Part shown: positions 1 through 12,773 of the stretch, in pieces
Position numbering within the stretch: position 1 is the stretch's first letter
Layout of the letters: every line of letters begins with the position of its first letter
UHGV virus genome: UHGV-1672225
Direction: 5' to 3' (one strand)
Length of the DNA stretch: 12,773 nucleotides
From: a virus
The notes under the pieces: generated by a model
What the model saw: only the letters and a program-made list of their open reading frames with translations
What the model was told of the DNA's origin: nothing
Database searches by the model: none
Made by a program: the position numbers and the translations under genes

Positions 1-11
1 AGAAATATATA

Positions 12-221
12 TTACTTTGGACAGTTGATTTCCCATGCCATGTTATGAGCCAGAATATCTTTCTTTGTCTGGCGGTCCATAACATCGATGTCGTGATCAG
101 TCAGGTAGATGGGCTTTACCCAATCACAGGCGGTATCAACCACCACCGGGACGCTTCCACGACTCCCGCAGCTCGCGATCAACATCGTCATCAGCCATAT
201 GGTTAACACTCTGCTGTACAT
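12..221 (-). CDS. Rz1-like o-spanin lipoprotein (overlapping the Rz-like gene in another frame)
   Basis: 69-aa ORF with an N-terminal hydrophobic signal and lipobox-like LIASC; starts inside and extends past the 3' end of the Rz-like ORF at 136..414, as in spanin pairs at the end of lysis cassettes. Confidence 0.4.
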   Translation of the reverse strand: MYSRVLTIWLMTMLIASCGSRGSVPVVVDTACDWVKPIYLTDHDIDVMDRQTKKDILAHNMAWEINCPK

Positions 222-414
222 TCCCCACCTCTTTTGTCACTTCTATACGCCGCTCCGCAGTGGCTTTTACGGCGGCTGCATTCTCATTAATGCGCTGCTT
301 TTCAGCTTCATCTTCGGCCTTTTCTCGCCCTTTCATACGACCAAAACCAAACGCGCCGAATGCAACCAATATAATTGTGCCAATAAATGACAACACGGCC
401 TTCAAACCAGTCAT
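136..414 (-). CDS. Rz-like i-spanin (N-terminal TM segment plus charged coiled-coil region)
   Basis: 92 aa; N-terminal hydrophobic stretch LKAVLSFIGTIILVAFGAFGF followed by a K/E/R-rich helical region; immediately downstream of and 4-nt overlapping the endolysin gene. Confidence 0.5.
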   Translation of the reverse strand: MTGLKAVLSFIGTIILVAFGAFGFGRMKGREKAEDEAEKQRINENAAAVKATAERRIEVTKEVGNVQQSVNHMADDDVDRELRESWKRPGGG

Positions 415-953
415 ACCACCACTCGCTCTTTCATCCAGCCGTAGACAAACGACTCATTAGCCTCGCGCTTCTCCGCCAACTCCAGATAGCGTTCGCCCTG
501 CGTACAGTTCAGCGACGTCAGCATCACCCGTTCGCCGTCTTTTCCCCGATTCCCAAGATAAGCACGTAGCGCATTAATGGTACGTGGACCGATTCGTCCG
601 TCTGCATCCAAATCGGGATACAGCTTCCCGCGCAGGTTGAACACATTCAGCCAGCGTTGAAGCATTTTTGACGCCACTATTGGCCCCATGTTCACCCCCG
701 TGTCACACAGCTCTGCGGCAATATCAGAGGATAATGCGGCCACCTGATCAAAGCGTGGTCCGTACCAGTAATCAGCCTCAAGGATTTCCAGTGCCTGTTC
801 GCGGGTTAAATCGCGCATATCGCCACGGTATCCATGAGCACGGGCAGTGTTCTGAGTAATGCCCCACTTTGTTGGGCCTCCCTTGTCGTCAGGGTGATCC
901 ACATAGCCGCCCTCTTTTCCAAGAACGCTGTTAAAAATCTCATCTTTGGTCAT
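411..953 (-). CDS. Endolysin, GH108-type N-terminal domain with C-terminal peptidoglycan-binding domain
   Basis: 180 aa; the N-terminus (KEGGYVDHPDDKGGPTKWGIT) matches the recalled glycoside hydrolase 108 signature; position between membrane/holin genes and spanins. Confidence 0.7.
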   Translation of the reverse strand: MTKDEIFNSVLGKEGGYVDHPDDKGGPTKWGITQNTARAHGYRGDMRDLTREQALEILEADYWYGPRFDQVAALSSDIAAELCDTGVNMGPIVASKMLQRWLNVFNLRGKLYPDLDADGRIGPRTINALRAYLGNRGKDGERVMLTSLNCTQGERYLELAEKREANESFVYGWMKERVVV

Positions 954-1236
954 GATTAAACCCTAATGCGTCAACTATCCGCGCCAGATTGCCCCTGAAA
1001 TACAGAACAACGATGCAGATAATCAGATTTCCAATAACCACCAGCCAGTGGGATTCTTGATAAAGACCGAACACATAACGGAAGGGAACATTGGCGTATA
1101 CAATGACGTAGATATAAGCCAGAAAGGAAACAAATGGACGATGCCTGGAGTCTTTCCGTCGATAAAGCATCAGCGCCATTACTATTACTGTGCAAAGCAC
1201 CGCATTAATCAGTGCTGACGGGTCACTGCTTACCAT
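940..1236 (-). CDS. Small multi-pass membrane protein in the lysis cassette (holin/antiholin-like partner)
   Basis: ORF track gives 940..1272; I prefer the ATG at 1236, preceded by GGAGGGGG. Three hydrophobic segments; overlaps the holin-like gene end and the endolysin start. Confidence 0.4.
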   Translation of the reverse strand: MVSSDPSALINAVLCTVIVMALMLYRRKDSRHRPFVSFLAYIYVIVYANVPFRYVFGLYQESHWLVVIGNLIICIVVLYFRGNLARIVDALGFNHDQR

Positions 1237-1618
1237 TTGAACCCCCTCCACGTAAGCGGGAAAGCATTCCAAAGATGCTACCGAGATCCTGGCTGTTTAC
1301 GAACGTGAGGATTTTAATGGTCAATGCAGCCACAATAACCGCACCAAGCGCATCCAGAGGACGATCGTTGTAGCTGGTCCATTTGGCAAGAAATGAGCCA
1401 ACTAACGGCGCTCCAATCACTCCAACAATGAACGATGTAAAGAAATAGCCAATCAGCTTGAGACGGCTAATATTCACCGCTGTAGCAACATAGAAAACAG
1501 CGCCAGCAAATGCCCCGAATACAACGCCGTAATCAATACCAGTTGCAATACCAAAAACGCTGGCACCCATCAGGCCACCAGCAGCAACGGCCGTACCGGA
1601 AATTGGTTCTGCTGACAT
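1223..1618 (-). CDS. Holin-like membrane protein
   Basis: ORF track gives 1223..1666; I prefer the internal ATG at 1618 (MSAEPISG...), preceded by GAGGA. Gly/Ala-rich multi-TM protein, first gene after an intrinsic terminator, directly upstream of the endolysin. Confidence 0.5.
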   Translation of the reverse strand: MSAEPISGTAVAAGGLMGASVFGIATGIDYGVVFGAFAGAVFYVATAVNISRLKLIGYFFTSFIVGVIGAPLVGSFLAKWTSYNDRPLDALGAVIVAALTIKILTFVNSQDLGSIFGMLSRLRGGGSNGKQ

Positions 1619-1631
1619 TGAAATCCTCGTT

Positions 1632-1663
1632 AAAAAAAAGCCCCGCCGAAAAAGGCAGGGCTT
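1632..1663 (-). terminator. Intrinsic terminator (tR'-like) immediately upstream of the holin RBS
   Basis: Minus-strand RNA forms a 10-bp GC-rich stem (one G-U) with a 6-nt loop, followed by a run of U (8 A on the plus strand at 1632-1639). Confidence 0.6.
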
Positions 1664-1995
1664 CATAAAGCAACAAATTACGCGGTAATCGCTTAACGCA
1701 GTTTTACTACGTTAAATGAAACACTACACCCAGTTACCACCTAAAACAAGGTTTCCCCATAAAAAAACCTTCATATCGTGGTTAATCGATCAATAAAAAA
1801 GCAACGTTCAACTTTTTACCAACTGAACATCCCGACCAGGACTTCCATAATATTCGCCGATATTCCACTGCTTAAGTTGAGTAATCTTCTCCAACTTAAC
1901 TCCCACAGAATCCAATTTCTGCCATGTTTTCGGTTGTATGTGCCTCATTACCCGCTCTGAATATCTAAATACTGCTCGTAGCCTCGCTAAATTGC

Positions 1996-2703
1996 TCACT
2001 TGTCGCCTCCTTTACGAATCTGTTCCGCCCACTCCTCAAGAGATTTCTCCGCATATTCACCGGACAGGCCATCAATCGGATGCGGTTCATTAGCCAACTC
2101 TTCTTTCGCTGACAAAATCATGCGTGTAACGTCGAAAACTTCACGCAAAGATTTATTGATAAATCCGTGATTGAACGCAGCAGCAAGACGGCTGGCGGTA
2201 TAGTTAATCCCCTCGTTGCGTGCTTCCGCACGAATTTCAGCCAGAAAAGCATCGGTGGCTGAAATATTTCCTGTTGCCTTCATGGCCCCCAAAATAACCA
2301 GAACGCCATCTCGCCCAACCTCCTCAGCGATAACCTCGGTGTTGTCGCCAACAACATCGCAGAATGCCTGAACTGCCTTACGAGCCAGCTCATTCTCCGC
2401 CGCCAGCGCCGCACGACTGGCCTCCAGTTCAGCAATGCGTTTGCTTTGTGCTTCCCGTTCATTCAGCAACGCCTGCACTACTTCTGGGTTGAAAGCTGCG
2501 ATATAACGAGCGTTGTTCTCTGCGTTTTTCTGTCCGTCGAATCCTGGCCAGTCGACAATATCTCCGTGATGATTATCTCCTGGTGTGTGCACAGCGTACG
2601 TGCCGTGTTTGCCCGGCGAAATAAATGCGACCCATTCGCCCTGTGTTGCCTGTTTTGCTATCTCACGTAGCGCCTGATAGTTAATTGCTGTGCTGTTAGT
2701 CAT
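1996..2703 (-). CDS. Ea22-like (ead/Ea22 family) phage protein with coiled-coil middle region
   Basis: Start placed at ATG 2703 (GGAGG 8 nt upstream, 4 nt after the stop of the upstream gene) rather than the ORF-track start at 2748. N-terminal INYQALREIAKQATQGEW resembles the recalled Ea22-like signature; an A/E/L-rich heptad region follows. Confidence 0.45.
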   Translation of the reverse strand: MTNSTAINYQALREIAKQATQGEWVAFISPGKHGTYAVHTPGDNHHGDIVDWPGFDGQKNAENNARYIAAFNPEVVQALLNEREAQSKRIAELEASRAALAAENELARKAVQAFCDVVGDNTEVIAEEVGRDGVLVILGAMKATGNISATDAFLAEIRAEARNEGINYTASRLAAAFNHGFINKSLREVFDVTRMILSAKEELANEPHPIDGLSGEYAEKSLEEWAEQIRKGGDK

Positions 2704-3040
2704 TCCAGGCCTCCAGCTCGTTCTGAATCTCCTCGTCAACCTCGTCATTGGTGGCGTCTTCGTTCAGATGGTCGCGCGCCTCTTTGAGATACTGTTCACG
2801 GCGTTCGTGGTACCAGGCTGAGAACTCCGGCGACCATCCTCGATTAGCCCCCTGAAAATCTACCATCGCATTATCCTCGGCCATACGCTCGACCATGCAA
2901 TCCGCGGTGTTCAGTGCAACCTCACGGATGTACCCCCGCAGGTCGCGCTTACGCCAATACGGGCTATATTTTGAGTCGCAGCGGCCTTTAAATTCGACGG
3001 TCCAGCGACGGATGCAGCGTGCGTTAAGTGATTTGCTCAT
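2696..3040 (-). CDS. Hypothetical acidic protein (114 aa)
   Basis: ORF with AAGGAAG RBS; tightly packed between the ASCH gene and the Ea22-like gene; no recognisable family. Confidence 0.45.
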   Translation of the reverse strand: MSKSLNARCIRRWTVEFKGRCDSKYSPYWRKRDLRGYIREVALNTADCMVERMAEDNAMVDFQGANRGWSPEFSAWYHERREQYLKEARDHLNEDATNDEVDEEIQNELEAWND

Positions 3041-3042
3041 AG

Positions 3043-3663
3043 TTATGCTTCCTTAATACGCTTAAACTCAATTACCCATACCCACGGGTTAGATAGCCAG
3101 TTCTCTTGCCCGTAAATACCGCGCCAGATATCACCAAAGCCAACGCGATAAACAGCTTCCGGCGGTGTAATCTTGTACGTCACCGGAGATGCGCCTTCTG
3201 CTTTAGCATCTGCCTCGCTCATGTCATGCAGCCGCTCCACACGCACGTCGGTAATTTCCAGCAAAATACGCGAAGCCCAGCGCGGCATGTGAATCGACGG
3301 GGTCCAGCCCTCAGCTGGCTTGCTACTATCTGAGTAATCAGCCTTGTAATCACACAGTTCAGAAGCCAGAGAGACACCATCTTTGATTTCCTGAATGACA
3401 TCGTTATCCAGCCAAAAAGCGTTGAATGTTTCACGGACCCATATGCGATCACCAACGTTACCGAACGGGCATAAACCATGTTCCAGTGCATCCATAACGT
3501 GGGTATAGACACCATTGCGTTTCTTTGTCGGTTTACGGATAACCAGGCAGTTATCGGCCCTGACATTTTTTACAGGTCGGCGAGTCTGCGTCTTCCTGCC
3601 TTCGAGGATGGCCCTGACCATCGCATCATTAAAAATCATGCCGCGCTCTTTCATCTTGCTCAC
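3043..3663 (-). CDS. ASCH (PUA-like) domain protein
   Basis: N-terminal MIFNDAMVRAILEGRKTQTRR and C-terminal VWVIEFK match the recalled YqfB/ASCH signature. Start placed at GTG 3663, which overlaps the upstream stop as GTGA and has GGAGG upstream; an in-frame ATG at 3654 is the alternative. ORF-track ATG at 3726 rejected. Confidence 0.55.
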   Translation of the reverse strand: MSKMKERGMIFNDAMVRAILEGRKTQTRRPVKNVRADNCLVIRKPTKKRNGVYTHVMDALEHGLCPFGNVGDRIWVRETFNAFWLDNDVIQEIKDGVSLASELCDYKADYSDSSKPAEGWTPSIHMPRWASRILLEITDVRVERLHDMSEADAKAEGASPVTYKITPPEAVYRVGFGDIWRGIYGQENWLSNPWVWVIEFKRIKEA

Positions 3664-4025
3664 TTCAACTCCTCCCGACGACGTTCCTGAAGCTCTAGCA
3701 TTGCGGCTCGGAAATCCTGCCACCATTCCTCATCTGCAACGGGGGTGTTCCGCTCCAGCACCTTGTCCGCATCGGCGATCAGGTTTGCCAGAATCTTGTC
3801 TGAAATCTTCGTTACCGGAGTCGTTGGTTGCTCAACCTGCCCGATAGGTTTTATCGTGCTCAAAAGGAGGCGACGGCGGGAAAGTGGTGCCCCACAACGA
3901 CGGCCATCTTCCTTGCGATATGTTTCTTTCGGACCAACACACCAGGTTGTCGGCGTTTCGCGCAACTTCACTCTTTTCTCACCATCATTGGTAATGATTA
4001 TTCCGGTATGGGTTTTGATGCTCAT
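3660..4025 (-). CDS. Hypothetical protein (121 aa)
   Basis: ORF whose ATG overlaps the stop of the upstream wHTH gene (ATGA) and whose stop overlaps the ASCH gene start. Confidence 0.45.
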   Translation of the reverse strand: MSIKTHTGIIITNDGEKRVKLRETPTTWCVGPKETYRKEDGRRCGAPLSRRRLLLSTIKPIGQVEQPTTPVTKISDKILANLIADADKVLERNTPVADEEWWQDFRAAMLELQERRREELK

Positions 4026-4303
4026 GCCACAGCCCCTCTCAACGGCTTAACTTTGGCTAATAAGGTGTTAAACAACATGGAGTTAGGATTCATGCCAAAT
4101 GGCAATTCCGGTTTAGCGGAGTAGTACAGGCAACCATTTATTTTCCTAGTTGTTATCTGTCCTTCGGCAACCATGCTTCTCAGTCTGCAACGCATAGAGT
4201 TCTGCGACACACCAATGTGCTCCGCGATTACGTCCACTTTTGAACATGGGTGATCGGTCAGGAAATTAATCACATCTTGGGGGTTAATAATTTTGCGTTT
4301 CAT
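4022..4303 (-). CDS. Winged-helix DNA-binding protein, FaeA/PapI-like
   Basis: Start at ATG 4303 (AAGGA upstream) rather than 4324. The pattern INFLTDHP...VIAEHIGVSQNSMRCRLRSMVAEGQI resembles recalled PapI/FaeA-family regulators. Confidence 0.4.
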   Translation of the reverse strand: MKRKIINPQDVINFLTDHPCSKVDVIAEHIGVSQNSMRCRLRSMVAEGQITTRKINGCLYYSAKPELPFGMNPNSMLFNTLLAKVKPLRGAVA

Positions 4304-4348
4304 TGTCGAGGCGTCCTTATACATTTGTATAAATATATAATTCTATAT

Positions 4349-4370
4349 ACGGCGGGAGACGTCCCGCCGT
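4349..4370 (-). terminator. Perfect 9-bp GC-rich hairpin after the DUF3560-like gene (possible terminator or RNA stability element)
   Basis: ACGGCGGGA-gacg-TCCCGCCGT, 12 nt after the stop at 4381; the downstream minus-strand sequence is AT-rich but not a clean U-run. Confidence 0.4.
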
Positions 4371-4380
4371 AGGCTTACTG

Positions 4381-5448
4381 TCAGGCTTTCAATAGCGATT
4401 CTTTTAGATATCGGGCATCAGCCAGGGCGTTTGGAGTAATCTTGCGAACCCATGCATTACGGGTTGGACTCCACTTAAAGGCGCGTGATTTAAGCAGCGA
4501 ACGAATGTTTGCCTCTGGTTTGCCAGGGAAATAAAACAGGATGCGGTTATCCTCTGGATCTATCTCCATAGAAAAGCCGTCGTATTCTTCGCGCTGTGCT
4601 CCTGTTACAGACTTGACCGATTCAAGCTCCTTAATACGGCTCTGTAGTCGTTTGATTTCGGCGTTATTGTTGCTCAGTGCGTATGAAGGGAATCCGATGC
4701 GCCCACAGAAATCTCCGGCCAGTAACTCTTTGGCTTCGCTTTCTGTAAACCTGAGATCGATTAATGCAGAAAGCTGCTGTATTTGGTCTTTTTTGTATTT
4801 GCGAATGGCCTTATTTGCGGCCTTCATTTTGACGTGTGACTTCATGCAGCCTTGCAGCTTACGAAGCAACTTAAATAGCGCATCAGGATCATCAGACGAA
4901 ATTCCATTACGACCAACACCTGCGGCTTTGCTCTCGTAGTGTGATGCTTTACTTTCGCATTCAACAAACGCTTTTCTGAATAACGCATCAGCTTTAGACA
5001 AACGGCGGCGATGGCCTTTCGCGCTATAATGGTCAACTAAAATCGGCTGGCCTAACGGGATCACATCCAACAGGTCATGCGCTCGCTTATGCGCTACCGC
5101 ACCTTCTTTTCTGGCTTTTTCTGCACGAGCAATATATCGGGCAAGACGCGCGTTCTGGCGTTCCTGATAGGTGTTTACGTAATCATCTCCGCGCTGCTGC
5201 TGTTCAAGCCATGCTTTGCGCAGATCTTCTGTTACGTCCACCAGCTCCGCAGGGATACAACCAGTTTGGGCTTCATAAGAGTAACCATCCTCATAGATAC
5301 GCCCATCGTCTTCAACAAAGAAAAAGGTTTCGTGCTCATCGCTTTTGACCATACGACCATTAACATGGCGTAATAGGTAGCCAGTATCAGTGCTTAACAG
5401 GCTGTTAGGGTTGTTGATCCAGTCAGAAATAATTACTTGTTTATTCAT
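4381..5448 (-). CDS. DUF3560-like protein (355 aa), function unknown
   Basis: Start at ATG 5448 (GGAGA 7 nt upstream) rather than 5529. Central GQPILVDHYSAKGHRRRL resembles the recalled DUF3560 motif; long K/E-rich helical middle region. Confidence 0.45.
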   Translation of the reverse strand: MNKQVIISDWINNPNSLLSTDTGYLLRHVNGRMVKSDEHETFFFVEDDGRIYEDGYSYEAQTGCIPAELVDVTEDLRKAWLEQQQRGDDYVNTYQERQNARLARYIARAEKARKEGAVAHKRAHDLLDVIPLGQPILVDHYSAKGHRRRLSKADALFRKAFVECESKASHYESKAAGVGRNGISSDDPDALFKLLRKLQGCMKSHVKMKAANKAIRKYKKDQIQQLSALIDLRFTESEAKELLAGDFCGRIGFPSYALSNNNAEIKRLQSRIKELESVKSVTGAQREEYDGFSMEIDPEDNRILFYFPGKPEANIRSLLKSRAFKWSPTRNAWVRKITPNALADARYLKESLLKA

Positions 5449-5616
5449 CAGATTTCTCCGGTTTAACCAGGGCGGGTATCGCTCGGTTTCGGGTATAACA
5501 TAGGAAATTTTTTCCCACCTGTAAAGCACTTTTTATATAAATCTATAATTATATATTTATAGATTTTCGATGTTCCCGATGTCTACACACCATCAAAACA
5601 GCTCAAAATGACACTT

Positions 5617-5994
5617 TTACTCTCTTCGCTTTTTCAAATAGTCGACAACATACGCCCTGGCTTTTGCCAGCTTCCGGCGATACTGTCTGAGGCTAAGAGA
5701 AAGGGCGTGGGCTTTATCAATATGCGGTGCATTTATGTCGAGGCCCCGAATCTCCCACGCCCCGTATTCAATTCGGACAACCAGCGCCGCAGTCTCATCA
5801 ACTACCGTGAGGGCCGTCACCGCTCCCTCTATACTGGTTTCCAGTGAGTCATTTGGTGCGCCGCCCCCTCCGGTAAACTGGCAGCGCGTAACCATCATCA
5901 TTTCTAACATCGACGCGAAACCGCTACGGGCGTTGCAGCCATTGCGCACCCACAGCGCCCATAGCTCAAACAAGCTATCCAGATCGCGTCTCAC
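5617..5994 (-). CDS. Candidate Q-like antiterminator (Phage_antitermQ-type), GTG start
   Basis: 125 aa; N-terminal LFELWALW and C-terminal basic helix loosely resemble the small Q-like antiterminator family; sits at the end of the nin-like block. Weak call. Confidence 0.35.
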   Translation of the reverse strand: MRRDLDSLFELWALWVRNGCNARSGFASMLEMMMVTRCQFTGGGGAPNDSLETSIEGAVTALTVVDETAALVVRIEYGAWEIRGLDINAPHIDKAHALSLSLRQYRRKLAKARAYVVDYLKKRRE

Positions 5995-5997
5995 TGT

Positions 5998-6330
5998 TCA
6001 GATCTCCCGTATCGTGACGGGATAAAGCGCCTCTACCTGCTTTTTCTTCATGATGTAGACGTCTGTTCGCACACCTTTAGTGTCGACACAATCAATCGTC
6101 CCATCGTCATAAAACACCATGAAATCAAGTTTATAAACGACACCACCTGGCAGATGAAAAGGCACCTGCATAAGAAACGTCACAACGCGGCCAGCTTTTC
6201 TCAGTAGCTTCAGTTCGCAGTAGTAATCAGCCTCTTTTTTGCTATCAAAAGCGATATCATCGACAACCGTTTTTTTATTGCCGTATTTGCTTTTCCTTGT
6301 CGCTGGTTTGCGAAAGCCGGTATATCTCAT
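5998..6330 (-). CDS. DUF1064 family phage protein
   Basis: YGNKKTVVDDIAFDSKKEADYY matches the recalled DUF1064 signature; ATGA-coupled to the upstream Ref-like gene. Confidence 0.55.
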   Translation of the reverse strand: MRYTGFRKPATRKSKYGNKKTVVDDIAFDSKKEADYYCELKLLRKAGRVVTFLMQVPFHLPGGVVYKLDFMVFYDDGTIDCVDTKGVRTDVYIMKKKQVEALYPVTIREI

Positions 6331-6731
6331 TTGGTATCCCCTGGTACTTCACCAAGACTAAGATCAAACCCAATTTCGTCTTTAACTGACTGCGGCAACA
6401 GCTCCCACGTCTGCGCACACAAAAATTCATCTGTGCCATAACGCTCAACAAAGCGAGCACAATTACTCAGGGGAGGGTGACGAACGGCAATATGCGGAGG
6501 CACACGCCCACCACCAGGCACAACACCGCGATGATGTGGTGCGCACAACCCAAAGCTATGGAAGTGGCAATTCTCATCAACGCTGCCGTAATCAGGATCG
6601 TGATGTAGCTCCGTCCACAGCTCTGGATTCTCAATTTCACGGCCATCAATAATGCAAGCTATGCAACCCACGTGAGTGAGCACCGCTTGTATATAAAGTT
6701 TCTCTTTCTTCGTTGGTGTACGTCCGTTCAT
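6327..6731 (-). CDS. Ref-like recombination-enhancement HNH-type nuclease
   Basis: MNGRTPTKKEK...VGCIACII...HHDPDYG...GLCAPHHRG shows Cys/His spacing resembling the recalled P1 Ref-family/HNH pattern. Confidence 0.45.
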   Translation of the reverse strand: MNGRTPTKKEKLYIQAVLTHVGCIACIIDGREIENPELWTELHHDPDYGSVDENCHFHSFGLCAPHHRGVVPGGGRVPPHIAVRHPPLSNCARFVERYGTDEFLCAQTWELLPQSVKDEIGFDLSLGEVPGDTK

Positions 6732-6964
6732 CAGCGCCCCTTACCATTGATAAAGAGGTTGAACTCGTTGATTAACTGGACATACATGCTTCTGGCCGCG
6801 TAGTTCTTTGCCAGCTCTTTACGGGATGAGATCCCGCAAAACTCACGCAGAATCACAGAGGCCTCAGAACTGTTTGAAACGTTCTTCCCTGTTTTACTGG
6901 TCAGAAAGCGCCAGAATTGGGGATTCTGGCAATGCATCGCAGCACCGCGAACATAACTACTCAT
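6731..6964 (-). CDS. Hypothetical protein (77 aa)
   Basis: ORF overlapping both neighbours' start/stop codons (ATGA at 6961-6964; TGATG at 6729-6733). Confidence 0.4.
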   Translation of the reverse strand: MSSYVRGAAMHCQNPQFWRFLTSKTGKNVSNSSEASVILREFCGISSRKELAKNYAARSMYVQLINEFNLFINGKGR

Positions 6965-7476
6965 TGATGGCCCCCGTCATTTCTGGTGCTTTTCACCGTG
7001 CGGCTTCTTAAAAACCTGCCATCACGAACAACAGACACTTCTCGTTTACCCAACCTCATTTCACGGCGGTAACATTCAGAAAATGCCTCGTCCGGCATCA
7101 TATAAATGCGACGCTTCGCCTCCGTATCCAGAAGGGAACGGCTTGGGGTTACATATAAGAACGACTCATCAATAGGGACAAAACCACGAGCAAGAATTGC
7201 TGGCAGAATACCAGGAAGAACGCAGAAAACAGCTCCACGATGCAGCAACATCTGGTACTCCATGACCTCCGTAATCCCCGTAACGACTGTTACGGTGTCA
7301 CGTCTGTTACGGCTGGCAACCAGTCGCTGCACACCTCCAATTTTCTGCTCTACAGATAGACGTTTGCTATCGTTATCAATATGATCGATAACAAATCCTT
7401 TAATCGTTTGATCAAGGTAGTGCACCACCTGCGATTGAATCTGGTGATTATCACCAAAGAAGGCCAGAATCATCAT
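6961..7476 (-). CDS. Hypothetical early protein (171 aa)
   Basis: ORF ATGA-coupled to the upstream Cro-like gene; no family recognised. Confidence 0.45.
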   Translation of the reverse strand: MMILAFFGDNHQIQSQVVHYLDQTIKGFVIDHIDNDSKRLSVEQKIGGVQRLVASRNRRDTVTVVTGITEVMEYQMLLHRGAVFCVLPGILPAILARGFVPIDESFLYVTPSRSLLDTEAKRRIYMMPDEAFSECYRREMRLGKREVSVVRDGRFLRSRTVKSTRNDGGHQ

Positions 7477-7967
7477 TCCTCAAGCCTCCCAAGTGCTGAA
7501 CGCCGGGCGTTGCTAATCTCCTTATGAATCAGCTCGATATCGCTGGAATCTTTATTCTTAAGCTCCAGCACGGTAATCGCATCACGAACCTCTGAAACGG
7601 TTACGTGTGAGTGTTTCCAGCGAGCAATGAATCGCGGACCGCGTAGATTGCAACGCTCCGCAGGCATCCCCAGCTCAGAGAAAACCGCTTTCAGCCTTGA
7701 TAAGCAGTTAACAGGGAGATTCCCTTTGATCTTGTTCTGCCGAACCGATGTGCCATCGCTACGCTGGCGCTGACGTTCGGCAAAATCTGCCGCCCATTGC
7801 TGGACGTTAATCCGGCCTTCCGAATACGCCACCAGCAGCGTCAGGTTATCCGCACGAGGGAATCTCTCGAAGCGATACCAGGCACCAATCAGTGATGACG
7901 TAAAGCCAAACTTTCTGGCAACACCAATTTGGCCTCCATTTTCGTCAACCCACTCCTGAAAGGTCAT
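7473..7967 (-). CDS. Cro-like HTH early regulator with C-terminal extension
   Basis: Divergent from the CI-like gene; helix-turn-helix-like segment GGQIGVARKFGFTSSLIGAWYR near the N-terminus; GGAG RBS; sigma70-like promoter and operators immediately upstream. Confidence 0.45.
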   Translation of the reverse strand: MTFQEWVDENGGQIGVARKFGFTSSLIGAWYRFERFPRADNLTLLVAYSEGRINVQQWAADFAERQRQRSDGTSVRQNKIKGNLPVNCLSRLKAVFSELGMPAERCNLRGPRFIARWKHSHVTVSEVRDAITVLELKNKDSSDIELIHKEISNARRSALGRLEE

Positions 7968-7986
7968 TTAACGAACTCCAGTTAAA

Positions 7987-8022
7987 ACCACGATACGTGG
8001 TATTAAAACCACATATCGTGAG
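7987..8022. promoter_or_regulatory. Two adjacent operator-like palindromes (ACCAC-N5-GTGGT type)
   Basis: ACCACGATACGTGGT at 7987-8001 is a perfect inverted repeat; ACCACATATCGTGAG at 8008-8022 is imperfect. Both are preceded by AAA. Confidence 0.55.
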
Positions 8023-8030
8023 TTTTTCAA
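8002..8030 (-). promoter_or_regulatory. pR-like sigma70 promoter for the leftward early operon
   Basis: On the minus strand TTGAAA (8030-8025), a 17-nt spacer, then TTTAAT (8007-8002); the spacer is operator B and the predicted start lies in operator A. Confidence 0.5.
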
Positions 8031-8089
8031 TGGGCGAAACAAAAAATAACCTTCTATTTGTGGTCCACCTCTCGTCTTACCATGTGAAA

Positions 8090-8104
8090 ACCACTAAATG
8101 TGGT
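8090..8104. promoter_or_regulatory. Operator-like palindrome on the repressor-proximal side
   Basis: ACCACTAAATGTGGT, a perfect 5-bp half-site inverted repeat about 40 bp upstream of the CI-like start. Confidence 0.5.
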
Positions 8105-8141
8105 AATGTATAAATAACCCACCATTCACGATTGATGAGAC

Positions 8142-8798
8142 ATGAAAAGCAACGACGAGAACATCAAGAAAGAAATAGGTCTGCGCATTCAGACTCTACG
8201 GAAACAATCCGGCATGACTGCCGGAGATCTCCAGCAAGTCACTGGAATAGGCTTAAGCACCTTGCAGAACTATGAGGCCGGATTAAGACAACCATCTATA
8301 CCTGCCATCAAGAAAATCGCGCACGCCCTGAAAGCATCAGCGCCTTATATCGCGTGCTTAACAGATAACCCGTTCCCACCCCAGAATACTAACGCTCCTG
8401 TTATTCCTGGGCTTGTAGCTATAAAAAATGACATAGCATCGCACGCCGGAGAAAAGCCAGTGCTGGCGATAGAACAGGAGATTCTACGAAGCAAGAACAT
8501 CAACCCATCGTCTCTGTCAGTTCTCCAGAGCAACGATGAGTTAATGTCACCAACAATATCCCCAGGCTCCCAAGTCCTGATTAATACAGACGATACAGAG
8601 ATTCATGAGGGGATCTATGCCCTTGAAGACAGAAATGGCCTGGTTGTTTTGAGGCACTGTAGAGTCATACCGGGTGACAATGCTGTTATGCTGTCAACCG
8701 AAAGGGATGCTGAAATGAACACTAAGCATCTGAATAACGAGGAATTTAAGCGTTATAAAGTTCTTGGCCGCGTAGTTAGTGTTGTCAACTGGTTATGA
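8142..8798 (+). CDS. CI-like phage repressor (XRE-type HTH plus S24 LexA-like peptidase domain)
   Basis: N-terminal LRIQTLRKQSGMTAGDLQQVTGIGLSTLQNYEAG is HTH-like; the C-terminal 100 aa has an S24-like fold pattern; divergent from the Cro-like gene. Confidence 0.7.
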   Translation: MKSNDENIKKEIGLRIQTLRKQSGMTAGDLQQVTGIGLSTLQNYEAGLRQPSIPAIKKIAHALKASAPYIACLTDNPFPPQNTNAPVIPGLVAIKNDIASHAGEKPVLAIEQEILRSKNINPSSLSVLQSNDELMSPTISPGSQVLINTDDTEIHEGIYALEDRNGLVVLRHCRVIPGDNAVMLSTERDAEMNTKHLNNEEFKRYKVLGRVVSVVNWL

Positions 8799-8804
8799 TA
8801 CACA

Positions 8805-8822
8805 GCACGGCGAAAGCCGTGC
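8805..8822 (+). terminator. Hairpin after the repressor gene (weak or partial terminator)
   Basis: GCACGGC-gaaa-GCCGTGC, 7-bp stem with a GAAA loop, followed by ATTTCT. Confidence 0.35.
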
Positions 8823-8840
8823 ATTTCTACGCTCAAAAAA

Positions 8841-8855
8841 ACCACATTTTGTGGT
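8841..8855. promoter_or_regulatory. Fourth operator-like palindrome, downstream of the CI-like gene
   Basis: ACCACATTTTGTGGT, same half-sites as the switch-region sites; a TTGACA lies 2 bp downstream at 8857-8862. Confidence 0.5.
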
Positions 8856-8890
8856 TTTGACAACATGTAAAAGTATAAAAGAGGCTACGC

Positions 8891-9265
8891 ATGGAATTAC
8901 ATACAGCCAATAAAAACGAAACTCTGATCACTGCTGGAATCGAAATCCAAGCGTTGAACATAGCGATTGAGTGTATGTTATGCCAAATCATTGATAATGA
9001 GAAAGATATCGACTGGATAGAATCTATCCTTCATCTGGCATCAGAACAAAAAGTCTGCCTCAAAACGGCCTTACAATACGATGTGCCAGCGGTATCGAAG
9101 CTGTGCCAGCCATTGATGGCATATAACAGGGCTATTATTTCTGTATGCCTCATGATTCTTGATGAAACCCCCCCTCTTAGCGACCGCTCAGAAGCTGCTC
9201 TAACCCTCTCACGTAAACAGCGACAGCTAGCAAATCAACTGATATCAACGATAGCTGACCTCTGA
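8891..9265 (+). CDS. Hypothetical protein (124 aa) downstream of the repressor
   Basis: ORF with AAGAGG RBS, own operator-like site upstream and an intrinsic terminator downstream. Confidence 0.5.
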   Translation: MELHTANKNETLITAGIEIQALNIAIECMLCQIIDNEKDIDWIESILHLASEQKVCLKTALQYDVPAVSKLCQPLMAYNRAIISVCLMILDETPPLSDRSEAALTLSRKQRQLANQLISTIADL

Positions 9266-9269
9266 CTGC

Positions 9270-9289
9270 AAGCGGGCTAACGCCCGCTT
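9270..9289 (+). terminator. Intrinsic terminator-like hairpin after the 124-aa gene
   Basis: AAGCGGGC-taac-GCCCGCTT, 8-bp stem, followed by AT-rich sequence. Confidence 0.45.
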
Positions 9290-9290
9290 A

Positions 9291-9392
9291 TATGATTATA
9301 GATTTATATAATTATATAAAACGCTTTTCATCAGCCAAAAAGTTGGTTATGCTTACCTCGTTCTATAAATATAGATTTATAGAATTATATAA
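9291..9392. promoter_or_regulatory. AT-rich arrays with TATA boxes at 8-bp phase upstream of parA (candidate operator or centromere-like site)
   Basis: 9296-9321 TTATAGATTTATATAATTATATAAAA and 9361-9392 TTCTATAAATATAGATTTATAGAATTATATAA; the second also contains the palindrome TCTATA-AA-TATAGA. Confidence 0.4.
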
Positions 9393-9415
9393 CCAAACAC
9401 ATGGAGTCTCGACAA

Positions 9416-10069
9416 ATGACTATCTCTGTAGGTATTTTCAACGGAAAAGGCGGCGTAACAAAATCAACAATTGCCCGTGCTTTAGCAGTTGCTTATGCAA
9501 AGGCTGGCTGGAATGTATGCCTGATCGATATGGATGTGCTTAACGGAACGGTAACGCGTTGGGTACAACGCAGAATGGCCAACAATATCGAACCAGCAAT
9601 CGCGGCGCAGCCGTGCGGCACACCATCACAAGTCCAGAAAATCATCGAATCAGAAGTATACGACCTGGTTATCGTCGATGGCGGTGCCTACGCATCTGAA
9701 TCAGTACCGAAGCTATCTGAATTTCTGGATATGGTTATTTTGCCAACCCGATTCTCTACCGATGACCTGGAAACCACCGTTAACACTGCTCACGGCATCG
9801 TTAAAAAGGGTGTACCAATCAAGAAAATTTGCATGGTGTTTTCCGGCGCGGCTGAAAACGAAGCTGACTATATTGAAGCCCAAGAGTACCTGGCTAATAC
9901 GCCATACTTTGTTGTCGATAAGTACATTCCCCACAAGCCAGCTCTGAGCAAAGCTCAGGATAAGGGCTTAAGCCTCATTGAGTGCTCATACGTTGCGCCA
10001 CGCAAAAAGGCAGACGACGTTATTCAGGGGATTATCAACCAGCTTGAGGCTCTGACTACTGCCGCATAA
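9416..10069 (+). CDS. parA: Small ParA-family (deviant Walker A) ATPase, type Ib partition-like
   Basis: Start at ATG 9416 (GGAG 10 nt upstream) rather than 9401. Deviant Walker A GKGGVTKST, Walker B-like DLVIVDG, about 217 aa. Confidence 0.65.
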   Translation: MTISVGIFNGKGGVTKSTIARALAVAYAKAGWNVCLIDMDVLNGTVTRWVQRRMANNIEPAIAAQPCGTPSQVQKIIESEVYDLVIVDGGAYASESVPKLSEFLDMVILPTRFSTDDLETTVNTAHGIVKKGVPIKKICMVFSGAAENEADYIEAQEYLANTPYFVVDKYIPHKPALSKAQDKGLSLIECSYVAPRKKADDVIQGIINQLEALTTAA

Positions 10070-10100
10070 TATATAATTATAGTTTTATAGATTTATATAA
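10066..10100. promoter_or_regulatory. Third TATA-phased AT-rich array between parA and the RHH gene
   Basis: TATAtaatTATAgtttTATAgattTATAtaag: four TATA boxes at exact 8-bp spacing, overlapping the parA stop. Confidence 0.4.
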
Positions 10101-10112
10101 GAGGGGATACAC

Positions 10113-10361
10113 ATGGCCGCACCATCAAAACCACCAAAGAAGAACAGCAAAGGCGTACCGCCATCGATCGAACAACCGCAGGTTTTCGACCCGACTGAAA
10201 CGCCAACCAGAACCAAATCAGGTGGGGCACAAATGGCGTTTAACGTCGACCCTGAATTTAAACGCGAGTACAAAACGTTCGCCAGCTCAATGGATATGTC
10301 ATTGAAAGAAGTGCTGACAAAGTCTTTTGAGTTACTCAAGGCTCAATACAACCAGAAGTAA
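10113..10361 (+). CDS. Ribbon-helix-helix DNA-binding protein, ParG-like partner of ParA
   Basis: 82 aa; flexible basic N-terminal tail, then MAFNVDPEFKREYKTFASSMDMSLKEVLTKSFELLKAQ with a beta-strand/helix/helix pattern; AAGAGGGGA RBS. Confidence 0.5.
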   Translation: MAAPSKPPKKNSKGVPPSIEQPQVFDPTETPTRTKSGGAQMAFNVDPEFKREYKTFASSMDMSLKEVLTKSFELLKAQYNQK

Positions 10362-10423
10362 GAGAAGGTGACGGCCTCCAGCGCCAACTGTTGGCCGTCG
10401 CGACACAACAAGGGGAATTTGTT

Positions 10424-10573
10424 ATGTCCGAGCAACAATATACACGGTTACTGAAAACTCGTCTAACCGACCTCAAACGGCTGCAAGCTGGCTGCTTATT
10501 TGCCCTGCTATCCACCAGGCCAGAATGGGTACGTGAAGCAGTTCTGAAAGGCTTAATGCGCTCCAGCGTTTAA
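10424..10573 (+). CDS. Small hypothetical protein (49 aa)
   Basis: ATG at 10424 with AAGGGGAA RBS; last ORF before the terminator at about 10590. Confidence 0.3.
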   Translation: MSEQQYTRLLKTRLTDLKRLQAGCLFALLSTRPEWVREAVLKGLMRSSV

Positions 10574-10590
10574 ATTCAGCCATAAAAAAA

Positions 10591-10606
10591 GGCCCCCGAA
10601 GGGGCC
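10591..10606 (-). terminator. Intrinsic terminator hairpin (minus-strand orientation, possibly bidirectional)
   Basis: GGCCCC-cgaa-GGGGCC preceded on the plus strand by 7 A (a U-run on the minus transcript); no T-run on the plus side. Confidence 0.45.
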
Positions 10607-11132
10607 TAATCGCTACTTGCTGCTAATGTTTATCGTCACATTCAGAGCGTTATCAGTAATCTTCCAACCCTCCCCATGTGGCGTAAACAAAGCCCCAGTA
10701 ACAACGATAAAAATACACATACAGTATTTTTTCATTGTATGGCCCTTACAGGCCGTTTCACGGCATCCCCACCGACGAAAACAACGCGAGAGCAAGCACG
10801 GCTGCTTGTGCTTGCATGTACGGCAACGGAGAATCCTCCCCTAAAGTCGGTGCCCGGGTGCGAATCGGCGGGAAGGTCCACAGGTATTTTACGATTATTT
10901 TAAGATTAGTAATAGGAAAGAAATTAAACGAAAAAACTCGTTTATTTTCACAAAATCAGTAACCTACCCACAATCTGTGAGTTTGCAGGCACAACAAGAA
11001 CCACAATTTTTTGAAGCATAATAGTGGACTATTATTACCTTTTGGGTAAAATTAACTTGCTGCTTGTGCTTGCGTGGTTGTTTATACAACAACGTAATGC
11101 TGAAAGGACCGCGAATCCGATCAGCACGAAAG

Positions 11133-11159
11133 AACCGTCCTCAATAGGGCGGTTTTTTT
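11133..11159 (+). terminator. Intrinsic terminator inside the ORF-poor region
   Basis: AACCGTCC-tcaata-GGGCGGTT (8 bp, one G-U) followed by TTTTTGTTT. Confidence 0.5.
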
Positions 11160-11305
11160 GTTTCTGCCTACCAATAAACCCACGCTATGTGGTTGTCTCT
11201 GTTAAAATCCTGCCGTATTGACATGAATGCGCCATTGGTGGACACTTTCCGAGCCGTAGCAAAATCTACGGTCGGGATTGGAACCCCGATAATCATCATG
11301 GCGCA

Positions 11306-11326
11306 TACCGCGTTAGCGGTTTTTTT
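11306..11326 (+). terminator. Second intrinsic terminator in the leader (candidate sRNA 3' end)
   Basis: ACCGC-gtta-GCGGT followed by a 6-T run; a perfect -35 TTGACA lies about 90 nt upstream at 11218-11223. Confidence 0.4.
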
Positions 11327-11491
11327 ATGCGTAAAGCACTGCTACACCCAAATTATGGTGGGGCGTGCGGGGGAGTCGTAAGACTCGCCGGATTCCATGG
11401 TGACCGGTAGTTCCAACCCTGTACGTCTCACCACCCAATGATTGGAACCAGACGGTGGTGAGTATCCTTAACCTTTAAGGGAACTATCACC

Positions 11492-11683
11492 ATGACAAAC
11501 TTACCCCATGACTATTACGTCAATCTCGTAAAGATCCTTCTCAAGAAAGCCTCATACGCCGATAAATTCCGCCTGACTGAAATCATCGAGCGCGAAGCTA
11601 TGCGCATCGCCAGCAACGATAACGCTGTTTCTGACGCAAAAATCTCCCTCGTAACCAAAGTAGTTATGGGAGGTGCAAAATGA
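11492..11683 (+). CDS. Small protein (63 aa) translationally coupled to the antirepressor-like gene (icd-like position)
   Basis: ORF with AAGGGA RBS; its stop overlaps the next ATG (ATGA at 11680-11683). Confidence 0.4.
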   Translation: MTNLPHDYYVNLVKILLKKASYADKFRLTEIIEREAMRIASNDNAVSDAKISLVTKVVMGGAK

Positions 11684-12773
11684 AAACGCTTCCGACCGTT
11701 AACACCCTACAGCCTATCCTGCATAACCAGATCCCCGTTATCACCACGGAGCTGCTTGCCAAACTATATGGCTGTAGCGTCGAATGTCTTCACAGAAATC
11801 ACCACCGTAATAAGTCCCGGTTTACAGAAGGAAAACATTTCATAGTTGTAAAAGGTACAGATCTCCAAAGTTTGAAAATCTCTTTAAGAGATTTTCAAAC
11901 CATCGCGAATAACGTTAGAAAGCTCATCCTCTGGACCGAACGCGGGGCTGCACGTCACGCTAAAATGCTCGAAACCGATCAGGCATGGGATGTATTCGAA
12001 CGGCTGGAAGACTGCTACTTCAACCAGAACGCGCAAACGGCCGCGACCGTAACCGTCTCGCCAAACAATGCTCGTGAGGTTGTCGATACGCTCAACGCCA
12101 AACCGATGTTTTACATTAAAGTGTGCAACAACGAGCCACTCACAACCTCAGCCGATGTTGCCCAGGCATTCAGCACCACAAACAATTCCATCGTTATGGC
12201 CATCGATGCGCTACGCATTCCTCGCACGGCTGCGGCGCGTCACTTCTTTAAAGAGCAACGACCGTTGGAAGGAAGCGACCGCGAAATAACAATCTATCGC
12301 ATGACAAAAGACGGATTTACCTTGCTCATGGAGAGTATCGACGGTCCAGGCGTGAAAGATATCAAGCTGGCCTACATTGAAGCCTTTAACGCTATCAGCA
12401 GCGTGTTAAAAACACAGTACGAGCGTGATCTGGCTAAACGACTGTACCAGGAAAAAACGATTATCCGCGCGGCAACAGAGCATAATCGGCTATTAACGGA
12501 ACCGAACTACAGGAAGGAACTAATCAAGGAGTTTGACAAGGCAACAGGGAAAACCAAAGCGGCGCTAAATCTGCCAGCAATGACTCAGGAAAATGTGATA
12601 TCAGCCTTACTTCTTGATCTGCTCAGAAACGCCAGAGCACTTATCAGCTTTGACGAAAACCTGAATCCTCAGCTCAAGCTACTACCACCGACAGGCAAAG
12701 TAGTCGACCAGGCTGATCACAACAGCATACTCAGCGTACTGGATGCAAACCTGCCAGCCAGGACACTACAGGA
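11680..12773 (+). CDS. ORF6N plus Rha-domain antirepressor-like phage regulatory protein (3' truncated by the window end)
   Basis: Hand translation from ATG 11680 (GGAGG upstream) is open for more than 364 codons to the window end; it is absent from the ORF track because no stop lies in the window. N-terminal region resembles the recalled ORF6N domain; the central region resembles a Rha domain. Confidence 0.6.
   Translation, partial: MKTLPTVNTLQPILHNQIPVITTELLAKLYGCSVECLHRNHHRNKSRFTEGKHFIVVKGTDLQSLKISLRDFQTIANNVRKLILWTERGAARHAKMLETDQAWDVFERLEDCYFNQNAQTAATVTVSPNNAREVVDTLNAKPMFYIKVCNNEPLTTSADVAQAFSTTNNSIVMAIDALRIPRTAAARHFFKEQRPLEGSDREITIYRMTKDGFTLLMESIDGPGVKDIKLAYIEAFNAISSVLKTQYERDLAKRLYQEKTIIRAATEHNRLLTEPNYRKELIKEFDKATGKTKAALNLPAMTQENVISALLLDLLRNARALISFDENLNPQLKLLPPTGKVVDQADHNSILSVLDANLPARTLQ

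Follow-up and report, generated by a model that had tools for sequence, protein, structure and literature searches.

In phage lambda, pR′ is a strong and constitutive promoter and the 6S RNA is 194 nt long; the promoter consists of TTGACT, a 17-bp spacer and TAAATT, followed by TGACTC and then by AACGAT at positions +1 to +6. The pR′ promoter annotated in phage 21 (OL657228) is composed of TTGACA, 17 bp, AACACT and ATTCGC, with a pause element, TAAGCT, at +2 to +7, and its spacer contains the elements QBEu (ATTGAGCA) and QBEd (AATGAGCA) at spacer positions 3–10 and 11–18, respectively. In cis, Q requires just two things, a −10-like sequence within the initially transcribed region and, between −35 and −10, an element for its binding (PMC6606751). 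The lambda Q protein is unrelated to Q21-type proteins in both sequence and fold (PMC6606751), and the fold of Q21 is sigmaR4-like (bioRxiv 10.1101/651190). Besides, the terminated pR′ transcript of Stx phages gives rise to a small RNA, StxS (PMC7547250).

We examined the region that precedes the lysis genes in a viral sequence of 12,773 nt (UHGV-1672225), the whole of which is referred to below as the window. We found that this region has, in the order known from phage 21, a candidate −35 hexamer, a 17-bp spacer, a candidate −10 hexamer, 6 nt, a −10-like hexamer, a terminator and the lysis genes.

The phage-plasmid and its gene order

The source element is a phage-plasmid of E. coli. The window was ~99% identical to a circular 47.5-kb E. 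coli plasmid (NZ_CP064105.1) and ~97–98% identical to Yersinia phage vB_YpM_41 (OR545054), and the gene content of the phage-plasmid includes repA, parA, a toxin-antitoxin pair and an XRE repressor gene. The leader was present in 70 of 5,426 complete E. coli genomes, including that of ATCC 25922, and nearly all copies were on plasmids of ~47–49 kb. For this common family of ~47-kb E. coli and Salmonella phage-plasmids, no late promoter has so far been annotated in the records, and a literature search found no paper on the E. coli phage-plasmid family or on vB_YpM_39, vB_YpM_41 or vB_YpM_44. Phage vB_YpM_HQ103 is an unrelated phage of 32 kb.

The relevant genes at the leader, in the lysis cassette and in the early operon are all on the minus strand. 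They form a co-directional run that leads from the repressor through the early operon (7967 to 1808), which enters the leader on the same strand, to the lysis genes (from 1618) and, past the end of the window, to the terminase, head and contractile-tail genes; some genes further downstream have promoters of their own. The features considered here are as follows.

1223–1618, minus strand: first holin gene of the lysis cassette (PGAP) and first late gene 3′ of the terminator
1616–1618 and 1624–1628, minus strand: start codon ATG (1618–1616) and Shine-Dalgarno sequence GAGGA (1628–1624) of the holin gene, from the sequence and the PGAP holin CDS
1632–1664, minus strand: intrinsic terminator, tR′-like, with a stem-loop at 1664–1637 and T8 at 1639–1632
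1665–1677, minus strand: U-rich stretch TTTGTTGCTTTAT just 5′ of the terminator hairpin, from the alignment
1694–1714, minus strand: predicted 5′ hairpin UAACGUAGU-AAA-ACUGCGUUA, from folding; it includes the GCG at 1699–1697
1699–1697, minus strand: invariant triplet GCG, +16 to +18, in 10 of 10 variants
1709–1714, minus strand: −10-like hexamer TAACGT, candidate sigma-dependent pause element, from anchored alignments
1720–1715, minus strand: discriminator TTCATT, 6 nt, which begins with TT across variants
1721–1726, minus strand: candidate −10 hexamer TAGTGT, with TAnnnT kept in all variants
1727–1743, minus strand: 17-bp spacer TAGGTGGTAACTGGGTG, corresponding in position to the phage 21 pR′ QBE
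1744–1749, minus strand: candidate −35 hexamer TTGTTT, with TTG invariant in 10 of 10 variants
1750–1805, minus strand: conserved upstream block, a T-run with ATTGATCGATTAACCAC and an inverted repeat
1808–1999, minus strand: 63-aa ORF (conserved protein), the gene nearest upstream of the late control region
1996–2748: Ea22-like gene (Pfam Ead_Ea22, E = 1.6e-23)
5617–5994, minus strand: gene for the 125-aa Q21-like protein, a candidate antiterminator with a sigma-region-4-like fold
8142–8798, plus strand: XRE repressor gene

An earlier note on this DNA had taken 1619–1995 as a leader of ~330 bp with the Ea22-like gene directly upstream. Both points have to be corrected: about half of that interval is coding and belongs to the 63-aa ORF (1999–1808), which intervenes between the Ea22-like gene and the leader, and the non-coding leader is 1807–1619, or ~189 nt. 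This ORF matches phrog_9594 (E = 1e-46) and is annotated in vB_YpM_41, and it is without a PGAP annotation. Its protein is kept in Salmonella (L004, 2801–3001) and in a third variant (L031, 11249–11443) despite diverged DNA; close variants held too few changes for dN/dS, and protein conservation in distant variants was used instead. The first holin on the other side of the leader is named “phage holin family protein” by PGAP in NZ_CP064105.1. Relatives of the element are mosaic, and 1805–1619 is the only part common to them. For example, Salmonella plasmids have other upstream genes and another holin/lysozyme cassette, and 1805–1695 is still 85% identical in them, followed by a terminator that lies equally far away and has another sequence.

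Conserved anatomy of the leader

The leader ends in a real and strong terminator, as the earlier note had proposed. With a stem of 11 pairs (7 of them G-C) and a 6-nt loop in front of the T8 tract, it was top-ranked in the window, which holds 26 terminator-like sites, against 12.6 ± 3.6 in shuffled sequences. Its stem covaries: 4 of the 11 pairs were changed on both sides and 98% of cells were paired among five variants. The T-tract ends at 1632, which is 3 nt from the holin Shine-Dalgarno sequence GAGGA and 13 nt from the ATG, so that the close placement claimed before stands and the figure of ~10 nt given for the gap does not. The same claim had likened this placement to that of lambda tR′ and S, and here the parallel fails, with ~400 nt between the two (pR′ −35 at 44552, S at 45186). 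Counted from the predicted transcription start, the terminator spans +51 to +83, with predicted termination at ~+76. Terminators of differing sequence lie at +66 to +95 in most relatives; relatives of the L033 type had no strong terminator nearby. Also, in the near-identical plasmid, three further strong terminators on the same strand were found past the lysis cassette and ahead of the terminase gene, an arrangement that fits processive antitermination.

Upstream of the terminator, we found a unit of fixed spacing, TTG-N20-TAnnnT-N6-TA(A/T)CGT followed by GCG at +16 to +18, in ten variants, the flanks of which cannot otherwise be aligned. These are the window type, two Salmonella types, one from Pantoea (L021), four enterobacterial viral contigs and two Vibrio phages. 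The hexamer TAACGT, which begins 7 nt past the −10, was identical in 9 of the 10 and reads TATCGT in the Vibrio phage L046, and spacer positions 5–7 were conserved as TGG (TGA in Pantoea). To collect the variants, loci encoding relatives of the 125-aa protein were taken and an anchored motif search was run downstream of the gene. This gave one site per locus, on the strand of the 125-aa gene, 4–10 kb downstream and intergenic before the late genes. The Vibrio sites were located with a relaxed pattern, which again matched once per locus, between genes and ahead of the late genes, and the homologs of the 125-aa protein in these two phages are merely 35–38% identical. A whole-leader nhmmer profile search in distant relatives returned nothing past the close family.

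The pattern TTG-N20-TAnnnT-N6-TAACGT has a single match in the window and was found in none of 200 shuffles. When it was scanned through the whole collection, the same contigs were recovered, including one with a Q-like protein of 34% identity. Further matches (L019/L020, L047, L048, L051, L053, L054, L057, L058 and L061) were rejected as chance, being without the downstream GG...GCG and in coding context. All site-bearing elements with enough sequence encode a homolog of the 125-aa protein. Conversely, in L036, whose protein is 55% identical, no recognisable site was seen within 10 kb downstream of the gene.

Based on these comparisons, the unit is most likely a weak sigma-70 promoter. Its −35 and −10 hexamers each match the sigma-70 consensus at 3 of 6 positions, which explains why a consensus scan of the minus strand of the leader was silent, with no match of at least 9/12; the earlier note, which could assign no confident −35/−10 pair, was right in this respect. 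By-eye inspection of the leader for sigma-54, sigma-E, sigma-28 and Ogr-type (TGT-N12-ACA) sites found none that fits. A repeated late-promoter motif in front of other late operons was also considered and rejected: the 47.5-kb plasmid has the conserved core at one place only, which argues against multiple activator-dependent late promoters in the style of P2, Mu or P1. Within the spacer, a direct repeat of TTTGG spaced by 8 bp was clear in L034 and L040, with 5–6 of 8 positions matching. It reads TTTGGCCC/TTTGGTAT in L034 and TTTGGCAC/TTTGGTAT in L040, and in both it is in the register of QBEu/QBEd of phage 21. The spacer of the window itself shows 3 of 8 matches and, unlike these two, no evident QBE repeat.

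The block upstream of the promoter-like unit was kept among variants of the E. coli, Salmonella and L031 types, whose flanking genes on either side are not the same. It contains an inverted repeat, GAAGGTTT...AAACCTT (1772–1748), and, within the ATTGATCGATTAACCAC region, an operator-like half-site TAACCAC at 1784–1778. A second such half-site, GTGGTAA, lies at 1740–1734 inside the promoter spacer, where it overlaps the place of the QBE-register repeat. The motif WWACCAC is enriched in the window (14 copies versus 5.6 expected), and 0 of 200 shuffles reached 14. Palindromes of the form ACCAC-N5-GTGGT are located on both sides of the repressor gene, including the interval between it and the first early gene, and ahead of repA. 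In the window family, such operator-type sites would be shared between the leader, the early promoter and repA. In distant relatives, a GTGAC..GTCAC palindrome was present 55–160 bp ahead of the site, and most such contigs have one further copy in another place. These motifs hint that a DNA-binding regulator may add a further layer of control, and the spacer GTGGTAA could alternatively be a half-site of the early-region ACCAC/GTGGT operators.

The RNA predicted to run from 1714 to 1629 (86 nt) folds at −33.4 kcal/mol (z = −4.9). Its predicted 5′ hairpin carries three compensatory pairs in the Pantoea variant, and in the U-rich stretch TTG.T..TT is conserved among three otherwise divergent variants; the stretch at 1677–1665 may give the short RNA an Hfq-type module. 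By analogy with StxS, the predicted RNA may also have a regulatory role, as a small RNA, while the element is a plasmid-prophage. Rfam GcvB (RF00022) matched 1632–1789 with 34.3 bits (E = 1.6e-4 for the window). The leader was rejected as a GcvB gene: the score is below the gathering score of 42 and the match rests on the hairpins and the terminator. In the GcvB alignment, 48 model positions were collapsed to 4, and the match to the G/U-rich “R1” fell within the candidate spacer and −10, ahead of the predicted start. Other Rfam families gave only sub-threshold matches to the leader that were driven by the terminator.

The 125-aa protein and the Q21 lineage

Database records call the 125-aa protein “hypothetical”. 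By itself it has no sequence match in Pfam or PDB, and against Pfam PF06530 (Phage_antitermQ), which Q21 itself matches with 87 bits, no match was found even at E ≤ 10. Its close family is small, and an exhaustive profile search revealed 130 remote relatives at 50% clustering. A profile made from 113 remote relatives found the phage 21 Q chains (E = 3.7e-5), hhalign of the family against Q21 gave a probability of 94.7% over Q21 residues 13–89 with a shared LELW.W motif, and 10 members of the remote-relative family match PF06530. By profile comparison, the 125-aa family is remotely homologous to the Q21 lineage, and this assignment is solid for the N-terminal two thirds. For the C-terminal helix-turn-helix the likeness to Q21 is at the level of the fold only; Foldseek related the protein to the Q21-type fold with weak E-values of 0.3–0.9. 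When genome contigs were searched with the family, a single locus was returned, from Pantoea.

The gene of the 125-aa protein sits after a DUF1064/endonuclease-I-like gene. From its stop codon (5617) to the candidate −35 (1749) the distance is 3.9 kb, with at least six genes between; the corresponding distance in relatives is 4–10 kb. The Q-like candidate that the earlier note placed ~3.6 kb away is this protein, a remote Q21 homolog. The intervening genes are a primase-like DUF3560 gene with a promoter of its own and variable cargo genes. Directly after the Q-like gene, at 5616–5449, a pR′-like unit was considered and rejected: the promoter there (TTTACA-17-TATGTT) is that of the DUF3560 gene, and no terminator follows.

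Interpretation and comparison with known systems

From the anatomy of the leader, its conservation, its co-occurrence with the 125-aa family and the remote homology of that family to Q21, we think that the leader is probably a Q21-type pR′/tR′ cassette whose Q gene has been uncoupled from its site. The earlier note had left a choice between a late promoter with its qut site inside the leader and read-through from further upstream; the comparative evidence, namely the unit of fixed spacing, the pR′ geometry, the remote Q21 homology of the 125-aa protein and the ordinary promoter without a terminator after its gene, favours the former. The weak sigma-70 promoter TTGTTT-17-TAGTGT would start transcription at about 1714/1713, and the first six transcribed bases, TAACGT, would serve as a sigma-dependent pause element. 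Without the factor, polymerase would halt at 1664–1632, 3 nt short of the holin Shine-Dalgarno sequence, and yield an RNA of 76–83 nt, which in the plasmid state would consist of the 5′ hairpin (1714–1694), the U-rich stretch (1677–1665) and the terminator. After induction, the early operon would supply the 125-aa protein, which would load onto the polymerase during its pause, presumably at a site in the promoter spacer. The loaded polymerase would then resist the leader terminator and later ones, so that the lysis genes and probably the structural genes would be expressed, and the three further same-strand terminators ahead of the terminase would probably be read through as well.

Other explanations assign different roles to the same elements. 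The leader could hold an activator-dependent late promoter, with the 125-aa sigmaR4-like protein raising initiation from the spacer/−35 and the terminator insulating the lysis genes from read-through of the early operon. We regard this as improbable: from a promoter 5′ of a strong terminator, the holin can be expressed only if polymerase gets past that terminator, and such terminators are conserved at +66 to +95 in most relatives. Besides, an activator would leave the conserved −10-like hexamer at +1 to +6 with no role, and the sequence-profile homology of the protein is specifically to Q21. We consider it very unlikely that the leader is without a promoter, the terminator simply ending the early operon and the conserved block being a repressor or regulator site or a put-like or N-like RNA element on early transcripts. 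The half-sites TAACCAC and GTGGTAA that flank the region, the palindromic copies of this motif at the early promoter and before repA, the GTGAC..GTCAC palindrome 55–160 bp upstream of the site in relatives and the continuation of the early operon into the leader on the same strand are consistent with it. However, the half-sites are not kept in the wider family, whereas TTG, TAnnnT and TAACGT at fixed spacing are, and neither the 17-bp spacing nor the match to two annotated pR′ promoters is expected of an operator or RNA element. Also, no put-like hairpin pair is conserved upstream of the terminator across variants.

The least probable of the explanations considered is a stand-alone small RNA gene, GcvB-like or otherwise Hfq-dependent, with the terminator in front of the holin by chance and the lysis genes expressed by other means. 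It could account for the GcvB match and for a short RNA in which a 5′ hairpin and a conserved U-rich stretch precede a strong terminator, and RNAs running from pR′ to tR′ can be real small RNAs, as is the case for StxS (PMC7547250). Against it are the GcvB score, the location of the “R1” match ahead of the predicted start and the 3 nt between the terminator and the holin Shine-Dalgarno sequence, which leave no room for another promoter. Moreover, a small RNA is compatible with a pR′/tR′ cassette, which itself predicts one in the repressed state.

The Q21-type cassette provides a testable model of how lysis and virion genes are kept off while the element replicates as a plasmid. The signature TTG-N20-TAnnnT-N6-TAACGT can be used to locate late promoters in related elements, including Vibrio phages. 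Another implication is that the gene for a Q protein can be some distance away from the loading site, which matters when pR′ is sought beside Q. A broader scheme, which we put forward as doubtful, would place an unannotated clade of Q21-like antiterminators in enterobacterial phage-plasmids and Vibrio phages, with replication and cargo genes inserted between the gene and its loading site, the late promoter also gated by the shared operator-type sites and the ~80-nt RNA, with its conserved U-rich stretch, acting as a plasmid-borne regulatory small RNA of the carrier state. If true, the plasmid-prophage would silence lysis through two layers.

As regards known systems, the register of TAACGT equals that of AACGAT in lambda and is within 1 nt of that of TAAGCT in phage 21; this same spacing arithmetic would place TAACGT exactly at the position of the sigma-dependent pause element. 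The Pantoea spacer has TGAGCT where phage 21 has TGAGCA. Synteny is similar too, with a Holliday-junction nuclease gene just upstream of Q in phage 21 and the DUF1064/endonuclease-I-like gene in the corresponding place here, and the fold of the 125-aa family is sigmaR4-like, as in Q21. On the other hand, the protein has 125 aa and Q21 has 162 aa; the two are alignable over the first ~80 residues, and the former is outside PF06530. The distance from Q to the promoter is 3.9 kb here and ~10 bp in phage 21 (in locus positions, Q ends at 1359 and the −35 starts at 1366). The −35 is a weak TTGTTT here and TTGACA in phage 21, lambda and phage 21 both being near-consensus. A terminator at ~+76 compares with one at ~+40 in phage 21, where it is reached by ~+50, and the terminator adjoins the holin Shine-Dalgarno sequence here, whereas tRNA genes and ~270 nt lie between in phage 21.

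The likeness to lambda consists of the promoter with a pause element at +1 to +6, a short terminated RNA and a co-directional late unit with the holin gene first. The likeness to StxS lies in a predicted short RNA that would start at a late promoter and terminate just downstream during lysogeny. GcvB and the leader match at full length, though below threshold, over 158 nt in which a first hairpin is followed by a G/U-rich stretch, a second hairpin and a terminator. The mechanism itself is already known, the known picture is unchanged and the result will not surprise a specialist; it is useful for annotation. The type of switch is familiar, whereas the element family is unfamiliar and its Q21 relative is distant and unannotated.

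Palindromes at control regions and in repeated elements

Palindromes of the form ACCAC-N5-GTGGT were found in the early control region, downstream of the XRE repressor gene and immediately before repA, and two half-sites of the same motif, with 37 bp between them, lay on either side of the putative late promoter's -35 hexamer (L007 denotes positions on the closely related E. coli phage-plasmid NZ_CP064105.1).

Window 7985-8003, 8088-8106 and 8839-8857; L007 34482-34496: ACCAC-N5-GTGGT palindromes
Window 1778-1784 and 1734-1740: half-sites
Window 7988-8021 (-): hairpin with a 14-bp stem and a short T-run, within the first early gene's leader

One of the ACCAC-N5-GTGGT palindromes falls within the hairpin, which may serve as an operator, as an attenuator or in both roles. 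In distant relatives, a different palindrome, GTGAC-N2-3-GTCAC, was located 5' of the late promoter-like site at a distance of 55-160 bp, which on four contigs was 111-112 bp. Most contigs bearing it had a second copy elsewhere, which in Vibrio phage VPHZ6 was immediately 5' of parA.

L033 14305-14316; L034 15313-15324; L035 16692-16703; L040 14697-14708; L039 20181-20215; L045 10853-10864; L046 (a Vibrio phage) 8856-8867: GTGAC-N2-3-GTCAC palindrome

The phage-plasmid also carries three copies of an AT-rich element of ~115 bp, which were 93-95% identical and each preceded a different gene. This element contains the palindrome TCTATAAATATATAATTATAGA and a predicted promoter, TTTACA-17-TATGTT; the three copies look like a small regulon with a common operator.

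Window 5444-5560; L007 6377-6497; L007 38096-38208: AT-rich element

Surroundings of the late control region

Directly 5' of the late control region is a 63-aa gene that is absent from the PGAP annotation and is conserved at the protein level in three variants whose upstream genes otherwise differ. On the other side of the lysis cassette, immediately beyond the window edge, is a tRNA gene which PGAP called tRNA-Ile whereas ARAGORN called it tRNA-Met (anticodon CAT); this disagreement is the ordinary ambiguity of CAT anticodons.

Window 1808-1999 (-): 63-aa gene, phrog_9594
L007 5409-5484: tRNA gene 3' of the lysis cassette

In four of the distant relatives (L033, L034, L035 and L040), the promoter-like site is followed by an ORF-poor, GC-rich stretch of ~1.7 kb (14460-16140 in L033, and likewise in the others) and then by a strong terminator. 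Repeated GACAGCCGGAA(A/G)..GACGGC units were present in this stretch, which had no Rfam or tRNA matches.

RNA families and an antirepressor-type gene

Two further regions of the window matched known RNA families.

Window 10585-10881 (-): ryfA
Window 11240-11438 (+): P1 immI-like RNA set, adjoining an ORF6N antirepressor-type gene

The ryfA match was full-length and scored high, at 141.8 bits against a gathering score of 80. The second region matched C4 antisense RNA (84 bits), isrK (70 bits) and, below threshold, the c4-a1b1 target (38 bits). The position of these matches beside the ORF6N gene suggests that the antirepressor is under antisense control in the style of P1.

Follow-up and report, generated by a model that had tools for sequence, protein, structure and literature searches.

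Six tightly packed accessory genes between a Q-like gene and the lysis cassette of an Escherichia coli phage-plasmid

In the stretch of viral DNA analysed here (UHGV-1672225, 12,773 nt; hereafter the window), small genes lie so closely packed between a Q-like gene and the lysis genes that several of them overlap, and the question raised by this locus is whether they form one functional module. The original prediction described them as a tightly coupled accessory operon of five genes, perhaps with an anti-defence or host-modulating role. We consider it probable that the array is a mosaic of independent, swappable cassettes within a hypervariable segment, not a dedicated functional module; as a gene cluster, it is ordinary.

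Gene layout and carrier element

The window is part of a circular myovirus phage-plasmid of E. coli of about 47 kb: it is 98-99% identical to circular plasmids of 47-49 kb that encode RepA, ParA and a complete set of myovirus genes, and likewise to the Yersinia phages vB_YpM_39/41/44. The five predicted ORFs are present, all on the minus strand, and comprise a gene for a putative small winged-helix DNA-binding protein (wHTH, 4303..4022, 93 aa), g121 (4025..3660, 121 aa), a gene for an ASCH-fold protein (from GTG at 3663 or ATG at 3654, the RefSeq choice, to 3043; 206 or 203 aa), g114 (3040..2696, 114 aa) and an Ead/Ea22-like gene (2703..1996, 235 aa). Both predicted start/stop overlaps are there, ATGA at 4025-4022 between wHTH and g121 and GTGA at 3663-3660 between g121 and the ASCH gene, while of the reported gaps of 2-4 nt the one between ASCH and g114 (2 nt) stood and the g114/Ea22 junction turned out to be an 8-nt overlap (ATGACTAA, 2703-2696). 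The count of five has to be raised to six, since orf63 (1999..1808, minus strand, 63 aa) is also coupled, its GTG start overlapping the stop codon of the Ea22-like gene (GTGA) behind a strong AAGGAGG Shine-Dalgarno sequence. This sixth gene is unannotated in most RefSeq copies; its product, with the motifs FRYSER and LKQWHxGEYYG, is 52-53% identical in the relatives L094 and L095, which have different lysis genes.

A Shine-Dalgarno sequence precedes every start codon of the array, and its description as a run of co-directional, translationally coupled accessory genes holds. Such coupling is nevertheless not special to these genes, because overlaps of 1-4 nt also occur in the upstream early genes and in the lysis genes of the same element, and we caution that tight coupling in phage genomes is poor evidence for a module. 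Base composition does not set the array apart either, its GC content of 0.50-0.54 being no different from that of the flanks and bearing no signature of foreign DNA.

Variability of the segment and separate histories of its genes

Among 5426 complete E. coli genomes, the backbone next to the array (4381-6330) is present in 74, with an identity of at least 99% in 64 of them, whereas only 24 carry 80% or more of the array; in PLSDB, this much of the array occurs in only 18 plasmids. Two thirds of the family members that have the same backbone do not carry the full gene set. Close relatives share 96-100% identity in wHTH and g121 (100% in wHTH alone), the ASCH gene ranges from 73 to 100%, g114 is 68-100% identical or absent, the Ea22-like gene is 65-100% identical, partial or absent, and additional genes are inserted 3' of g121 and 3' of the Ea22-like gene; in one locus (L001), a clean 183-bp cassette that is missing from the window lies between g121 and the ASCH gene. 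Relatives whose Q-like genes are 50-92% identical keep the upstream synteny but have different genes downstream, where the segment carries MT-A70 (two cases), a C5 methylase, Lar, HNH (two cases), NinG, a Pfam-recognised ASCH gene and Ea22. The expected cargo hotspot between Q and the lysis genes is thus real in this family, a hypervariable segment lying beside a backbone at least 99% identical, and its composition is indeed not a recognised module, the five-gene set being specific to this lineage and not recurring as ordinary late genes across lambdoid phages.

Outside the lineage, the genes of the array stand apart from one another, in differing orders, and for the most part next to RecT or to Ea-type genes in lambdoid prophages; fragments of the array are present in 1162 E. 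coli genomes, chiefly on the chromosome. Of 77 ASCH loci beyond the lineage, 21 have an Ea22-like gene nearby, ten have g114, and eight have the N half of g121, there downstream of ASCH, while wHTH, DUF3560 and orf63 were found near ASCH in none of the 77. Judged by its matches, g121 is itself a chimera of two unrelated modules: residues 3-63 match stand-alone prophage proteins of 66-70 aa, residues 71-120 correspond to the first half of another protein, of about 105 aa, and the PHROG matches split in the same way between the N and C halves; the homologs compared include P0140, P0200, P0137 and P0122. Variable presence, scattered occurrence elsewhere and the chimeric g121 led us to uphold the hotspot and to abandon the single five-gene functional module, whose members do not co-occur or keep their order outside the lineage and whose junctions are cassette boundaries. 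The start/stop overlaps thus mark cassette junctions, not functional coupling, and are probably conserved sites of cassette exchange; g121 is probably a recombination chimera.

The Ea22-like label was confirmed by Pfam (PF13935, residues 22-143; E=1.6e-23, with 84.3 bits where 27 are required), this being the only one of the five genes with Pfam support, and the C-terminal third of the gene is 90-98% identical at the DNA level to genes annotated as Eae or Ea22-like in Stx, P22-like and P1-like phages. The FaeA/PapI-like label of the wHTH gene, on the other hand, was not borne out, since the match to Pfam FaeA (PF04703, E=0.008) reached 16.9 bits and so fell short of the cutoff, 20.7. The best PHROG match is phrog_1687 ('MarR family', 5e-32) and the PDB gave weak matches to the winged helices of NolR and GntR, which support a DNA-binding product with a generic winged helix rather than FaeA.

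One portion of the array is stable. The wHTH protein is 51-62% identical in L094 and L095, and even there wHTH and the N half of g121 accompany the gene for a DUF3560 protein (4381..5448, minus strand, 355 aa; PF12083, 4.4e-31), so these two stable elements act as lineage backbone and not as free cassettes, an observation that runs against the mosaic. The same wHTH is a homolog of an 84-aa wHTH located before g114 in 21 of 79 prophage loci.

Control elements and timing of expression

The Q-position gene (5617..5994, minus strand, 125 aa) is the last of a conserved early block whose synteny, g164-g171-g77-Ref-(DUF1064)-Qlike, is retained down to 50% identity. As a single sequence, its product had no match in Pfam or the PDB, and the NCBIfam scan of all proteins gave nothing useful except a weak match of this gene to PA0613_fam (2.5e-4); PA0613 has been grouped with pyocin regulatory genes and adjoins the lytic gene PA0614 (PMC11871291). 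A helix-turn-helix resembling sigma region 4 lies in the C-terminal half, five of 68 relatives match PF06530 weakly (best, 3.6e-4), and a profile of the 68 matches phage 21 Q (6jnx_P, 6p18_P) at E=3.2e-4 over only about 40 N-terminal residues. The name Q-like is therefore plausible as far as this profile match goes, within the limits of those 40 residues. Between this gene and DUF3560, in an intergenic sequence conserved in L094, lie a promoter-like site called by the promoter scan (5525-5497, TTTACA-17-TATGTT) and a 28-bp AT-rich palindrome (5539-5566).

Two further elements occupy the 5' edge of the array. Just 3' of the DUF3560 stop, a GC-rich hairpin on the minus strand (4348..4369; 10-bp stem, ACGGCGGGAC-GTCT-CCCGCCGT region; -18.9 kcal/mol, z=-3.4) is followed by AT-rich sequence without a clean U-run and was not called by the terminator scan; its stem is kept in L094 with another loop, although the flanking proteins are only 62-68% identical, and its role may be to terminate transcription weakly or to affect RNA stability. 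Immediately before the wHTH start, an AT-rich cluster of the repeat TTATAGAWTTATATA (4317..4348, minus strand) contains a 7-bp inverted repeat, TTATACA-AA-TGTATAA, at 4332-4317, and is about 90% conserved in L094. The repeat has 13 matches in the window against 0.05 expected, and 27 in the whole plasmid against 0.26 expected, in eight intergenic clusters. The cluster is a candidate operator or promoter region; the promoter scan called no sigma-70-like promoter upstream of wHTH. It is conceivable, if rather unlikely, that a regulator which binds these dispersed repeats, common to the par locus as well, switches the array. Together, the conserved repeat and hairpin suggest that the array may be a separately regulated unit, which would speak against a mosaic.

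At the other edge, a 35-nt non-coding element (GTGTAGTGTTTCATTTAACGTAGTAAAACTGCGTT, 1695..1729, minus strand) lies between orf63 and a strong intrinsic terminator (1637..1664, minus strand) detected by the terminator scan as an 11-bp stem followed by U8 (-23.5 kcal/mol, z=-4.9). The terminator stands directly upstream of the holin Shine-Dalgarno sequence and ATG (1618), dividing the array from the lysis cassette, and L094 has a terminator of different stem sequence at the equivalent place. The 35-nt element is matched exactly in 12 loci, among them L094 and L095, where the genes on either side are diverged or different ones. It is a candidate late-control site (promoter or antiterminator loading site); no sigma-70 promoter between orf63 and the terminator was convincing by eye or called by the scan. 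Rfam gave a sub-threshold GcvB-like match in 1632-1789 (34 bits against 42) and no curated RNA family within the array at the gathering threshold. As regards the features of a moron, the array has a hairpin and a conserved AT-rich repeat upstream, a strong terminator downstream, and the GC content of its flanks.

It is possible, if somewhat doubtful, that the array is late cargo as strictly understood for lambda, its sole promoter being a Q-dependent one at 5525-5497, from which a Q-modified polymerase would read through both 4369-4348 and 1664-1637, as happens with the stx genes in Stx phages. The distant relation of the Q-like family to phage 21 Q, the conserved promoter-like site after the Q-like gene and the two hairpins or terminators further along the same strand agree with this. 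However, the Q21 match is short and of modest significance (E about 3e-4), and the most conserved non-coding element is found downstream of the array, beside the strong terminator, 3.9 kb beyond the promoter-like site. Because the 35-nt element and terminator stand where a lambda-type PR'/qut/tR' would be, the array would precede the late unit and belong with the early genes. Late cargo is in any case a sub-model of timing that is compatible with the mosaic explanation, and the bracketing elements, namely the repeat common to the partition locus and the 35-nt element with its terminator, could reveal how lytic genes are controlled in this phage-plasmid family.

Gene products and comparison with known systems

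A smaller unit within the array was also considered, in which ASCH and g114 would be a two-gene functional pair, such as an enzyme and its partner or inhibitor, among unrelated cassettes. Known from Enterobacteriaceae prophages only, g114 is a conserved cassette whose upstream neighbour is RecT in 38 and the wHTH homolog in 21 of the 79 loci called (out of 80). The two genes are directly adjacent in all 19 viral loci that hold both within 3 kb (g114 before ASCH with a 4-nt overlap in 13, ASCH before g114 in six), with ASCH alleles only 40-48% identical to that of the window; such adjacency in either order could also be produced by a functional link, and to that extent it stands against the mosaic. 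Yet the partner is present in only 19 of the 80 g114 loci and ten of the 77 ASCH loci (in eight of these ten, g114 lies directly upstream of ASCH and overlaps its start), the relatives L006 and L042 keep ASCH and miss g114, and the adjacent cases may stem from only three or four ancestral junctions. In addition, the slot 3' of g114 always opens at the same ATGAC overlap, so that every product encoded there starts 'MT..', and it is occupied by at least 15 different, unrelated genes. Since this slot is a general cassette site, we downgraded the pair to an improbable reading.

Equally hard to sustain is the proposal that the products jointly neutralise host restriction or defence under the wHTH regulator. 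It draws on the translational coupling of the genes, on the conserved repeat and hairpin just upstream of wHTH, on the orphan MT-A70 and C5 methylases and Lar (with known anti-restriction roles) in the segment of the relatives, and on g114, an all-helical protein whose N half is basic and whose acidic tail, which is invariant, ends in ...ELEAWND. An acidic tail is a feature of some DNA-mimic inhibitors. The proposal is opposed by the separation and reordering of the genes outside the lineage, by the same-backbone relatives lacking the full set and by the chimeric g121, and the fold search returned for g114 a helical bundle with no informative match. Moreover, none of seven proteins matched PADLOC, whose models cover defence and not anti-defence, and none of the five array proteins matched the Pfam families for Lar, ArdA and similar proteins (both at E<=0.01). 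A literature search found no paper mentioning the array protein accessions, and no functional study for the phage-plasmid family, PmgT, PA0613 or the RefSeq protein accessions; a paper on Yersinia phage HQ103 was discarded, this 32-kb phage being unrelated. That the array consists of ordinary conserved genes with known essential late functions is almost certainly wrong: the P1 ASCH homolog was historically named pmgT ('putative morphogenetic function') and certain database names read 'morphogenetic protein', but the presence or absence of the genes among otherwise near-identical phage-plasmids already contradicts it, PHROG places all but wHTH under 'unknown function', and the ASCH fold is that of enzymes or RNA-binding proteins, not of structural proteins.

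Under the favoured mosaic explanation, six small accessory genes between a conserved early block, ending in a distantly Q21-like regulator, and a terminator-guarded lysis cassette would derive from the stock of genes found next to the recombination genes in lambdoid, P22-like and P1-like phages (the ea or exo-xis type of early region). We infer that they are co-transcribed with the lytic programme and that each product acts on its own, wHTH as a small DNA-binding regulator, the ASCH protein as an enzyme resembling YqfB-type N4-acylcytidine amidohydrolases, acting on a modified nucleoside or RNA, and the Ea22-like protein as a modulator of the balance between lysis and lysogeny; lambda Ea22 has been reported to favour lysogeny (PMC7093339, PMC10834534).

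The YqfB-like ASCH enzyme is the testable activity predicted for the array. A fold search confirmed the ASCH assignment, returning the PUA-like ASCH beta-barrel for a structure model of moderate confidence (pLDDT 68), while the protein matched no Pfam family at E<=0.01, PF04266 included, and none of the 120 homolog matches listed carried a precomputed Pfam domain. Searches of the PDB with the single sequence gave nothing useful, and a profile of 20 homologs gave only a chance ribosomal-protein match. The gene belongs to phrog_874, the P1 PmgT family, which has more than 8000 relatives, and its product contains the YqfB-type octapeptide GxKxx[T/S]xR as GxKxxTxR (G19-R-K21-T-Q-T24-R-R26), in which G19, K21 and T24 do not vary among the 20 homologs, with R26 conservation at 90% or more. 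All motif residues are invariant in an alignment of the window protein, P1 PmgT, SPC32H_047, three IMG/VR homologs and YqfB. Both hhalign and MAFFT align the invariant Glu153 with Glu74 of YqfB; given the low hhalign probability (9%, E=0.0037), this equivalence rests on two concordant weak alignments and the fold match. Catalytic roles have been described for the YqfB Lys, Thr and Arg residues (PMC6972931), and a GK[T/S]R subgroup of YqfB-type ASCH amidohydrolases has been defined (bioRxiv 2026.02.27.708502). On alignment, the protein is a homolog of P1 PmgT that keeps the YqfB catalytic residues K21, T24, R26 and Glu. A further step, which we regard as rather unlikely, is that PmgT-type ASCH proteins are phage amidohydrolases that remove N4-acyl groups from cytidine, reprogramming host translation or blunting modification-dependent defence; possible substrates would be host tRNA or other RNA (as an ac4C eraser) or modified nucleotides, and such an enzyme may act during lytic growth. 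The complete motif in the PmgT family offers a concrete and cheap assay for phage proteins of 'unknown function'.

Compared with E. coli YqfB (PDB 1te7, 9kyf), an N4-acetylcytidine amidohydrolase of 103 aa, the phage protein is longer (203 aa), with two poorly modelled insertions at about residues 27-67 and 76-127, has Asp149 in place of His70, and is encoded by a phage-borne gene that is very widespread, from P1 to Pseudomonas, Vibrio and Salinibacter phages. With P1 PmgT it shares 44% identity over 87% of its length, the P1 protein having a different and longer C-terminus. In P1, pmgT stands alone between pap and phd/doc, unlike in the array, while at the pmgT locus of the P1-like phage vB_EcoM-Ro157c2YLVW small ORFs, an Ea22-like gene and DUF4752 come after ASCH fragments.

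The array resembles the exo-xis or 'ea' regions of lambda, Stx phages and P22 (ea22, ea8.5, orf60a-63; eaA-eaI) in its small, non-essential, tightly packed genes with rampant cassette exchange, in its Ea22-family gene, and in that the relatives of g114 and wHTH in other prophages adjoin RecT and Ea-type-annotated genes. However, those regions belong to the early-left operon beside int/xis/exo, whereas in this phage-plasmid, which does not integrate and has a myovirus tail, the array and its Ea22-like gene lie between the Q-position regulator and the lysis cassette, and the Ea22-like protein matches none of the solved Ea22 chains in the PDB, its C-terminal part included. With the lambdoid Q-to-lysis cargo site (stx and morons downstream of PR'), the array shares its place after a small Q21-like regulator and before the holin, its hypervariability among relatives and the terminators on its path, the Q function and late promoter position being putative. 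It differs in carrying ea-type genes and not toxins, and in having its strong terminator and conserved element after the cargo, not before it. The phage-plasmid thus appears to keep a shuffled accessory array of lambdoid type, relocated from beside the recombination genes to a place after the Q-like gene and before the lysis cassette.

Gene order of the phage-plasmid and of the array

The window, 12.8 kb long, shares 98-99% identity with a group of circular E. coli plasmids of 47-49 kb, and likewise with three "Yersinia phages" (vB_YpM_39/41/44). The full record of the plasmid NZ_CP200273.1 (locus L001) contains RepA, ParA and toxin-antitoxin genes together with a complete myovirus gene set (terminase, portal, capsid, sheath, tube, baseplate and fibres), and the element carrying the window is a phage-plasmid. 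From the immunity region leftwards in window coordinates, all transcription is on the minus strand: the cI-like repressor gene (8142-8798, plus strand) is followed by five small early genes, including those for a Ref nuclease and a DUF1064 protein, the 125-aa Q-like gene (5994..5617), a DUF3560 gene (5448..4381), the array and, after it, two holins, a GH108 endolysin and an Rz-like gene.

The five ORFs of the original prediction are all present at the claimed places on the minus strand, namely wHTH (4303..4022), the 121-aa ORF g121 (4025..3660), ASCH (start at 3663 or 3654, ..3043, giving 206 or 203 aa), the 114-aa ORF g114 (3040..2696) and the Ea22-like gene (2703..1996), with a Shine-Dalgarno sequence ahead of each start. 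The ATGA and GTGA start/stop overlaps are real and the ASCH/g114 spacing is indeed 2 nt, but g114 and the Ea22-like gene are not separated by a gap, as they overlap by 8 nt (ATGACTAA). Five genes exist as described, yet the array runs on past Ea22 into orf63 (63 codons, 1999..1808, minus strand), whose GTG start overlaps the Ea22 stop (GTGA) and has a strong Shine-Dalgarno sequence, AAGGAGG, ahead of it. Two diverged relatives, which have different lysis genes, encode a protein 52-53% identical to that of orf63; the ORF is a genuine sixth gene, left unannotated in most RefSeq copies. The original observation was largely right, with the gene count and one junction corrected. Tight packing is not peculiar to the array; the same kind of overlaps occur in the upstream early genes and in the downstream lysis genes, and nothing unusual was found in the base composition of the array.

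Regarding the individual proteins, the Ea22-like assignment is solid (PF13935 at 1.6e-23), whereas the FaeA/PapI label proposed for the wHTH protein lacks support at the Pfam threshold, with 16.9 bits against 20.7. This protein matches phrog_1687 at 5e-32, and NolR and GntR weakly, and a winged-helix DNA-binding protein is the supported reading. The N half of g121 resembles stand-alone prophage proteins of 66-70 aa, its C half resembles the N-terminal half of a separate protein of about 105 aa, and the same N half is fused to an Ea22 fragment in other recombinants; g121 is a chimera. The g114 protein is well conserved, is confined to Enterobacteriaceae and is nearly always exactly 114 aa long; its structure is confidently predicted as a helical bundle (pLDDT 87), and a fold search with this model gave no informative match.

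Variability of the array and exchange of its genes

The backbone adjoining the array (4381-6330) is found in 74 of 5426 complete E. coli genomes, at an identity of at least 99% in 64, while at least 80% of the array is present in only 24 of those genomes and in only 18 PLSDB plasmids. Among close relatives, wHTH and g121 keep 96-100% identity, the identity of ASCH goes down to 73%, g114 is missing or falls to 68%, Ea22 is missing or replaced in part, and additional genes occur after g121 and after Ea22 (up to ~2 kb). Relatives with a 50-92% identical gene at the Q position retain the upstream synteny and differ in the 4-6 kb leading to the holin; in eight of these distant relatives, 66 ORFs of the segment encode, among other products, methylases (two MT-A70 and one C5 DNA methylase), Lar, two HNH proteins, NinG, an Ea22 and an ASCH of the canonical Pfam type. 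The suggestion of a cargo hotspot between the Q-position gene and the lysis genes is accordingly right for this phage-plasmid family.

Outside the lineage, array genes occur apart from one another. Near 77 viral ASCH loci of the PmgT type (named after the phage P1 homolog), an Ea22-like gene was found in 21, g114 in 10 and the N half of g121 in eight, there on the opposite side of ASCH; wHTH, DUF3560 and orf63 were found near none of the 77. When 80 g114 loci were examined, the upstream neighbour was RecT in 38/79 and an 84-aa homolog of the window's wHTH (pairwise E=2e-6) in 21/79. The slot downstream of g114 accommodates at least 15 unrelated genes (ASCH in 13 loci, dATP/dGTP pyrophosphohydrolase in 12, methyltransferase-like in seven, Ea22 in five, and others), and whichever gene follows always starts in the ATGAC of ...TGG AAT GAC TAA, all products beginning with MT (position 3338 in loci L110-L188). 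The ATGAC at the g114 stop is a conserved cassette-exchange junction. Pieces of the array turn up in 1162 E. coli genomes, chiefly within prophages of the chromosome, and in P1-like phage-plasmids as well. Its genes are part of the ea or exo-xis-type pool of accessory genes found in lambdoid, P22-like and P1-like phages.

These comparisons, in which the genes occur separately and vary in content and order, give no support to the idea that the five genes form one coherent operon for anti-defence or host modulation. Given this variability, and the separate occurrence and exchange of neighbours elsewhere, the start/stop overlaps are cassette junctions; judged by gene content, the array is not a functional module, and an ordinary mosaic of independent accessory cassettes fits the data. 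Individual genes may still have an anti-defence role, since this slot is occupied by methylases and Lar in relatives.

Candidate regulatory elements and timing of expression

Taken alone, the 125-aa Q-like protein had no Pfam or PDB match and resembled only weakly the PA0613 family, known from the pyocin cluster of P. aeruginosa. Among 1.8 billion representatives searched, there were 77 relatives (110-160 aa), whose profile matches phage 21 Q (6jnx_P, 6p18_P) over the N-terminal 40 residues (E=3.2e-4); PF06530 was weakly matched by 5/68 relatives, and the C-terminal half of the family is sigma region 4-like. The Q-like label, which the single sequence did not bear out, is made plausible by this weak profile match.

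There are two models of timing. The array may be late cargo transcribed from a promoter that follows the Q-like gene; at that place, a promoter-like site (5525-5497) and an AT-rich palindrome of 28 bp are both conserved in the diverged phage-plasmid relative L094. Alternatively, the array may consist of early genes, with a lambda-style unit for late control following them at 1637-1729. There, in the stretch that separates orf63 from the holin, a 35-nt element (1695-1729, minus strand) is identical in 12 loci, among them relatives with diverged or replaced flanking genes and different lysis genes, and is followed, just ahead of the holin ribosome-binding site, by a strong intrinsic terminator (1664-1637, minus strand), the structure of which is kept in L094 with a different stem sequence. 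A GcvB-like Rfam match at 1632-1789 is below threshold (34 bits vs 42). By analogy with lambda PR'-tR', the segment 1637-1729 may be a late promoter, antiterminator site or short-RNA unit.

A stable hairpin (4369-4348, minus strand) follows DUF3560, and the AT-rich repeat TTATAGAWTTATATA, which contains 8-bp phased sub-repeats, has 13 matches in the window (0.05 expected) and 27 in the whole plasmid L001 (0.26 expected), where all except one fall into 8 intergenic clusters. Three clusters lie around parA and an 82-aa ParG-like ORF, and two flank DUF3560, leading into the array, one of them directly ahead of wHTH (window clusters at 4317-4348, 5534-5566, 9296-9319, 9369-9392 and 10077-10099). 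A partition protein or a regulator may bind to these repeats. In phage-plasmid N15, dispersed partition sites are known to influence the expression of late genes (Ravin et al. 2008, cited in PMC11652158), a parallel that is a lead and no more.

Elsewhere in the window, a palindrome with a 14-bp stem, TCACGATATGTGGT...ACCACGTATCGTGG, followed by TTTT (7988-8021, minus strand), lies in the interval that separates the cI-like repressor gene from the first early gene and may act as an operator or as a nut/tR1-like early terminator. Rfam matches above the gathering score were obtained for the Hfq-binding RNA isrK (11253-11326, plus strand), the C4 antisense RNA of the P1/P7 immI type (11351-11438, plus strand) and ryfA RNA (10585-10881, minus strand). 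L001 has an annotated ORF6N-domain gene (30341-31522), presumably an antirepressor, beyond the par locus, where the plasmid corresponds to the end of the window with the Rfam matches. Because of these RNAs and of this gene beyond the par locus, the element may have a second, P1-like, RNA-based immunity circuit.

The ASCH protein compared with PmgT and YqfB

L001 and many relatives carry, between g121 and ASCH, a clean 183-bp cassette missing from the window (L001 39720-39905; window position 3654-3663), bounded by GTGAGCAAGA and ATGAAAGA and encoding a small Cys-rich protein; in the window, the strong Shine-Dalgarno sequence and GTG that belong to it in relatives are in the reading frame of ASCH. 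Such accessory regions of phages repeatedly contain ASCH-fold genes, from different lineages. Locus L103 has a classical ASCH gene (10664-11245, Pfam PF04266), unrelated to that of the array, in the equivalent accessory slot, and an equally unrelated gene in a slot of the same kind in L145 (3338-3643), with no Pfam match, was judged to be ASCH by its GEKTEEYR (GxKxxExR) motif alone.

The PmgT-type family has more than 8000 relatives, with P1 PmgT 44% identical to the ASCH protein of the array and homologs also in phages of Pseudomonas, Vibrio, Burkholderia and Salinibacter. E. coli YqfB is an N4-acetylcytidine amidohydrolase that requires Lys21, Thr24 and Arg26 and uses Glu74 as a catalytic residue (PMC6972931). 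A 2026 preprint defines the YqfB-type subgroup by GK[T/S]R and reports the removal of tRNA ac4C by diverse ASCH proteins (bioRxiv 2026.02.27.708502). The most useful lead of this analysis is the predicted YqfB-like amidohydrolase activity of the PmgT-type ASCH protein: it has GRKTQTRR at the place of GRKTITIR in YqfB, with Lys21, Thr24 and Arg26 at identical residue numbers, its invariant Glu153 aligns with Glu74 of YqfB, and both proteins terminate in ...VIEFK.

Follow-up and report, generated by a model that had tools for sequence, protein, structure and literature searches.

The window, a 12,773-nt stretch of viral DNA (UHGV virus genome UHGV-1672225), carries a minus-strand gene at 3043–3663 that an earlier note had read as an enlarged ASCH (PUA-like) protein, raising the questions of which fold it encodes and what a phage would gain from it. 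The gene is real, giving a profile match to PHROG 874 (phrog_874, E 5.8e-85, residues 20–226 of the 227-aa ORF) and more than 8,000 homologues in a word-indexed search, 100%-identical database entries among them. An exhaustive search returned 43,237 representatives of 50%-identity clusters at E ≤ 1e-3 and 32,115 at E ≤ 1e-10. Homologues occur in phages of Escherichia, Salmonella, Pseudomonas, Vibrio, Burkholderia, Myxococcus, Flavobacterium, Microcystis and Salinibacter. The window protein belongs to the PHROG 874/P1 PmgT family and is a true PmgT homologue (43.5% identity to P1 pmgT, tblastn E 3e-34), sharing length class and motifs, with no difference of substance. Plus-strand ORFs across 3106–3847 are shadows of the conserved minus-strand gene.

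The 206-aa coding sequence opens at a GTG (3663–3661) and ends at a TAA (3045–3043); its product matches database proteins P0001 and P0002 at 100% identity. It is preceded by a 121-aa gene of PHROG 7520 (3660–4025, minus strand; ORF list and PHROG match) and followed by a 114-aa gene of PHROG 6675 (2696–3040, minus strand) that begins 2 nt past the ASCH stop codon, making this a tightly packed operon. The longest ORF in this frame, from an ATG at 3726 (3726–3043, 227 aa), was set aside, since 67 nt of it overlap the upstream gene and only close relatives conserve the N-terminal extension. Further along, an Ead/Ea22-like ORF (1996–2748, minus strand) has a 53-nt overlap with the 114-aa gene before it when read from its first start codon; a near-identical RefSeq record places its start later, reducing the overlap to 8 nt.

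Two start codons are candidates for the ASCH gene. The GTG shares a GTGA overlap (3660–3663, minus strand) with the upstream TGA stop (3662–3660), an arrangement that would allow translational coupling with the upstream gene. The Shine–Dalgarno-like element GGGAGGAG (3676–3669), within the 3′ end of that gene, lies 5 nt upstream of the GTG, and its GGAGG core is 7 nt away, which is good spacing. The alternative ATG (3654–3652, 'MKERG...') yields a 203-aa form, the two products differing by only three residues, Met-Ser-Lys. In the window lineage GGGAGGAG is 14–16 nt from the ATG versus 5–7 nt from the GTG (14 nt for the element itself, 16 nt for GGAGG). In 68 related loci we examined the reading frame ahead of the conserved motif, back to the previous stop. 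In almost all of them a conserved start (ATG or GTG) coincides with the window ATG, usually 4–9 nt after a GGAGG-like site of its own and often with no in-frame start further upstream. Of 145 diverse representatives aligned, a majority show gaps at the three extra residues of the GTG form, and most of the best 150 of the 43,237 representatives begin exactly at query residue 4. RefSeq likewise chose the 203-aa ATG form (WP_205860825.1). A close relative, vB_YpM_39, has GTG in place of ATG at the conserved position, and its annotators took the upstream, overlapping GTG. The earlier note had argued from the GTGA overlap for the non-ATG start. The overlap is real and the ribosome-binding site well spaced, so a GTG start is plausible; family-wide conservation and RefSeq do not favour it, pointing instead to the ATG 9 nt downstream. 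Both starts are possible, at roughly equal likelihood; sequence alone is insufficient to choose between them.

Placing the protein in a structural family is unconvincing by sequence methods alone, the similarity to E. coli YqfB being marginal. Residues 4–29 align with YqfB 1–26 at a pairwise BLASTP E of 0.085, and residues 134–203 with YqfB 52–102 at an hhalign E of 0.001–0.0035 and a probability of only 9–21%. The Pfam ASCH model (PF04266) scores 15.0–15.4 bits, under its gathering cutoff of 21.2; NCBIfam holds no model for the family and gave no match, and neither phmmer nor two profile searches found anything relevant among PDB sequences. ASCH is the sole Pfam family matched recurrently, if weakly (E ≤ 1 for 38 of 46 members, E ≤ 0.01 for 25 of 141). 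The N-terminal ASCH octapeptide GxKxx[E/T/S]xR is present, as G22-R-K24-T-Q-T27-R-R29. The predicted fold, a β-barrel with helices, superposes on solved ASCH structures, and in this model the ASCH β-barrel core is shown to be intact. The EVE, YTH and SRA reader domains gave no close structural match; these PUA-like domains are non-catalytic readers, mostly fused to nucleases or other effector domains, and the window protein is no close neighbour of theirs. The ASCH assignment made in the earlier note is correct, in agreement with the RefSeq name, 'ASCH domain-containing protein'. That the terminal motifs match YqfB-type ASCH proteins, as the same note had it, is correct in that both ends align with YqfB, albeit weakly by sequence. 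Since its scores fall below the Pfam ASCH threshold, the PHROG 874 family is likely to be missed by Pfam-based ASCH surveys.

An alignment of the window protein, three homologues from phages and the YqfB sequence (identical to 1te7) defines how the core has been enlarged. The octapeptide (3577–3600, minus strand; GRKTQTRR versus GRKTITIR in YqfB) is of the GK[T]R, YqfB-like type. Insertion 1 follows (residues 30–70; 3454–3576, minus strand), variable in sequence, basic (pI 9.6) and ending in a conserved CPxG; it is confidently predicted to form a β-hairpin (39–43, 52–55) and a short helix. This ending opens the family motif CPFGNVGDRIWVRE (residues 65–78; 3430–3471, minus strand), in which G71-D72...V76 aligns with YqfB G36-D37...V41 and E78 is invariant. 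Insertion 2 (residues 79–133; 3265–3429, minus strand) is variable and modelled less confidently over residues 81–120, then closes with P122-S-I-H-M-P-R-W-A-S-R132 (3268–3300), an invariant block and the most conserved of the whole family. The C-terminal half of the core (residues 134–206; 3046–3264, minus strand) contains LLEIT, matching YqfB TIEVT, and includes E156 (3196–3198), which aligns with YqfB E74, and NPWVWVIEFK, which aligns with the final YqfB strand YVIEFK.

The protein is thus enlarged as the earlier note described (~206 aa in the GTG form), with a different layout from the one long insertion it had envisaged. Because YqfB-aligned segments separate them, the ~100 extra residues fall into three stretches: two main insertions of ~32 aa (R29–G71) and ~47 aa (E78–L134), and a smaller third of ~18 aa within the C-terminal helices. 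Across 141–145 representatives of 50%-identity clusters K24, E78, R132, R141 and W180 are invariant. Conservation is at least 90% for G22, T25, Q26, T27, R28, R29, C65, P66, G68, G71 and D72, as well as for W75–R77, E136, D152, E156, G157 and NPWVW. The four signature positions of the octapeptide reach 95% (G), 100% (K), 98% (T) and 99% (R) in the 145 representatives.

The conserved set aligns with a known active site. In YqfB, an N4-acetylcytidine amidohydrolase, Lys21 acts as base, Thr24 as nucleophile and Glu74 as acid, with Arg26 completing the catalytic residues (PMC9599836). Their counterparts here are K24, T27, E156 and R29, with E156 conserved in 99% of the 145 representatives. A preprint sorts ASCH octapeptides into GKER, GK[T/S]R (the YqfB-type amidohydrolases) and GKE(not R) groups and reports ac4C removal from tRNA by every one of the 19 ASCH proteins assayed, with the Lys and the Glu/Thr essential (10.64898/2026.02.27.708502). 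Judged by its octapeptide, the window protein is a GK[T]R-group member, and the retained Lys/Thr/Arg/Glu set points to catalysis over mere binding. On the strength of this conservation and group membership, a YqfB-like amidohydrolase acting on N4-acylated cytosine is the best-supported reading. We therefore favour, with a confidence that stops at about one chance in two, a stand-alone YqfB-like GK[T]R ASCH enzyme, its gene being a non-essential accessory of the early operon in a temperate phage-plasmid.

The window protein nonetheless departs from YqfB (PDB 1te7, 9kyf, 9kyh) in several respects. The host enzyme has 103 aa versus 203–206 aa, and the three insertions carry invariant motifs that it lacks. 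YqfB is acidic (pI 4.7), whereas the phage-borne protein is near-neutral to basic (pI 7.7–8.4); over the PHROG 874 family the median pI is 6.8 (range 4.7–10.3), so that net charge gives no clear hint of nucleic-acid binding. A YqfB orthologue would be a minimal single domain of ~100 aa, recognisable by sequence; here ~100 aa of insertions are present and scores lie below family thresholds. As the most conserved blocks (E78, R132, R141) have no YqfB counterpart, the true substrate or chemistry may differ from that of YqfB. A redundant ac4C nucleoside hydrolase would also bring a phage no obvious benefit, YqfB being already present in E. coli.

How might such an enzyme work? The protein would hydrolyse the N4-acyl group from cytosine, with ac4C or a similar N4-acylcytidine as substrate. 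The two main insertions, marked by the invariant motifs CPxGxxGDxxWVRE and PSIHMPRWASR, could enlarge the substrate surface, and an enlarged surface might admit a polymer, in the likeliest case ac4C-bearing host tRNA. Alternatively, the substrate may be another acylated or modified cytosine than that handled by the host enzyme. Translation tuning, nucleotide salvage and competition between elements are candidate pay-offs. The ac4C target in E. coli would be C34 of elongator tRNA-Met, the only known ac4C in this organism. Taken to its fullest form, this reasoning would make the large phage family a polymer-directed 'eraser', whose insertions turn a YqfB-type amidohydrolase onto ac4C of host tRNA or onto acyl or other cytosine decorations in RNA or DNA, a proposal that we regard as speculative and more probably wrong than right by a wide measure. 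A CAU-anticodon tRNA adjoins an MT-A70 family methyltransferase gene on the same element (1214–1289 and 319–906 of locus L001), ~2–3 kb beyond the left end of the window; PGAP calls it tRNA-Ile and ARAGORN tRNA-Met. Its proximity to a putative ac4C amidohydrolase may fit a translation-related role, or be coincidence.

Other activities of ASCH-like folds have to be weighed against a YqfB-like amidohydrolase. The ASCH-like protein BapA strips glucose from glucosyl-5hmC DNA within a Brig3–BapA defence operon, a precedent for such folds hydrolysing base decorations on DNA (10.64898/2026.02.25.707755). Compared by description rather than by sequence, BapA and the window protein share the notion of an ASCH-like barrel as a hydrolase of decorated cytosine in a phage–host conflict setting; BapA differs in having two β-barrel domains, an essential Asp (D101), a DNA substrate and a glycosylase partner. 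A BapA-like hydrolase of a different modified base, possibly in DNA, could serve inter-phage competition or undo host or phage modification, and is compatible with the large conserved insertions and with the invariant E78, R132 and R141 that YqfB lacks, as well as with a basic insertion 1 and a place among variable accessory genes. The Lys/Thr/Arg/Glu set is, however, specifically that of the amidohydrolase, in contrast to the Asp and two-barrel architecture of BapA; with no PADLOC match and no linked nuclease or glycosylase partner, we consider this reading unlikely. The earlier note had gone further in suggesting that the protein acts on modified nucleic acid or counters modification-dependent defence. 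This found no backing: PADLOC matched no defence model to the ASCH protein or its two neighbours, no gene is a constant neighbour or partner among 74 viral loci, and our literature search returned no paper characterising the PHROG 874/PmgT family. We accordingly make no defence or anti-defence assignment.

In another reading the protein binds modified bases (m6A, for example) without catalysis and acts as a reader alongside phage DNA methyltransferases. Iyer et al. described ASCH domains fused to, or in operons with, N6A-methyltransferases (PMC4738411), and a reader role of this kind has been proposed for ASCH domains so linked. Of the 74 viral loci, 22 have a DNA methyltransferase gene (of the MT-A70, Dam or another type) no more than four genes away, a raw count uncorrected for background, and on the element studied here the MT-A70 gene is ~5.5 kb from the ASCH gene. 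The conserved nucleophile and acid lower the likelihood of a pure reader, which we judge distinctly unlikely. GKER-type ASCH proteins (TthASCH, human EOLA1, the TRIP4 ASCH domain and ZmASCH) have Glu for Thr at the sixth octapeptide position, with insertions and partner domains other than those of the window protein. An RNase of the ZmASCH kind, degrading or processing RNA, is very improbable, the structural match being weaker than to YqfB and the octapeptide reading GKTR, not the GKER of ZmASCH. The name PmgT ('putative morphogenetic function'), echoed in UniRef names, would make this a virion morphogenesis protein. That role has the inherited name in its favour; P1 pmgT is non-essential by CRISPRi and earlier knockouts (PMC10695390), the gene sits in early or recombination–integrase regions outside structural modules, and the fold is that of an enzyme or a nucleic-acid-binding domain. 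A morphogenetic role is effectively excluded by the dispensability of pmgT and its early location, leaving it only a vanishing probability, and the dispensability likewise makes 'morphogenetic' a placeholder label.

Databases name the family inconsistently, with labels ranging over 'hypothetical', 'phage family protein', 'morphogenetic protein', 'RNA binding protein' and 'ASCH domain-containing N4-acetylcytidine amidohydrolase'. In the P1 isolate OP279344.1 (3995–4783 of locus L003), phd/doc directly follows pmgT. The C terminus of PmgT in that isolate departs from the family after approximately residue 180, losing the NPWVWVIEF strand, in what looks like an isolate-specific deletion or fusion.

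The setting of the gene is that of an accessory. The window covers the early and lysis region of a circular phage-plasmid from E. coli, ~47–49 kb in size, and shares 97.7% identity with the Yersinia phages vB_YpM_41 and vB_YpM_44; close relatives comprise circular 47–49 kb E. coli 'plasmids' and the Yersinia phages vB_YpM_39/41/44. Neighbours vary across the 74 viral loci, taking in RecT, RecE/ExoVIII, YqaJ, Ead/Ea22-like, TraR-type zinc-finger and DUF4060 proteins, methyltransferases and integrase. The typical site is the variable early-left region between recombination genes (RecT, RecE/ExoVIII, YqaJ) and the integrase, which lies 2–5 genes downstream in ~30 of the 74. Overlaps of 4 nt between the ASCH-family gene and its neighbours are frequent in these loci. 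Many of the homologous loci (viral contigs L006–L085) lie within 1.5–4 kb of a contig or prophage end, adjoining an integrase. The PHROG 874 family may therefore help to mark where temperate phages have their variable early-left accessory region.

How much of this is new? RefSeq already calls the identical protein an ASCH domain-containing protein, and the family is already catalogued as PHROG 874/P1 PmgT; at present this is an annotated accessory gene, dispensable in P1, for which the ASCH structural call is correct and not new. Seemingly undescribed, as far as our searches show, is that a large phage family is of the YqfB (GK[T]R) ASCH type with conserved insertions. The biochemical role of ASCH proteins, ac4C deacetylation of nucleosides and tRNA, is a recent discovery, and here is a family that temperate phages carry in great abundance, that scores below the Pfam ASCH threshold and that keeps the YqfB-type catalytic residues. 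Should this family erase ac4C, or a similar cytosine modification, from nucleic acids, phages would have in it a common route for editing host RNA or DNA modification. If directed at polymers, it would amount to a widespread, unrecognised means by which temperate phages adjust host translation, or disarm or attack nucleic acids that carry modifications.

Several other genes of the window merit mention. A large DUF3560 protein (4381–5529, minus strand; Pfam E 4e-31) matches phrog_19458, annotated as primase, over its C-terminal half (E 4e-37). Nearby, a Ref-family recombination enhancement (HNH) nuclease like that of P1 (6327–6731, minus strand) is followed, with a 4-nt overlap, by a DUF1064 protein (5998–6330, minus strand). 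On the plus strand, a CI-like XRE/S24 repressor and a ParA partition ATPase occur together (8142–8798, 9401–10069 and 10113–10361), a combination that fits a plasmid-prophage lifestyle.

What the first reader, a model, noticed from the sequence alone, without database searches (positions are those of the whole stretch)
4325..5567. The same TATA-phased AT-rich arrays bracket the DUF3560-like gene in the late/accessory region
Five sites in the window (4325-4348, 5531-5567, 9296-9321, 9361-9392, 10066-10100) share the motif TTATAGATTTATATAA and carry three or four TATA boxes spaced exactly 8 bp apart. The 8-bp phase of short boxes is what ParG-type RHH proteins recognise. Site 5531-5567 is also a 10-bp inverted repeat, AAATCTATAA-N8-TTATAGATTT, about 50-85 bp downstream of the Q-like gene. 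Sharing one array family between the parA/RHH locus and the DUF3560 gene implies one DNA-binding protein coordinating both.
Basis: seen in the sequence. Interest (0 to 1): 0.75.

Follow-up and report, generated by a model that had tools for sequence, protein, structure and literature searches.

The report
Scattered binding arrays of a partition protein
The AT-rich "TATA" arrays are real 32-bp blocks of four 8-bp units scattered over an E. coli phage-plasmid, and they are most likely the binding sites of its small ParG-like partition protein, a known design (ParG, omega, KorB, N15) in a protein family nobody has annotated.

Summary
The window has five complete arrays (4317-4348, 5533-5564, 9288-9319, 9361-9392, 10069-10100) and a truncated sixth (1-12). 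Each is four 8-bp units, W-T-n-T-A-n-A-W. Shuffles give none, and 100 kb of E. coli K-12 has none.

The window is part of a 47-49 kb myovirus-like phage-plasmid that carries eight arrays per replicon.

The 82-aa gene after parA is a ribbon-helix-helix protein with a disordered tail, like ParG, and the ATPase is ParF-like.

Three comparisons tie all the arrays to this protein:
- A Salmonella relative keeps all eight arrays while their flanks diverge.
- A syntenic relative whose RHH protein is 44% identical has eight arrays built on a different unit (wTCTTTAw), at the par locus and at scattered sites alike.
- An unrelated conjugative plasmid shares only ParA and the RHH protein among the candidate binders tested, yet has TATA-type arrays at its par locus and inside its T4SS operon.

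Other family members have 8-bp-phased arrays with other cores.

Best reading: these are centromere/operator sites of a type Ib partition protein that also sit at operon boundaries, so the protein may act as an omega-like global regulator. Binding and regulation are untested.

Verdict: new member of a known kind, moderate interest.

The parts
1..12 (.). Last 12 nt (AGAA ATATATAT) of a sixth array, cut by the window edge
   Evidence: Window 1-2265 aligns to L001 28816-31080. L001 28796-28827 is the four-unit array CTATATAT TTATATAA TTATAGAA ATATATAT.
4022..4303 (-). 93-aa winged-HTH (MarR/FaeA-like) gene, the first gene after array S1
   Evidence: Weak Pfam FaeA/HTH_24 matches; phrog_1687, MarR-family regulator; RefSeq start in L001.
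4317..4348 (.). Array S1: four 8-bp units, ending 13 nt upstream of the wHTH start codon and abutting its ribosome-binding site
   Evidence: Conserved in position in the Salmonella relative (L002 39389-39420).
4350..4369 (.). G+C-rich hairpin (CGGCGGGA-GACG-TCCCGCCG) between the DUF3560 stop and S1
   Evidence: Read from the sequence. The same hairpin-plus-array pairing recurs in relatives.
4381..5451 (-). DUF3560 gene (355 aa), lying between S2 and S1
   Evidence: Pfam DUF3560, E = 3.8e-31; phrog_6744, and the C-terminal half matches a 'primase' PHROG.
5444..5555 (-). Repeated cassette of about 113 bp (array, promoter, 5'UTR, ATG), present three times per replicon
   Evidence: Window 5444-5555 matches L001 27570-27683 and 43147-43259 at about 95.6%. 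Six-copy alignment.
5497..5525 (-). Sigma-70-like promoter TTTACA-17-TATGTT, whose -35 hexamer starts 8 nt downstream of S2
   Evidence: Conserved in all six cassette copies of the E. coli and Salmonella elements.
5533..5564 (.). Array S2: four units containing the inverted repeat; read on the - strand it is 90% identical to S4 read on the + strand
   Evidence: I2.
9271..9288 (+). Hairpin after the 124-aa gene, running directly into S3
   Evidence: Read from the sequence.
9288..9319 (.). Array S3, the distal array upstream of parA
   Evidence: L002 has the equivalent.
9361..9392 (.). Array S4, the proximal array, ending 23 nt before the parA start
9416..10069 (+). parA: a small (217 aa) Walker-type ATPase, ParF-like
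   Evidence: Pfam CbiA/ParA/MipZ; phrog_164, ParA-like. The family profile's best solved relatives are 5u1g ParA and 4dzz ParF, E about 1e-15 over the full length.
10069..10100 (.). Array S5, filling the gap between the parA stop codon and the ribosome-binding site of the RHH gene
   Evidence: The same arrangement occurs in L002, the conjugative plasmid L012 and L214.
10113..10361 (+). 82-aa ParG-like ribbon-helix-helix gene (disordered residues 1-40, strand 41-46, two helices): the proposed binder of all arrays
   Evidence: phrog_6024, function unknown.

Best explanation
The arrays are the cognate DNA sites of the 82-aa ParG-like ribbon-helix-helix protein encoded at 10113-10361. Together with the ParF-like ATPase (9416-10069), this protein forms a type Ib partition system of a 47-49 kb phage-plasmid.

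Proposed mechanism:
- Each 8-bp unit (core T-n-T-A-n-A) takes one RHH dimer, so a 32-bp array is coated cooperatively by four dimers.
- S3 and S4 upstream of parA, and S5 between parA and the RHH gene, serve as centromere and autoregulatory operator.
- The same 32-bp module is scattered at five further places in the replicon, always in short non-coding slots at operon boundaries.
- There it adds partition-complex sites. Because it sits directly upstream of a repeated sigma-70 promoter (S2 and its two copies) or against a ribosome-binding site (S1, S5), it probably also puts DUF3560, the wHTH/accessory/lysis block, the MT-A70 block, the late operon and a 126-aa/HTH operon under repression by the partition protein, as omega does in pSM19035 and KorB does in RK2.

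Shown: the arrays, their non-randomness, their conservation, the RHH and ParF relationships, and the co-variation.
Inferred: binding, stoichiometry, centromere activity and repression.
For: 1. Arrays are non-random and precisely built.
2. The protein:
- No Pfam hit for the window protein itself.
- Of 80 remote homologues, 33 match RHH_10, 21 Antitox_RHH, 8 56B_RHH and 5 ParG.
- The best solved sequence match of the family profile is ParG 1p94, in the RHH register, E = 0.11. hhalign against ParG gives 68% probability, E = 5e-5.
- The AF2 model has residues 41-80 at pLDDT of about 90 or more, with a beta-alpha-alpha layout and a disordered tail.
- The top-ranked Foldseek PDB hits are RHH proteins, including ParG.
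3. The ATPase profile matches ParF and ParA of the TP228 type over the full length, E about 1e-15.
4. Conservation under divergence. The Salmonella element is 80% identical at the par locus and 71% around DUF3560. It keeps all eight arrays in place, with altered unit details and diverged flanks.
5. Co-variation. The syntenic relative L008 (RHH protein 44% identical) has eight arrays of wTCTTTAw, none of the TATA type, at the par locus and scattered; shuffles give 0.
6. The arrays travel with the module.
- Conjugative plasmid L012 has ParA (45% identical) and a family RHH protein (hhalign 98.8%).
- Its TATA-type arrays lie upstream of parA, between parA and the RHH gene, and inside the T4SS operon.
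- It has no homologue of the wHTH, 124-aa, 125-aa or DUF3560 proteins.
7. Eight further ParA+RHH loci have 8-bp-phased arrays with other cores. Two of three testable predictions stated beforehand from the strand residues were met.
8. Precedent.
- ParG binds one dimer per 4-bp box plus 4-bp spacer, and its operator doubles as a centromere (PMC3130281).
- Omega sites overlap three promoter regions, and at least four contiguous repeats are needed to activate the ParA ATPase (PMC9499535). Seven of the eight arrays of the replicon have exactly four units.
Against: - No binding, stability or expression data exist.
- One prospective prediction failed: a stand-alone RHH protein with the same strand triad as L008 has AACGAAAC repeats.
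- The scattered arrays have no uniform position relative to promoters. Some are upstream of a -35, some abut a ribosome-binding site, some follow hairpins. That fits 'a centromere wherever non-coding space allows' as well as it fits regulation.
- L001 and L012 also share a small toxin-antitoxin region next to one array, so ParA and the RHH protein are not the only shared genes of that pair.
Confidence: 0.75

Rival explanations
1. The arrays do bind the RHH partition protein, but the scattered copies are only extra centromere sites, as in the linear prophage-plasmid N15. They sit wherever 32 bp of non-coding DNA is tolerated and have no role in transcription.
For: - The scattered arrays lie in mixed positions: after hairpins, against ribosome-binding sites, between virB9 and virB10 in L012.
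- All are complete four-unit modules, the minimum that activates a ParA ATPase in the omega system (PMC9499535).
- N15 has four separate centromere sites, IR1-4 (PMC7205306).
Against: - In the three cassette copies, the array and the sigma-70-like promoter are duplicated and conserved as one block, with the array 8 nt from the -35.
- In ParG, omega and KorB the same sites also repress transcription (PMC3130281, PMC9499535, PMC11790492).
Confidence: 0.3
2. A different protein reads the arrays: the 93-aa wHTH protein next to S1, the 124-aa protein upstream of parA, or a host nucleoid protein that prefers AT-rich DNA (H-NS, IHF, Fis).
For: - The wHTH gene starts 13 nt from S1.
- A 124-134-aa gene lies next to parA in several relatives.
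- The arrays are extremely AT-rich.
Against: - L012 has the arrays but no homologue of either protein. The 14 kb examined of L008 has arrays of its own type and no detectable homologue of either.
- Unit sequence changes with the RHH protein across loci that share only ParA and the RHH protein.
- A host protein would not explain a switch from TATA to CTTTA units.
- Other AT-rich stretches of the replicon and of E. coli lack arrays.
Confidence: 0.08
3. The arrays need no dedicated protein. They are promoter parts (stacked -10-like or UP-element DNA) or the U-rich tails of the adjacent terminator hairpins.
For: - The units resemble TATAAT.
- S2 lies where an UP element would.
- S1 and S3 directly follow G+C-rich hairpins.
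Against: - This does not explain the strict 8-bp period, the fixed four-unit length, the mixed unit orientation, or arrays wedged between a stop codon and a ribosome-binding site (S5, L012 11984).
- It does not explain the replicon-wide switch to CTTTA units in L008, or CATG- and CGAA-type units in other ParA+RHH loci.
Confidence: 0.04
4. The arrays are operators of the cI-like prophage repressor (8142-8798).
For: cI homologues are present in the phage-plasmid relatives that carry arrays.
Against: - The cI gene is flanked by a different repeat, AAAACCAC-N6-GTGGT-like, around 7990-8110 and at 8838-8863 (D3).
- The only cI match in L012 is a weak 65-residue HTH segment.
- Metagenomic ParA+RHH loci with arrays have no cI next to them.
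Confidence: 0.02

Closest known systems
ParF-ParG-parH/OF of plasmid TP228 (type Ib partition)
   Same: - Small Walker ATPase followed by a small protein of about 80 aa with a flexible N-terminal tail and a C-terminal RHH domain.
- Sites are short boxes repeated every 8 bp (4-bp box plus 4-bp AT-rich spacer), in direct and inverted orientation, one dimer per box. The operator doubles as a centromere (PMC3130281).
- ParF is among the best solved matches of the ATPase profile, and ParG is the best solved sequence match of the RHH profile.
   Different: - Sequence similarity to ParG is marginal and there is no Pfam ParG hit for the window protein.
- The unit core is TnTAnA, not ACTC.
- Sites come as discrete 32-bp blocks of four units rather than 8+12 contiguous boxes. 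One block lies between the two genes and five lie far from the par operon.
Omega (ParB) / Delta (ParA) of pSM19035 (inc18)
   Same: - An RHH centromere-binding protein that is also a global regulator.
- Several arrays of short contiguous repeats, in mixed orientation, overlapping promoters of genes beyond the par genes.
- At least four contiguous repeats are needed to activate the ATPase (PMC9499535), which matches the four-unit blocks here.
   Different: - 7-bp heptads (WATCACW) in runs of 7-10, against 8-bp units in runs of four.
- Firmicute plasmid, not a phage.
- No detectable sequence relationship was tested or found here.
KorB-IncC of IncP-1 plasmid RK2
   Same: A partition protein whose sites are spread over the replicon and silence many operons, including transfer genes (PMC11790492, PMC5577506). 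The conjugative plasmid L012 has arrays inside its T4SS operon.
   Different: KorB is a ParB-family CTPase with an HTH domain that binds a single palindromic operator and slides. Here the binder is an RHH protein on tandem 8-bp units.
SopAB and the four separate centromere sites (IR1-4) of prophage-plasmid N15
   Same: A temperate phage maintained as a plasmid, whose partition sites are several separate copies rather than one block (PMC7205306).
   Different: N15 uses a type Ia SopB (HTH ParB) and single inverted repeats. The element here is a circular myovirus-like phage-plasmid with a type Ib RHH protein and four-unit arrays.

Membership tests
Type Ib (ParF/ParG-like) plasmid partition system | Small Walker-type ParA without an N-terminal DNA-binding domain, related to ParF | tested here: met
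   217 aa; Pfam CbiA/ParA/MipZ. The family profile hits 5u1g ParA and 4dzz ParF over the full length, E about 1e-15.
Type Ib (ParF/ParG-like) plasmid partition system | Small centromere-binding protein with an RHH fold and a flexible N-terminal tail, encoded directly after parA | tested here: met
   - AF2: residues 1-40 at low confidence, 41-80 at pLDDT of about 90 or more, beta-alpha-alpha layout.
- The top-ranked Foldseek hits are RHH proteins, though E is only 0.4-1.
- Homologues hit RHH_10, Antitox_RHH and ParG.
Type Ib (ParF/ParG-like) plasmid partition system | Arrays of short iterated sites next to the par operon | tested here: met
   S3, S4 and S5. The same holds in 11 of 12 other family ParA+RHH loci examined.
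Type Ib (ParF/ParG-like) plasmid partition system | The protein binds the arrays, stimulates the ATPase and stabilises the replicon | not testable with these tools
   Needs EMSA or footprinting, ATPase assays and plasmid-loss assays.
Pfam ParG family (PF09274) | Significant match to the ParG profile | tested here: not met
   No Pfam family at E <= 0.1 for the window protein. Only 5 of 80 homologues match ParG, best E = 2.7e-4. The family profile against 1p94 gives E = 0.11. The protein works like ParG but is not a sequence member of that family.
Omega/KorB-type partition protein acting as global regulator | Cognate sites at promoters of operons other than the par operon | tested here: met
   Five of the eight arrays in L001 lie away from the par locus. 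Three sit 8 nt upstream of a conserved TTTACA-17-TATGGT promoter. This concerns location only.
Omega/KorB-type partition protein acting as global regulator | Repression of those promoters by the protein | not testable with these tools
   Needs reporter fusions or RNA-seq with and without the RHH gene.
N15-type dispersed centromeres of a prophage-plasmid | Several separate partition sites on a phage genome maintained as a plasmid | tested here: inconclusive
   - The element is a phage-plasmid: structural genes plus repA in L001, with close relatives deposited as Yersinia phages.
- It has eight separate arrays.
- Centromere activity of each array is untested, and the protein class differs from SopB.

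The most novel reading that the evidence does not exclude
The partition protein doubles as a copy-number sensor for the phage.
- In the plasmid state, the autoregulated RHH protein keeps the array-headed promoters shut: DUF3560, the MT-A70 block and the late operon.
- When the genome starts to replicate after induction, eight arrays per copy titrate the protein. Those operons then switch on in proportion to template number.
- The same 32-bp module is reused by conjugative plasmids to gate T4SS genes.
Probability: 0.15. Interest if true: 0.75.

Novelty: new member of a known kind. Interest (0 to 1): 0.45.

Why it matters
- It gives a function to a widespread family of about 80-aa 'hypothetical' proteins (phrog_6024, no Pfam). 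Roughly 100 clusters at 50% identity appear in public data.
- It explains a conspicuous repeat in a phage-plasmid carried by 71 of 5,426 complete E. coli genomes, including the reference strain ATCC 25922.
- The family offers a natural series of RHH proteins with different 8-bp specificities. This is useful for studying beta-sheet DNA recognition and for building orthogonal partition or repressor parts.
- If the scattered arrays regulate transcription, this would be a case of a type Ib partition protein controlling phage lysis and late genes, linking plasmid maintenance to the lytic switch.

Tried and rejected
- The PDB sequence search with close homologues alone found nothing relevant.
- A scan of IMG/VR with the degenerate four-unit pattern was swamped by AT-rich giant-virus bins, and the pattern is also satisfied by (AT)n runs. 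It says nothing about specificity.
With the ParA alignment it seeded on the Walker A motif and returned generic P-loop ATPases.
- I first guessed the element was a pSLy3-type phage-plasmid. That group belongs to the roughly 100-kb SSU5 supergroup, so the guess was dropped. I found no paper describing this element's par system. The pseudolysogenic Yersinia phage HQ103 paper mentions no par genes, and its relatedness is unknown.
- The shared 5'UTR of the three cassettes has no co-variation-supported RNA structure.
- The 'type-2' hits in L001 and L002 are out-of-phase readings of the TATA arrays, not separate arrays.
- cI operators, a host AT-binding protein, bare promoter or terminator elements and chance were each considered and rejected, as set out under the rival explanations.
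Full report
**What the window is.**
- The 12.8-kb window is 99% identical to 47-49 kb E. coli plasmids, and about 98% identical to three genomes deposited as Yersinia pestis phages, vB_YpM_39/41/44.
- One complete relative is NZ_LR130559.1 (L001, 47,288 bp). It has a full myovirus-type structural module, lysis genes, a cI-like repressor, repA, a RelE/HTH toxin-antitoxin pair and a parA gene. The element is therefore a phage-plasmid.
- Window 1-12773 corresponds to L001 28816-41778.
- The par module occurs in 61 PLSDB plasmids and in 71 of 5,426 complete E. coli genomes, almost always on 47-51 kb plasmids, including that of ATCC 25922.

**The observation.**
- Each is a block of exactly four contiguous 8-bp units with sharp G+C-rich borders: S1 4317-4348, S2 5533-5564, S3 9288-9319, S4 9361-9392, S5 10069-10100.
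- The unit is W-T-n-T-A-n-A-W. Over 20 units, T2, T4 and A5 never vary and A7 is present in 18. The core TnTAnA is its own reverse complement apart from the two free positions, so units occur in either orientation.
The other two carry 1-3 mismatches.
- The window also starts inside a sixth array (positions 1-12).
- The 16-mer with up to 3 mismatches matches 13 times, all inside the five sites, against 0.14 expected.
- Arrays of three or more phased units number 5 in the window and 8 in the whole replicon, against 0.00-0.01 in dinucleotide shuffles.
- The repeat finder independently recovers the 32-nt family (D1).
  - 100 kb of E. coli K-12, including the AT-rich rfb/wca cluster, holds no array and not even a perfect two-unit match.
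  - 379 kb of unrelated genomes hold none.
  - 17 of the 20 most AT-rich 100-bp windows of L001 hold none.

**Where the arrays sit.** L001 has eight arrays.
- Two lie upstream of parA (S3, S4).
- One fills the gap between the parA stop codon and the ribosome-binding site of the next gene (S5).
- Five are elsewhere, all in short non-coding slots between blocks of the long minus-strand gene series:
  - after the early operon and before DUF3560 (S2);
  - after DUF3560 and its hairpin, before the wHTH/accessory/lysis block (S1);
  - after the lysis genes, before the MT-A70 block (the array cut by the window start);
  - before the ParB/Srx-terminase-structural genes;
  - before a 126-aa/HTH pair near the toxin-antitoxin genes.
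- So the arrays do not bracket DUF3560 in any special sense.
- S2 is part of a cassette of about 113 bp that occurs three times per replicon. The cassette runs array, then 8 nt, then TTTACA-17-TATGGT, then a 5'UTR of about 55 nt, then ATG.
- The six copies from the E. coli and Salmonella elements are nearly identical within each element and share element-specific changes. That indicates concerted evolution of array plus promoter as one block.
- Read in the direction of the downstream gene, S2 is 90% identical to S4 (I2).

**The candidate protein.**
- The ORF after parA (10113-10361, 82 aa) has no Pfam hit and belongs to a PHROG of unknown function. The word-indexed search found only close relatives.
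- A profile search of 1.8 billion cluster representatives found about 100 relatives of 60-90 aa.
- Their alignment shows a conserved basic, proline-rich N-terminus (K-x-x-x-K-G-x-P-P) and a C-terminal block, LNFkV-pEFkreFK-fA-dMSM-eLL-FE-yK.
- Of 80 members, 33 match Pfam RHH_10, 21 Antitox_RHH, 8 56B_RHH and 5 ParG.
- The best solved sequence match of the profile is ParG of TP228 (1p94), aligned in the RHH register, E = 0.11. hhalign against ParG gives 68% probability, E = 5e-5. The N-terminal third of the ParG sequence I supplied there came from memory; residues 26-74 are those printed.
- With the 80-sequence alignment, AlphaFold puts residues 41-80 at pLDDT of about 90 or more. The model has an extended segment followed by helices 47-59 and 64-80, after a low-confidence tail.
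- The ATPase is a 217-aa Walker protein. Its family profile matches ParA 5u1g and ParF 4dzz over the full length, E about 1e-15.
- Both proteins are therefore of the ParF/ParG kind, although the small one is not a sequence member of Pfam ParG.

**Linking the arrays to the protein.** There are four lines of evidence.
1. Conservation under divergence.
   - The Salmonella Weltevreden element (L002) is 80% identical at the par locus and 71% around DUF3560.
   - It has arrays at all eight equivalent positions. Individual units differ (TTATAGAT against TTATATAA, for example) and the flanks have diverged.
2. Co-variation across scattered sites.
   - A syntenic relative (L008) has a cI-like gene, the same early operon, ParA 47% identical and an RHH protein 44% identical.
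   - It has no TATA-type array but eight arrays of another 8-bp unit, wTCTTTAw or its complement: two upstream of parA, one after the RHH gene and five scattered.
   - One of the five lies at the junction after the early operon, where S2 lies in the window. Shuffles give none.
   - The 14 kb examined has no homologue of DUF3560, the wHTH protein or the 124-aa protein.
3. The arrays travel with the module.
   - A 28.5-kb MOBC/MPF_T conjugative plasmid (L012) has ParA 45% identical and a 77-aa family member (hhalign 98.8%, E = 6e-17).
   - TATA-type four-unit arrays lie upstream of parA and between parA and the small gene. Two more lie inside the T4SS operon, one of them between virB9 and virB10.
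   - Nothing in it resembles the wHTH, 124-aa, 125-aa or DUF3560 proteins.
4. The 8-bp period is a family trait.

| Locus | Unit or core of the 8-bp-phased arrays |
|---|---|
| L006 | TTTCGCTA |
| L007 | CTTTAwwT |
| L009 | CATG plus 4 bp |
| L010 | TTTCGTTA |
| L011 | GGTTTTnT |
| L214 | CTTTA type, again with a four-unit array between the two genes |
| L216 | TTCTATAA |
| L217 | TCTATC / GATAGA |

A prospective test looked at the three strand residues expected to face the DNA (window Q40, A42, N44).
- Proteins with the same pair at the last two of these positions share a unit despite about 40% overall identity. L007 and L008 share CTTTA; L006 and L010 share TTTCGyTA.
- I wrote down predictions before looking. 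Two of three testable ones were met (P0015, P0073). One failed (P0028, a stand-alone RHH protein without ParA).
- The residue code is suggestive, not established.

**How it most likely works.**
- By analogy with ParG, each unit should take one dimer and each array four. ParG binds one dimer per 4-bp box with 4-bp AT-rich spacers, in direct or inverted orientation, and its operator also works as a centromere (PMC3130281).
- In pSM19035, omega requires at least four contiguous repeats to activate the ParA ATPase (PMC9499535).
- S3, S4 and S5 would then be centromere plus autoregulatory operator.
- S5 sits between the stop codon and the ribosome-binding site, which suggests a roadblock that tunes the ratio of the two proteins. 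That is inference.
- The scattered arrays would give further partition-complex sites, as in N15 with its four separate IR sites (PMC7205306).
- Three of them are fused to a promoter, and others abut the first gene of a block. They probably also repress those operons, as omega does at copS, delta and omega (PMC9499535) and KorB does across RK2 (PMC11790492).
- I put 0.75 on 'cognate sites of the RHH partition protein'. Given that, I put roughly even odds on a real regulatory role versus centromere-only.

**Rivals.**
- The wHTH and 124-aa proteins are excluded as general binders by L012 and L008.
- The cI-like repressor has its own, different repeat (AAAACCAC-N6-GTGGT-like) around its gene.
- A host AT-binding protein or a bare promoter or terminator role cannot explain the strict period, the fixed length or the replicon-wide switch of unit.
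- One confounder remains for the L001-L012 pair. They also share a small region (a 94-aa gene and the RelE/HTH pair) next to one array. The metagenomic ParA+RHH loci, which lack that region in the stretches fetched, argue against it.

**Novelty and score.**
- Every element of the design has a precedent: ParG for the 8-bp period and the tail-plus-RHH protein, omega for RHH arrays at several promoters, KorB for replicon-wide sites, and N15 for scattered centromeres on a prophage-plasmid.
- What is new:
  - the protein family is unannotated;
  - the sites come as discrete 32-bp four-unit modules;
  - the modules are spread through a phage genome, and through a T4SS operon in another plasmid;
  - a natural series of specificities exists.
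- I rate it a new member of a known kind, interest 0.45.
- The most novel reading not excluded is a copy-number-sensing switch, in which replicating genomes titrate the protein and release the late and lysis operons. Probability is about 0.15.

Noticed in passing
window 7985-8110 and 8838-8863: A separate repeat, AAAACCAC-N6-GTGGT-like (for example AAAACCACATATCGTG and AAAACCACATTTTGTGGTTTTG), flanks the cI-like repressor gene (8142-8798). These are probably the repressor's operators. The diverged relative L008 has a different motif (TTTTGAAGT-like) at the same places.
   Followed up: partly
window 10585-10881 (-), 11253-11326 (+), 11351-11438 (+): Rfam matches above gathering score to ryfA, isrK and the C4 antisense RNA, upstream of an ORF6N/antirepressor-type gene in L001. 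This looks like a P1/P7-style immI (c4-ant) immunity module, present alongside the cI-like repressor.
   Followed up: no
window 5444-5555; L001 27570-27683 and 43147-43259; L002 38169, 45566 and 30365 onwards: A cassette of about 113 bp (array, promoter, 5'UTR, ATG) heads three different operons per replicon. It evolves in concert: the E. coli and Salmonella elements each have their own shared substitutions. RNAalifold found no co-variation-supported structure in the shared 5'UTR.
   Followed up: partly
window 4350-4369 and 9271-9288; L002 39370-39388; L008 9213-9237 and 10275-10296; L214 667-687: G+C-rich hairpins sit immediately next to many arrays, in both TATA-type and CTTTA-type elements. 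The AT-rich array may supply the U-tract of a terminator, or the hairpin may mark the edge of the protein coat.
   Followed up: no
L012 (NZ_CP037908.1) 11984-12015, 13759-13790 and 1444-1491: A cfr-carrying conjugative plasmid has four-unit TATA arrays inside its T4SS operon, one of them between virB9 and virB10. It also has an IS26-truncated fragment of the phage-plasmid cassette next to a shared RelE/HTH toxin-antitoxin pair, which is evidence of exchange between the two kinds of replicon.
   Followed up: partly
window 4381-5451 (-): The C-terminal half of the DUF3560 protein (residues 174-352) matches a PHROG annotated as primase (phrog_19458, E = 3e-37). This hints at a DNA-replication role for a domain of unknown function.
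   Followed up: no
window 10113-10180 (N-terminus of the 82-aa protein): The family shares a basic, proline-rich N-terminal motif (M-A-x-x-x-K-P-x-K-x-x-x-K-G-x-P-P). It lies in the disordered tail, where ParG carries its ATPase-stimulating arginine finger. Here the conserved basic residues are lysines.
   Followed up: no
whole window: Three genomes deposited as Yersinia pestis phages (vB_YpM_39/41/44) are 97-98% identical to E. coli plasmids of this family. The reference strain ATCC 25922 carries one (NZ_CP009073.1).
   Followed up: partly
Nothing here supports an antiterminator role. It is conserved (59% identity) in the diverged relative L008.
   Followed up: partly

Follow-up and report, generated by a model that had tools for sequence, protein, structure and literature searches.

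A DUF3560-family gene of an E. coli phage-plasmid as a candidate establishment or anti-defence accessory unit

The window analysed here, a stretch of 12,773 nucleotides from the virus genome UHGV-1672225, is part of a 47–49 kb phage-plasmid of E. coli, of which 71 of 5426 complete genomes contain a copy, that of ATCC 25922 among them, and which has also been isolated in the form of plaque-forming Yersinia phages. The element is non-mobilizable, having neither an oriT nor a relaxase, and its genes for head, tail and terminase are grouped in a 23-kb block of their own. The gene under study belongs to the early-left operon region, with the genes for a Ref-family nuclease and a DUF1064 protein upstream of it. 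The features at the locus, in the order of transcription, are as follows.

5533..5564, minus strand: upstream 8-bp-phased TATA array, immediately ahead of the −35 hexamer
5497..5525, minus strand: predicted sigma-70-like promoter, TTTACA–17 nt–TATGTT, from a consensus match only
5449..5496, minus strand: conserved leader with the Shine-Dalgarno sequence GGAG (5456–5459) and weak predicted structure (z −2.4)
4381..5448, minus strand: DUF3560-family coding sequence, 355 aa plus stop, identical to RefSeq WP_016240767.1, with a match to PHROG 6744
5176..5448, minus strand: N-terminal domain, aa 1–91, small, beta-rich and acidic (pI 4.3), with strands at residues 17–53 in the AlphaFold2 model
4801..5169, minus strand: Pfam DUF3560 domain, aa 94–216, a three-helix region, basic (pI 10.2), that contains a pair of conserved loops
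4384..4800, minus strand: conserved C-terminal module, aa 217–355, outside every Pfam model
4348..4371, minus strand: hairpin with a perfect 10-bp stem (7 G-C) and a 4-nt loop, −19 kcal/mol, z −3.5
4309..4348, minus strand: downstream TATA array, just upstream of the ribosome-binding site of a MarR/FaeA-like gene (4022..4303)

In the list of open reading frames the gene extends over 4381..5529 on the minus strand from a GTG start, with an internal ATG at 5448 and a GGAG at 5459–5456. Translation from this ATG yields 355 residues plus the stop, and the start of WP_016240767.1 is identical, so the 355-residue protein placed at 4381–5448 by the initial annotation stands. PHROG 6744 was matched over the full length of the protein (E 4e-234). 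RefSeq already calls the identical protein DUF3560. As it stands, naming the gene product in this way correctly annotates a known family without a known function and is not a discovery. The gene that follows encodes a MarR/FaeA-like winged-helix protein. The 125-residue neighbour on the other side (5617..5994) had been described as Q-like, a label that found no support: Pfam and PDB gave no match, its PHROG, 5285, has no assigned function, all of its 92 phage homologues are named “hypothetical protein”, and no similarity to Q antiterminators was detectable.

Membership of the DUF3560 family is practically certain. The Pfam profile PF12083 was matched by residues 94–216, over profile positions 2–124 of 124, with E 3.7e-31 and a score of 108.2 bits, the cut-off being 27.2. 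The family assignment of the initial annotation was correct, and the searches did not return the opposite outcome, i.e., an absent DUF3560 match together with homology to a characterised replication or morphogenesis protein. A search of NCBIfam with the 355-residue protein gave no match. The family is large, with 9050 representatives at 50% identity, and its core of about 265 residues corresponds to residues 92–355 of the protein, so that the conserved core runs from 92 to 355 whereas the Pfam domain covers residues 94–216 alone. Both family-wide loops, G-Q-P-I-L-x-G-H-x-S-E...R and G-I-S-S-D-D-P, are present; the first reads IPLGQPILVDHYS here and the second GISSDDPDA. Across 113 sequences Q134, P135, H140, S142 and R147 of the first loop and S184, D187 and P188 of the second are invariant. 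The possible HxS..HRRR motif noticed in the initial annotation corresponds to DHYSAKGHRRR at residues 139–149, where H140, S142 and R147 are the invariant positions, and H146, R148 and R149 vary among the 113 homologues. The C-terminal part of the core aligns over residues 217–355 with the pattern NNNA..R..RI..L; NR..F.F.GKP...R..LK..F.WSP.R.AWVR. The family has 20 invariant columns in all, with H, S, R, D, K and N residues among them (K193, N212 and R271 are further examples), and, judged from the alignment, these could fit an enzyme active site equally well. Core proteins are basic, with a mean pI of 9.4 in 75 members, and a DNA mimic of the ArdA/Ocr type was rejected for this reason.

The protein consists of three parts: an acidic domain at the N-terminus, the DUF3560 domain, which is basic and helical, and the conserved C-terminal module. 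The long charged helical region that had been proposed is seen in the AlphaFold2 model (pLDDT 93.9) as four long helices at residues 93–128, 141–177, 190–217 and 255–281. The N-terminal domain occurs in enterobacterial plasmid and phage-plasmid members only, and is missing from the core-only homologues of about 265 residues. A relationship of this domain to ArdC_N was not found when its profile was aligned with ArdC_N-type N-termini (hhalign probability 0.2%), and a homologue search with the N-terminal 92 residues returned fragments of the same protein and no other architectures. The isolated N-terminal and C-terminal pieces had no Pfam match. The C-terminal module comprises helices at residues 222–281 followed by an alpha/beta domain at 283–355 (window positions 4384–4602), in which N301, R302, F305, F307 and R335 are invariant and W326 and W333 conserved. 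The fold of this alpha/beta domain appears to resemble the C-terminal DNA-binding domain of T4 MotA, at 7–8% identity and with a high rmsd for the fragment model. Foldseek gave nothing significant, and PDB sequence and profile searches had a best E of 0.28.

Several functional labels were considered and set aside. The likeness of GxPILVGHNS to a DEDDh exonuclease motif (E 0.33 in the PDB search) was taken as chance. The UniProt names “Hydrolase” and “HD superfamily hydrolase”, which the supplement of PMC11541004 carries for YdbA, were rejected, there being no Pfam HD match; moreover, the sole H-D dipeptide (residues 124–125) varies among homologues. The PADLOC defence models assigned no family to the protein or to seven of its neighbours.

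The regulatory elements around the gene bear out the earlier view of it as a discrete unit, with a promoter-like cassette of its own on the 5′ side and a hairpin on the 3′ side, both of which are kept in a relative with 70% identity in the protein. In this K. aerogenes phage-plasmid the promoter, palindrome, leader, hairpin and both arrays are all retained. The promoter scan gave one match against 3.3 expected in shuffled sequences; the promoter is conserved in the K. aerogenes relative and in the three copies of the cassette within the element. Its spacer contains the palindrome GGAAAAAATTTCC (GGAAA-N3-TTTCC, 5503–5515). The three copies of the promoter-leader cassette are identical at 105–106 of 110 positions. 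The GC hairpin reported past the stop codon is real: it begins 10 nt after the stop, forms 10 perfect pairs at 4348–4371, and its stem is kept in the Klebsiella relative, where the loop differs. It was missed by the terminator scan because an A/U-rich sequence takes the place of a canonical U-tract, and from its sequence it may be terminator-like or RNA-stabilising.

The phased TATA arrays said to bracket the gene are likewise genuine and kept in the Klebsiella relative. With at most one mismatch allowed, TATA-N4-TATA-N4-TATA has 14 matches in the window against 0.02 expected, at five places, of which two flank the DUF3560 gene (4309–4348 and 5533–5564). Arrays also flank the partition genes, i.e., parA and a small ORF, and precede the MT-A70 region, the MarR-like gene and a cassette at 43.2 kb. 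Because they accompany the partition genes and other units as well, they were taken as an element-wide regulatory or centromere-type repeat and not a gene-specific one. A replication initiator bracketed by iterons, which the flanking arrays bring to mind, was dropped, both because the element has a separate repA and because the arrays also flank parA and unrelated genes. The small ParA (222 aa) is followed by an 82-residue ORF (10113..10361), both amid TATA arrays; the latter has no Pfam or PDB match and is RHH-like by sequence pattern only.

Homologues show in which company the family is found. Fusion architectures include ArdC_N with DUF3560, and LPD30 and LPD29 with DUF3560. Among seven giant homologues, a complete ArdC (ArdC_N plus MPTase-PolyVal) is present in four, a ddrB-ParB domain in two and a Pol III beta-clamp domain in a single one. 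The family's C-terminal half (residues 174–349 here) closes a Tn1549-type polyvalent protein of the order ArdA-ArdC_N-M78-LPD25-YodL-DUF4316 (E 1e-24). A full-length homologue with 56% identity lies in an F-type leading region, ssb-parB-psiB-psiA...DUF3560-DUF932-SLT-[oriT]-traM. A Xenorhabdus homologue adjoins ArdA, LPD29 and a TrwC relaxase, and a Pseudomonas plasmid homologue is upstream of AcrE1, AcrF3 and another AcrF. Neighbours in other elements are SSB with an orphan methylase, RadC/KleA/KorA, and ArdC with a ligase. In PromA-type plasmids the homologue is found between kleA and kfrA/ssb/korA-incC-korB, and in Dickeya it adjoins ParA/KorB/KorA. Conjugative plasmids made up 232 of the 432 plasmids with a match; the IncF-type YdbA proteins escaped tblastn, being too divergent for detection. 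The F plasmid leading region has no annotated DUF3560 gene. The family also has members in phage contigs that look virulent and within polyvalent proteins without a role in partition. In the leading-region survey of Samuel et al. 2024 (PMC11541004), DUF3560/YdbA (family 28, 1913 members) is significantly enriched in leading regions; supplementary file 3 gives it a median distance of 12 genes from oriT and classes it as uncharacterised. This context carries over to the present gene only indirectly, because the phage-plasmid has no leading region. Among the papers searched there was no experimental one on any DUF3560 protein, and nothing useful on the Yersinia phages, PF12083 or the function of YdbA.

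The best reading of these observations, at a probability of roughly 0.45, would be a nucleic-acid-binding establishment or anti-defence accessory protein with its own promoter cassette. The gene would then be one of the accessory genes of this class that are expressed soon after the DNA of a mobile element enters a cell. The protein probably binds nucleic acid: the basic helical DUF3560 domain and the MotA-like C-terminal beta-sheet domain, which has many conserved Arg, Lys and Trp residues, would make the contacts, most likely with the incoming DNA of the element itself. Such binding might shield this DNA against a host barrier, for instance restriction or attack by nucleases, or aid its processing. 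The acidic N-terminal domain may be a lineage-specific adaptor, taking the place of the ssDNA-binding ArdC_N of other members. The establishment or anti-defence role comes from association and is somewhat more tentative than the binding. As to control, the gene would be a monocistronic unit, with an array-flanked sigma-70-type promoter/leader cassette on the 5′ side and the hairpin on the 3′ side. The same 8-bp TATA arrays surround the parA and RHH-like genes, and for this reason we infer one array-binding protein, which would probably be the 82-residue ParG-like product of 10113..10361. It might keep expression low while the element is established as a plasmid and so allow an expression burst when a naive cell is entered, although control by a partition-type array binder is doubtful. 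Taken together, the DUF3560 core, basic helices plus MotA-like double wing, could be an unrecognised DNA-binding anti-restriction or establishment effector, interchangeable or cooperating with the ArdC metalloprotease, and could belong to a “zygotic-induction” regulon with at least two other genes behind near-identical cassettes, all repressed by a ParG-like protein on the 8-bp TATA arrays. The whole of this is unlikely; if true, the phage-plasmid would have recreated, without conjugation, the way in which a plasmid leading region works.

The alternative that fares best, though it is quite unlikely, is an accessory of DNA metabolism (replication, recombination or repair) not concerned with anti-defence, e.g., a factor for priming or one associated with the clamp, or else a mediator that works with the Ref nuclease and the DUF1064 protein encoded upstream. 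Besides the plasmid repA, no recognisable lytic replication gene was found in the element; SSB, RadC, DNA ligase and a DnaB-type helicase are neighbours elsewhere, and the beta-clamp fusion mentioned above points the same way. PHROG 19458, labelled “primase”, matches residues 173–351 (E 3e-37), but the label stems from a 306-residue protein of a Faecalibacterium phage (FP_Toutatis) that itself has no Pfam primase domain, and it was rejected as annotation carry-over from a source without a catalytic primase domain. The 355-residue protein has no Toprim, DnaG, AEP or TraC-type match in Pfam or NCBIfam, the PDB profile search was empty in this respect, and the recurrent fusion partners are anti-restriction modules, not replication enzymes.

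The likeness to MotA suggests a transcription factor whose C-terminal double-wing-like domain would sit on the GGAAA-N3-TTTCC palindrome or on the TATA arrays, while the helical part contacts RNA polymerase and turns on middle or late genes. The position of the gene, at the border of the early genes and the block toward the holin and lysin genes, and the threefold occurrence of the palindrome-bearing cassette would suit such a factor. It is nevertheless improbable, given that sequence similarity to MotA and an equivalent of the MotA N-terminal domain are absent. Most members of the family are stand-alone cores, spread over many unrelated elements whose promoters are unrelated as well. The family is found mainly in conjugative plasmids and polyvalent proteins, settings in which an activator of phage middle genes makes little sense.

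Equally improbable is a plasmid-maintenance or partition accessory, a KfrA-like coiled-coil DNA binder working with ParA and the array-binding protein, for which the flanking arrays would be extra centromere sites and not operators. The arrays bracketing the gene do match those around parA, the architecture is one of long helices, and the PromA-type and Dickeya homologues lie beside the kleA, kfrA and korA–incC–korB genes and beside ParA/KorB/KorA. Elsewhere in the element, though, the arrays precede unrelated genes, there are family members in virulent-looking phage contigs and in polyvalent proteins without such a role, and Pfam shows no similarity to KfrA. A virion, morphogenesis or lysis component, suggested by the position upstream of the holin/endolysin genes on the same strand, is very improbable: PHROGs and Pfam give no structural-protein match, the head/tail/terminase block is separate, in agreement with the initial annotation that this is not a structural gene, and the closest full-length homologues sit in conjugative plasmids.

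Among the gene families in leading regions of conjugative plasmids, which often carry resistance, DUF3560/YdbA is one of the largest that as yet have no function assigned. The phage-plasmid copy is experimentally handy, being monocistronic, with a defined promoter cassette, on an element present in the reference strain E. coli ATCC 25922; its isolation as plaque-forming Yersinia phages adds to this convenience. A function found for this copy could serve the whole DUF3560 family, and the array-based control, if real, would show how partition proteins and establishment genes can be coupled in a phage-plasmid.

One of the closest known systems is the PF12083/“YdbA” family of the leading regions, to which the protein is alike in HMM membership, conserved loops and C-terminal module. 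In contrast to those genes, the present one belongs to a non-conjugative phage-plasmid in which oriT and a leading region are absent, so that a position by oriT, co-oriented with ssb, psiB and ardA, is seen in homologues only. It also differs in its own array-flanked promoter cassette, and most members lack the extra acidic N-terminal domain.

The second comparison is with ArdC, which works against restriction in the recipient cell (PMC7213743). The ArdC of R388 has an ssDNA-binding ArdC_N domain and a zincin metalloprotease. Fusions of the DUF3560 core to ArdC_N or to a whole ArdC recur within single polypeptides. The core also shares with ArdC the genomic niche of early/establishment genes, and its core-only form is called “ArdC” by the depositors of PromA plasmids. 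In the 355-residue protein, Pfam detected no ArdC_N (PF08401), MPTase-PolyVal or M78 domain, and its sequence contains no HExxH. Without ArdC_N and the metalloprotease domain it is not an ArdC, but at most a functional partner of ArdC or an alternative effector.

Polyvalent proteins, which phages and conjugative elements encode, were reportedly described by Iyer, Burroughs, Anand, de Souza and Aravind in 2017. In these multidomain proteins of 0.8–1.7 kaa the DUF3560 core or its C-terminal half is one module besides ArdA, ArdC, M78 peptidase, LPD25/29/30, YodL and ddrB-ParB, whereas the protein of the window stands alone with 355 residues. The “double-wing” C-terminal domain of T4 MotA (PDB 1KAF, 5JLT and 6K4Y) has six strands against five here, and evidence of sigma appropriation is absent; the likeness is a fold resemblance and not family membership.

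Finally, the arrays recall the type Ib partition locus ParF-ParG-parH of TP228, where the RHH partition protein ParG binds phased tetramer-box arrays with AT-rich spacers (PMC3130281). Here a small ParA is followed by the 82-residue ORF with an RHH-like sequence pattern, the putative binder, and both are surrounded by phased boxes with AT-rich spacing, with TATA in place of the ACTC boxes of TP228. Arrays similar to those of the partition locus precede several other transcription units of the element. Global repression by partition or RHH proteins is a property of KorB of IncP plasmids and of Omega of pSM19035.

The minus-strand reading frame spans 4381..5529 in the window. The start that makes biological sense, and that RefSeq uses for WP_016240767.1, is the ATG at 5448, with GGAG in front of it at 5459-5456. 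Counted from this ATG, the product has the 355 aa originally proposed. A Pfam search identified aa 94-216 as DUF3560 (PF12083; E 3.7e-31, 108 bits), far over the cut-off of 27 bits, so that the family assignment in the initial annotation was right and membership is established. Public databases and published work already record the protein, its family label and the enrichment of the family among plasmid establishment genes, and the result is not surprising. Added here are the true extent of the conserved core, a predicted MotA-like fold for its C-terminal domain, a systematic association with polyvalent proteins containing the anti-restriction proteins ArdA and ArdC, and an array-flanked promoter cassette, repeated three times in the element that carries the gene.

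Sixty-two PLSDB plasmids of about 47-50 kb (61/62 from Escherichia, 59/62 non-mobilizable) match the window region with 99.4-99.8% identity; the plaque-isolated Yersinia pestis phages vB_YpM_39, 41 and 44 match it too. The complete matching record, NZ_LR130559.1, encodes a contractile-tail virion module, a terminase and lysis genes as well as a cI-like repressor, a small ParA, a RelE/ParE toxin and a separate plasmid repA; the element is therefore a phage-plasmid. Of 5426 complete E. coli genomes, 71 carry the DUF3560 gene, and 74 of its 75 places are on plasmids. One carrier is ATCC 25922, a reference and widely used quality-control strain, whose 48,488-bp plasmid NZ_CP158444.1 is this phage-plasmid, with a gene copy that is 99.3% identical, and the strain is a convenient experimental host for it.

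An AlphaFold2 model built from a 113-sequence alignment is confident (pLDDT 93.9) and bears out the long helical region noticed earlier:
aa 1-62, beta-rich small N-terminal domain, then a helix to about aa 85
aa 93-128, 141-177, 190-217 and 255-281, long helices
aa 285-354, C-terminal alpha/beta domain

Most homologues are ~265 aa long, start at the equivalent of aa 92 and extend to the C-terminus, so the family core really spans aa 92-355, and Pfam covers just its first half; a search with the isolated C-terminal piece found no Pfam model over aa 217-355. The first 91 aa form an acidic stretch (pI 4.3) that is limited to an enterobacterial subgroup and showed no relationship to ArdC_N in a profile comparison. 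The possible HxS..HRRR motif stood in part, in that the string is present at aa 139-149, but of its residues only H140, S142 and R147 are invariant in the 113 homologues. The set of invariant residues in the core (H, S, R, D, K and N) could also be compatible with an enzyme. The core is basic (DUF3560 domain, pI 10.2; 75 core-only members average pI 9.4), and the family-conserved R302, K310, R316, K320, W326, R330, W333 and R335 lie on strands of the C-terminal domain, where they would suit a candidate nucleic-acid-binding surface. Since identity between this domain and MotA is 7-8%, a resemblance of fold is claimed and homology is not.

A profile search returned 9050 cluster representatives with E ≤ 0.001, 3100 of them with E ≤ 1e-30, and three independent types of association, namely fusions, neighbourhoods and published statistics, point in the same direction. 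Fused architectures comprise ArdC_N + DUF3560 and LPD30 + LPD29 + DUF3560; among seven giant homologues scanned, four contain a complete ArdC (ArdC_N + MPTase-PolyVal zincin), two a ddrB-type ParB domain and one a Pol III beta-clamp domain. A 1306-aa polyvalent protein of Tn1549 type ends in a ~170-aa module homologous to the C-terminal half of the family, query aa 174-349 (38% identity, E 1e-24), which no Pfam model covers. Its gene, and the neighbourhood of a 56% identical Serratia plasmid homologue which also has the N-terminal domain and lies in a textbook F-type leading region, are:
E. faecium plasmid CP063543.1, 2758-6678, polyvalent protein with ArdA, ArdC_N, M78 peptidase, LPD25, YodL and DUF4316
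Serratia plasmid, in order, ssb, parB-like, psiB, psiA ... DUF3560, DUF932, SLT, then traM

A Xenorhabdus homologue adjoins ArdA, an LPD29 protein and a TrwC relaxase, and a Pseudomonas plasmid copy lies directly 5′ of AcrE1, AcrF3 and one more AcrF; others neighbour SSB and an orphan methylase, or RadC/KleA/KorA, and a phage contig homologue is accompanied by ArdC and a ligase. In the data of Samuel et al. (2024, PMC11541004), DUF3560/'YdbA' has 1913 members, is significantly enriched in leading regions, is listed as uncharacterised and has a median distance from oriT of 12 genes (supplementary file 3). Elsewhere in the literature searched, DUF3560 was mentioned only as a target of CRISPR spacers or as a pO157 gene beside ssb that ciprofloxacin induces, and no functional study of a DUF3560 protein was found. 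On the PromA plasmid pYKBM023 (LC623921.1, 4059-4865), a core-only 268-aa DUF3560 protein without ArdC_N or a protease domain was deposited as 'ArdC', a name that could mislead annotation transfer.

For the 355-aa protein, we put at about 0.45 the probability of an accessory role in establishment or anti-defence, in which it would bind nucleic acid and act on the incoming DNA of the element. Membership tests did not place it in ArdC, the primases, the MotA family or a known defence system. An accessory role in DNA metabolism seems unlikely; it would agree with the beta-clamp fusion in one giant homologue, with the 'primase' label of the matching PHROG 19458, and with the neighbouring Ref and DUF1064 genes, which lie upstream beyond a 125-aa ORF:
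5617-5994 (-), 125-aa ORF
5998-6330 (-), DUF1064 gene
6327-6731 (-), Ref-family (RecA-dependent) nuclease gene

The 'primase' label, however, comes from a Faecalibacterium phage protein without a primase domain, which the query lacks as well, and the primase reading was rejected. The Ref/DUF1064 pair lies directly upstream of the 125-aa ORF and the DUF3560 gene, and is kept in a Klebsiella aerogenes phage-plasmid. The 125-aa ORF, formerly called Q-like, did not live up to that name: it has no Pfam, PDB or PADLOC match, was not placed among Q antiterminators, and its 92 phage homologues (mostly from Vibrio phages) are all annotated hypothetical.

The TATA-phased arrays said to bracket the gene are real and far beyond chance, TATA-N4-TATA-N4-TATA (≤1 mismatch) giving 14 matches in the window against 0.02 expected, in five clusters, with those at 4309-4348 and 5533-5564 flanking the gene. 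Upstream, on the minus strand, the order is array, TTTACA, 17-nt spacer, TATGTT, ~45-nt leader and GGAG, the promoter being a consensus match only (promoter scan), with the palindrome GGAAAAAATTTCC within its spacer. The hairpin reported 3′ of the gene was confirmed at 4348-4371 (ten perfect pairs, 4-nt loop, -19 kcal/mol, z -3.5); it begins 10 nt past the stop, and was missed by the terminator scan because an A/U-rich sequence, not a U-run, comes next. Upstream array, promoter, palindrome, leader, hairpin and downstream array are all kept in the K. aerogenes relative, whose protein is 70% identical. The ~110-nt array-promoter-leader cassette occurs three times in the complete element, with 105-106/110 positions identical, and stands before DUF3560 and two further genes, PHROG 6143 and PHROG 8090, both of unknown function. 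Its parts are a TATA array, TTTACA-17-TATGGT whose spacer contains GGAAAAAATTTCC, a leader of ~45 nt that is conserved, and GGAG:
window copy, 5438-5567, -10 region TATGTT, with a 1-nt deletion there
NZ_LR130559.1, all three copies, 27566-27695, 34442-34571 and 43142-43271

This repeated, palindrome-bearing promoter and the fold match would both suit a MotA-like transcription factor, an improbable reading given that the family predominates in conjugative plasmids and polyvalent proteins. Equally improbable is an accessory role in partition or maintenance, for which the flanking arrays might speak; the distribution of the arrays and of the family does not fit it. A structural role is effectively excluded. 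ATCC 25922 and the vB_YpM phages offer a tractable system for assigning function to DUF3560/YdbA, among the largest uncharacterised families in plasmid leading regions.

Three AAACCACA-N-TGTGGTTT palindromes (8005-8030, 8083-8104, 8838-8863) surround 8142..8798, the gene of the cI-like HTH/peptidase repressor, and are probably operators of this repressor; the divergent promoter region contains two of them, and the third follows directly downstream of the gene. The MarR/FaeA-like gene (4022..4303) and parA have a common unusual translation-initiation region, GGA(C/G)-N-CTCGACAA(A)TG, at 4303-4320 and 9401-9420, which directly follows an array, is also kept in the K. aerogenes relative, and might serve both genes as a translational or operator element.

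The complete element has eight of these 8-bp-phased array sites, some of them beyond the window near the MT-A70 methylase region; those around parA (9401..10069) are:
9288-9319 and 9353-9400, upstream of parA
10069-10108, between parA and an 82-aa ORF

The 82-aa ORF, 10113-10361 (+), begins with a basic, proline-rich tail and shows a strand-helix-helix pattern, MAFNVDPEFKREYKTFASSMDMSLKEVLTKSFELLKA, in its C-terminal part; it had no Pfam or PDB match, and its PHROG 6024 is of unknown function. Judged by sequence pattern, the product is probably a ribbon-helix-helix protein that partners ParA. The ribbon-helix-helix partition protein ParG is described as binding phased tetramer boxes with AT-rich spacers at TP228 parH (PMC3130281). 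By likeness to ParG/parH, the arrays look like a centromere or operator system that the element employs again at several promoters, those of the MT-A70 methylase region included, and from ParG binding at parH we infer one array-binding protein, most likely the ParG-like 82-aa product, that would coordinate the DUF3560 gene with the partition operon and a small number of further units. IncP KorB and pSM19035 Omega are precedents for partition proteins as global repressors of establishment genes, and by analogy with them the simplest model would have expression repressed while the element is resident as a plasmid and rising in a burst when the cell is naive.

Follow-up and report, generated by a model that had tools for sequence, protein, structure and literature searches.

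Introduction

Phage-plasmids are common gene carriers in Enterobacteriaceae, but only for a minority of their groups has it been learned how a single DNA molecule can replicate at the low level of a plasmid and also in the burst of a virus. Among the closest described systems are the linear phage-plasmids N15, phiKO2 and PY54, in which the repressor gene of the immB region (cB or cI, cro ... Q) points away from a short cro...Q operon, the two being separated by several operators. Elements of this type have no O/P genes, and they possess a separate repA gene with operators of the prophage repressor at its promoter, as well as a second, antirepressor locus. The prophage of P1 is a circular plasmid that has a plasmid-type RepA, partition genes and the Ref nuclease, whereas the early right operon of lambda (cro-cII-O-P-ren-nin-Q) carries phage replication genes of its own. 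The replicon of the IncFII plasmids R1 and R100 is organised as copB, copA, tap, repA and oriR.

Here we analyse a stretch of 12,773 nucleotides of the virus genome UHGV-1672225 (the window, at its full length), in which six minus-strand genes at positions 5617–7967 lie between a divergent repressor gene and a unit leading to the lysis genes. It is probable, in our judgement, that these genes constitute an early operon of the lytic switch, that replication is carried out by a separate IncFII module linked to the switch through the repressor, and that the late genes are under Q-like control.

A circular virus living as a plasmid

At about 99% identity, the window matches 47–49-kb circular E. 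coli plasmids (63 sequenced plasmids at the least, the majority of clinical E. coli origin) and three Yersinia phage isolates. One of the isolates, vB_YpM_41, has the same operator and a RepA that is 98.5% identical. The complete circular plasmid NZ_CP099756.1 (L001; 47.5 kb), the annotated relative used as reference beyond the window, aligns with it in five blocks of 95.6–99.5% identity. Circular topology is given for the plasmid records of E. coli and Serratia and for the phage record; L002, from Salmonella, was deposited as linear and ends within a gene. The earlier note on this DNA had proposed annotating the flanking sequence for RepA-type initiators, iterons or a telomere resolvase, and no telomere resolvase is annotated in the E. 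coli, Serratia, phage or L002 records. The element is a 47-kb circular E. coli virus living as a plasmid, that is, a phage-plasmid. No description of this family was found in the literature. Two candidates for a described relative were rejected as unrelated, pSLy3 being a member of the SSU5 supergroup and vB_YpM_HQ103 a 32-kb P2-like phage. PADLOC gave no match to a defence system, and a ParA profile search of genome contigs recovered unrelated loci only.

The gene cassette, together with CI, ParA and an 82-aa gene, is kept in L002, L003 and L014–L021 at protein identities of 30–75%, among them a Serratia element whose tail module differs (lambda-like). That the operon could be the decayed remnant of a prophage on a plasmid, with its replication genes lost, is suggested by the many plasmid records typed only as non-mobilizable plasmids and by the annotation of most genes as hypothetical. 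This is hardly credible, however, for an element of which three genomes have been deposited as phage isolates (stated host, Yersinia pestis), whose modules for virion, lysis, immunity and partition are complete according to the L001 annotation, and whose gene order stays the same across genera.

An early operon without known phage replication genes

The six open reading frames of the early operon are, in gene order:

7473–7967, minus strand: first early gene, 164 aa, with a Cro-type HTH N-terminal domain (about residues 1–70) and a conserved C-terminal domain
6961–7476, minus strand: 171-aa protein, nucleoside/nucleotide-kinase-like alpha/beta fold (model)
6731–6964, minus strand: 77-aa protein, conserved in the cassette, matching PHROG 5358 only
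6327–6731, minus strand: Ref-like RecA-dependent nuclease, 134 aa (PF16786 RecA_dep_nuc, E 1.6e-11; PHROG 2321)
5998–6330, minus strand: DUF1064 protein, 110 aa (PF06356, E 6.8e-19; PHROG 190, annotated as Holliday junction resolvase, E 9e-38)
5617–5994, minus strand: Q-like protein, 125 aa, GTG start (hhalign to a Q profile; NCBIfam PA0613_fam, E 2.5e-4)

The earlier note had described four short genes (171 aa, 77 aa, Ref-like and DUF1064) between a Cro-like and a Q-like gene, and the reading frames and Pfam matches agree with this. Its statement that nearly every junction is a start/stop overlap also holds, since four of the five are of this kind (ATGA, ATGA, TGATG and ATGA, read from the sequence as gaggaATGAtg, catcaATGAgt, gcgcTGATGaac and ccaaATGAgat), the fifth, atcTGAacaGTG, being a 3-nt gap. 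As a special feature of the operon the overlaps were nevertheless rejected, since a count over the L001 annotation showed overlaps at 18 of its 41 remaining same-strand junctions too.

Searches of Pfam, PHROGs and NCBIfam with the six proteins gave no match to a family of initiators, helicases, loaders (P-/DnaC-type included) or primases, and sequence searches against PDB chains with the 164-, 171-, 77- and 125-aa proteins returned nothing usable; an O-type origin-binding initiator is absent from the operon by the same family searches and, for the 164-, 171- and 77-aa proteins, by the PDB searches. Neither do O/P homologues continue the operon on either side, the repressor gene being divergent upstream and the unit downstream consisting of the DUF3560 gene, small genes and the lysis genes. 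The early operon is without phage replication genes of known families, in line with the earlier claim that it lacks an initiator/helicase-loader pair.

The 'Cro-like' label given earlier to the 164-aa protein is weakly supported by a match of its residues 1–53 to PHROG 35 'transcriptional repressor' (E 2e-3), of which a stand-alone 73-aa protein of the distant relative L022 likewise matches the first 56 positions. Homologues of the 164-aa protein form 15 clusters only, and its AlphaFold model (pLDDT 57) is too poor for a fold search. Profile comparison of the 171-aa and 77-aa proteins, proposed in the earlier note, identifies neither as a known initiator, and on these comparisons the 171-aa protein is not a recognised loader either.

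The head of the operon, comprising the 164-aa protein's C-terminal domain and the 171-aa and 77-aa proteins, might alternatively be an unrecognised module for lytic replication or a replication switch, taking the slot of cII-O-P in lambda and, for example, redirecting the host replisome or RepA/oriR to high-rate or concatemer replication. Order and position of this trio are kept in all the relatives down to 31–40% identity, even where the virion module has been replaced; its families are tiny and without other assignment; the 171-aa model has a P-loop NTPase-type fold; and concatemers for packaging are not an obvious product of a theta-type plasmid replicon alone. We regard this reading as unlikely all the same, because none of the trio resembles a known protein of the initiator, loader, helicase or primase kind, a window-wide repeat search found no tandem or iterated repeat family (iterons) within 5617–7967, and the 171-aa protein has FFGD in the place of Walker A, with small-molecule kinases rather than AAA+ loaders as the best fold matches of its model. 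In addition, L022 lacks both the C-terminal fusion domain and the 171-aa gene but has retained the DUF1064 and Q-like genes and also the 77-aa gene, which occurs in all relatives examined. In L022, no known replication genes occupy the slot of the 164/171 genes, and no RepA was recognised within the 18 kb examined. A shade less likely again is the specific version in which the operon head is a new device that replaces O/P, taking the IncFII RepA/oriR out of copy-controlled theta replication and into the high-rate, concatemer-yielding mode required for packaging. The P-loop-type fold of the 171-aa protein and the three conserved proteins at the operon head, which might have some role in replication, are among the observations that we count against the main explanation.

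An IncFII-family replication module outside the window

The earlier suggestion that replication functions lie elsewhere, in a plasmid-type replicon, is supported by an IncFII-family RepA gene (PF02387, E 1.2e-43) at 44208–45185 of L001, about 4.1–5.0 kb past the right end of the window, which is the only recognisable replication gene in this complete relative; the scanned proteins contain no match to a RepL-type family, and none is annotated in L001. IncFII RepA is likewise present in L002, L003, L014 and L016–L019, with identities of 29–84% where the locus reaches repA, a count that leaves out L015, L020 and L021, whose loci end short of its place. In 47.5 kb there is a single perfect DnaA box (TTATCCACA), which lies 141 nt past the stop codon of repA, beside an AT-rich stretch (AT fraction up to 0.8 at 200–250 nt). 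Its position past repA is kept in L002 and L014, and L016 has a box as well. The DnaA box and AT-rich stretch mark a predicted origin region downstream of repA.

Two tandem promoters precede repA. On the opposite strand of its leader there is a predicted, conserved promoter (CTTGCNT-16/17-TATAAT), followed by a predicted antisense RNA of about 90 nt (L001, about 45095–45185, plus strand) whose terminator hairpin has seven compensatory pairs among eight sequences. These features point to a predicted CopA-like antisense RNA, although the Rfam CopA family gave no match at its gathering score. A CopB-size open reading frame is absent upstream of repA, where none longer than 41 aa occurs on the repA strand before the next gene, and no conserved leader peptide was seen.

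Predicted repressor operators at the early operon and at repA

The features of the switch region in the window are:

8142–8798, plus strand: CI-type repressor, 218 aa (HTH_3 PF01381, E 4.5e-11; PHROG 4 repressor, E 1e-26)
7986–8105, no strand: operator cluster in the gap between cI and the early operon, with palindromes at 7986–8002, 8007–8023 and 8089–8105
8840–8856, no strand: perfect operator palindrome AACCACATTTTGTGGTT, 3' of the repressor gene and before a 124-aa gene and parA

The repressor C-terminus gives a weak S24 peptidase-like match (PF00717, E 1.8e-3) at 18.4 bits, below the Pfam cut-off of 23.3. A pattern search for the operator form AACCAC-N5-GTGGTT, with a spacer of 5 nt, found five matches in the window, where 0.45 would be expected, and the L001 genome contains nine matches to the motif against 1.36 expected. 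Read by eye, a promoter-like pair on the minus strand (TTGAAA at 8030–8025, 17 nt, TTTAAT at 8007–8002) overlaps the operators, so that the promoter of the early operon would lie at the operator cluster.

Only two perfect operator copies exist in L001, one downstream of cI and the other at the repA promoter, where the palindrome (45221–45237) directly follows TGGTAGAGT and extends roughly from +3 to +19 of a promoter of the extended −10 type. Relatives whose operators differ, namely L016/L019, L018 and L003, have a repA-proximal site that matches their own cI-cro operators. Thus, GACTACAAAACGTAG has four matches in 20.6 kb of L016, where 0.14 would be expected; three of them are in the cI-cro region and one is at repA. 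Perfect matches to CAATTTGTGGT in L018 are confined to the cI-cro region and repA. Both consensus patterns were made with knowledge of the repA site, so that their specificity is overstated; the unbiased shuffle test gave p of only about 0.003–0.1 per element. Because the CI-type palindrome at the repA promoter changes with the operators of the relatives, a coupling of replication to the lysis-lysogeny switch through a putative repressor site at repA is probable.

Partition and second immunity modules

To the right of the repressor gene, the window contains two further modules:

9288–10361, plus strand: partition module, comprising ParA, a small putative partner and AT-rich arrays
9401/9416–10069, plus strand: ParA (ParA/CbiA Pfam matches)
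10113–10361, plus strand: putative centromere-binding protein, 82 aa, downstream of parA
11178–11438, plus strand: second immunity module, with an operator-like site and isrK-type and C4 antisense RNAs

The presence of ParA within the window itself also accords with a plasmid-type replicon. AT-rich arrays with an 8-bp period are located upstream of parA (9288–9319 and 9353–9400) and between the two genes (10069–10108), and their pattern has 23 matches in L001 against two expected. The 82-aa protein, which gave no PDB match, may be of the ribbon-helix-helix type. The module may be a type Ib partition system, in which the gene for a small Walker-type ParA is preceded by repeat arrays and followed by that for a small DNA-binding protein. 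Farther along, an operator-like site (11178–11194), an isrK-type RNA (11253–11326) and a C4 antisense RNA (11351–11438), both RNAs above their Rfam gathering scores, precede a 63-aa open reading frame and an ORF6N/Rha gene, the ORF6N and Rha domains having been found in the L001 gene. Judged from this arrangement, 11178–11438 represents a second (antirepressor) immunity module of the P1 immI or N15 immA kind.

A Q-like gene followed by a repeated promoter

Two features of the left part of the window bear on late regulation:

5445–5564, minus strand: promoter and leader copy, one of three near-identical copies in L001
1628–1664, minus strand: strong intrinsic terminator with an 11-bp stem and a T run, just upstream of the holin gene

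The family profile of the 125-aa protein aligns over 103 columns with a Q profile (hhalign probability 70%, E 4e-5) built from nine sequences, QuuD and tblastn matches, seven of which carry a Q or antiterminator annotation; the probability falls to about 2% with QuuD-type sequences alone and 19.5% with the Q21 type. The protein passes no Pfam threshold, and PF06530 is reached by only one of 24 family members, at E 0.07. The 'Q-like' label of the earlier note is weakly supported by sequence, as was 'Cro-like'. The 125-aa protein is probably a late-gene regulator distantly related to the Q82/Q21 antiterminators.

A putative late promoter follows the gene and a terminator precedes the lysis genes, an arrangement like that of Q antiterminator genes. 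The promoter scan places the promoter at 5525–5497, about 90 bp past the Q-like stop codon; the repeated element is composed of TTTACA-17-TATGTT, a spacer palindrome (GGGAAAAAATTTCC) and a conserved leader ending in GGAG, and is preceded by an 8-bp-period AT-rich array (5533–5564). The same three-copy design is found in the Serratia element L003 and in L002. The copy at 5445–5564 is predicted to drive the DUF3560 gene and the following genes up to the lysis genes, and the terminator at 1628–1664, which lies inside this unit, is a candidate target of Q-type read-through.

As the first gene behind this promoter, just downstream of the Q-like gene, the DUF3560 gene (4381–5448) might encode a primase-like phage replication protein, the function then being displaced rather than absent, and the C-terminal 180 residues of its product do match PHROG 19458 'primase' (E 3.8e-37). 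That name, however, is an annotation label covering part of the protein, in which DUF3560 is the only Pfam domain and none of the primase, Toprim or helicase kind occurs, and the gene is missing from the Serratia relative and from L016–L021, where the rest of the cassette and, as far as the loci reach, RepA are kept. We consider such a displaced function quite improbable.

Proposed explanation and significance

In the preferred explanation, an early lytic-switch operon served by a separate IncFII replicon, the early operon would be transcribed from the promoter overlapping the operators that face the CI-type repressor gene, and would supply a regulator of the Cro type extended by an additional domain, along with two small proteins, two nucleases for recombination or DNA processing (Ref-like and DUF1064) and the Q-like regulator. 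Replication would start from the plasmid module, about 10 kb from the operon and outside the window, presumably relying on the host replisome since the module consists of an IncFII RepA, a CopA-like RNA and an origin-like region. In the plasmid state, the CI repressor may keep the synthesis of RepA, and hence the copy number, low, and the loss of repressor at induction would then lead to more replication. The repression of repA must be partial, because a repressor bound 3' of both promoters would otherwise stop the basal supply of RepA. We further speculate that the Q-like protein acts at the three identical promoter-leader elements, one of which is directly 3' of its own gene, and thereby carries transcription past the pre-lysis terminator into the virion genes.

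This family seems to manage both modes of replication without a phage replication gene, by means of an IncFII replicon in which CopB-type control has apparently been replaced by a phage repressor. If confirmed, this would provide a simple link between an SOS-sensitive switch and plasmid copy number and would also explain the small size of the early operon, whose first three conserved proteins are defined targets for the further needs of the element.

Comparison with known systems

The organisation described above is worth comparing with those of lambda, P1, the IncFII plasmids and the N15 type. Like lambda, the element has divergent CI/Cro control with multiple operators, accessory recombination and nuclease genes before Q in the manner of the nin region, and a Q-like regulator followed at once by a promoter, with a terminator before the lysis genes. 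However, cII, O and P are missing, the promoter behind the Q-like gene is one of three across the element, and it leads directly into genes, whereas that of lambda gives a short terminated RNA. P1 shares with it not only the circular plasmid state, plasmid RepA, partition genes and Ref nuclease but also a C4 antisense RNA before an antirepressor-type gene and repressor operators scattered over the genome; in contrast, lytic replication of P1 has a replicon of its own (repL), the P1 RepA is of the iteron type, and the immunity proteins and virion genes of the two are unrelated.

The replication module resembles that of R1 and R100 in its PF02387 RepA, the origin-like region 3' of repA, the tandem promoters and the predicted antisense RNA in the leader. 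It differs in that the CopB gene is absent and a phage-repressor-type palindrome stands at the proximal promoter in its stead, in that neither a match to Rfam CopA nor a conserved leader peptide was seen, and in that the replicon is part of a virus. With N15, phiKO2 and PY54, the element has in common a repressor gene and a short cro...Q operon that diverge from a gap containing several operators, the lack of O/P genes, the separate repA with repressor-type operator sequence at its promoter and the second antirepressor locus. In the N15 type, the genome is linear with hairpin telomeres and a resolvase, whereas the genome here is circular with no resolvase annotated; repA has two operators rather than the one seen here; and the large N15 RepA contrasts with an IncFII-family RepA. 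Four extra genes separate the cro-type and Q-like genes here, and the Cro-type protein has an extra domain, unlike that of the N15 type. The coupling of the repressor CB to repA has been demonstrated for N15; the corresponding operator here is predicted from the sequence. Altogether, the layout is a variant of the N15 type built on an IncFII replicon.

Results

The early region matches at least 56 plasmid records of 46–50 kb, nearly all from E. coli, over its full length at 98.9–99.9% identity, and three deposited Yersinia phage genomes (vB_YpM_39, 41 and 44) are equally close to it. The complete circular plasmid NZ_CP099756.1 (47,500 bp; hereafter L001) served as reference; the window aligns to its positions 26967–40142 in five blocks of 95.6–99.5% identity, and its gene content comprises a full contractile-tail virion module, terminase, lysis genes, an immunity region, ParA, a toxin–antitoxin pair and repA. 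The element is a phage-plasmid, and a decayed prophage remnant is ruled out because a phage isolate carries the same early operon together with ParA and RepA. The E. coli plasmid, Serratia plasmid (NZ_CP074139.1) and phage records are circular; the Salmonella record, deposited in linear form, breaks off within a gene. A telomere resolvase, one of the possibilities raised in the earlier note, is annotated in none of these four. Downstream of the operon, the Ead/Ea22-like and ASCH-type genes are mosaic (2265–2391 and around 3300–3654), with a protein identity of 62–78% to otherwise near-identical relatives, or a broken alignment.

ORF calling gave six consecutive genes within 5617–7967.

Genes of the early operon
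7473–7967, minus strand, 164-aa ORF
6961–7476, minus strand, 171-aa ORF
6731–6964, minus strand, 77-aa ORF
6327–6731, minus strand, 134-aa ORF, Ref-type RecA-dependent nuclease (PF16786, E 1.6e-11)
5998–6330, minus strand, 110-aa ORF, DUF1064 (PF06356, E 6.8e-19; PHROG family annotated as Holliday junction resolvase)
5617–5994, minus strand, 125-aa ORF with GTG start

Read directly from the strand, the junctions are in order ATGA, ATGA, TGATG, ATGA and a 3-nt gap, which bears out the earlier description of short genes joined by ATGA or TGATG overlaps; the claimed absence of an initiator/helicase-loader pair holds as well, no known replication function being found among the operon's proteins in Pfam, PHROGs and NCBIfam. 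The overlaps (four of five junctions) are unremarkable, because in annotated L001 the remaining same-strand junctions overlap in 18 of 41 cases.

Neither Pfam nor NCBIfam gave a curated-family match for the 164-, 171-, 77- and 125-aa proteins, and their PHROGs matches are families of unknown function, besides a weak repressor-type match of the 164-aa N-terminus (PHROG 35, E 2e-3, residues 1–53). Since the corresponding gene of a distant relative (L022) encodes a free-standing protein of 73 aa, which aligns with positions 1–56 of PHROG 35, the 164-aa protein appears to consist of a Cro-type domain and an added C-terminal domain; the quality of its structure model was too low for use. The 77-aa protein gave no informative match to PHROGs or PDB chains. 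In the E. coli elements, the 171-aa protein ends in a tail of ~25 residues (146–171, pLDDT <50; window 6961–7040), which its 147–156-aa relatives lack. The DUF3560 protein encoded downstream of the operon (4381–5448) partially matches a PHROG labelled 'primase'; it was set aside as a replication protein, having neither a primase nor a Toprim domain in Pfam and its gene being absent from several relatives. Its mechanically called ORF starts with GTG at 5529 (382 aa), the RefSeq and PHROG-profile start being ATG at 5448 (355 aa), and the 27 extra codons (5449–5529), which overlap a repeated promoter-leader element, are very likely untranslated.

The 125-aa protein lies below every curated threshold. 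A profile of its family (29 members) nevertheless aligned with a nine-sequence Q profile over 103 columns (hhalign probability 70%, E 4e-5). The Q profile was assembled through a tblastn search with QuuD and comprises QuuD itself, five relatives of QuuD/Q82 type and three proteins of Q21/P22 gp23 type; seven of the nine are annotated as Q or antiterminator. About 90 bp past the stop of the 125-aa gene, a promoter scan located TTTACA, 17 nt, TATGTT, within a promoter-plus-leader element of roughly 110 bp that occurs three times in L001 (95–96% identity), each copy directly heading a gene block.

Promoter-leader copies and the blocks behind them
Window 5445–5555, DUF3560-to-lysis block
L001 25721–25834, virion genes
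L001 41511–41622, 126-aa gene and HTH gene

The Serratia and Salmonella relatives each carry a version of their own, likewise in three copies; the Serratia version shares the layout and has a similar palindrome in the −35/−10 spacer. Within the unit begun by the window's copy, a strong terminator (1664–1637) precedes the holin gene. Repeated promoters and terminator would be consistent with a Q-type regulator that works at several identical sites, by antitermination or, as far as the sequence shows, equally well by activation.

The only recognisable replication gene of L001 is repA (44208–45185, strand opposite the window's plus strand; IncFII RepA family, PF02387, E 1.2e-43), a RepA-type initiator of the kind proposed for the flanks, lying 4.1–5.0 kb past the window's right end and about 10 kb from the early operon start. 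Translation of repA probably begins at the ATG at 45056, which corresponds to the annotated start in the Salmonella relative. The sole perfect DnaA box of the element (TTATCCACA) lies 141 nt past the repA stop, the stretch behind it having 76–80% A+T; its position is kept in two relatives, and a box is also present in a third. The opposite strand of the repA leader bears a conserved promoter (CTTGCNT, 16–17 nt, TATAAT), a 5' segment that is also conserved (GGAGTTGTCGAGGC), and a terminator hairpin whose pairing is kept through two-sided changes at 7 positions (n = 8 sequences); an antisense RNA of about 90 nt, resembling that of IncFII copy control, is predicted from these elements. The Rfam CopA model gave no match, and there is no CopB-size ORF upstream of repA. 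A conserved GATC cluster (L001 about 45290–45330 and equivalents in relatives, e.g., GAGATCCAATTTAGATCC) separates the operator-bearing repA promoter from a conserved promoter further upstream (TTGAC(G/T), 16 nt, TA..AT) and may render repA expression sensitive to Dam methylation state. The plasmid-type replicon suspected elsewhere is thus supported by repA with its DnaA box outside the window, the circular records, and ParA and the 82-aa gene inside it.

The repressor gene (8142–8798) encodes an HTH_3 domain with a weak, sub-threshold S24 peptidase-like match. Its intergenic region with the 164-aa gene contains three palindromes of the type AACCAC-N5-GTGGTT, overlapped by a promoter-like pair. 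Throughout L001 the motif occurs 9 times at ≤2 mismatches, against 1.36 expected, and its only two perfect copies lie just 3' of the repressor gene (window 8840–8856) and at L001 45221–45237, directly following an extended −10 element (TGGTAGAGT) that is conserved ahead of repA. In relatives gathered through ParA (L014–L021) and in the Salmonella (L002) and Serratia (L003) plasmids, the cassette, CI, ParA and the 82-aa gene are present at 30–75% protein identity. IncFII RepA was found in all of these except L015, L020 and L021, for which the fetched locus does not extend to the repA position. Operator sequences vary between relatives, and the site that follows the repA −10 varies in step.

Operators and repA sites in relatives
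L016, L017 and L019, operator half-site ACTAC, repA site GACTACAAAACGTAG
L018, operator core CAATTTG(G/T)GG, repA site CCAATTTGTGGTT
L003, operators and repA site sharing GTGTGGTTTT

In a 13-mer comparison, the observed match was reached by 0.3–10% of shuffles per element. Operator-type patterns were found in the 20.6-kb loci only in the cI–cro region and at repA, a specificity that is inflated, since the repA site was already taken into account in designing them.

The remaining features concern partition and immunity.

Partition, repeat and RNA features
9401–10069, ParA gene (Pfam), followed by the 82-aa gene
4309–4348, 5533–5564, 9288–9319, 9353–9400 and 10069–10108, AT-rich arrays of 8-bp period, units TTATAGAT / TTATATAA
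10585–10881, minus strand, ryfA RNA family (full-length, 142 bits; gathering score 80)
11178–11194, operator copy ahead of the antirepressor RNAs
11253–11326, plus strand, isrK RNA (Rfam, 70 bits, above gathering score)
11351–11438, plus strand, C4 antisense RNA (Rfam, 84 bits, above gathering score)

The arrays lie upstream of parA, in the parA–82-aa gap, upstream of repeated promoters and upstream of a 100-aa gene; in the Serratia relative another unit (TTAAATAA / ATATTTAA) is likewise common to parA and its three repeated promoters. Just 3' of the isrK and C4 RNAs come an ORF of 63 aa and a gene with ORF6N/Rha domains, the latter running off the window. The ryfA match, between the partition genes and the antirepressor module, may represent a small toxin-type RNA gene for plasmid maintenance.

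Discussion

The results described above reveal a circular phage-plasmid whose compact early operon, from Cro to Q, is of the N15 kind, and which uses an IncFII-type module outside the window for its replication. Overlapping genes and a missing O/P pair are expected for such an element and are not the interesting part; of interest are an IncFII replicon apparently captured by the phage repressor and three conserved early proteins without assigned role. A known replication function is absent from the early-operon proteins and the DUF3560 protein, a new one being conceivable. No earlier description of this phage-plasmid family was found in the accessible literature, which is absence of evidence only. 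The Serratia plasmid retains the backbone of immunity, early, partition and RepA genes, with lambda-like non-contractile tail genes replacing the contractile-tail module of the E. coli element; control/replicon backbone and virion module are exchanged as separate blocks.

In the plasmid state the repressor would keep repA low, and its loss at induction would let replication rise. By comparison with CopB control in R1-type/IncFII plasmids, we infer that the phage repressor occupies CopB's place. Since parA and the repeated promoters have arrays in common, the small partition protein may also serve as a global regulator, like omega of pSM19035. Positions 11178–11438 and the following genes are best read as an antirepressor immunity module with a CI-type operator, of the same type as P1 immI and N15 immA. 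The likeness to N15 extends from the layout of the early operon to the repressor operators at the repA promoter, shown experimentally in N15 and here read in the same arrangement from sequence.

Follow-up and report, generated by a model that had tools for sequence, protein, structure and literature searches.

In the ImmC region of bacteriophage P1 the small gene coi, as annotated, adjoins the repressor gene c1 on the same strand and is governed by the repressor's own operator; it precedes c1, and the two genes share a transcript. The C1 repressor does not cleave itself, its operators are dispersed around the genome, and a second immunity region carries a C4 antisense RNA, a small ORF and an antirepressor. 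In the phage-plasmid N15, which is linear with telomeres, the distal operator (OL) of the CB repressor controls repA, downstream of cB. In lambda the repressor unit cI-rexA-rexB-tImm is followed by OL/PL, with three operators, and then by N, whose product is basic and disordered. Lambdoid morons, promoter-gene-terminator inserts that prophages express, are single genes between hairpins, with their own control region and a slightly lower GC content, and their occurrence is patchy. Here we describe a locus that shares features with each of these systems. It lies in a 12,773-nt stretch of the virus genome UHGV-1672225 (hereafter the window), where a 124-aa gene follows the gene of a CI-like repressor. 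The regulatory arrangement is of a known type, to which the 124-aa gene adds one more instance.

The window derives from a circular, myovirus-type phage-plasmid of ~48-49 kb, which is carried by 71 of 5,426 complete E. coli genomes (1.3%), the reference strain ATCC 25922 being one of its hosts (plasmid NZ_CP149501.1, with the locus at 32431-32921). Relatives occur in Salmonella, Citrobacter, Yokenella, Klebsiella and Serratia, and also as infectious Yersinia phages. Literature searched under the names of the phages and under the accessions of protein and plasmids yielded no published study of the phage-plasmid or of its lysis-lysogeny circuitry. Its RepA is IncFII-like and repA is located 9 kb from the 124-aa gene. 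The element therefore differs from N15 both in being circular and in what follows the repressor gene, as the gene after cB is repA itself. Downstream in the phage-plasmid there is a C4-RNA/antirepressor module that resembles the second immunity region of P1, its small ORF included, and a conventional antirepressor (Rha/ORF6N) is encoded downstream of the 124-aa gene.

The repressor gene (8142..8798, + strand) encodes a protein of 218 aa with an HTH_3 N-terminal domain (Pfam, 4.5e-11) and a divergent S24-like C-terminal domain that is matched weakly by Peptidase_S24; among PHROG profiles it matched the phrog_4 repressor (9.6e-27). When the C-terminal domain was aligned to LexA, lambda CI and UmuD the Ser/Lys autocleavage dyad seemed to be missing, and judged from this alignment the repressor appears unable to cleave itself. 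This apparent property is shared with the P1 repressor, although the protein is an HTH/S24-like CI and not of the P1 C1 type. Searches for LexA boxes gave 1-mismatch matches only, at about chance level, and none near the 124-aa gene.

Three perfect ACCAC-N5-GTGGT sites are present in the window, all around cI. O1 (ACCACGATACGTGGT, 7987..8001) belongs to the divergent control region between the cro-like gene and cI and has been kept in relatives, O3 (ACCACTAAATGTGGT, 8090..8104) lies just upstream of cI and is invariant in relatives, and O4 (ACCACATTTTGTGGT, 8841..8855) is the putative control site of the 124-aa gene. An imperfect site with two mismatches, O2 (ACCACATATCGTGAG, 8008..8022; repeat family D2/D3), is found in the same divergent intergenic region as O1, with a centre-to-centre spacing of 21 bp. 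The operator-type palindrome that the first-pass annotation had placed between the CI-like gene and the ORF was thus borne out by O4, which is perfect, conserved and belongs to an over-represented motif. O4 begins 43 nt past the cI stop and is located 36-50 nt upstream of the ATG of the 124-aa gene, and its palindrome can be extended to AAAACCAC-N5-GTGGTTTT (8838-8858). In the complete 49-kb plasmid, 8 sites with no more than one mismatch were counted against 0.86 expected, a number reached in 0 of 100 shuffles. These sites are scattered around the plasmid, O4 being one of them, and another conserved perfect operator is located upstream of repA, where it abuts TATGAT/TATGAA in the E. coli and Salmonella plasmids. 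We infer that CI acts at predicted sites dispersed around the plasmid, including the one upstream of repA, in a manner similar to the dispersed operators of P1. As in N15, a CI-like repressor of a phage-plasmid would then have isolated operators outside the cro/cI region that control both a gene downstream of the repressor and plasmid replication.

Both half-sites of O4 are invariant in four lineages and are also kept in L009 and L008. Operator-like sites at the O4 position were seen in L008, L009, L011 and L020 and persist even where the identity of CI is only 28-34%; in L008 and L011 there are two such sites, 19-21 bp apart and spaced like O1/O2. Since the half-sites are invariant though synonymous sites are saturated between the lineages, O4 is under selection, and on this pattern of conservation it is a genuine, selected site and the predicted operator for the CI-like repressor of the element.

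Right behind the stop codon of cI we found a hairpin (GCACGGC-GAAA-GCCGTGC, 8805..8822, + strand; -15 kcal/mol, z = -4.4), which had been overlooked in the first-pass annotation. Its T-tract is weak in the window and T6-T7 in relatives, and the stem is conserved while the loop varies, with a T-run after it in L003, L005, L007, L008, L009, L011 and L020. The conserved stem together with the T6-T7 of the relatives marks it as an intrinsic terminator of the cI transcript, placed between cI and O4. From the end of this hairpin (8822) to the Shine-Dalgarno sequence AGAGG (8880..8884, + strand; read from the sequence, 6 nt before the ATG) there are only ~57 nt, with O4 in the middle. Because O4 fills this short interval between terminator and ribosome site, any promoter there must overlap it, and all candidate sigma-70 promoters did so. 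Scanning of both strands found no sigma-70 consensus promoter near O4, which sets the locus apart from lambda with its recognisable PL, and the repression geometry consequently rests on spacing arguments and not on a mapped start site. The GAGG of the Shine-Dalgarno sequence is kept in all seven lineages, and since both this sequence and the N-terminus MELHTA are conserved a leaderless transcript is excluded.

The hexamer TTGACA beside the palindrome (8857..8862, + strand), which had been pointed out together with it, is present but is not supported as a -35 element. No usable -10 was found at 16-18 nt from it, the best candidates (AGAGGC and GAGGCT) lying inside the Shine-Dalgarno sequence, and in relatives the hexamer becomes TTGACG, TTAACG or TTAGTG. 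Without a usable -10 and without conservation, it is at most a chance hexamer or part of a T-rich operator flank. A role of TTGACA as a -35 activated in the manner of lambda PRM, with CI on the adjacent upstream site, was rejected, as the -10 would fall in the conserved Shine-Dalgarno sequence and the transcript would start at or after the ATG.

On its distal side the gene is followed by a hairpin with an 8-bp stem (AAGCGGGC-TAAC-GCCCGCTT, 9270..9289, + strand; -14.9 kcal/mol, z = -4.2), which closes a one-gene unit and after which the partition-site repeats come. This hairpin had been described as a clean terminator; the 8-bp stem is there, but its U-tract (AUAUGAUU) is weak, so that a consensus scan made no terminator call. 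Relatives keep a GC hairpin and then TTTATATAA downstream of the gene. The succession of repressor unit, terminator, operator, first gene and terminator-like hairpin, all on one strand, is that of lambda, and it puts the 124-aa gene in the PL/N position and not in the rex position. The two loci differ in that there is one operator here instead of three, that the unit comprises one gene, and that no rex-like genes lie between cI and the terminator.

The 124-aa ORF occupies 8891..9265 (+ strand; ATG at 8891, stop at 9265), directly downstream of the repressor gene as had been noted. Its dN/dS of 0.17-0.27 identifies it, on the substitution pattern, as a real gene. The product matches PHROG 7632, a family of unknown function, over its full length (E = 6.1e-84, residues 1-124 on positions 1-124 of 124), and the earlier statement that it has no recognisable family is therefore true only of families with a known function. 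Searches of Pfam, NCBIfam and PADLOC, run with the protein itself as well as 12 members of its family, produced no match beyond noise of ≤30 residues. The only match to the PADLOC defence models was a sub-threshold one to NucC (E = 0.032), which is not credible, and no PDB entry scored better than E = 0.04 in a sequence-profile search. AlphaFold2 returned four helices with a pLDDT of 90. By prediction the protein is soluble and acidic and folds as a four-helix bundle, a fold that structure comparison showed to be generic. The pI is 4.5-5.0 and the net charge -4 to -12, which together with the predicted fold is unlike the lambda N protein. No consistent transmembrane segment was found (18 of 20 family members stay below 1.6 in their maximum KD(19), with a polar N-terminus), nor did the protein show a signal peptide, an enzymatic or DNA-binding signature, or similarity to antirepressor families. 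Homology to Coi was considered and rejected (hhalign probability 0.3%, E = 0.22). Coi has 69 aa and no sequence similarity to the 124-aa protein, and the position of the two genes differs as well, coi preceding its repressor gene in a common transcript and the 124-aa gene lying downstream of cI behind a terminator.

An exhaustive profile search of 1.84 billion representatives returned 7 matches only, all of the same family as the 124-aa protein, and an alignment-based search added a Serratia clade with identical synteny. The gene order cI-orf-parA was the same in every homologue found. The loci examined range from E. coli to Serratia, and in each of them the 124-aa gene comes after cI and is never absent or replaced. 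Cargo turns over elsewhere, in the slot after the par genes, which differs between relatives. Because the 124-aa gene is present at the same place in all relatives and cargo varies at another slot, it is, by synteny, a core and fixed part of the immunity module and not cargo. In its single-gene layout between hairpins, its own control region and its slightly lower GC content (43.2% vs. 46-48% in the neighbours) it is similar to a lambdoid moron, from which it differs by this constant location and by the repressor operator that precedes it. Truncated variants of the protein were also encountered (P0008, P0009, P0011 and P0012), with a frameshift close to an A5 run, and one assembly also has a split cI. 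They probably reflect sequencing error or decay and were not counted as evidence of dispensability. Vibrio phages, with a CI 26-30% identical, have a different downstream gene set and were uninformative as a comparison.

Fast evolution is a trait that the 124-aa gene shares with CI and the antirepressor. The ORF is 49-60% identical to its counterparts in relatives, CI 61-65% and Ant 41-54%, as compared to 92-96% for ParA, and between lineages ParA and the 82-aa protein are 91-97% identical. We considered whether the jump in identity from the ORF to ParA marks a recombination boundary that ties the ORF to the immunity module. This was rejected, as synonymous sites are saturated in all genes and the gap thus reflects constraint and not mosaicism. 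In three lineages the identity of the ORF goes along with that of the CI C-terminal domain, but it fails to do so for L009, and since the correlation is no better than that with Cro it was not used as evidence of an interaction.

Taken together, our preferred reading is that the 124-aa gene is a CI-repressed or throttled early gene of the immunity module, whose product is a Coi-like switch modulator that binds and weakens CI; we hold this as quite possible, though short of probable. The locus would form a self-contained one-gene transcription unit, consisting of O4, ribosome site, ORF and hairpin. CI would bind O4 as it would the cro/cI operators and the operator upstream of repA, and from there it would occlude the promoter of the 124-aa gene and stop read-through from cI. 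As O4 occupies the only possible promoter space, CI should repress or block transcription and not accompany it. The gene would then be off or throttled in the plasmid-prophage state and be switched on when active CI is lacking, either upon entry into a naive cell or upon induction. This part of the model, the repression by CI, we infer from sequence geometry and conservation, and we regard it as the most likely state of the gene in the dormant phage-plasmid. Since repA has an operator yet must be expressed in lysogens, O4 may mean throttling and not silence.

The proposed function goes further. A soluble acidic bundle with neither an enzymatic nor a DNA-binding signature most plausibly acts by binding another protein, and the combination of a fixed, fast-evolving companion of cI with a repressor that seemingly does not cleave itself made us prefer a modulator of the lysis-lysogeny switch. 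Once repression slips, the 124-aa protein may bind and weaken CI and so create a positive feedback, as an analogue and not a homologue of P1 Coi. That its function is Coi-like is a guess by analogy, and it counts against the model that the downstream Rha/ORF6N antirepressor is already encoded, so that a second antirepressor is not required. A more specific form appears rather doubtful to us, namely that the protein represents a new family of repressor-controlled anti-repressors or switch modulators that bind the C-terminal domain of a non-cleavable CI and give a positive-feedback commitment loop, with CI also gating repA.

The same regulatory evidence would fit an early anti-host or anti-defence protein, repressed by CI and directed, upon entry or in lytic growth, not at the switch but at host restriction, RecBCD-type or other defence or housekeeping factors. 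Many early phage inhibitors share the small size, the acidity and the all-helical make-up of the product, and its gene evolves fastest in the region, which would fit an arms race; a dN/dS below 0.3 nevertheless does not indicate positive selection. Anti-defence genes are usually accessory and variable, in contrast to a gene kept at one place in every relative. The net charge is far from that of DNA mimics, and proteins of the Ocr, Gam and ArdA type were not among the top structural matches. We therefore regard such a role as rather unlikely. The first-pass annotation had instead proposed a rex/sie-like gene, co-expressed with the repressor, that serves superinfection exclusion or abortive infection. 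According to such a reading the 124-aa gene would be a lysogenic-conversion gene that is active in the plasmid prophage, with CI setting its expression level, and that excludes or aborts superinfecting phages. The gene does adjoin that of the repressor, its promoter-gene-hairpin cassette form and slightly low GC content recall morons, and an operator is no proof of silence, as repA has one too. In HK022, nun in the equivalent position encodes an exclusion factor that is expressed in the lysogen. Evidence against co-expression with the repressor comes from the conserved terminator that lies, together with the operator, between cI and the 124-aa gene, from O4 in the only promoter space, and from the clash of any activating geometry with the conserved Shine-Dalgarno sequence and start codon. 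Nor does the protein look like the exclusion or abortive-infection type, being a predicted soluble bundle with low hydropathy in nearly all family members, no signal peptide and only the sub-threshold NucC match, and its gene is never missing or replaced while cargo turnover takes place after the par genes. The exclusion reading is, as far as the sequence goes, weakened and not refuted, and we consider it unlikely.

Two further explanations place the emphasis away from the protein's effect on CI or on other phages. O4 could mainly be a distal looping operator that pairs with O1-O3 over a distance of ~750-850 bp and so makes repression of the early promoter tighter and autoregulates cI; control of the 124-aa gene would then be incidental, and such a role is compatible with the other readings. 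Distal looping operators are known from lambda (OL) and from 186 (FL/FR sites). A single perfect site located beyond cI at 751 bp from O3, an oligomerisation-type C-terminal domain in CI and the paired, O1/O2-like sites of L008 and L011 are all consistent with looping. The site is however always in the 5' region of the 124-aa gene, 31-45 nt from the ribosome site, and the lone operator at a promoter-like site upstream of repA suggests local control, which makes looping as the main role quite improbable. Finally, the protein could be an accessory partition or replication factor working with the ParA/82-aa system or with RepA, for example by ending plasmid-mode maintenance when CI is lost. Its gene is always directly upstream of the partition-site repeats and parA, and the predicted control of repA by CI would be a CI-linked control of maintenance within the element. 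Against this, the gene and the par operon are separated by the hairpin, the operon possesses a repeat/operator region of its own, and the identity of 49-60%, as compared to 91-97% for ParA and the 82-aa protein, does not suggest co-evolution. Two proteins suffice for a type Ib partition system, and we find a partition or replication role very improbable.

A gene adjacent to a repressor need not be a lysogenic-conversion gene, and in this locus the placement of terminator and operator points the opposite way. Were the 124-aa gene simply one of the early genes without a known role, the finding would be an ordinary one. It is, however, the only unexplained fixed component of the immunity module of this phage-plasmid. 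Should the preferred reading be correct and its product modulate the switch, the few Coi-like feedback elements would be joined by a new protein family, and this would help to explain how a non-cleavable CI is inactivated. If the more specific, new-family form were true, a single repressor would tie together immunity, induction and copy number.

The 124-aa ORF (8891-9265) is a real gene, with a well-placed Shine-Dalgarno sequence (AGAGG, 8880-8884) and a conserved N-terminus. Its dN/dS, 0.27 in the unsaturated L003-L005 pair of relatives and 0.17 elsewhere, showed purifying selection but exceeded that of the other four genes compared (parA 0.02, the 82-aa gene 0.03, cro 0.04, cI 0.10). The first-pass annotation had seen no recognisable family, and our searches agree: Pfam, NCBIfam and PADLOC gave no credible match, and the sole family match was to PHROG 7632, which has no assigned function. 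This family is tiny (7 representatives among 1.84 billion proteins; 25 clusters in a larger collection), all members are 121-131 aa long and all named sources are Enterobacterales. AlphaFold2 confidently modelled the protein as an up-down four-helix bundle (pLDDT 90, pTM 0.83). With a pI of 4.5-5.0 and a net charge of -4 to -12 it is an acidic protein; it lacks a signal peptide, and no transmembrane-level hydrophobic segment was consistent across the family. Four database variants (P0008, P0009, P0011 and P0012) are cut short by frameshifts near an A5 run (window ~9045-9055, around codons 46-54), and cI is also split in assembly GCA_004745395.1; homopolymer errors in sequencing, or decay of the copy, probably account for the shortened variants.

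The ORF follows the CI-like repressor gene (8142-8798; HTH_3 plus a divergent S24-like domain). On the other side of cI lie two perfect ACCAC-N5-GTGGT operators (7987-8001 and 8090-8104), an imperfect one (8008-8022) and the gene for a Cro-like protein of 164 aa (7473-7967, minus strand), the first gene of a divergent early operon that also holds Ref nuclease, DUF1064 and DUF3560 genes. Only the first ~53 residues of the Cro-like protein resemble a Cro/repressor-type HTH (phrog_35, E = 0.002), the remainder being an uncharacterised extension (PHROG 7452). Downstream of the ORF are parA (9416-10069) and an 82-aa gene (10113-10361), whose product belongs to PHROG 6024 and is without a Pfam family. 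AT-rich iterated repeats (units such as TATAGATTTATATAATTATATAA) flank parA on both sides, at 9288-9400 and, in the gap before the 82-aa gene, at 10069-10108, and probably serve as partition site and operator for a ParA/small-protein system of type Ib. Directly 3' of the 82-aa gene is a 49-aa ORF (10424-10573); products of 48-49 aa are also called in four other loci (L004, L016, L020 and L022).

The sequence elements named in the first-pass annotation are all present, and the palindrome between cI and the ORF is indeed of operator type: O4 (8841-8855) is a perfect ACCAC-N5-GTGGT, the same form as the two perfect sites beside cI. The whole plasmid has 8 operator sites with at most one mismatch, as compared to 0.86 expected, and none of 100 shuffles reached 8. 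The extended O4 half-sites, AAAACCAC and GTGGTTTT, are invariant in four lineages, unlike the variable 5-nt spacer and flanks; with synonymous sites saturated between these lineages (pS 0.65-0.85), the invariance points to selection. Operator-like sites persist at this position even in relatives with a CI only 28-34% identical: L008 has one half-site and one full site 21 bp apart, and the Serratia loci L011 and L020 have two AACCACA half-sites each. The adjacent TTGACA (8857-8862) is there but is not credible as a -35, as no -10 lies 16-18 nt away and the hexamer degrades to TTGACG, TTAACG and TTAGTG in relatives. The "clean 8-bp-stem terminator" after the ORF (9270-9289) is a stable hairpin (-14.9 kcal/mol, z = -4.2) with a weak U-tract, and a consensus scan for terminators did not pick it up. 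A further hairpin, absent from that annotation, lies just 3' of cI (8805-8822; -15 kcal/mol, z = -4.4); its stem is kept, its loop is variable and T6-T7 follows in all other lineages, so that it is a classic intrinsic terminator of cI transcription.

Between this hairpin (8822) and the Shine-Dalgarno sequence (8880) there are only ~57 nt with O4 in the middle, so any promoter there must overlap the operator. A position-weight scan of seven orthologous regions found no strong sigma-70 promoter, and in the recurring candidates the operator falls within the spacer or covers the -35 (e.g. TTTAAA-17-TTTAGT in the Salmonella lineage). The sole geometry in which CI could activate, with TTGACA as the -35 and CI bound just upstream as at lambda PRM, would have its -10 (AGAGGC) within the Shine-Dalgarno sequence, itself conserved, and its start at or past the ATG; it was rejected because all lineages keep both the ribosome site and the N-terminus. 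CI evidently works through isolated operators at scattered places, as judged from their sequence, much as P1 C1 has many operators including those of coi-c1. In plasmids pEC488-4 and Salmonella pAR-0407-1 a perfect operator lies just upstream of the repA leader (42042-42056, abutting TATGAT, and 14712-14726, abutting TATGAA), in both ~95 bp downstream of a conserved TTGACT-16-TAT(G/C)AT promoter. N15 CB acts at repA via such an operator. The phage repressor may thus control replication of the plasmid much as IncFII CopB or N15 CB does. Given the short interval, the promoter scan, the rejected activation and the dispersed operators, CI bound at O4 should repress the ORF's own promoter and block read-through from cI. 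The ORF should then be an early de-repressed gene, not one co-expressed with the repressor. Since repA must be expressed in lysogens although it too has an operator, CI may throttle the ORF rather than silence it.

In all homologues with a readable neighbourhood (Yokenella, Citrobacter, Salmonella, Serratia and metagenomic contigs) the ORF is directly 3' of a CI-like gene and, wherever the contig continues, directly 5' of parA and the 82-aa gene; no loss or replacement after cI was seen among the neighbourhoods read. We consider it reasonably supported, and somewhat more likely than not, that the locus is an early unit of one gene, insulated and controlled by a CI operator, and a constant component of the immunity module. 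Cargo in this element family has its hot spot not after cI but in the slot after the partition genes (10362-11250, between the 82-aa gene and the isrK/C4 module), which varies between relatives and holds a ryfA-like RNA in the window, NinX in L005, DUF7706 and Tlde1 in L020, IS21 in L021 and an HTH gene in the Yersinia phage. The ryfA match is full-length (10585-10881, minus strand; 142 bits vs a gathering score of 80) and terminates at a bidirectional GC hairpin (~10586-10610). Members of the ryfA family are associated with a small, type I toxin-like toxic protein, and the RNA may be a plasmid addiction or cargo element.

Protein identities to three other lineages were 92-96% for ParA, 91-97% for the 82-aa protein, 73-76% for Cro-like, 61-65% for CI and 49-60% for the ORF, and the downstream antirepressor is 41-54% identical between lineages. 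The ORF is thus among the fastest-evolving genes of the region, like CI and the antirepressor. We rejected a recombination boundary at the jump between ORF and parA; synonymous sites are saturated throughout, and the jump therefore comes from unequal constraint rather than from mosaicism. The CI C-terminal domain has identities near those of the ORF in three lineages, though L009 departs from this; the two correlate no better than ORF and Cro, so that the likeness in rate is only weakly suggestive.

The CI C-terminal domain aligns with LexA, lambda CI and UmuD, yet in CI and all relatives NDELM stands at their GxSM position and an invariant Arg at the catalytic Lys position. CI thus appears to lack the LexA-type catalytic dyad; self-cleavage is unlikely, and CI would probably need an antirepressor for induction. 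Further downstream (11253-12773), isrK sRNA (11253-11326, 70 bits), C4 antisense RNA (11351-11438, 84 bits), a 63-aa ORF (11492-11683) and an overlapping Rha/ORF6N antirepressor gene (from 11680, running off the window) have the arrangement of P1 immI, so that the element has a bipartite, P1-like immunity system with a lambda-like CI at its core. A one-mismatch operator-like site (CCCACGCTATGTGGT, 11179-11193) lies ~60 nt upstream of isrK; the Salmonella relative showed no counterpart near its immI region, and the site may be due to chance.

An acidic, soluble bundle without catalytic or DNA-binding features would most plausibly bind another protein. As the gene is always beside cI and fast-evolving, as CI appears non-cleavable and as P1 Coi offers a precedent, we prefer a switch modulator that would weaken CI when repression slips, giving positive feedback. 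The whole statement, a CI-controlled early unit encoding such a modulator, is tentative and stands a little under an even chance; the Coi-like step by itself, which leans on analogy, is doubtful. Early expression would also suit an anti-host or anti-defence protein, which we consider unlikely. The first-pass annotation placed the gene in a rex/sie-like position, as a lysogen-expressed exclusion gene. Its observation was confirmed, a gene of unassigned function with a repressor operator beside the repressor gene, and its interpretation was supported in part only: the terminator and O4 between cI and the ORF point away from co-expression, the protein has no Rex or Sie match in Pfam or PADLOC, and exclusion is quite improbable. 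There is a slim chance that O4 is mainly a looping operator, which is compatible with the other readings. A partition or replication accessory would fit the constant place before parA, but the ORF does not co-evolve with the partition proteins, as its identities show, and this is the least probable.

The proposed switch modulator would work most like P1 coi and the CB-controlled gene downstream of cB in N15, and in lambda terms the gene's map position is that of PL/N, not rex. The protein is a member of neither the Coi nor the Rex/Sie families, and the gene lacks the patchy distribution of a moron. A repressor-controlled gene beside the repressor gene is a known regulatory kind, in which this PHROG 7632 member is newly placed.

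Window positions 7900-10100 are 99.9% identical to ~58 circular 47-50-kb plasmids, nearly all from Escherichia (e.g. pEC488-4), and 99% identical to three Yersinia myophages (vB_YpM_39, 41 and 44). Besides RepA, ParA and toxin-antitoxin genes, the complete plasmid has genes for the head, a contractile tail and lysis, so the window derives from a phage-plasmid. Among 5,426 complete E. coli genomes the locus was found in 71, including 'FDA strain Seattle 1946' (which we take to be ATCC 25922), with plasmids accounting for 72 of the 73 matches. The element is thus widespread, and nothing at the locus falls outside known phage regulatory logic.

Follow-up and report, generated by a model that had tools for sequence, protein, structure and literature searches.

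A Probable Partition Gene Pair of a Phage-Plasmid with Scattered Putative Binding Arrays in an Escherichia coli Virus

Genes and Repeat Arrays at the Locus

The locus is comprised of a parA gene, a gene for an 82-aa protein directly downstream of it, and three 32-bp arrays, each made of four 8-bp units (TTATAKAW), which lie upstream of parA and between the two genes. It was found in a window of 12,773 nucleotides (the whole stretch of DNA analyzed) from the virus genome UHGV-1672225. The positions of these and of the surrounding features are shown in Table 1.

Table 1. Features of the window around the partition gene pair and the arrays. L001 is the whole record of the element and L003 is the Salmonella relative.
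Position	Strand	Feature	Details
1..12	-	Array #2, cut end	The window starts inside it; directly after the stop codon of the last lysis gene (the 12-221 ORF); full array at L001 28796-28827
12-1666		Lysis genes	About 7.5 kb from the gene pair
4317..4348	-	Array #3, four 8-bp units	Follows a GC-rich hairpin after the DUF3560 gene; ends 13 nt before the start codon of the 93-aa winged-helix-like gene (4022-4303, minus strand); position conserved in Salmonella (L003 39389-39420)
5447..5532	-	Promoter-leader-RBS cassette	-35 TTTACA at 5525-5520, 17-nt spacer, -10 TATGTT at 5502-5497, then a leader and GGAG before the DUF3560 start at 5446; one of three near-identical copies in the element
5533..5564	-	Array #4, four 8-bp units	7 nt upstream of a predicted -35 box; position conserved in Salmonella (L003 38169-38200)
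7968-8141		Gap with operators	ACCAC-N5-GTGGT operators of the CI-like repressor
8142-8798		CI-like HTH/S24 repressor	
9271..9288	+	GC-rich hairpin	AGCGGGC-TAAC-GCCCGCT, after the 124-aa gene; may be a weak terminator, since it has no proper T run; not called by the terminator scan
9288..9319	+	Array #5, distal to parA	TTATATGA TTATAGAT TTATATAA TTATATAA; ends 5 nt before the predicted -35 box
9325..9353	+	Weak predicted parA promoter	TTTTCA-17-TATGCT, 8 of 12 matches; lies between the two arrays; same layout of array, -35, -10, array seen by eye in Salmonella and Serratia
9361..9392	+	Array #6, proximal to parA	TTCTATAA ATATAGAT TTATAGAA TTATATAA; starts at about the predicted +1 and ends 23 nt before the parA ATG
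9416..10069	+	parA	217-aa small Walker-type (deviant Walker A) partition ATPase, no N-terminal HTH domain
10069..10100	+	Array #7	ATATATAA TTATAGTT TTATAGAT TTATATAA; starts at the last base of the parA stop codon and ends 12 nt before the ATG of the 82-aa gene, running straight into its Shine-Dalgarno sequence (GAGGGG, 10101-10106)
10113..10361	+	Gene for the 82-aa putative centromere-binding protein	Disordered basic N-terminal tail with the conserved motif KPPKK..KG.PP; residues about 41-80 form a predicted strand-helix-helix (RHH) domain
10424..10573	+	Unannotated 49-aa gene	Directly after the 82-aa gene; homologues in the same position in Salmonella, Serratia, and Vibrio; possible third gene of the operon
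10590..10607		GC-rich hairpin	AGGCCCC-TTCG-GGGGCCT, with A/T runs on both sides; likely end of the par operon; called on the minus strand by the terminator scan

The first-pass annotation described a deviant Walker A ATPase followed by a ribbon-helix-helix (RHH) protein with a basic N-terminal tail, next to a CI/Cro switch and a lysis cassette and with no lambda O/P-type replication genes in the early operon, and this observation was confirmed, with the RHH fold as a prediction. No lambda O/P homologue was found among the 15 window ORFs scanned, which include most but not all genes of the leftward operon and several of which have no family match at all. A perfect 14-nt inverted repeat (10252-10265 with 10566-10579) was also detected, but it is not conserved in Salmonella or in the Yersinia phage and is considered to be a chance occurrence.

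The ParA ATPase

The parA ORF has two possible ATG codons, at 9401 and 9416. The latter is the RefSeq start and follows a GGAG that is conserved in Salmonella and Serratia, whereas the former has no such site. The Walker A motif (FNGKGGVTKST, with KGGVTKS at residues 11-17) occupies residues 8-18, which leaves no room for an N-terminal DNA-binding extension, and Walker A' (CLIDMD) and Walker B (DLVIVDGG) motifs are also present. The protein thereby agrees with the size of about 200-230 aa and the deviant Walker A motif KGGxxK[ST] that characterize the ParA of type Ib partition systems. The protein matched the Pfam CbiA/ParA-type family (1.7e-12), PHROG 164 'ParA-like partition protein' (2e-39), and the NCBIfam ParA_partition model, which was aligned over its full length at 4e-22, although below the curated cutoff. 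In contrast, MinD models matched only the P-loop. ParF/TP228 ParA structures were also aligned, although the similarity to ParF itself is marginal (E=3e-4 over half the protein).

The Small Protein and Its Predicted RHH Domain

With regard to the 82-aa protein, its N-terminal 40 residues carry 6 K/R against 3 D/E, and profile searches place its C-terminal half among RHH proteins. The protein itself has no Pfam hit, phmmer against PDB sequences found nothing, and structure searches returned no match, so the predicted fold rests on the family and on a model. In a family of about 50 small homologues, 19 of 54 members hit Pfam RHH_10 and others hit Antitox_RHH, 56B_RHH, and ParG. The family profile was aligned by hhalign in register over the whole domain with ParG (P=1.5e-4), omega (2.5e-3), and Arc (4.4e-3), while the lambda Cro control gave 0.32. 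Against PDB sequences, on the other hand, the family profile found a CopG-family RHH protein and ParG only at E=0.5-0.8. In the AlphaFold monomer model, residues 41-80 have pLDDT above 90, with an extended segment followed by two helices, and the low-confidence tail was modelled without secondary structure. The N-terminal motif MA..KPPKK..KG.PP is conserved across 54 homologues.

The first-pass annotation compared the pair with ParF/ParG-type cassettes, and one correction is needed here. Only the architecture is ParF/ParG-like, and the small protein is not a member of the ParG Pfam family (PF09274). It has no hit to this profile at E<=0.01, only 1 of 54 family members hits it (E=0.018), and the PDB ParG chain scores E=0.83 against the family profile. 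It belongs to a distinct family with RHH hits among its members (PHROG 6024, function unknown).

Extrachromosomal State of the Element

The locus was detected in 61 PLSDB plasmid records, which match at 80-99.9% identity, are roughly 46-52 kb in length apart from one 94-kb record, and carry it together with repA. The whole record L001 contains a complete tail, head, and lysis gene set, with terminase, portal, capsid, sheath/tube, baseplate, tail fibre, and lysis genes, as well as repA, parA, and a RelE/ParE-type toxin-antitoxin pair. In complete E. coli genomes, 71 of 72 copies are on plasmids and 1 is on a chromosome. The element is present in about 1.3% of complete E. coli genomes, including the quality-control strain ATCC 25922. 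Three isolated phages, Yersinia phage vB_YpM_39, 41, and 44 (host Y. pestis EV76-CN), also carry the locus and are 98.9-99.3% identical over the region; that the element forms infectious particles rests on these records as deposited, for which no describing paper was found. Literature searches by phage name, accession number, and keyword likewise found no paper describing this element or its par system.

The phage-plasmid reading proposed in the first-pass annotation is thus supported. The conditions it had set out as contrary evidence, namely a MinD-like ATPase, a small protein lacking an RHH fold, and a location in an ordinary integrated prophage, were each examined and were not borne out. 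Its second suggestion, that a partition-like module has been co-opted for phage regulation, gains support from the distribution of the arrays described below.

Distribution of the Arrays

The same arrays occur at eight gene boundaries across the element, five of them outside the par locus. A two-unit pattern gave 24 matches in the window against 0.10 expected from shuffles, and 43 against 0.5 in the whole element, and the true unit beats every permuted unit tested. All eight positions are conserved in a Salmonella relative at 80% identity, while the spacer between the two parA arrays is unalignable. The 16-mer TTATAGATTTATATAA always points toward the downstream gene. Four arrays sit 5-7 nt upstream of a predicted -35 box, whereas arrays #3 and #7 have no predicted promoter of their own. 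It should be mentioned that three of the eight arrays belong to a triplicated cassette of about 110 bp and are not independent occurrences. The leader of this cassette folds no better than shuffled sequence (z = -1.7). It was suspected that the 125-aa protein at 5617-5994, just upstream of the cassette, is a Q-type antiterminator and that the cassette is a Q-dependent late promoter, but Pfam gave no support even at E<=10 and this remains only an idea.

Relatives in Serratia, Vibrio, and GC-rich viral contigs have the same ParA-RHH pair with different 8-bp units, which are again scattered. Serratia uses TTAAAKAW (21 matches against 0.23 expected), Vibrio uses TTTCGTGC (17 against 0.6), and the IMG/VR loci use GATTTMGC or GAATTMGC (24, 18, and 12 matches against about 1). 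In all 5 IMG/VR loci, a ParA gene directly precedes the RHH homologue, and a four-unit array abuts the parA start in the IMG/VR loci. ParA and the RHH protein were the only proteins found by tblastn to be shared by all of these lineages. However, pTP33 of Y. pestis has the gene pair but showed no scattered repeat in a crude 14-mer test. No stretch of the protein alignments was conserved enough to serve for a search of related loci, and a viral scan with the query P0021 found no relative.

Interpretation

The window comes from a 47-49 kb myovirus-type phage-plasmid of Escherichia and its relatives, which replicates with a RepA initiator encoded outside the window, and the genes at 9416-10361 appear to form its type Ib-like partition cassette. 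With moderate confidence, we favor a reading in which the putative centromere-binding protein also acts genome-wide, as omega of pSM19035 or KorB of RK2 do. In this view, ParA-ATP dimers would bind the nucleoid, and dimers of the 82-aa protein would coat the arrays, one dimer per 8-bp unit and four contiguous units per array. The basic N-terminal tail would stimulate the ParA ATPase, which would move plasmid copies apart. Since two arrays flank the predicted parA promoter and a third abuts the ribosome-binding site of the small gene, the same binding would autoregulate the operon. Of the five further arrays, which stand in the phage and plasmid backbone, three lie just upstream of the -35 box of the triplicated cassette; the RHH protein would therefore most likely double as a genome-wide regulator or silencer, and/or these sites would serve as dispersed centromeres, which would tie expression of phage and maintenance genes to the level of the partition protein. 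The computation establishes the genes, the arrays with their positions and conservation, and the extrachromosomal state of the element, whereas binding of the RHH protein to the arrays (to which neither an experiment nor a binding prediction links it), ATPase stimulation, partition activity, stabilization of the replicon, and any regulatory effect and its direction are inferred.

Some observations do not fit easily with this model. The strand residues (LNFKV) are the same in the Vibrio and GC-rich lineages although their units differ, and specificity is therefore not explained by the strand alone. The predicted parA promoter is weak, and the par genes could instead be read from the cI promoter through the weak hairpin at 9271-9288. 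In addition, the arrays are almost pure A+T and contain TATAAT-like hexamers, and they could act as promoter or UP elements regardless of any bound protein.

Several alternatives were considered. It is possible, although unlikely, that this is an ordinary partition cassette and that the scattered arrays bound by the RHH protein are only extra centromere sites without effect on transcription, like the four IR sites of prophage-plasmid N15 (IR1-4; PMC7205306), which are reportedly separate and scattered (Ravin and Lane 1999). Arrays #3 and #7, and the Vibrio arrays that fill short gaps between structural genes where no promoter is expected, would agree with such a role. However, four arrays sit at a fixed 5-7 nt upstream of a -35 box and one starts at the predicted +1 of parA, the arrays are oriented with respect to the downstream gene, which a pure centromere would not need, and bound RHH arrays at promoters repress in both well-studied cases, ParG at its OF operator and omega (PMC3130281, PMC5016525). 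Less likely still, the arrays may not be sites for the RHH protein but A+T-rich promoter or UP elements, or sites for a host nucleoid protein or another phage protein, the true centromere lying elsewhere or consisting only of the arrays next to parA. The arrays lie where UP elements lie, the promoter scan found antisense consensus promoters inside them, a 125-aa protein and a DUF1064 protein are also shared with the Serratia and Vibrio elements, and ParB/Srx-domain proteins are shared with the GC-rich loci. Nevertheless, none of these other proteins is shared by all lineages with scattered arrays, the GATTTMGC units of the GC-rich lineages are not A+T-rich promoter-like sequence yet are scattered in the same way, and the arrays always cluster at the par operon.

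Two other candidate binders are also improbable. The CI repressor is unlikely to bind the arrays because its own operators are different, and the three ParB/Srx-domain proteins near the terminase genes are unlikely to be the centromere binders, since they lie 13-17 kb from parA and are absent from the Serratia and Vibrio elements, which still have scattered arrays. Finally, it is very unlikely that the pair has lost its partition function and acts only as a regulatory or exclusion module, for example in silencing or incompatibility, with inheritance relying on copy number and the toxin-antitoxin pair that the element carries; although no stability data exist, the ATPase motifs are intact, the gene is conserved at 30-55% identity across very distant phage-plasmids and is always paired with the RHH gene, and the N-terminal motif, the part that activates the ATPase in ParG (PMC3130281), is conserved across the family. 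The corresponding part also activates the ATPase in omega.

Phage-plasmids are common carriers of genes between bacteria, and how a plasmid prophage coordinates stable inheritance with silencing of its lytic genes has been worked out only for a few models (P1 and N15). Here, a minimal two-gene partition module appears to be wired into the whole genome through short, easily mutated arrays. If the RHH protein does bind these sites, the system would be a compact natural example of a partition protein acting as a global regulator in a virus, and the lineage-specific units would form a ready-made set of orthogonal protein-DNA pairs. A broader and more tentative possibility is that a widespread, undescribed family of ParA-RHH modules in phage-plasmids uses the centromere-binding protein as a genome-wide gatekeeper, with arrays of four 8-bp units of lineage-specific sequence at promoters and gene boundaries throughout the phage genome. 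Loading of the partition protein would then both segregate the plasmid prophage and hold lytic and establishment genes in check, which would couple plasmid copy number to the lysis-lysogeny state.

Comparison with Known Partition Systems

One of the closest known systems is ParF/ParG-parH of plasmid TP228 (type Ib partition), in which a small Walker-type ATPase with no HTH domain is followed by a small RHH protein with a flexible basic N-terminal tail. ParG binds tetramer boxes spaced 4 bp apart, which gives an 8-bp period, with one dimer per box, at both its centromere and its operator upstream of the operon (PMC3130281). In addition to the marginal sequence similarity, the present element differs in its unit sequence (TTATAKAW rather than ACTC boxes), in having eight short arrays of four units spread over 47 kb rather than one 20-box block, in having one array between the two genes, and in that the host replicon is a phage.

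In delta/omega of pSM19035 (inc18 plasmids), an RHH centromere-binding protein is also a global repressor, with three separate parS sites at promoters (PMC5016525), and at least four contiguous repeats are needed to activate its ParA (PMC9499535). However, omega uses 7-bp heptads in arrays of 7-10, and its regulon is copy control, partition, and a toxin-antitoxin system on a Firmicute plasmid, whereas the units here are 8 bp, each array has four units, and the putative sites extend into a phage lytic transcription unit. There is no detectable close sequence relationship between the two.

In SopAB of N15, which is also a phage-plasmid, and KorB/IncC of RK2, the binding sites of the partition protein are scattered over the replicon rather than forming one centromere (PMC7205306, PMC5016525). 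The KorB sites act in global transcription control. Those are type Ia systems with large HTH ParB proteins and palindromic sites, while the present element has a small, predicted RHH protein and directly repeated 8-bp units.

Properties of the ParA ATPase

The first open reading frame (ORF) of the gene pair can start at either of two ATG codons, of which the one giving a 217-aa product is used in RefSeq and follows a GGAG that is conserved in the Salmonella and Serratia versions, whereas the upstream ATG has no ribosome-binding site. The protein has a deviant Walker A motif (FNGKGGVTKST, residues 8-18) at its very N-terminus, so that there is no DNA-binding extension. It matches CbiA/ParA-type domains in Pfam (1.7e-12) and PHROG 164, 'ParA-like partition protein' (2e-39). 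It is also aligned end to end with the 203-position NCBIfam model ParA_partition at 4e-22, although below the curated cutoff of that model, while MinD models match only over the P-loop. Among solved structures, ParF and the TP228 ParA were matched over residues 6-118 (E=3e-4). It is therefore concluded that the protein is a small partition-type ParA and not a MinD. The coordinates of all features discussed here are listed in the table below.

Positions of the par locus and associated features (window coordinates unless a record is named)
Position	Strand	Feature	Remarks
1-12		Array #2, partial	The window starts inside it
4301-4324	-	Start region of the winged-helix-like gene	Longest ORF starts at an ATG (4324) inside array #3; RefSeq uses the ATG at 4303, which has an AAGGA ribosome-binding site
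4317-4348		Array #3	Outside the par locus
5447-5564	-	Cassette of about 110 bp	Present three times in the element
5533-5564		Array #4	Outside the par locus
7968-8141		Gap between the CI-like repressor gene and the divergent 164-aa gene	Presumed CI operators
9271-9288		Weak hairpin
9288-9319		Array #5	One of two arrays flanking the predicted parA promoter
9325-9353		Weak predicted parA promoter	TTTTCA-17-TATGCT
9361-9392		Array #6	One of two arrays flanking the predicted parA promoter
9401 or 9416-10069	+	parA	217 aa from the ATG at 9416
10069-10100		Array #7	Begins at the last base of the parA stop codon and ends 12 nt before the ATG of the small gene
10113-10361	+	Gene for the predicted RHH protein	82 aa
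10362-10423	+	Spacer	62 nt
10424-10573	+	Unannotated ORF	49 aa
10585-10881	-	ryfA	Rfam, 141.8 bits
11253-11326	+	isrK	Rfam, 70.2 bits
11351-11438	+	C4 antisense RNA	Rfam, 84.3 bits
11492-11683		ORF	63 aa
from about 11680		ORF6N-domain gene	RefSeq annotation
L001 21821-25700		Three ParB/Srx N-terminal-domain genes	Outside the window, next to the terminase genes
L001 27575-27692, 34452-34568, 43151-43268		Cassette copies
L005 8524-9371		ParA-RHH pair of Y. pestis pTP33	Overlapping genes

The small protein and its predicted ribbon-helix-helix fold

The 82-aa protein has no Pfam, NCBIfam, or PDB sequence match of its own and belongs to PHROG 6024, a family of unknown function. A search of 1.84 billion representative proteins revealed about 50 small homologues of 74-90 aa at 33-48% identity, and their alignment is comprised of a conserved N-terminal motif (MA..KPPKK..KG.PP), a variable linker, and a C-terminal block (LNFKV..EF.REFK.FA..HD.SM.ELL..SFELYK). 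Of the 54 members, 19 hit Pfam RHH_10 (best 8.8e-6), 12 hit Antitox_RHH, 5 hit 56B_RHH, and single members hit ParG, FitA-like RHH, ParD, and NikA. The family profile could be aligned in register over the whole ribbon-helix-helix (RHH) domain with ParG (P=1.5e-4), omega (2.5e-3), and Arc (4.4e-3), whereas the helix-turn-helix (HTH) protein lambda Cro, used as a control, gave P=0.32 over 10 columns; since these four reference sequences were not retrieved from a database, the comparisons should be considered as leads only. In addition, an AlphaFold model built with the family alignment has residues 41-80 at pLDDT above 90, with an extended segment followed by helices at 47-59 and 64-80 and a low-confidence tail (residues 1-40) without modelled secondary structure. 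Structure searches with the models returned nothing, which is expected for a 40-residue domain that forms its sheet only as a dimer. The RHH fold is thus regarded as well supported but not proven.

Directly after this gene lies an unannotated 49-aa ORF (MSEQQYTRLLKTRLTDLKRLQ...), whose homologues occupy the same place in Salmonella, Serratia (48 aa), and Vibrio. It has no family match apart from a weak PHROG hit (phrog_22022, unknown function, E=0.0013) and is a possible third gene of the par operon. The 62-nt spacer between the two is almost identical in E. coli and Salmonella (2 differences), although the flanking coding DNA is only about 80-90% identical, and contains a 7-bp stem, GACGGCC...GGCCGTC.

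Repeat arrays and immunity-type elements near the par operon

The repeats noted in the first-pass annotation are three 32-bp arrays (#5-#7), each made of four 8-bp units with the consensus TTATAKAW. The observation of a gene pair of this type accompanied by repeats was confirmed. By eye, the same layout at parA (array, 5-8 nt, -35, 17 nt, -10, about 8 nt, array) is present in Salmonella and Serratia, even though the promoter and spacer sequences have diverged beyond alignment.

With regard to the other elements nearby, the gap upstream of the CI-like repressor gene holds two ACCAC-N5-GTGGT palindromes (ACCACGATACGTGGT, ACCACTAAATGTGGT) and one half-matching copy (ACCACATATCGTGAG), which are presumably the CI operators and are unrelated to the octamer arrays. 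Just downstream of the par operon, three Rfam matches above gathering score were detected (ryfA, isrK, and C4 antisense RNA), and isrK and C4 are followed by the 63-aa ORF and the ORF6N-domain gene. This arrangement looks like a P1/P7-type immI antirepressor control region sitting beside a CI-type repressor.

Occurrence of the locus in phage-plasmids

The region matches 61 PLSDB plasmid records, all typed non-mobilizable and roughly 46-52 kb in size apart from one 94-kb ATCC 25922 record. Most are at 95-99.9% identity, and they come from E. coli, E. albertii, E. fergusonii, Klebsiella aerogenes, and Salmonella. One whole record (NZ_LR130559.1, hereafter L001) carries a complete myovirus-type gene set, a lysis cassette, the CI-like repressor, parA, a RelE/ParE toxin-antitoxin pair, and repA; the latter lies outside the window, about 6.5 kb beyond the par genes. 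Of 5,426 complete E. coli genomes, 71 contain the locus, with 71 places on plasmids and 1 on a chromosome, and E. coli ATCC 25922 is a carrier. Three isolated phages (Yersinia phage vB_YpM_39, 41, and 44) are 99% identical. The main interpretation offered in the first-pass annotation, namely that the element is maintained as a phage-plasmid, is therefore supported.

Three ParB/Srx N-terminal-domain genes are also found in L001, and in the Salmonella record the homologue of one of them is annotated as a methyltransferase-domain protein. Homologues of the two shorter ones also lie 4-5 kb from parA in the GC-rich IMG/VR loci described below, but are absent from the Serratia and Vibrio elements.

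Scattered arrays across the element

The two-unit pattern gives 24 matches in the window against 0.10 expected, some of which lie outside the par locus. In the whole element there are eight arrays, giving 43 matches against 0.5 expected, and the true unit outscores all 80 permuted units tested. All eight arrays are located at gene boundaries. Array #1 starts inside the stop codon of the MT-A70 methylase gene, #2 starts at the stop codon of the last lysis gene, #3 follows the hairpin after the DUF3560 gene and ends 13 nt before the next start codon, and #4 precedes the DUF3560 gene. Arrays #5 and #6 flank the predicted parA promoter, #7 precedes the RHH gene, and #8 precedes a two-gene unit between the antirepressor gene and the toxin-antitoxin genes. 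The 16-mer TTATAGATTTATATAA occurs five times exactly and always points toward the downstream gene. At array #3, the translation start region of the winged-helix-like gene (...CTCGACAATG) is shared with parA (...TCTCGACAAATG).

Arrays #1, #4, and #8 are each followed by a near-identical stretch of about 85 nt, which contains a -35 box (TTTACA), a -10 box (TATGGT or TATGTT), a leader, and a ribosome-binding site running up to the ATG. The array ends 7 nt before the -35 box, compared with a gap of 5 nt at the predicted parA promoter. Together with the last three array units, this stretch forms a cassette of about 110 bp that is present three times in front of unrelated genes. The three copies are near-identical within E. 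coli and within Salmonella, and the differences between the two species are the same in all three copies, which points to concerted evolution or co-evolution with a trans-acting factor. The leader does not fold significantly better than shuffled sequence.

Conservation and co-variation across lineages

A Salmonella Weltevreden plasmid, about 80% identical in the par region, has arrays at all eight homologous positions. More distant phage-plasmids carry the same gene pair with a different unit. In Serratia marcescens p2, whose small protein is about 45-50% identical, the unit is TTAAAKAW, and arrays flank parA, precede the RHH gene, and occur at about six other places (21 matches against 0.23 expected). 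In a Vibrio cyclitrophicus phage with a RepA gene (36-43% identical), the unit TTTCGTGC is found upstream of parA and at six gene junctions, most of them within the late gene cluster (17 matches against 0.6 expected). In five IMG/VR viral contigs, a ParA gene directly precedes the RHH homologue in all five. In four of them an array with an 8-bp period and about four units abuts the parA start (GATTTMGC in three, GAATTMGC in one), whereas none was evident in the fifth (L007). The unit recurs every 1-2 kb in the 20 kb available, with 24, 18, and 12 matches against about 1 expected. The same ParA-RHH pair, here with overlapping genes, is carried by the 34-kb phage-like plasmid pTP33 of Y. pestis (L005), which otherwise shares only tail-fibre segments with the E. 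coli element, so the par module appears to move between unrelated phage-plasmids.

By tblastn, ParA and the RHH protein are the only proteins shared by the E. coli element with all of the more distant lineages that have a different unit (Serratia, Vibrio, and IMG/VR), although in two of the GC-rich loci the RHH link rests on a match to a family member rather than on the tblastn comparison. This intersection, together with the clustering of arrays at the par operon in every lineage, is the main argument that the RHH protein is the putative array binder. One suggestive detail is that lineages whose strand residues read F-N-V have A+T-only units, while those with F-K-V have units containing a GC step. 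However, identical strands go with different GC-containing units, and hence the strand alone does not explain specificity.

Proposed mechanism

The anatomy of the locus fits established knowledge of RHH partition proteins. ParG binds boxes spaced 8 bp apart, one dimer per box, at both the parH centromere and the OF operator, and its flexible tail activates ParF (PMC3130281). The omega protein of pSM19035 binds three separate heptad arrays at promoters that double as parS sites (PMC5016525), and at least four contiguous repeats are needed to activate its ParA (PMC9499535). Here, every array has four contiguous units. It is therefore proposed that RHH dimers coat each array, that the arrays at the par operon form the partition complex and autoregulate the operon, and that the conserved basic N-terminal motif activates ParA. 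While the genes, the arrays with their positions and conservation, and the extrachromosomal state of the element come directly from the sequence analysis, every step of this scheme, including array binding, ATPase activation, partition, and regulation, is inferred.

The arrays outside the par operon may either repress, or block read-through into, the adjacent phage and maintenance genes, or serve as additional centromeres as in N15. Because the arrays lie where UP elements and class I activators act, activation is not excluded. The par genes might also be read from the cI promoter through the weak hairpin that precedes array #5.

Comparison with known partition systems

The cassette itself is ordinary and already annotated as 'ParA family protein', whereas the genome-wide array network and its recurrence across lineages are what is new here; no paper on this element or on RHH-type partition in phage-plasmids was found in the library searched. 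In architecture it is a type Ib-like partition cassette, but it is not a member of the ParG Pfam family. Scattered partition sites in a phage-plasmid have a precedent in N15, which uses a type Ia system with an HTH ParB. In its proposed mode of action, the present system is most like delta/omega, from which it differs in unit length, in array size and number, in being carried by a phage, and in reaching into the lytic transcription unit.

Follow-up and report, generated by a model that had tools for sequence, protein, structure and literature searches.

What occupies the 0.9-kb span (positions 10574–11491) upstream of the antirepressor operon of this element? A sequence-only reading had described the span as one ORF-poor structured leader with a candidate c4/IsrK-like antisense RNA module. 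The window, i.e. the whole stretch of DNA that was analyzed, comprises 12,773 nt of virus genome UHGV-1672225. In all likelihood, the span consists of two independent RNA-based control modules carried by a circular phage-plasmid of approximately 47 kb: a timP/TimR locus on the left (10585–11160) and an immI/immA-type switch on the right (11218–11494 plus the downstream operon). Four small RNA genes are predicted within these 0.9 kb of the E. coli phage-plasmid. Both kinds of module are already known; their family membership, anatomy and the covariation of all their intermolecular pairings could be determined directly.

The covariance-model scan proposed in the sequence-only reading was performed with Rfam models and yielded matches to ryfA (E=5e-37), C4 (E=8e-16) and isrK (E=1e-13), all above their gathering scores (80, 45 and 50 bits, respectively) and far from what chance would produce. 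The three elements are kept in identical order in nine relatives. The isrK and C4 matches bear out a c4/IsrK module before a small-ORF/antirepressor operon, but only in the right-hand third of the span and not in the rest of it.

The right-hand module begins with the isrK/immI promoter (11218–11246, plus strand). It is composed of the TTGACA hexamer already pointed out at 11218–11223 and, 17 nt further on, GACACT, a weak -10 hexamer. Both hexamers are identical in 10/10 related elements, and the predicted start (about 11253) coincides with position 1 of the isrK model. A candidate LexA box at this promoter (CTG-N10-ATG) was rejected by eye as not fitting CTG-N10-CAG, and no C1-type operator was evident there.

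The promoter precedes an IsrK-type RNA of 74 nt (11253–11326, plus strand; RF01394, 70.2 bits), composed of a c4-a1b1 leader and a leaky terminator and placed directly 5′ of the antirepressor operon. Its predicted fold contains three hairpins, the last of which is the intrinsic terminator detected by a terminator scan (11307–11326, plus strand; 5-bp stem, ACCGC-GTTA-GCGGT followed by T7), 24 nt 5′ of C4. This is the second plus-strand terminator of the earlier description, and the transcript of about 75 nt postulated between TTGACA and this terminator coincides exactly, as a predicted transcript, with the isrK model match. This RNA is a mimic of the C4 target, not the antisense repressor, and bears the sites a1 and b1; the c4-a1b1 family (RF03163) matches this stretch with 38.2 bits (E=9e-8), below the gathering score of 46.7. 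Site a1 (UUGGAAC, 11278–11284, plus strand) is complementary to segment a′ of C4 and co-varies with it in three types, while b1 (UCAUCAUGG, 11293–11301, plus strand) pairs with the b′ loop of C4 with one G·U pair and also co-varies. The a1 site forms the loop of hairpin 2, which is the hairpin at 11272–11289 (TCGGG-ATTGGAAC-CCCGA) previously compared to a tRNA T-arm. The hairpin is present, but a relation to tRNA was not upheld, as ARAGORN found nothing in the window.

The C4 antisense RNA itself, which had not been located before, lies 3′ of the second terminator, at 11351–11438 (plus strand; RF01695, 84.3 bits, model positions 1–87). The mature RNA probably comprises about 77–82 nt within this interval. 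Its fold has a z-score of -4.6, and the closing stem and two hairpins contain 27 pairs, six of them doubly compensated among seven sequences including those of P1 and Gifsy-1. Segment b′ (CAUGGUGA, 11396–11403, plus strand) occupies the loop of hairpin 2, and a′ (GUUCCAA, 11410–11416, plus strand) a single-stranded junction. Their target complements are exact over 8 nt (b) and 7 nt (a). Target a2 (UUGGAAC, 11442–11448, plus strand) begins 4 nt past the end of the C4 model and co-varies with a′ in all variants. Target b2 (UCACCAUG, 11487–11494, plus strand), the exact complement of b′, extends across the first codon of a small ORF of 63 aa (ORF63) and co-varies in three types. Among ten related plasmids, three variants of a′ and three of b′ are accompanied by compensating changes in a1, a2, b1 and b2. 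The matrix of cognate and non-cognate duplexes between the C4 segments and their targets is block-diagonal, and five combinations of a- and b-types were seen in the plasmid family.

Two other candidate sites were rejected. Within a contiguous 15-nt target for C4 (GGAACUAUCACCAUG, 11480–11494), covariation is confined to the b2 half; one variant (L007) keeps the GGAACUA half despite its different a′, and the real a2 is therefore 11442–11448. The sequence GGUGGUGAG (11454–11462), considered as a competitor for the 3′ strand of the C4 stem, has a simpler explanation as the 5′ arm in a ribosome-binding-site hairpin.

ORF63 (11492–11683, plus strand; phrog_7886, E=4e-47), a leader ORF, takes the place that icd has in the P1 operon. 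Its proposed coupling to an antirepressor is corroborated by the overlap of its stop codon with the ATG of the next gene (ATGA). This gene (11680–12773, plus strand) continues beyond the end of the window and encodes 380 aa in the identical plasmid NZ_CP053252.2. The product contains ORF6N and Phage_pRha domains (Pfam) and is similar to several anti-repressor families of PHROG (best E value 1e-54). A local hairpin (11454–11491, plus strand; predicted fold -16 kcal/mol) may hide the Shine-Dalgarno sequence of ORF63 (AAGGG, 11477–11481), with a z-score of only -1.65, which is not statistically distinctive.

We propose that a single promoter would give rise mostly to the 74-nt IsrK RNA, stopped at the weak terminator and bearing the target mimics a1 and b1. 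C4 and the operon mRNA both lie 3′ of this terminator, so read-through is needed for both; partial read-through of the IsrK terminator was demonstrated in Gifsy-1 (PMC4825925). The 24-nt gap after the terminator is too short for a promoter, which argues that C4 is processed from the read-through transcripts, probably through excision by RNase P as in P1. The exposed a′ and b′ segments would pair with a2 just 3′ and with b2 at the ORF63 AUG. This pairing would stop translation of ORF63 and, through translational coupling, production of the antirepressor as well. By competing for C4, IsrK would shift the balance in favor of antirepressor synthesis and induction of the prophage, and the a and b sequences would set immunity specificity. 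RNA processing, translational block and any polarity in this scheme would be as in the P1 and Gifsy-1 experiments.

The layout had been likened to P1 immI and N15 immA, and matches to both isrK and C4 were indeed found in P1, N15 and Gifsy-1. In P1 the isrK match is below threshold (35 bits versus 70 here), and its leader is matched by the c4-a1b1 model as well; the C4 model reaches 84 bits here and 69 bits in P1. The P1 record annotates a1-b1-c4-a2-b2-icd-ant1, with c4 as a 77-nt RNA and a2/b2 as sites repressing icd ant translation. Common to both elements is the order promoter, a1, b1, C4, a2 (4 nt past C4 in each) and b2, located where a small ORF has its ribosome-binding site, followed by an ATGA-overlapped antirepressor. 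In contrast to P1, a genuine intrinsic terminator separates b1 from C4 here, the AUG falls within b2 (the P1 site is 10 nt upstream of it), and the gap between a2 and b2 is 38 nt instead of 22 nt. The heteroimmunity of P1 and P7 rests on a/b sequence changes, and the specificity indicated here by covariation may be likened to it. In P1, C4 control acts via Rho polarity. However, the small ORF and the ORF6N+Rha antirepressor of the present element are unrelated to P1 Icd and Ant1 (no BLASTP similarity for either), so neither Rho polarity nor Icd-like activity should be assumed here.

In Gifsy-1 and N15, as here, an isrK match with a terminator is followed within approximately 25 nt by a C4 match and then by the antirepressor operon. 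In these two phages the annotation places the start of the first ORF within C4; in the present element the 63-aa ORF is separate, as is the small ORF of P1, and starts 54 nt past C4. Gifsy-1 IsrK binds Hfq and trans-activates antirepressor translation, which was raised 140-fold when IsrK was provided in trans (PMC4825925). The Gifsy-1 nucleotides paired by IsrK fall inside the C4 match; the Gifsy-1 paper makes no mention of c4 (PMC4825925) and, judging by the coordinates, its orf45 region would correspond to C4.

These data could also mean that IsrK is an mRNA-remodelling trans-activator, as in Gifsy-1, and that the “C4” stretch is merely an inhibitory cis-structure. The Gifsy-1 results were explained by cis structures A and B together with a coding “orf45” that spans this stretch (PMC4825925), and the first ORF overlaps C4 in both Gifsy-1 and N15. 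For the present element we consider this explanation unlikely, since there is a separate a2/b2 pair co-varying with a′/b′ and a separate ORF with b2 at its start codon, as in P1, whose record presents c4 as an RNA with a2/b2 repression sites. Moreover, a processed short RNA, STnc1160, accumulates in Salmonella from exactly the C4 stretch. There is little conflict between the cis-structure view and the view of C4 as a repressor, since both have IsrK pairing with the a′/b′ region.

The left-hand module is a divergently transcribed timP/TimR-like locus of the type I toxin-antitoxin kind, a pair that appears not to have been reported from a phage-plasmid before. The predicted timP mRNA (ryfA RNA; 10585–10881, minus strand; RF00126, 141.8 bits) is approximately 297 nt long and contains 5′UTR stem-loops, a toxin ORF and a terminator. 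It matches the ryfA model over its full length (1–296), a match also obtained in nine relatives, and shares 61.7% identity with K-12 ryfA. A putative -10 hexamer (TAAAAT, 10886–10891, minus strand), replaced by TAATAT in the 82% variants, would place the transcription start at about 10879–10881, and the intrinsic terminator hairpin (AGGCCCC-UUCG-GGGGCCU plus a U-tract) was found at 10590–10607 (minus strand). Within the 5′UTR, pseudoknot site 1 (CACCGAC, nt 30–36 of timP; 10846–10852, minus strand) is the 7-bp complement of site 3 (GUCGGUG, 10770–10776, minus strand), and this pairing survives two double changes in K-12. Salmonella timP has a 7-bp SL1-SL3 pseudoknot that is needed for translation (PMC11228461).

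The statement that the span lacks a convincing ORF has to be amended in one respect: a conserved 40-codon ORF lies on the minus strand (10613–10735), with its ATG at +147 of the RNA, compared with +145 in Salmonella timP (PMC7667032). The TimP-like product (MKKYCMCIFIVVTGALFTPHGEGWKITDNALNVTINISSK) is hydrophobic with a signal-like N-terminus and can be aligned with K-12 TimP. It matches the NCBIfam family NF040796 (toxic_TimP) over residues 1–40 of 40 with E=7e-5 and 23 bits, short of the 45-bit cutoff. All 10 family members and two viral contigs have an intact ORF, and its frame is kept through an in-frame 3-nt indel in one variant (L008). The 5′UTR pseudoknot and a Shine-Dalgarno hairpin would gate translation of this membrane-toxin-like peptide, whose toxicity would be as in the Salmonella experiments.

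On the plus strand, a TimR-like antitoxin sRNA of about 102 nt is predicted at 11059–11160. It ends at the first of the two plus-strand intrinsic terminators described earlier (AACCGTCC..GGGCGGTT+T7, end at about 11160). The promoter identified by a promoter scan (TGGACT-16-TAAAAT, 11025–11052, plus strand) is kept across variants and its flanks diverge; the spacer of the divergent promoters (10892–11024) is variable and has no assigned feature. The sRNA is 66.7% identical to annotated K-12 timR, with a GCUG 5′ end in both, and has a fold z-score of -5.5. Its first 18 nt form the timP-pairing segment, and the binding site is located in the timP 5′UTR (CAUGCAAGCACAAGCAGC, nt 64–81; 10801–10818, minus strand). 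The predicted 18-nt duplex contains one G·U pair; the published timP/TimR duplex is also 18 nt long (PMC7667032). Two compensatory double changes were found across variants, and a further, different cognate pair occurs in another sequence version (L069). Predicted cognate duplexes have energies of -36.5/-42.6 kcal/mol, versus -21/-26 kcal/mol for cross pairs. Pairing through these 18 nt with the timP 5′UTR would block translation of the toxin.

Sub-threshold Rfam matches to RNAI (26.7 bits), Phe_leader, PhrS and Atu_C8 over the TimR and timP terminator regions were taken as chance. Iterons or centromere repeats were not found in the span, the sole repeats there being the TimR/timP one and the tails of the two terminators.

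The locus resembles the chromosomal timP/TimR (ryfA/STnc2070) of Salmonella and E. coli in its full-length ryfA match, a peptide of about 40 aa with a hydrophobic N-terminus encoded at about +145, a divergent sRNA of about 100 nt pairing through 18 nt at its 5′ end, the 7-bp SL1-SL3 pseudoknot and the Shine-Dalgarno hairpin. It differs in its location, next to parA on the phage-plasmid instead of between sseA and sseB on the chromosome, and in promoter spacing (178 bp versus 400 bp in K-12). RNA identity between the plasmid and chromosomal loci is about 62–67%; the pairing sequences differ and cross-pairing is predicted to be weak.

Could this part be a decaying chromosomal remnant, with the immI module alone being functional? 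The TimP peptide scores under the NCBIfam cutoff, and the locus, which is annotated in no record, shares only 62% identity with K-12 ryfA. Decay nevertheless seems quite improbable, as the ORF is whole in every family member and in both viral contigs, including the one in-frame indel, and the toxin-antitoxin duplex is kept by compensatory changes in at least three sequence versions. In addition, variants preserve the pseudoknot, the Shine-Dalgarno hairpin and the two promoters, and the ryfA score lies far above the gathering score, reaching 162 bits in a P1-like contig.

That the antirepressor operon has the whole 0.9 kb as one continuous structured 5′ leader, as first proposed, and that the terminators act as attenuators, is very unlikely. 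The plus-strand signals do all point one way (TimR promoter and terminator, isrK promoter and terminator, operon), and read-through from TimR into isrK is possible across a gap of only 57 bp in the window. However, half of the span is a minus-strand RNA family matched with 142 bits and endowed with its own ORF, promoter and terminator, and the first terminator belongs to the separate timP/TimR-like locus (10585–11160), where it closes an sRNA homologous to K-12 timR. In five relatives the two modules, both intact, are set apart by an HTH gene of opposite orientation, which shows that they are separable, and the right-hand module occurs without the left-hand one in P1, N15 and Gifsy-1. That a protein was missed owing to a sequencing frameshift has a negligible probability: several mechanical ORFs of 60–75 aa overlap the span but are not conserved, no conserved long ORF exists in 10 aligned variants, the sequence is 100% identical in at least five independently sequenced plasmids, the 82% variants show indels that are not multiples of three as well as replaced blocks in 10882–11050, and the conserved stretches are accounted for by RNA families and short signals.

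The timP/TimR locus is parA-adjacent on a plasmid-prophage and pairs poorly with the chromosomal system. Its most likely role would be addiction (post-segregational killing) or defence, by analogy with the P1, Gifsy-1 and Salmonella experiments. The antisense RNA Sok is encoded in cis and overlaps its target; TimR, by contrast, is divergent with partial complementarity only, and there is no sequence or structural relation between hok/sok and timP/TimR. Nonetheless hok/sok of R1, a plasmid-borne small membrane toxin mRNA under the control of an antisense RNA, is the likely functional analogue of a locus situated beside partition genes (PMC5367252). The plasmid additionally encodes a RelE/ParE type II system (NZ_CP053252.2 annotation), which could already fill an addiction role.

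The span is carried by about 70 complete E. coli plasmids, including that of the quality-control strain ATCC 25922, which carries the 82% variant, and by three Yersinia phages, with nothing annotated within it. The paper on Yersinia phage HQ103 was set aside, as it describes a different 32-kb element. By blastn, 73 of 74 places of the timP/TimR locus are on plasmids of about 47–51 kb. Another copy, with a ryfA model score of 162 bits, is found on a P1-like viral contig of about 80 kb, and among the matches listed the plasmid-type copy occurs only on the 47–51 kb phage-plasmids and on this contig. Mobile copies belong to two or more lineages, represented by the 47-kb family and by the P1-like 80-kb contig. 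Blastn gave no link between the plasmid copy and chromosomal ryfA at E≤1e-3. A scan of IMG/VR with degenerate TimP-core DNA left at least two survivors of the ORF filter; 118 of 120 among the matches listed were chance.

Taken together, a mobile timP/TimR lineage may serve phage-plasmids as an addiction or anti-phage module, with IsrK acting as a dedicated C4 decoy, a joint reading that we offer tentatively and hold to be nearly as probable as not. If it is true, the antitoxin-target sequence of the plasmid has diverged enough for insulation from the host chromosomal TimR, and a type I family so far described from chromosomes alone would join the few known on mobile elements. Lysogeny control would be a three-RNA switch composed of a repressor RNA, a decoy RNA and an mRNA target, the a and b specificity cassettes of which would be reshuffled independently among otherwise near-identical plasmids, creating new immunity types, and the published Gifsy-1 “orf45” would really be C4 RNA.

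Neither module overturns current understanding. The coordinates join two mutually uncited literatures, those on P1 c4 and on Salmonella IsrK, and the three a-types and three b-types in five combinations provide a natural experiment on immunity specificity based on RNA. The annotations of the carriers miss four RNA genes on which retention of the plasmid and induction of the prophage probably depend. Most type I toxin-antitoxin families seem to be restricted to chromosomes, and the presence of timP/TimR on a phage-plasmid bears on why this is so.

Three Rfam families score above their gathering scores, the criterion applied here, in the 0.9 kb upstream of the antirepressor operon: ryfA (10881..10585, minus strand, full length; 141.8 bits vs. 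gathering 80), isrK (11253-11326, plus strand; 70.2 vs. 50) and C4 (11351-11438, plus strand; 84.3 vs. 45). Their order is kept in 9/9 relatives examined. The sequence-only reading, which had interpreted the whole of 10574-11491 as a candidate c4/IsrK-like module and proposed a covariance-model scan for these two families, was right for about 280 bp; it mislocated the antisense RNA, and the other ~590 bp constitute a different system, timPR, the type I toxin-antitoxin pair whose timP RNA is the ryfA of Rfam. Both systems belong to known kinds.

The predicted TTGACA (11218-11223) and the two plus-strand terminators, with 3′ ends near 11160 and 11326, were confirmed. The promoter, TTGACA-17-GACACT, has the same hexamers and spacing in 10/10 elements and places the predicted +1 at 11253, position 1 of the isrK model; the anticipated transcript of ~75 nt is therefore the IsrK RNA. 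The hairpin TCGGG/ATTGGAAC/CCCGA (11272-11289) is present, but its supposed likeness to a tRNA arm was not upheld, no tRNA or tmRNA being found in the window. Only 24 nt separate the IsrK terminator (5-bp stem) from C4, thus C4 and the operon can be made only by read-through.

IsrK carries two target mimics, a1 (UUGGAAC) in the loop of hairpin 2 and b1 (UCAUCAUGG) in the linker. C4 is predicted to fold into a long stem around two hairpins (z = -4.6), with double compensatory changes at 6 base pairs among 7 sequences, including those of P1 and Gifsy-1. Its segment a′ (GUUCCAA, at the junction) is exactly complementary to UUGGAAC both at a1 and at a2 (11442-11448), while b′ (CAUGGUGA, in the hairpin-2 loop) is the exact complement of b2 (UCACCAUG, 11487-11494), which spans the ATG of a 63-aa ORF. 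Three forms of a′ (GUUCCAA, AGGCUAA and ACGCCAA) are found across the ten plasmids and phages, with a1 and a2 compensating every time; b′ also has three versions, and b1 and the start-codon site carry the match to each of them. The matrix of predicted cognate and non-cognate duplex energies is block-diagonal (a-type: -8.5 to -10 vs. 0 to -5.7 kcal/mol). The a and b types appear in five combinations, so they have been exchanged independently. We regard this natural variation as the decisive evidence for the predicted pairings of C4 with a1, a2, b1 and b2. The sequence GGAACUA, adjoining b2, was considered as a C4 target and rejected, as it shows no covariation.

The P1 record lists promoter(s), a1, b1, c4 (77 nt), a2 (4 nt after c4), b2, icd and ant1, the same order as in the window. 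P1 is matched by C4, c4-a1b1 and, below threshold, isrK, therefore the isrK and c4-a1b1 families describe one element; in the window a permissive scan likewise placed c4-a1b1 (11240-11292; 38.2 bits, E about 1e-7) over isrK. N15 immA contains isrK (62 bits, with an annotated terminator) followed by C4 (79 bits). The 3′ end of this isrK match is the annotated “putative rho-independent terminator”, and the C4 match (4302-4389 of NC_001901) overlaps the 5′ end of gene 32 (“transcriptional repressor”). In Gifsy-1 (NC_010392), isrK (34316..34240) and C4 (34214..34131; 69 bits) lie immediately upstream of anrP. By coordinates, this C4 match encloses both the start codons given for “orf45” (+107/+120) and the IsrK-pairing nucleotides that mutagenesis had identified (+159 to +175) (PMC4825925). 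STnc1160, a processed RNA arising from this stretch (PMC4825925), is probably the Gifsy-1 C4 RNA; c4 is not mentioned in that paper. Experimentally, some transcription passes the Gifsy-1 isrK terminator, and IsrK supplied in trans increased translation of the antirepressor about 140-fold (PMC4825925); given the C4 coordinates, this trans-activation would be pairing of a1/b1 with a′/b′. Co-occurrence of isrK and C4 was previously noted in APSE phages, and the isrK/C4 unit has blastn matches in 171 phage records.

The 63-aa ORF belongs to phrog_7886, a family without assigned function, and overlaps the next gene (ATGA), in line with the coupling noted earlier. The product of that gene combines an ORF6N with a Phage_pRha domain, and several anti-repressor families of PHROG match it. 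No resemblance was found between the 63-aa ORF and P1 Icd, or between the antirepressor and P1 Ant1; judged by sequence, the RNA cassette is conserved across systems and its cargo differs. In four relatives, L005 (2888-3311), L006, L009 and L010, the only annotation for the gene 3′ of the 63-aa ORF is a “Rha family transcriptional regulator” of reduced length, with its start placed ~420 nt downstream; this points to an ORF6N part that in those plasmids is disrupted or listed as a pseudogene.

The region was said to hold no convincing ORF, which is correct apart from a conserved minus-strand ORF of 40 codons within the ryfA match (MKKYCMCIFIVVTGALFTPHGEGWKITDNALNVTINISSK; ATG at 10735, +147 of the RNA; +145 for Salmonella timP, PMC7667032). 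The peptide aligns end to end with the NCBIfam TimP model (E=7e-5, yet below the cutoff) and can be aligned with annotated K-12 TimP, and its frame survives a 3-nt indel. On the plus strand, a predicted TimR-like RNA of ~102 nt (66.7% identity to annotated K-12 timR) extends from 11059, downstream of the promoter TGGACT-16-TAAAAT, to the first terminator. Its 5′ 18 nt can pair, through one G.U, with nt 64-81 of timP; a duplex of this length has been described in Salmonella (PMC7667032). Variants show paired changes in this duplex (timP/TimR AAGCAG/CUGCUU to AAACAG/CUGUUU or AAGCGG/CCGCUU), and a 7-bp pseudoknot (CACCGAC/GUCGGUG), as in Salmonella timP (PMC11228461), is present with pairing retained. 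Cognate duplexes have predicted energies of -36.5 and -42.6 kcal/mol; cross-pairing of plasmid with chromosomal RNAs gives -21 and -26. In relatives with a diverged (82%) timPR (L002/L003/L004-L008/L010), the timP promoter is preceded, just before the -10, by a near-perfect palindrome, CCTTCATAATGAAGG; an unrelated AT-rich block takes its place in the window type (10892-10960). Exchange has thus affected the promoter-proximal part of the timP-TimR interval, and the RNAs were kept.

A blastn search of 5,426 complete E. coli genomes recovered the window's timPR version in 72, with 73/74 places on plasmids, and did not match the chromosomal timPR locus. In PLSDB and INPHARED this version is limited to the present plasmid/phage family. 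Among the matches listed in a filtered IMG/VR scan there is at least one further timPR lineage, an 80 kb P1-like contig (IMGVR_UViG_3300036772_000294; DarA, DdrB-ParB, Rep3) with ryfA (162 bits), a TimR of its own whose 18-nt duplex differs, isrK and three C4 copies; no close relatives of it were found in annotated collections. At 1324-1745 of this contig, ~5 kb from ryfA/TimR, two tandem direct C4 copies precede isrK and the third C4; to have several C4 genes within a single immunity region seems unusual. According to a survey, most type I families of enterobacteria do not occur on mobile elements (PMC5367252). Plasmid or phage copies are not mentioned in the timPR literature examined (including PMC11228461), and a literature search found no paper containing both “ryfA” and “phage-plasmid”.

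Circular E. coli plasmids of ~47 kb, e.g. pSCU-204-5 (NZ_CP053252.2), are 100% identical to the window, and three 49 kb Yersinia phages (vB_YpM_39/41/44) show ~90% identity. By annotated gene content the pSCU-204-5-type element is a phage-plasmid: the annotated record and domain searches revealed P2-like tail and baseplate genes, lysis genes, RepA, ParA, a RelE/ParE pair and an XRE/S24-type repressor. Upstream of the timPR module, plus-strand genes of the window encode a CI-like repressor (8142-8798; HTH and weak Peptidase_S24), a phrog_7632 protein (8891-9265), ParA (9401-10069), an 82-aa phrog_6024 ORF (10113-10361) and a 49-aa ORF (10424-10573); the operon they form runs convergently towards the hairpin of the timP terminator (10590-10607). 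From the small ORFs 3′ of parA to the 63-aa ORF and ORF6N-domain gene, no record examined has an annotated feature.

The timPR and IsrK/C4 modules are separable. Five relatives (L003:2359-2931, minus strand; likewise L002:6766-7305, L006, L008 and L010) have a 573-nt gene for an HTH_3/XRE-type regulator (189 aa), in opposite orientation, inserted after the TimR terminator and before the isrK promoter, and both modules remain intact; at this site the window (11161-11217) and four other relatives have only a ~57-bp spacer. The product of the inserted gene may be a second regulator acting on the immI promoter. The present analysis shows which families the elements belong to, their anatomy, the conservation of their promoters and terminators, and covariation in all of the proposed intermolecular pairings. 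By analogy with work on P1, Gifsy-1 and Salmonella, C4 would be excised by RNase P, translation of the leader ORF would be blocked with polarity on ant, and IsrK would relieve this block; TimP would be toxic and TimR its antagonist. The position of timPR beside parA would fit a role in addiction or defence. The 48.5 kb plasmid (NZ_CP009073.1) of E. coli ATCC 25922, a widely used quality-control strain, is a family member with all four RNA genes, having the 82% timPR variant and a C4 b-type different from that of the window. ATCC 25922 would be a convenient experimental host.

Follow-up and report, generated by a model that had tools for sequence, protein, structure and literature searches.

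The regulatory region and its genes

On the plus strand of UHGV virus genome UHGV-1672225, a putative promoter is followed by two RNAs belonging to described Rfam families, an IsrK-like leader and a C4 antisense RNA, and then by a 63-codon open reading frame (ORF) and an anti-repressor-like gene. All coordinates are those of the window, that is, the whole stretch of 12,773 nucleotides that was analyzed. Distributed over this region are two sets of short elements, designated a and b. In each set the primed member (a′, b′) lies in C4 and is complementary to one copy upstream (a1, b1) and to another downstream (a2, b2). The features are as follows:

11218-11246, plus strand: putative sigma-70 promoter (-35 TTGACA at 11218-11223, 17-nt spacer, -10 GACACT at 11241-11246)
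11253-11326, plus strand: IsrK-like leader RNA, equivalent of an a1b1 RNA (Rfam isrK RF01394, 70.2 bits)
11274-11284, plus strand: a1, GGGAUUGGAAC, located in IsrK hairpin 2 (5′ stem and loop) and complementary to the a′ element of C4
11293-11301, plus strand: b1, UCAUCAUGG, in the IsrK linker, 9 bp with the b′ loop of C4, one of them G.U
11351-11438, plus strand: C4 antisense RNA (Rfam RF01695, 84.3 bits)
11392-11403, plus strand: b′, AUUCCAUGGUGA, the 12-nt loop of C4 hairpin II (Rfam alignment)
11409-11419, plus strand: a′, AGUUCCAACCC, the single-stranded C4 linker from hairpin II to the 3′ arm of the closing stem
11427-11462, plus strand: hairpin presenting a2 in its 18-nt loop (putative function)
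11440-11449, plus strand: a2, GAUUGGAACC, target of a′, 5 nt past the predicted 3′ end of C4
11477-11482, plus strand: Shine-Dalgarno-like AAGGGA (SD) serving the 63-codon ORF, between a2 and b2
11487-11494, plus strand: b2, UCACCAUG, perfect 8-nt complement of the b′ loop, over the AUG at 11492
11492-11683, plus strand: 63-codon ORF, occupying the place that icd has in P1 (phrog_7886, E = 3.6e-47)
11680-12773, plus strand: anti-repressor-like gene, incomplete at the window's 3′ end, with GGAGG 7 nt before its ATG

The putative promoter has a perfect -35 box and a weak -10 box, and it is because the latter matches the consensus at 3 of 6 positions only that the promoter is not listed by a consensus promoter scan. 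Its position is that of P1c4 in phage P1, where 7 nt separate the end of the -10 from hairpin 1, and transcription would be expected to start near G11253. The RNA beginning there exceeds the gathering score of the isrK model (50 bits) and is made up of hairpin 1 (11253-11272), hairpin 2 (11273-11288), a single-stranded linker and an intrinsic terminator (11307-11326; ACCGCGTTAGCGGT then T7), the sole strong one that terminator prediction finds in the region. The c4-a1b1 model RF03163 aligns over 11240-11292 along its full 53 positions (38.2 bits, E = 2.3e-8, Rfam run at relaxed threshold), but its gathering score of 46.7 is missed and it is not called; two relatives, L014 and Gifsy-1, do pass that threshold. 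The isrK model corresponds to c4-a1b1 plus the linker and terminator, and it passes here where c4-a1b1 falls short.

C4 matches its own model at positions 1-87 of 87, well over the gathering score of 45 and with zero non-canonical pairs. Aligned to the annotated 77-nt c4 of P1, the mature RNA is predicted to span 11357-11435, or 79 nt. Its fold comprises a 17-bp closing stem (11356-11372 with 11417-11433) resembling a tRNA acceptor and followed by CCACC, hairpin I (11373-11386) and hairpin II (11387-11408), whose b′ loop has a pairing core, CCAUGGUGA, at 11395-11403. Immediately beyond, CTCACCACC (11427-11435) and GGTGGTGAG (11454-11462) form the 9-bp stem of the a2 hairpin, with its loop at 11436-11453. 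The 5′ arm of this hairpin is made of the final 9 nt of C4, and because these nucleotides are held in common, the hairpin and the C4 closing stem are mutually exclusive. Two other Rfam matches were recorded in the window: ryfA, called at gathering threshold on the minus strand (10585-10881), and the snoRNA sR58 at 11434-11455, which in the relaxed-threshold run is noise (16.9 bits, E = 0.23).

The product of the 63-codon ORF has zero Pfam matches, and the ORF is kept in 13 viral contigs with 64-98% amino-acid identity. Its stop codon overlaps the start of the anti-repressor-like gene in the sequence ATGA (11680-11683). The latter encodes a protein with ORF6N (4.6e-18) and Phage_pRha (3.9e-12) domains in Pfam, and it also falls within anti-repressor families of PHROG. 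No intrinsic terminator is predicted at 11439-11800, between C4 and the 63-codon ORF, and the layout suggests that C4, the ORF and the anti-repressor gene are co-transcribed.

A 261-bp core of this region is 100% identical to Escherichia coli plasmid pGMI14-004_3 and to Yersinia phage vB_YpM_39, and the element is therefore a phage-plasmid. The plasmid is circular, measures 48.7 kb and carries RepA, ParA, an XRE repressor, holins and tail genes. Among the 5426 complete E. coli genomes, 2267 contain related sequence.

Pairing elements and their co-variation

How do these elements pair within the window itself? The sequence read-out places GTTCCAACCC, contained in the a′ linker, at 11410-11419 and GGGATTGGAAC at 11274-11284. 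The two pair through 7 bp (GUUCCAA/UUGGAAC), a bulged A11277 and 3 further bp (CCC/GGG), and the complementarity between a′ and a2 amounts to 7 bp. GATTGGAACC occurs in exactly two copies in the window, at 11276 and at 11440 (to 11449). As judged from these sequences, C4 is the molecule predicted to pair with both GATTGGAAC copies, a1 in the IsrK loop and a2.

The preliminary description of this DNA had read the a elements accurately. The bulged complementarity with 11274-11284 exists, although the partner had been placed at 11411-11420, one base too high; the motif does recur in the 18-nt loop of a 9-bp stem at 11427-11462; and the AAGGGA reported at about 11476, upstream of the small ORF, is found six nucleotides long at the place listed above, with the ATG at 11492. 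The proposal of a c4-type pairing was also right as to the family, the small ORF and ant-like context, and the belonging together of the three elements. It was wrong, however, as to the regulator. The candidate small RNA at 11253-11326, which had been cast as the antisense molecule, is according to Rfam an IsrK or c4-a1b1-type leader with target-like copies, and the element at 11410-11419, which had been assigned to a leader, lies inside the C4 antisense RNA (RF01695). The b set (b′, b1, b2), nearer to the ribosome-binding site, was absent from that description, which covered the a set only.

In this one sequence the complementarity exceeds chance in part only. The a′ probe (11408-11419) binds the IsrK-like RNA with -14.0 kcal/mol, a value equalled in 2 of 1000 dinucleotide shuffles, and of 5000 shuffles of 11253-11500, 2 contain an exact 10-mer repeat whose copies enclose a reverse complement of at least 7 nt. 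The earlier expectation of a match better than chance is thus borne out for the a′-IsrK duplex and for the joint pattern, but not for the a′-a2 7-mer alone, which is not significant since an equal or better duplex was obtained in 254 of 1000 shuffles. Counting GATTGGAACC with at most one mismatch over the 12.8-kb window is uninformative (two or more matches in 45 of 200 shuffles). Probes at the level of single elements discriminate from shuffles, whereas RNAduplex applied to whole molecules fails to do so (z between -0.95 and +0.16). The upper of these values is that of the duplex prediction which had been proposed as a check, between 11253-11326 and 11400-11495.

It is the comparison of related loci that, at the sequence level, is decisive for the pairings. 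A near-identical relative is Yersinia phage vB_YpM_41, which is about 96% identical to the window in the flanks and 87.5% identical across the core. Its a set has changed in all three members (a1 AAC>CGT, a′ GUU>ACG, a2 AAC>CGT), and in its b set a G>A change in b′ goes together with C>U in b2. There is also a compensatory pair in C4 hairpin I, and few substitutions are found outside these elements. The 13 viral contigs carrying the same small ORF contain three sets of a alleles and several sets of b alleles in varied combinations, each of them self-consistent, and the alleles are exchanged while the neighboring proteins stay unchanged.

The survey was then widened with a scan of IMG/VR for a pattern that fixed the C4 backbone only (hairpin II stem, AACCC and 3′ arm). 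At least 120 loci in viral contigs were matched, which with 14 other loci give at least 107 unique regions. Among the matches listed and these 14 loci, at least 52 allele combinations were counted, built from at least 12 a′ linkers and at least 43 b′ loops. In essentially every allele class listed, the cognate complements stand at fixed positions on either side, the upstream ones being in the IsrK part. Circularity is avoided, because the search pattern left the targets out.

Pairs were counted on an alignment of 86 distinct related loci among the matches listed. Between a′ and a2, 100% of 602 cells hold standard pairs, with both-sided changes at 5 of the 7 pairs (107 cells), and between a1 and a′ the figure is 99.0% of 595 cells, again with both-sided changes at 5 of 7 pairs. 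For b1 and b′, counted despite variation in loop length, 78% of 651 cells are paired and all nine of the nine pairs show both-sided changes; the abundance of G.U in this duplex points to pairing of RNA rather than to DNA symmetry. In none of the three cases did any of 500 shuffles reach the observed value, and sliding one strand against the other left 23-38% (a′-a2), 22-53% (a1-a′) and 42-51% (b1-b′) of cells paired.

The register between b′ and b2 varies, and alleles were permuted in place of counting pairs. Over the 43 listed loop alleles, the longest perfect complement of b′ averages 8.3 nt in the cognate b2 against 4.8 nt after permutation, and 6.7 nt against 4.6 nt in b1, with 0 of 5000 permutations as high in either comparison. 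Cognate duplexes are better in energy than non-cognate ones by 3-5 kcal/mol. In most of the listed families b2 lies over the SD, and in the family of this window over the AUG. The shuffle control ignores kinship among loci; an artifact of phylogeny alone is made less likely by the slid controls and by the fact that a and b alleles assort independently.

Family membership, anatomy, three-way co-variation and an evolutionary constraint on four duplexes are thereby demonstrated, the co-variation fitting pairing in cis and in trans alike. Read in the light of these alignments, the elements are real and functional, being the parts by which a phage C4 RNA recognizes two sets of targets, together with those targets.

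Relation to P1 and Gifsy-1, and alternative readings

The C4 mechanism has been known from phages P1 and P7 since 1990. In the GenBank record of P1, the order is a1, b1, c4 (77 nt), a2, b2, icd and ant1, the last two overlapping by 4 nt, and the RNA elements of immI agree with those of the window in order and spacing, element for element. In both, a pair of hairpins lies upstream and the second one holds a1 in its loop, b1 occupies the linker, and a hairpin resembling a terminator is present. P1 C4 likewise has a 17-bp closing stem, with a′ (CUGUCAA) in the same linker and b′ (UCACUAAC) as the loop of hairpin II. The a2 element begins 4 nt past C4 in P1 and 5 nt past it here, in both cases within a hairpin built in part from the C4 3′ arm, and this hairpin is found with compensatory changes in its arms in P1 (CCTGCCACC...GGTAGCAGG) and in Gifsy-1. 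The ATGA overlap of small-ORF stop and anti-repressor start is also common to P1 and the window.

The differences concern the site covered by b2, the proteins and the carrier. In P1, b2 overlaps the SD of icd, whereas in the window it covers the AUG. The 63-codon ORF is unrelated to Icd, with which it gives no BLASTP alignment at E ≤ 100, and is a positional analogue only; the ORF6N and Rha anti-repressor is unrelated to Ant1, for which homology was tested and not found. The host element is a 49-kb phage-plasmid and is not P1-like. As between P1 and P7, the specificity alleles differ between close relatives, vB_YpM_41 being the case at hand.

P1 C4 is described as being cut from its precursor by RNase P, giving a stable product of about 77 nt with repressor activity in trans (PMC11143913). 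P1 Ant is presented as inactivating the primary repressor C1, its full repression requiring C4 (PMC8198154, PMC12197685). Set beside these accounts, the region very probably represents an immI-type, anti-immunity operon carried by a 49-kb phage-plasmid and working by a mechanism of the P1 type. Transcription would start at about 11253, and most transcripts would end at the IsrK-like terminator (11326). The read-through RNA would carry C4, from which RNase P and 3′ trimming would, as in P1, yield an RNA of about 11357-11435. C4 would then expose its b′ loop (11392-11403) and its a′ linker (11409-11419) to bind a2 and b2 in the mRNA of the same operon. By analogy, the a′-a2 and b′-b2 duplexes would bracket the SD and cover the AUG of the 63-codon ORF, excluding the 30S subunit. 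Through the ATGA overlap, anti-repressor synthesis would be blocked as well, and the untranslated RNA would, as in P1, probably be subject also to Rho polarity.

The IsrK-like leader would provide a second copy of the targets, a1 and b1, in the same order, and could bind both C4 elements, whether as part of the read-through transcript (in cis) or in the form of the short terminated RNA (in trans). C4 would thereby be antagonized or modulated, which fits the switching on of AnrP by IsrK over-expression in Gifsy-1. Immunity specificity would be set by the a′ and b′ sequences, for which vB_YpM_41 has a different and self-consistent set of alleles. In this scheme, processing, translational block, coupling to ant and antagonism by IsrK are carried over from P1 and Gifsy-1 as analogies. 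Less certain is the role of a1 and b1, which may act as a mimic of a2 and b2 on a separately terminated RNA.

Gifsy-1, from Salmonella, is the second reference system. Its IsrK / orf45 (STnc1160) / AnrP region matches the isrK and C4 models of Rfam in the same order and also has a1, b1, a′, b′, a2 and b2, while its AnrP shares 50% identity (E = 2e-46) with the N-terminal domain of the anti-repressor-like protein. Its b2 (AUCACCGGAGGG) sits directly on the SD of anrP and, unlike in the window, no separate small ORF follows C4. Furthermore, the 'orf45' frame of Gifsy-1 crosses C4, with AUG107 and AUG120 in the C4 5′ arm, whereas the corresponding frame of the window closes after 8 codons.

In Gifsy-1, IsrK supplied in trans lifts anrP translation 139-fold, an activity lost in mutants of the IsrK loop (PMC4825925). 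Both Hfq binding by IsrK and trans-activation of anti-repressor translation are results obtained in Gifsy-1 only (PMC4825925). When the numbering of that work is mapped onto the Gifsy-1 sequence, the mutated residues G28 and G31 fall in a1 and C159 and C162 in a′; its helix b-I (G28-C162, G31-C159) is a1.a′. Basal anrP translation went up, not down, when a1 was mutated in cis, and constitutive STnc1160 strengthened IsrK toxicity rather than weakening it (PMC4825925). Neither of these two results fits a simple decoy role of IsrK. The a′ mutants have high basal expression, and this fits a C4 that acts in trans and must match a2 as well.

The published model of Gifsy-1 is a structural switch in cis and trans: a1.a′ and b1.b′ would pair within the read-through mRNA and hold it in an inactive fold, short IsrK in trans would displace this pairing and open the ribosome-binding site, and processed C4 would not be a repressor. 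For the window, the predicted minimum free energy structure of 11253-11500 is indeed the cis duplex (a1.a′ with 7+3 bp, b1.b′ with 9 bp) at -98.3 kcal/mol, in which AUG and SD are paired, against -95.1 kcal/mol for separately folded IsrK and C4; folding prediction yields the hairpin 11427-11462 in the cis-duplex conformer only, as one of its arms is taken from the 3′ arm of C4. As in the window, little energy separates the two predicted conformers of Gifsy-1, for which native gels and compensatory mutants provide support (PMC4825925). The switch nonetheless leaves unexplained the equally tight co-variation of a2 and b2 with a′ and b′, as well as the placement of b2 on the SD or AUG in all listed families. 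The double mutants of a1 and a′ reach 224 and 327 units against 4 units in the repressed state (PMC4825925); such a failure to return to repression would follow if a′ needed to match a2 too, which was not mutated. With a stable processed species, STnc1160, in Gifsy-1 and a P1 C4 acting in trans, we regard the switch as a rival that still counts but is unlikely.

Could C4 instead act chiefly on transcription? In the P4 (seqA / CI RNA / seqC) and N15 (CA RNA) systems, a processed small RNA likewise lies between upstream and downstream complementary sites, and these are described as working by premature transcription termination, whereas the target in the window is on the start codon. In structure, IsrK and C4 are homologous to P4 seqA and CI RNA (PMC3632133, PMC4825925), and an intrinsic terminator does sit between a1/b1 and C4. 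Even so, the stretch from C4 to the ORF is without a predicted intrinsic terminator, b2 on the start codon here and on the SD elsewhere speaks for ribosome exclusion, and the ATGA layout of small ORF and ant is that of P1, where, according to the annotation of the P1 record, repression is translational with secondary polarity. Control of mainly the P4/N15 type at flanking sites is accordingly improbable.

Very little credence can be given to the reading of the preliminary description, in which the IsrK hairpin loop would be the antisense effector on an mRNA leader by the ribosome-binding site. The loop does complement 11410-11419, but this segment falls within C4 and 58 nt before the SD, the copy near the ribosome-binding site (11440-11449) is of the same sense as the loop and so cannot pair with it, and in Gifsy-1 IsrK activates anrP translation rather than repressing it (PMC4825925). 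Finally, that the repeats are chance matches or protein-binding sites in DNA is next to incredible: a′-a2 is weak as a single 7-mer and two near-copies of GATTGGAACC are ordinary over 12.8 kb, but this reading is ruled out by three-way compensatory variation in the 86 listed loci and by the G.U pairs of b1-b′, and the allele swaps with unchanged neighboring proteins speak against it as well.

Predicted immunity specificity in phage-plasmids and prophages

Beyond the P1-type operon itself, a further proposal can be made, which we consider possible though rather doubtful. The IsrK leader would be a target mimic of C4, the anti-repressor switch would be set by how much terminated IsrK there is relative to processed C4, the 'orf45' mechanism of Gifsy-1 would be C4 repression relieved by an anti-antisense RNA, and a′ and b′ would make up a combinatorial, freely recombining code. 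If this is true, at least 12 a′ and at least 43 b′ alleles, in at least 52 combinations, would define dozens of hetero-immunity groups among enterobacterial prophages and phage-plasmids, and the Gifsy-1 mutants C159U and C162U would be a′ mutants that no longer match a2.

The c4 and c4-a1b1 motifs were defined by Weinberg et al. (2010; PMC2864571), and Barquist et al. (2013; PMC3632133) spoke of an 'IsrK-C4 immunity system', which they equated with P4 seqA/CI and found also in P1, P7 and N15. APSE phages have been reported to carry both IsrK-like and C4-like RNAs. The IsrK paper of Hershko-Shalev et al. (2016; PMC4825925) leaves P1 c4 uncited, and IsrK and c4 are handled as unrelated systems both there and in a 2025 review. 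This type of immunity switch was thus already well known, and its link to IsrK has stood since 2013, so that the conceptual gain is modest. What is added here is the three-way co-variation, the prediction that vB_YpM_39 is hetero-immune to vB_YpM_41, and a testable new view of what was found in Gifsy-1.

For the phage-plasmid family concerned, which occurs in E. coli and among Yersinia pestis phages, a regulatory core is now annotated where GenBank shows three 'hypothetical protein' lines. That Gifsy-1 mutants map to a1 and a′ suggests a possible re-examination of the published model. From their allele pairs, vB_YpM_39 and vB_YpM_41 are predicted to be hetero-immune at the level of the anti-repressor, and the three-way co-variation offers a sequence-level rule by which cross-immunity between prophages may be predicted.

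C4 RNA at the Gifsy-1 isrK locus

Gifsy-1 (L136) carries a related module, in which the published "orf45" is the C4 antisense RNA.

L136 34131-34316, minus strand: C4 RNA, published as "orf45" of the Gifsy-1 isrK locus (Rfam, 69 bits)

Both of the "orf45" AUGs fall within the 5′ arm of C4, and the residues mutated in the 2016 study, G28/G31 and C159/C162, belong to a1 (the target in IsrK) and to the C4 recognition element a′, respectively (PMC4825925). Gifsy-1 also carries the downstream targets a2, GAUUGGCGUC, and b2, AUCACCGGAGGG, the latter lying on the Shine-Dalgarno sequence (SD) of anrP; both are absent from that paper's account, which leaves P1 c4 uncited (PMC4825925).

Genes flanking the module

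Directly upstream of the IsrK-C4 module, this phage-plasmid carries a ryfA RNA and a divergent candidate sRNA, set out here with the regulator discussed below.

10585-10881, minus strand: full-length ryfA RNA (141.8 bits)
about 11052-11160, plus strand: candidate sRNA divergent from ryfA, with a promoter-like site (11025-11052) and a terminator-like hairpin
8142-8798, plus strand: XRE-family regulator of 218 aa, adjoining ParA and a divergent early operon

The peptide encoded by the ryfA RNA, MKKYCMCIFIVVTGALFTPHGEGWKITDNALNVTINISSK, is small, hydrophobic and TimP-like, and the candidate sRNA contains 15 nt, GCAAGCACAAGCAGC, exactly complementary to the 5′ part of ryfA. Together they look like a type I toxin-antitoxin pair of the TimP/TimR (RyfA/RyfB) type.

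At the other end of the module, the ORF6N+Rha frame of the anti-repressor stays open over 364 codons up to the window end (11680-12773), unlike its counterpart in the RefSeq plasmid NZ_CP028194.1 (L137 13441-14583), annotated as a truncated ORF6N pseudogene and a separate Rha-family regulator. The putative primary repressor, and candidate target of the anti-repressor, is likely the XRE-family regulator.

Allelic variation and exchange of the antisense module

Within 11454-11494 of the window, the predicted minimum free energy fold of the read-through RNA joins GGUGGUGA, otherwise the 3′ side of the a2 hairpin, to the b2/AUG segment UCACCAUG, and the SD pairs with 11466-11471; the start site of the 63-aa ORF would be sequestered in cis, an arrangement putatively specific to the window's b allele.

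Three contigs carry either another RNA in the module's place or two modules.

L012 1379-1464 and L013 1376-1460: sRNA-Xcc1 family RNA in the IsrK+C4 position (76 and 70 bits, respectively)
L125 3174-3385 and 4882-5093: two complete IsrK-C4 modules on one viral contig, about 1.7 kb apart

Since in L012 and L013 the sRNA-Xcc1 family RNA precedes a homologue of the 63-aa ORF (71% identical), the antisense module has been exchanged and the ORF kept. The two L125 modules differ in their a′/b′ alleles (TACGCC with GTTCTCTTGCGA versus CTGCT with GTTCTCTGATTGA).

Alleles were counted over the earlier loci (L001-L014) and the IMG/VR contigs from the C4-backbone scan (L015-L134; at least 120 contig matches). 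Among the matches listed, 52 combinations occur within one C4 backbone family, drawn from 43 different b′ loops of 7-13 nt and 12 different a′ linkers, and the genes that follow them differ. An SD of the GAGG type is partly or wholly covered by b2 in most families. Across these loci, the specificity elements of C4 are strongly polymorphic and assort independently.
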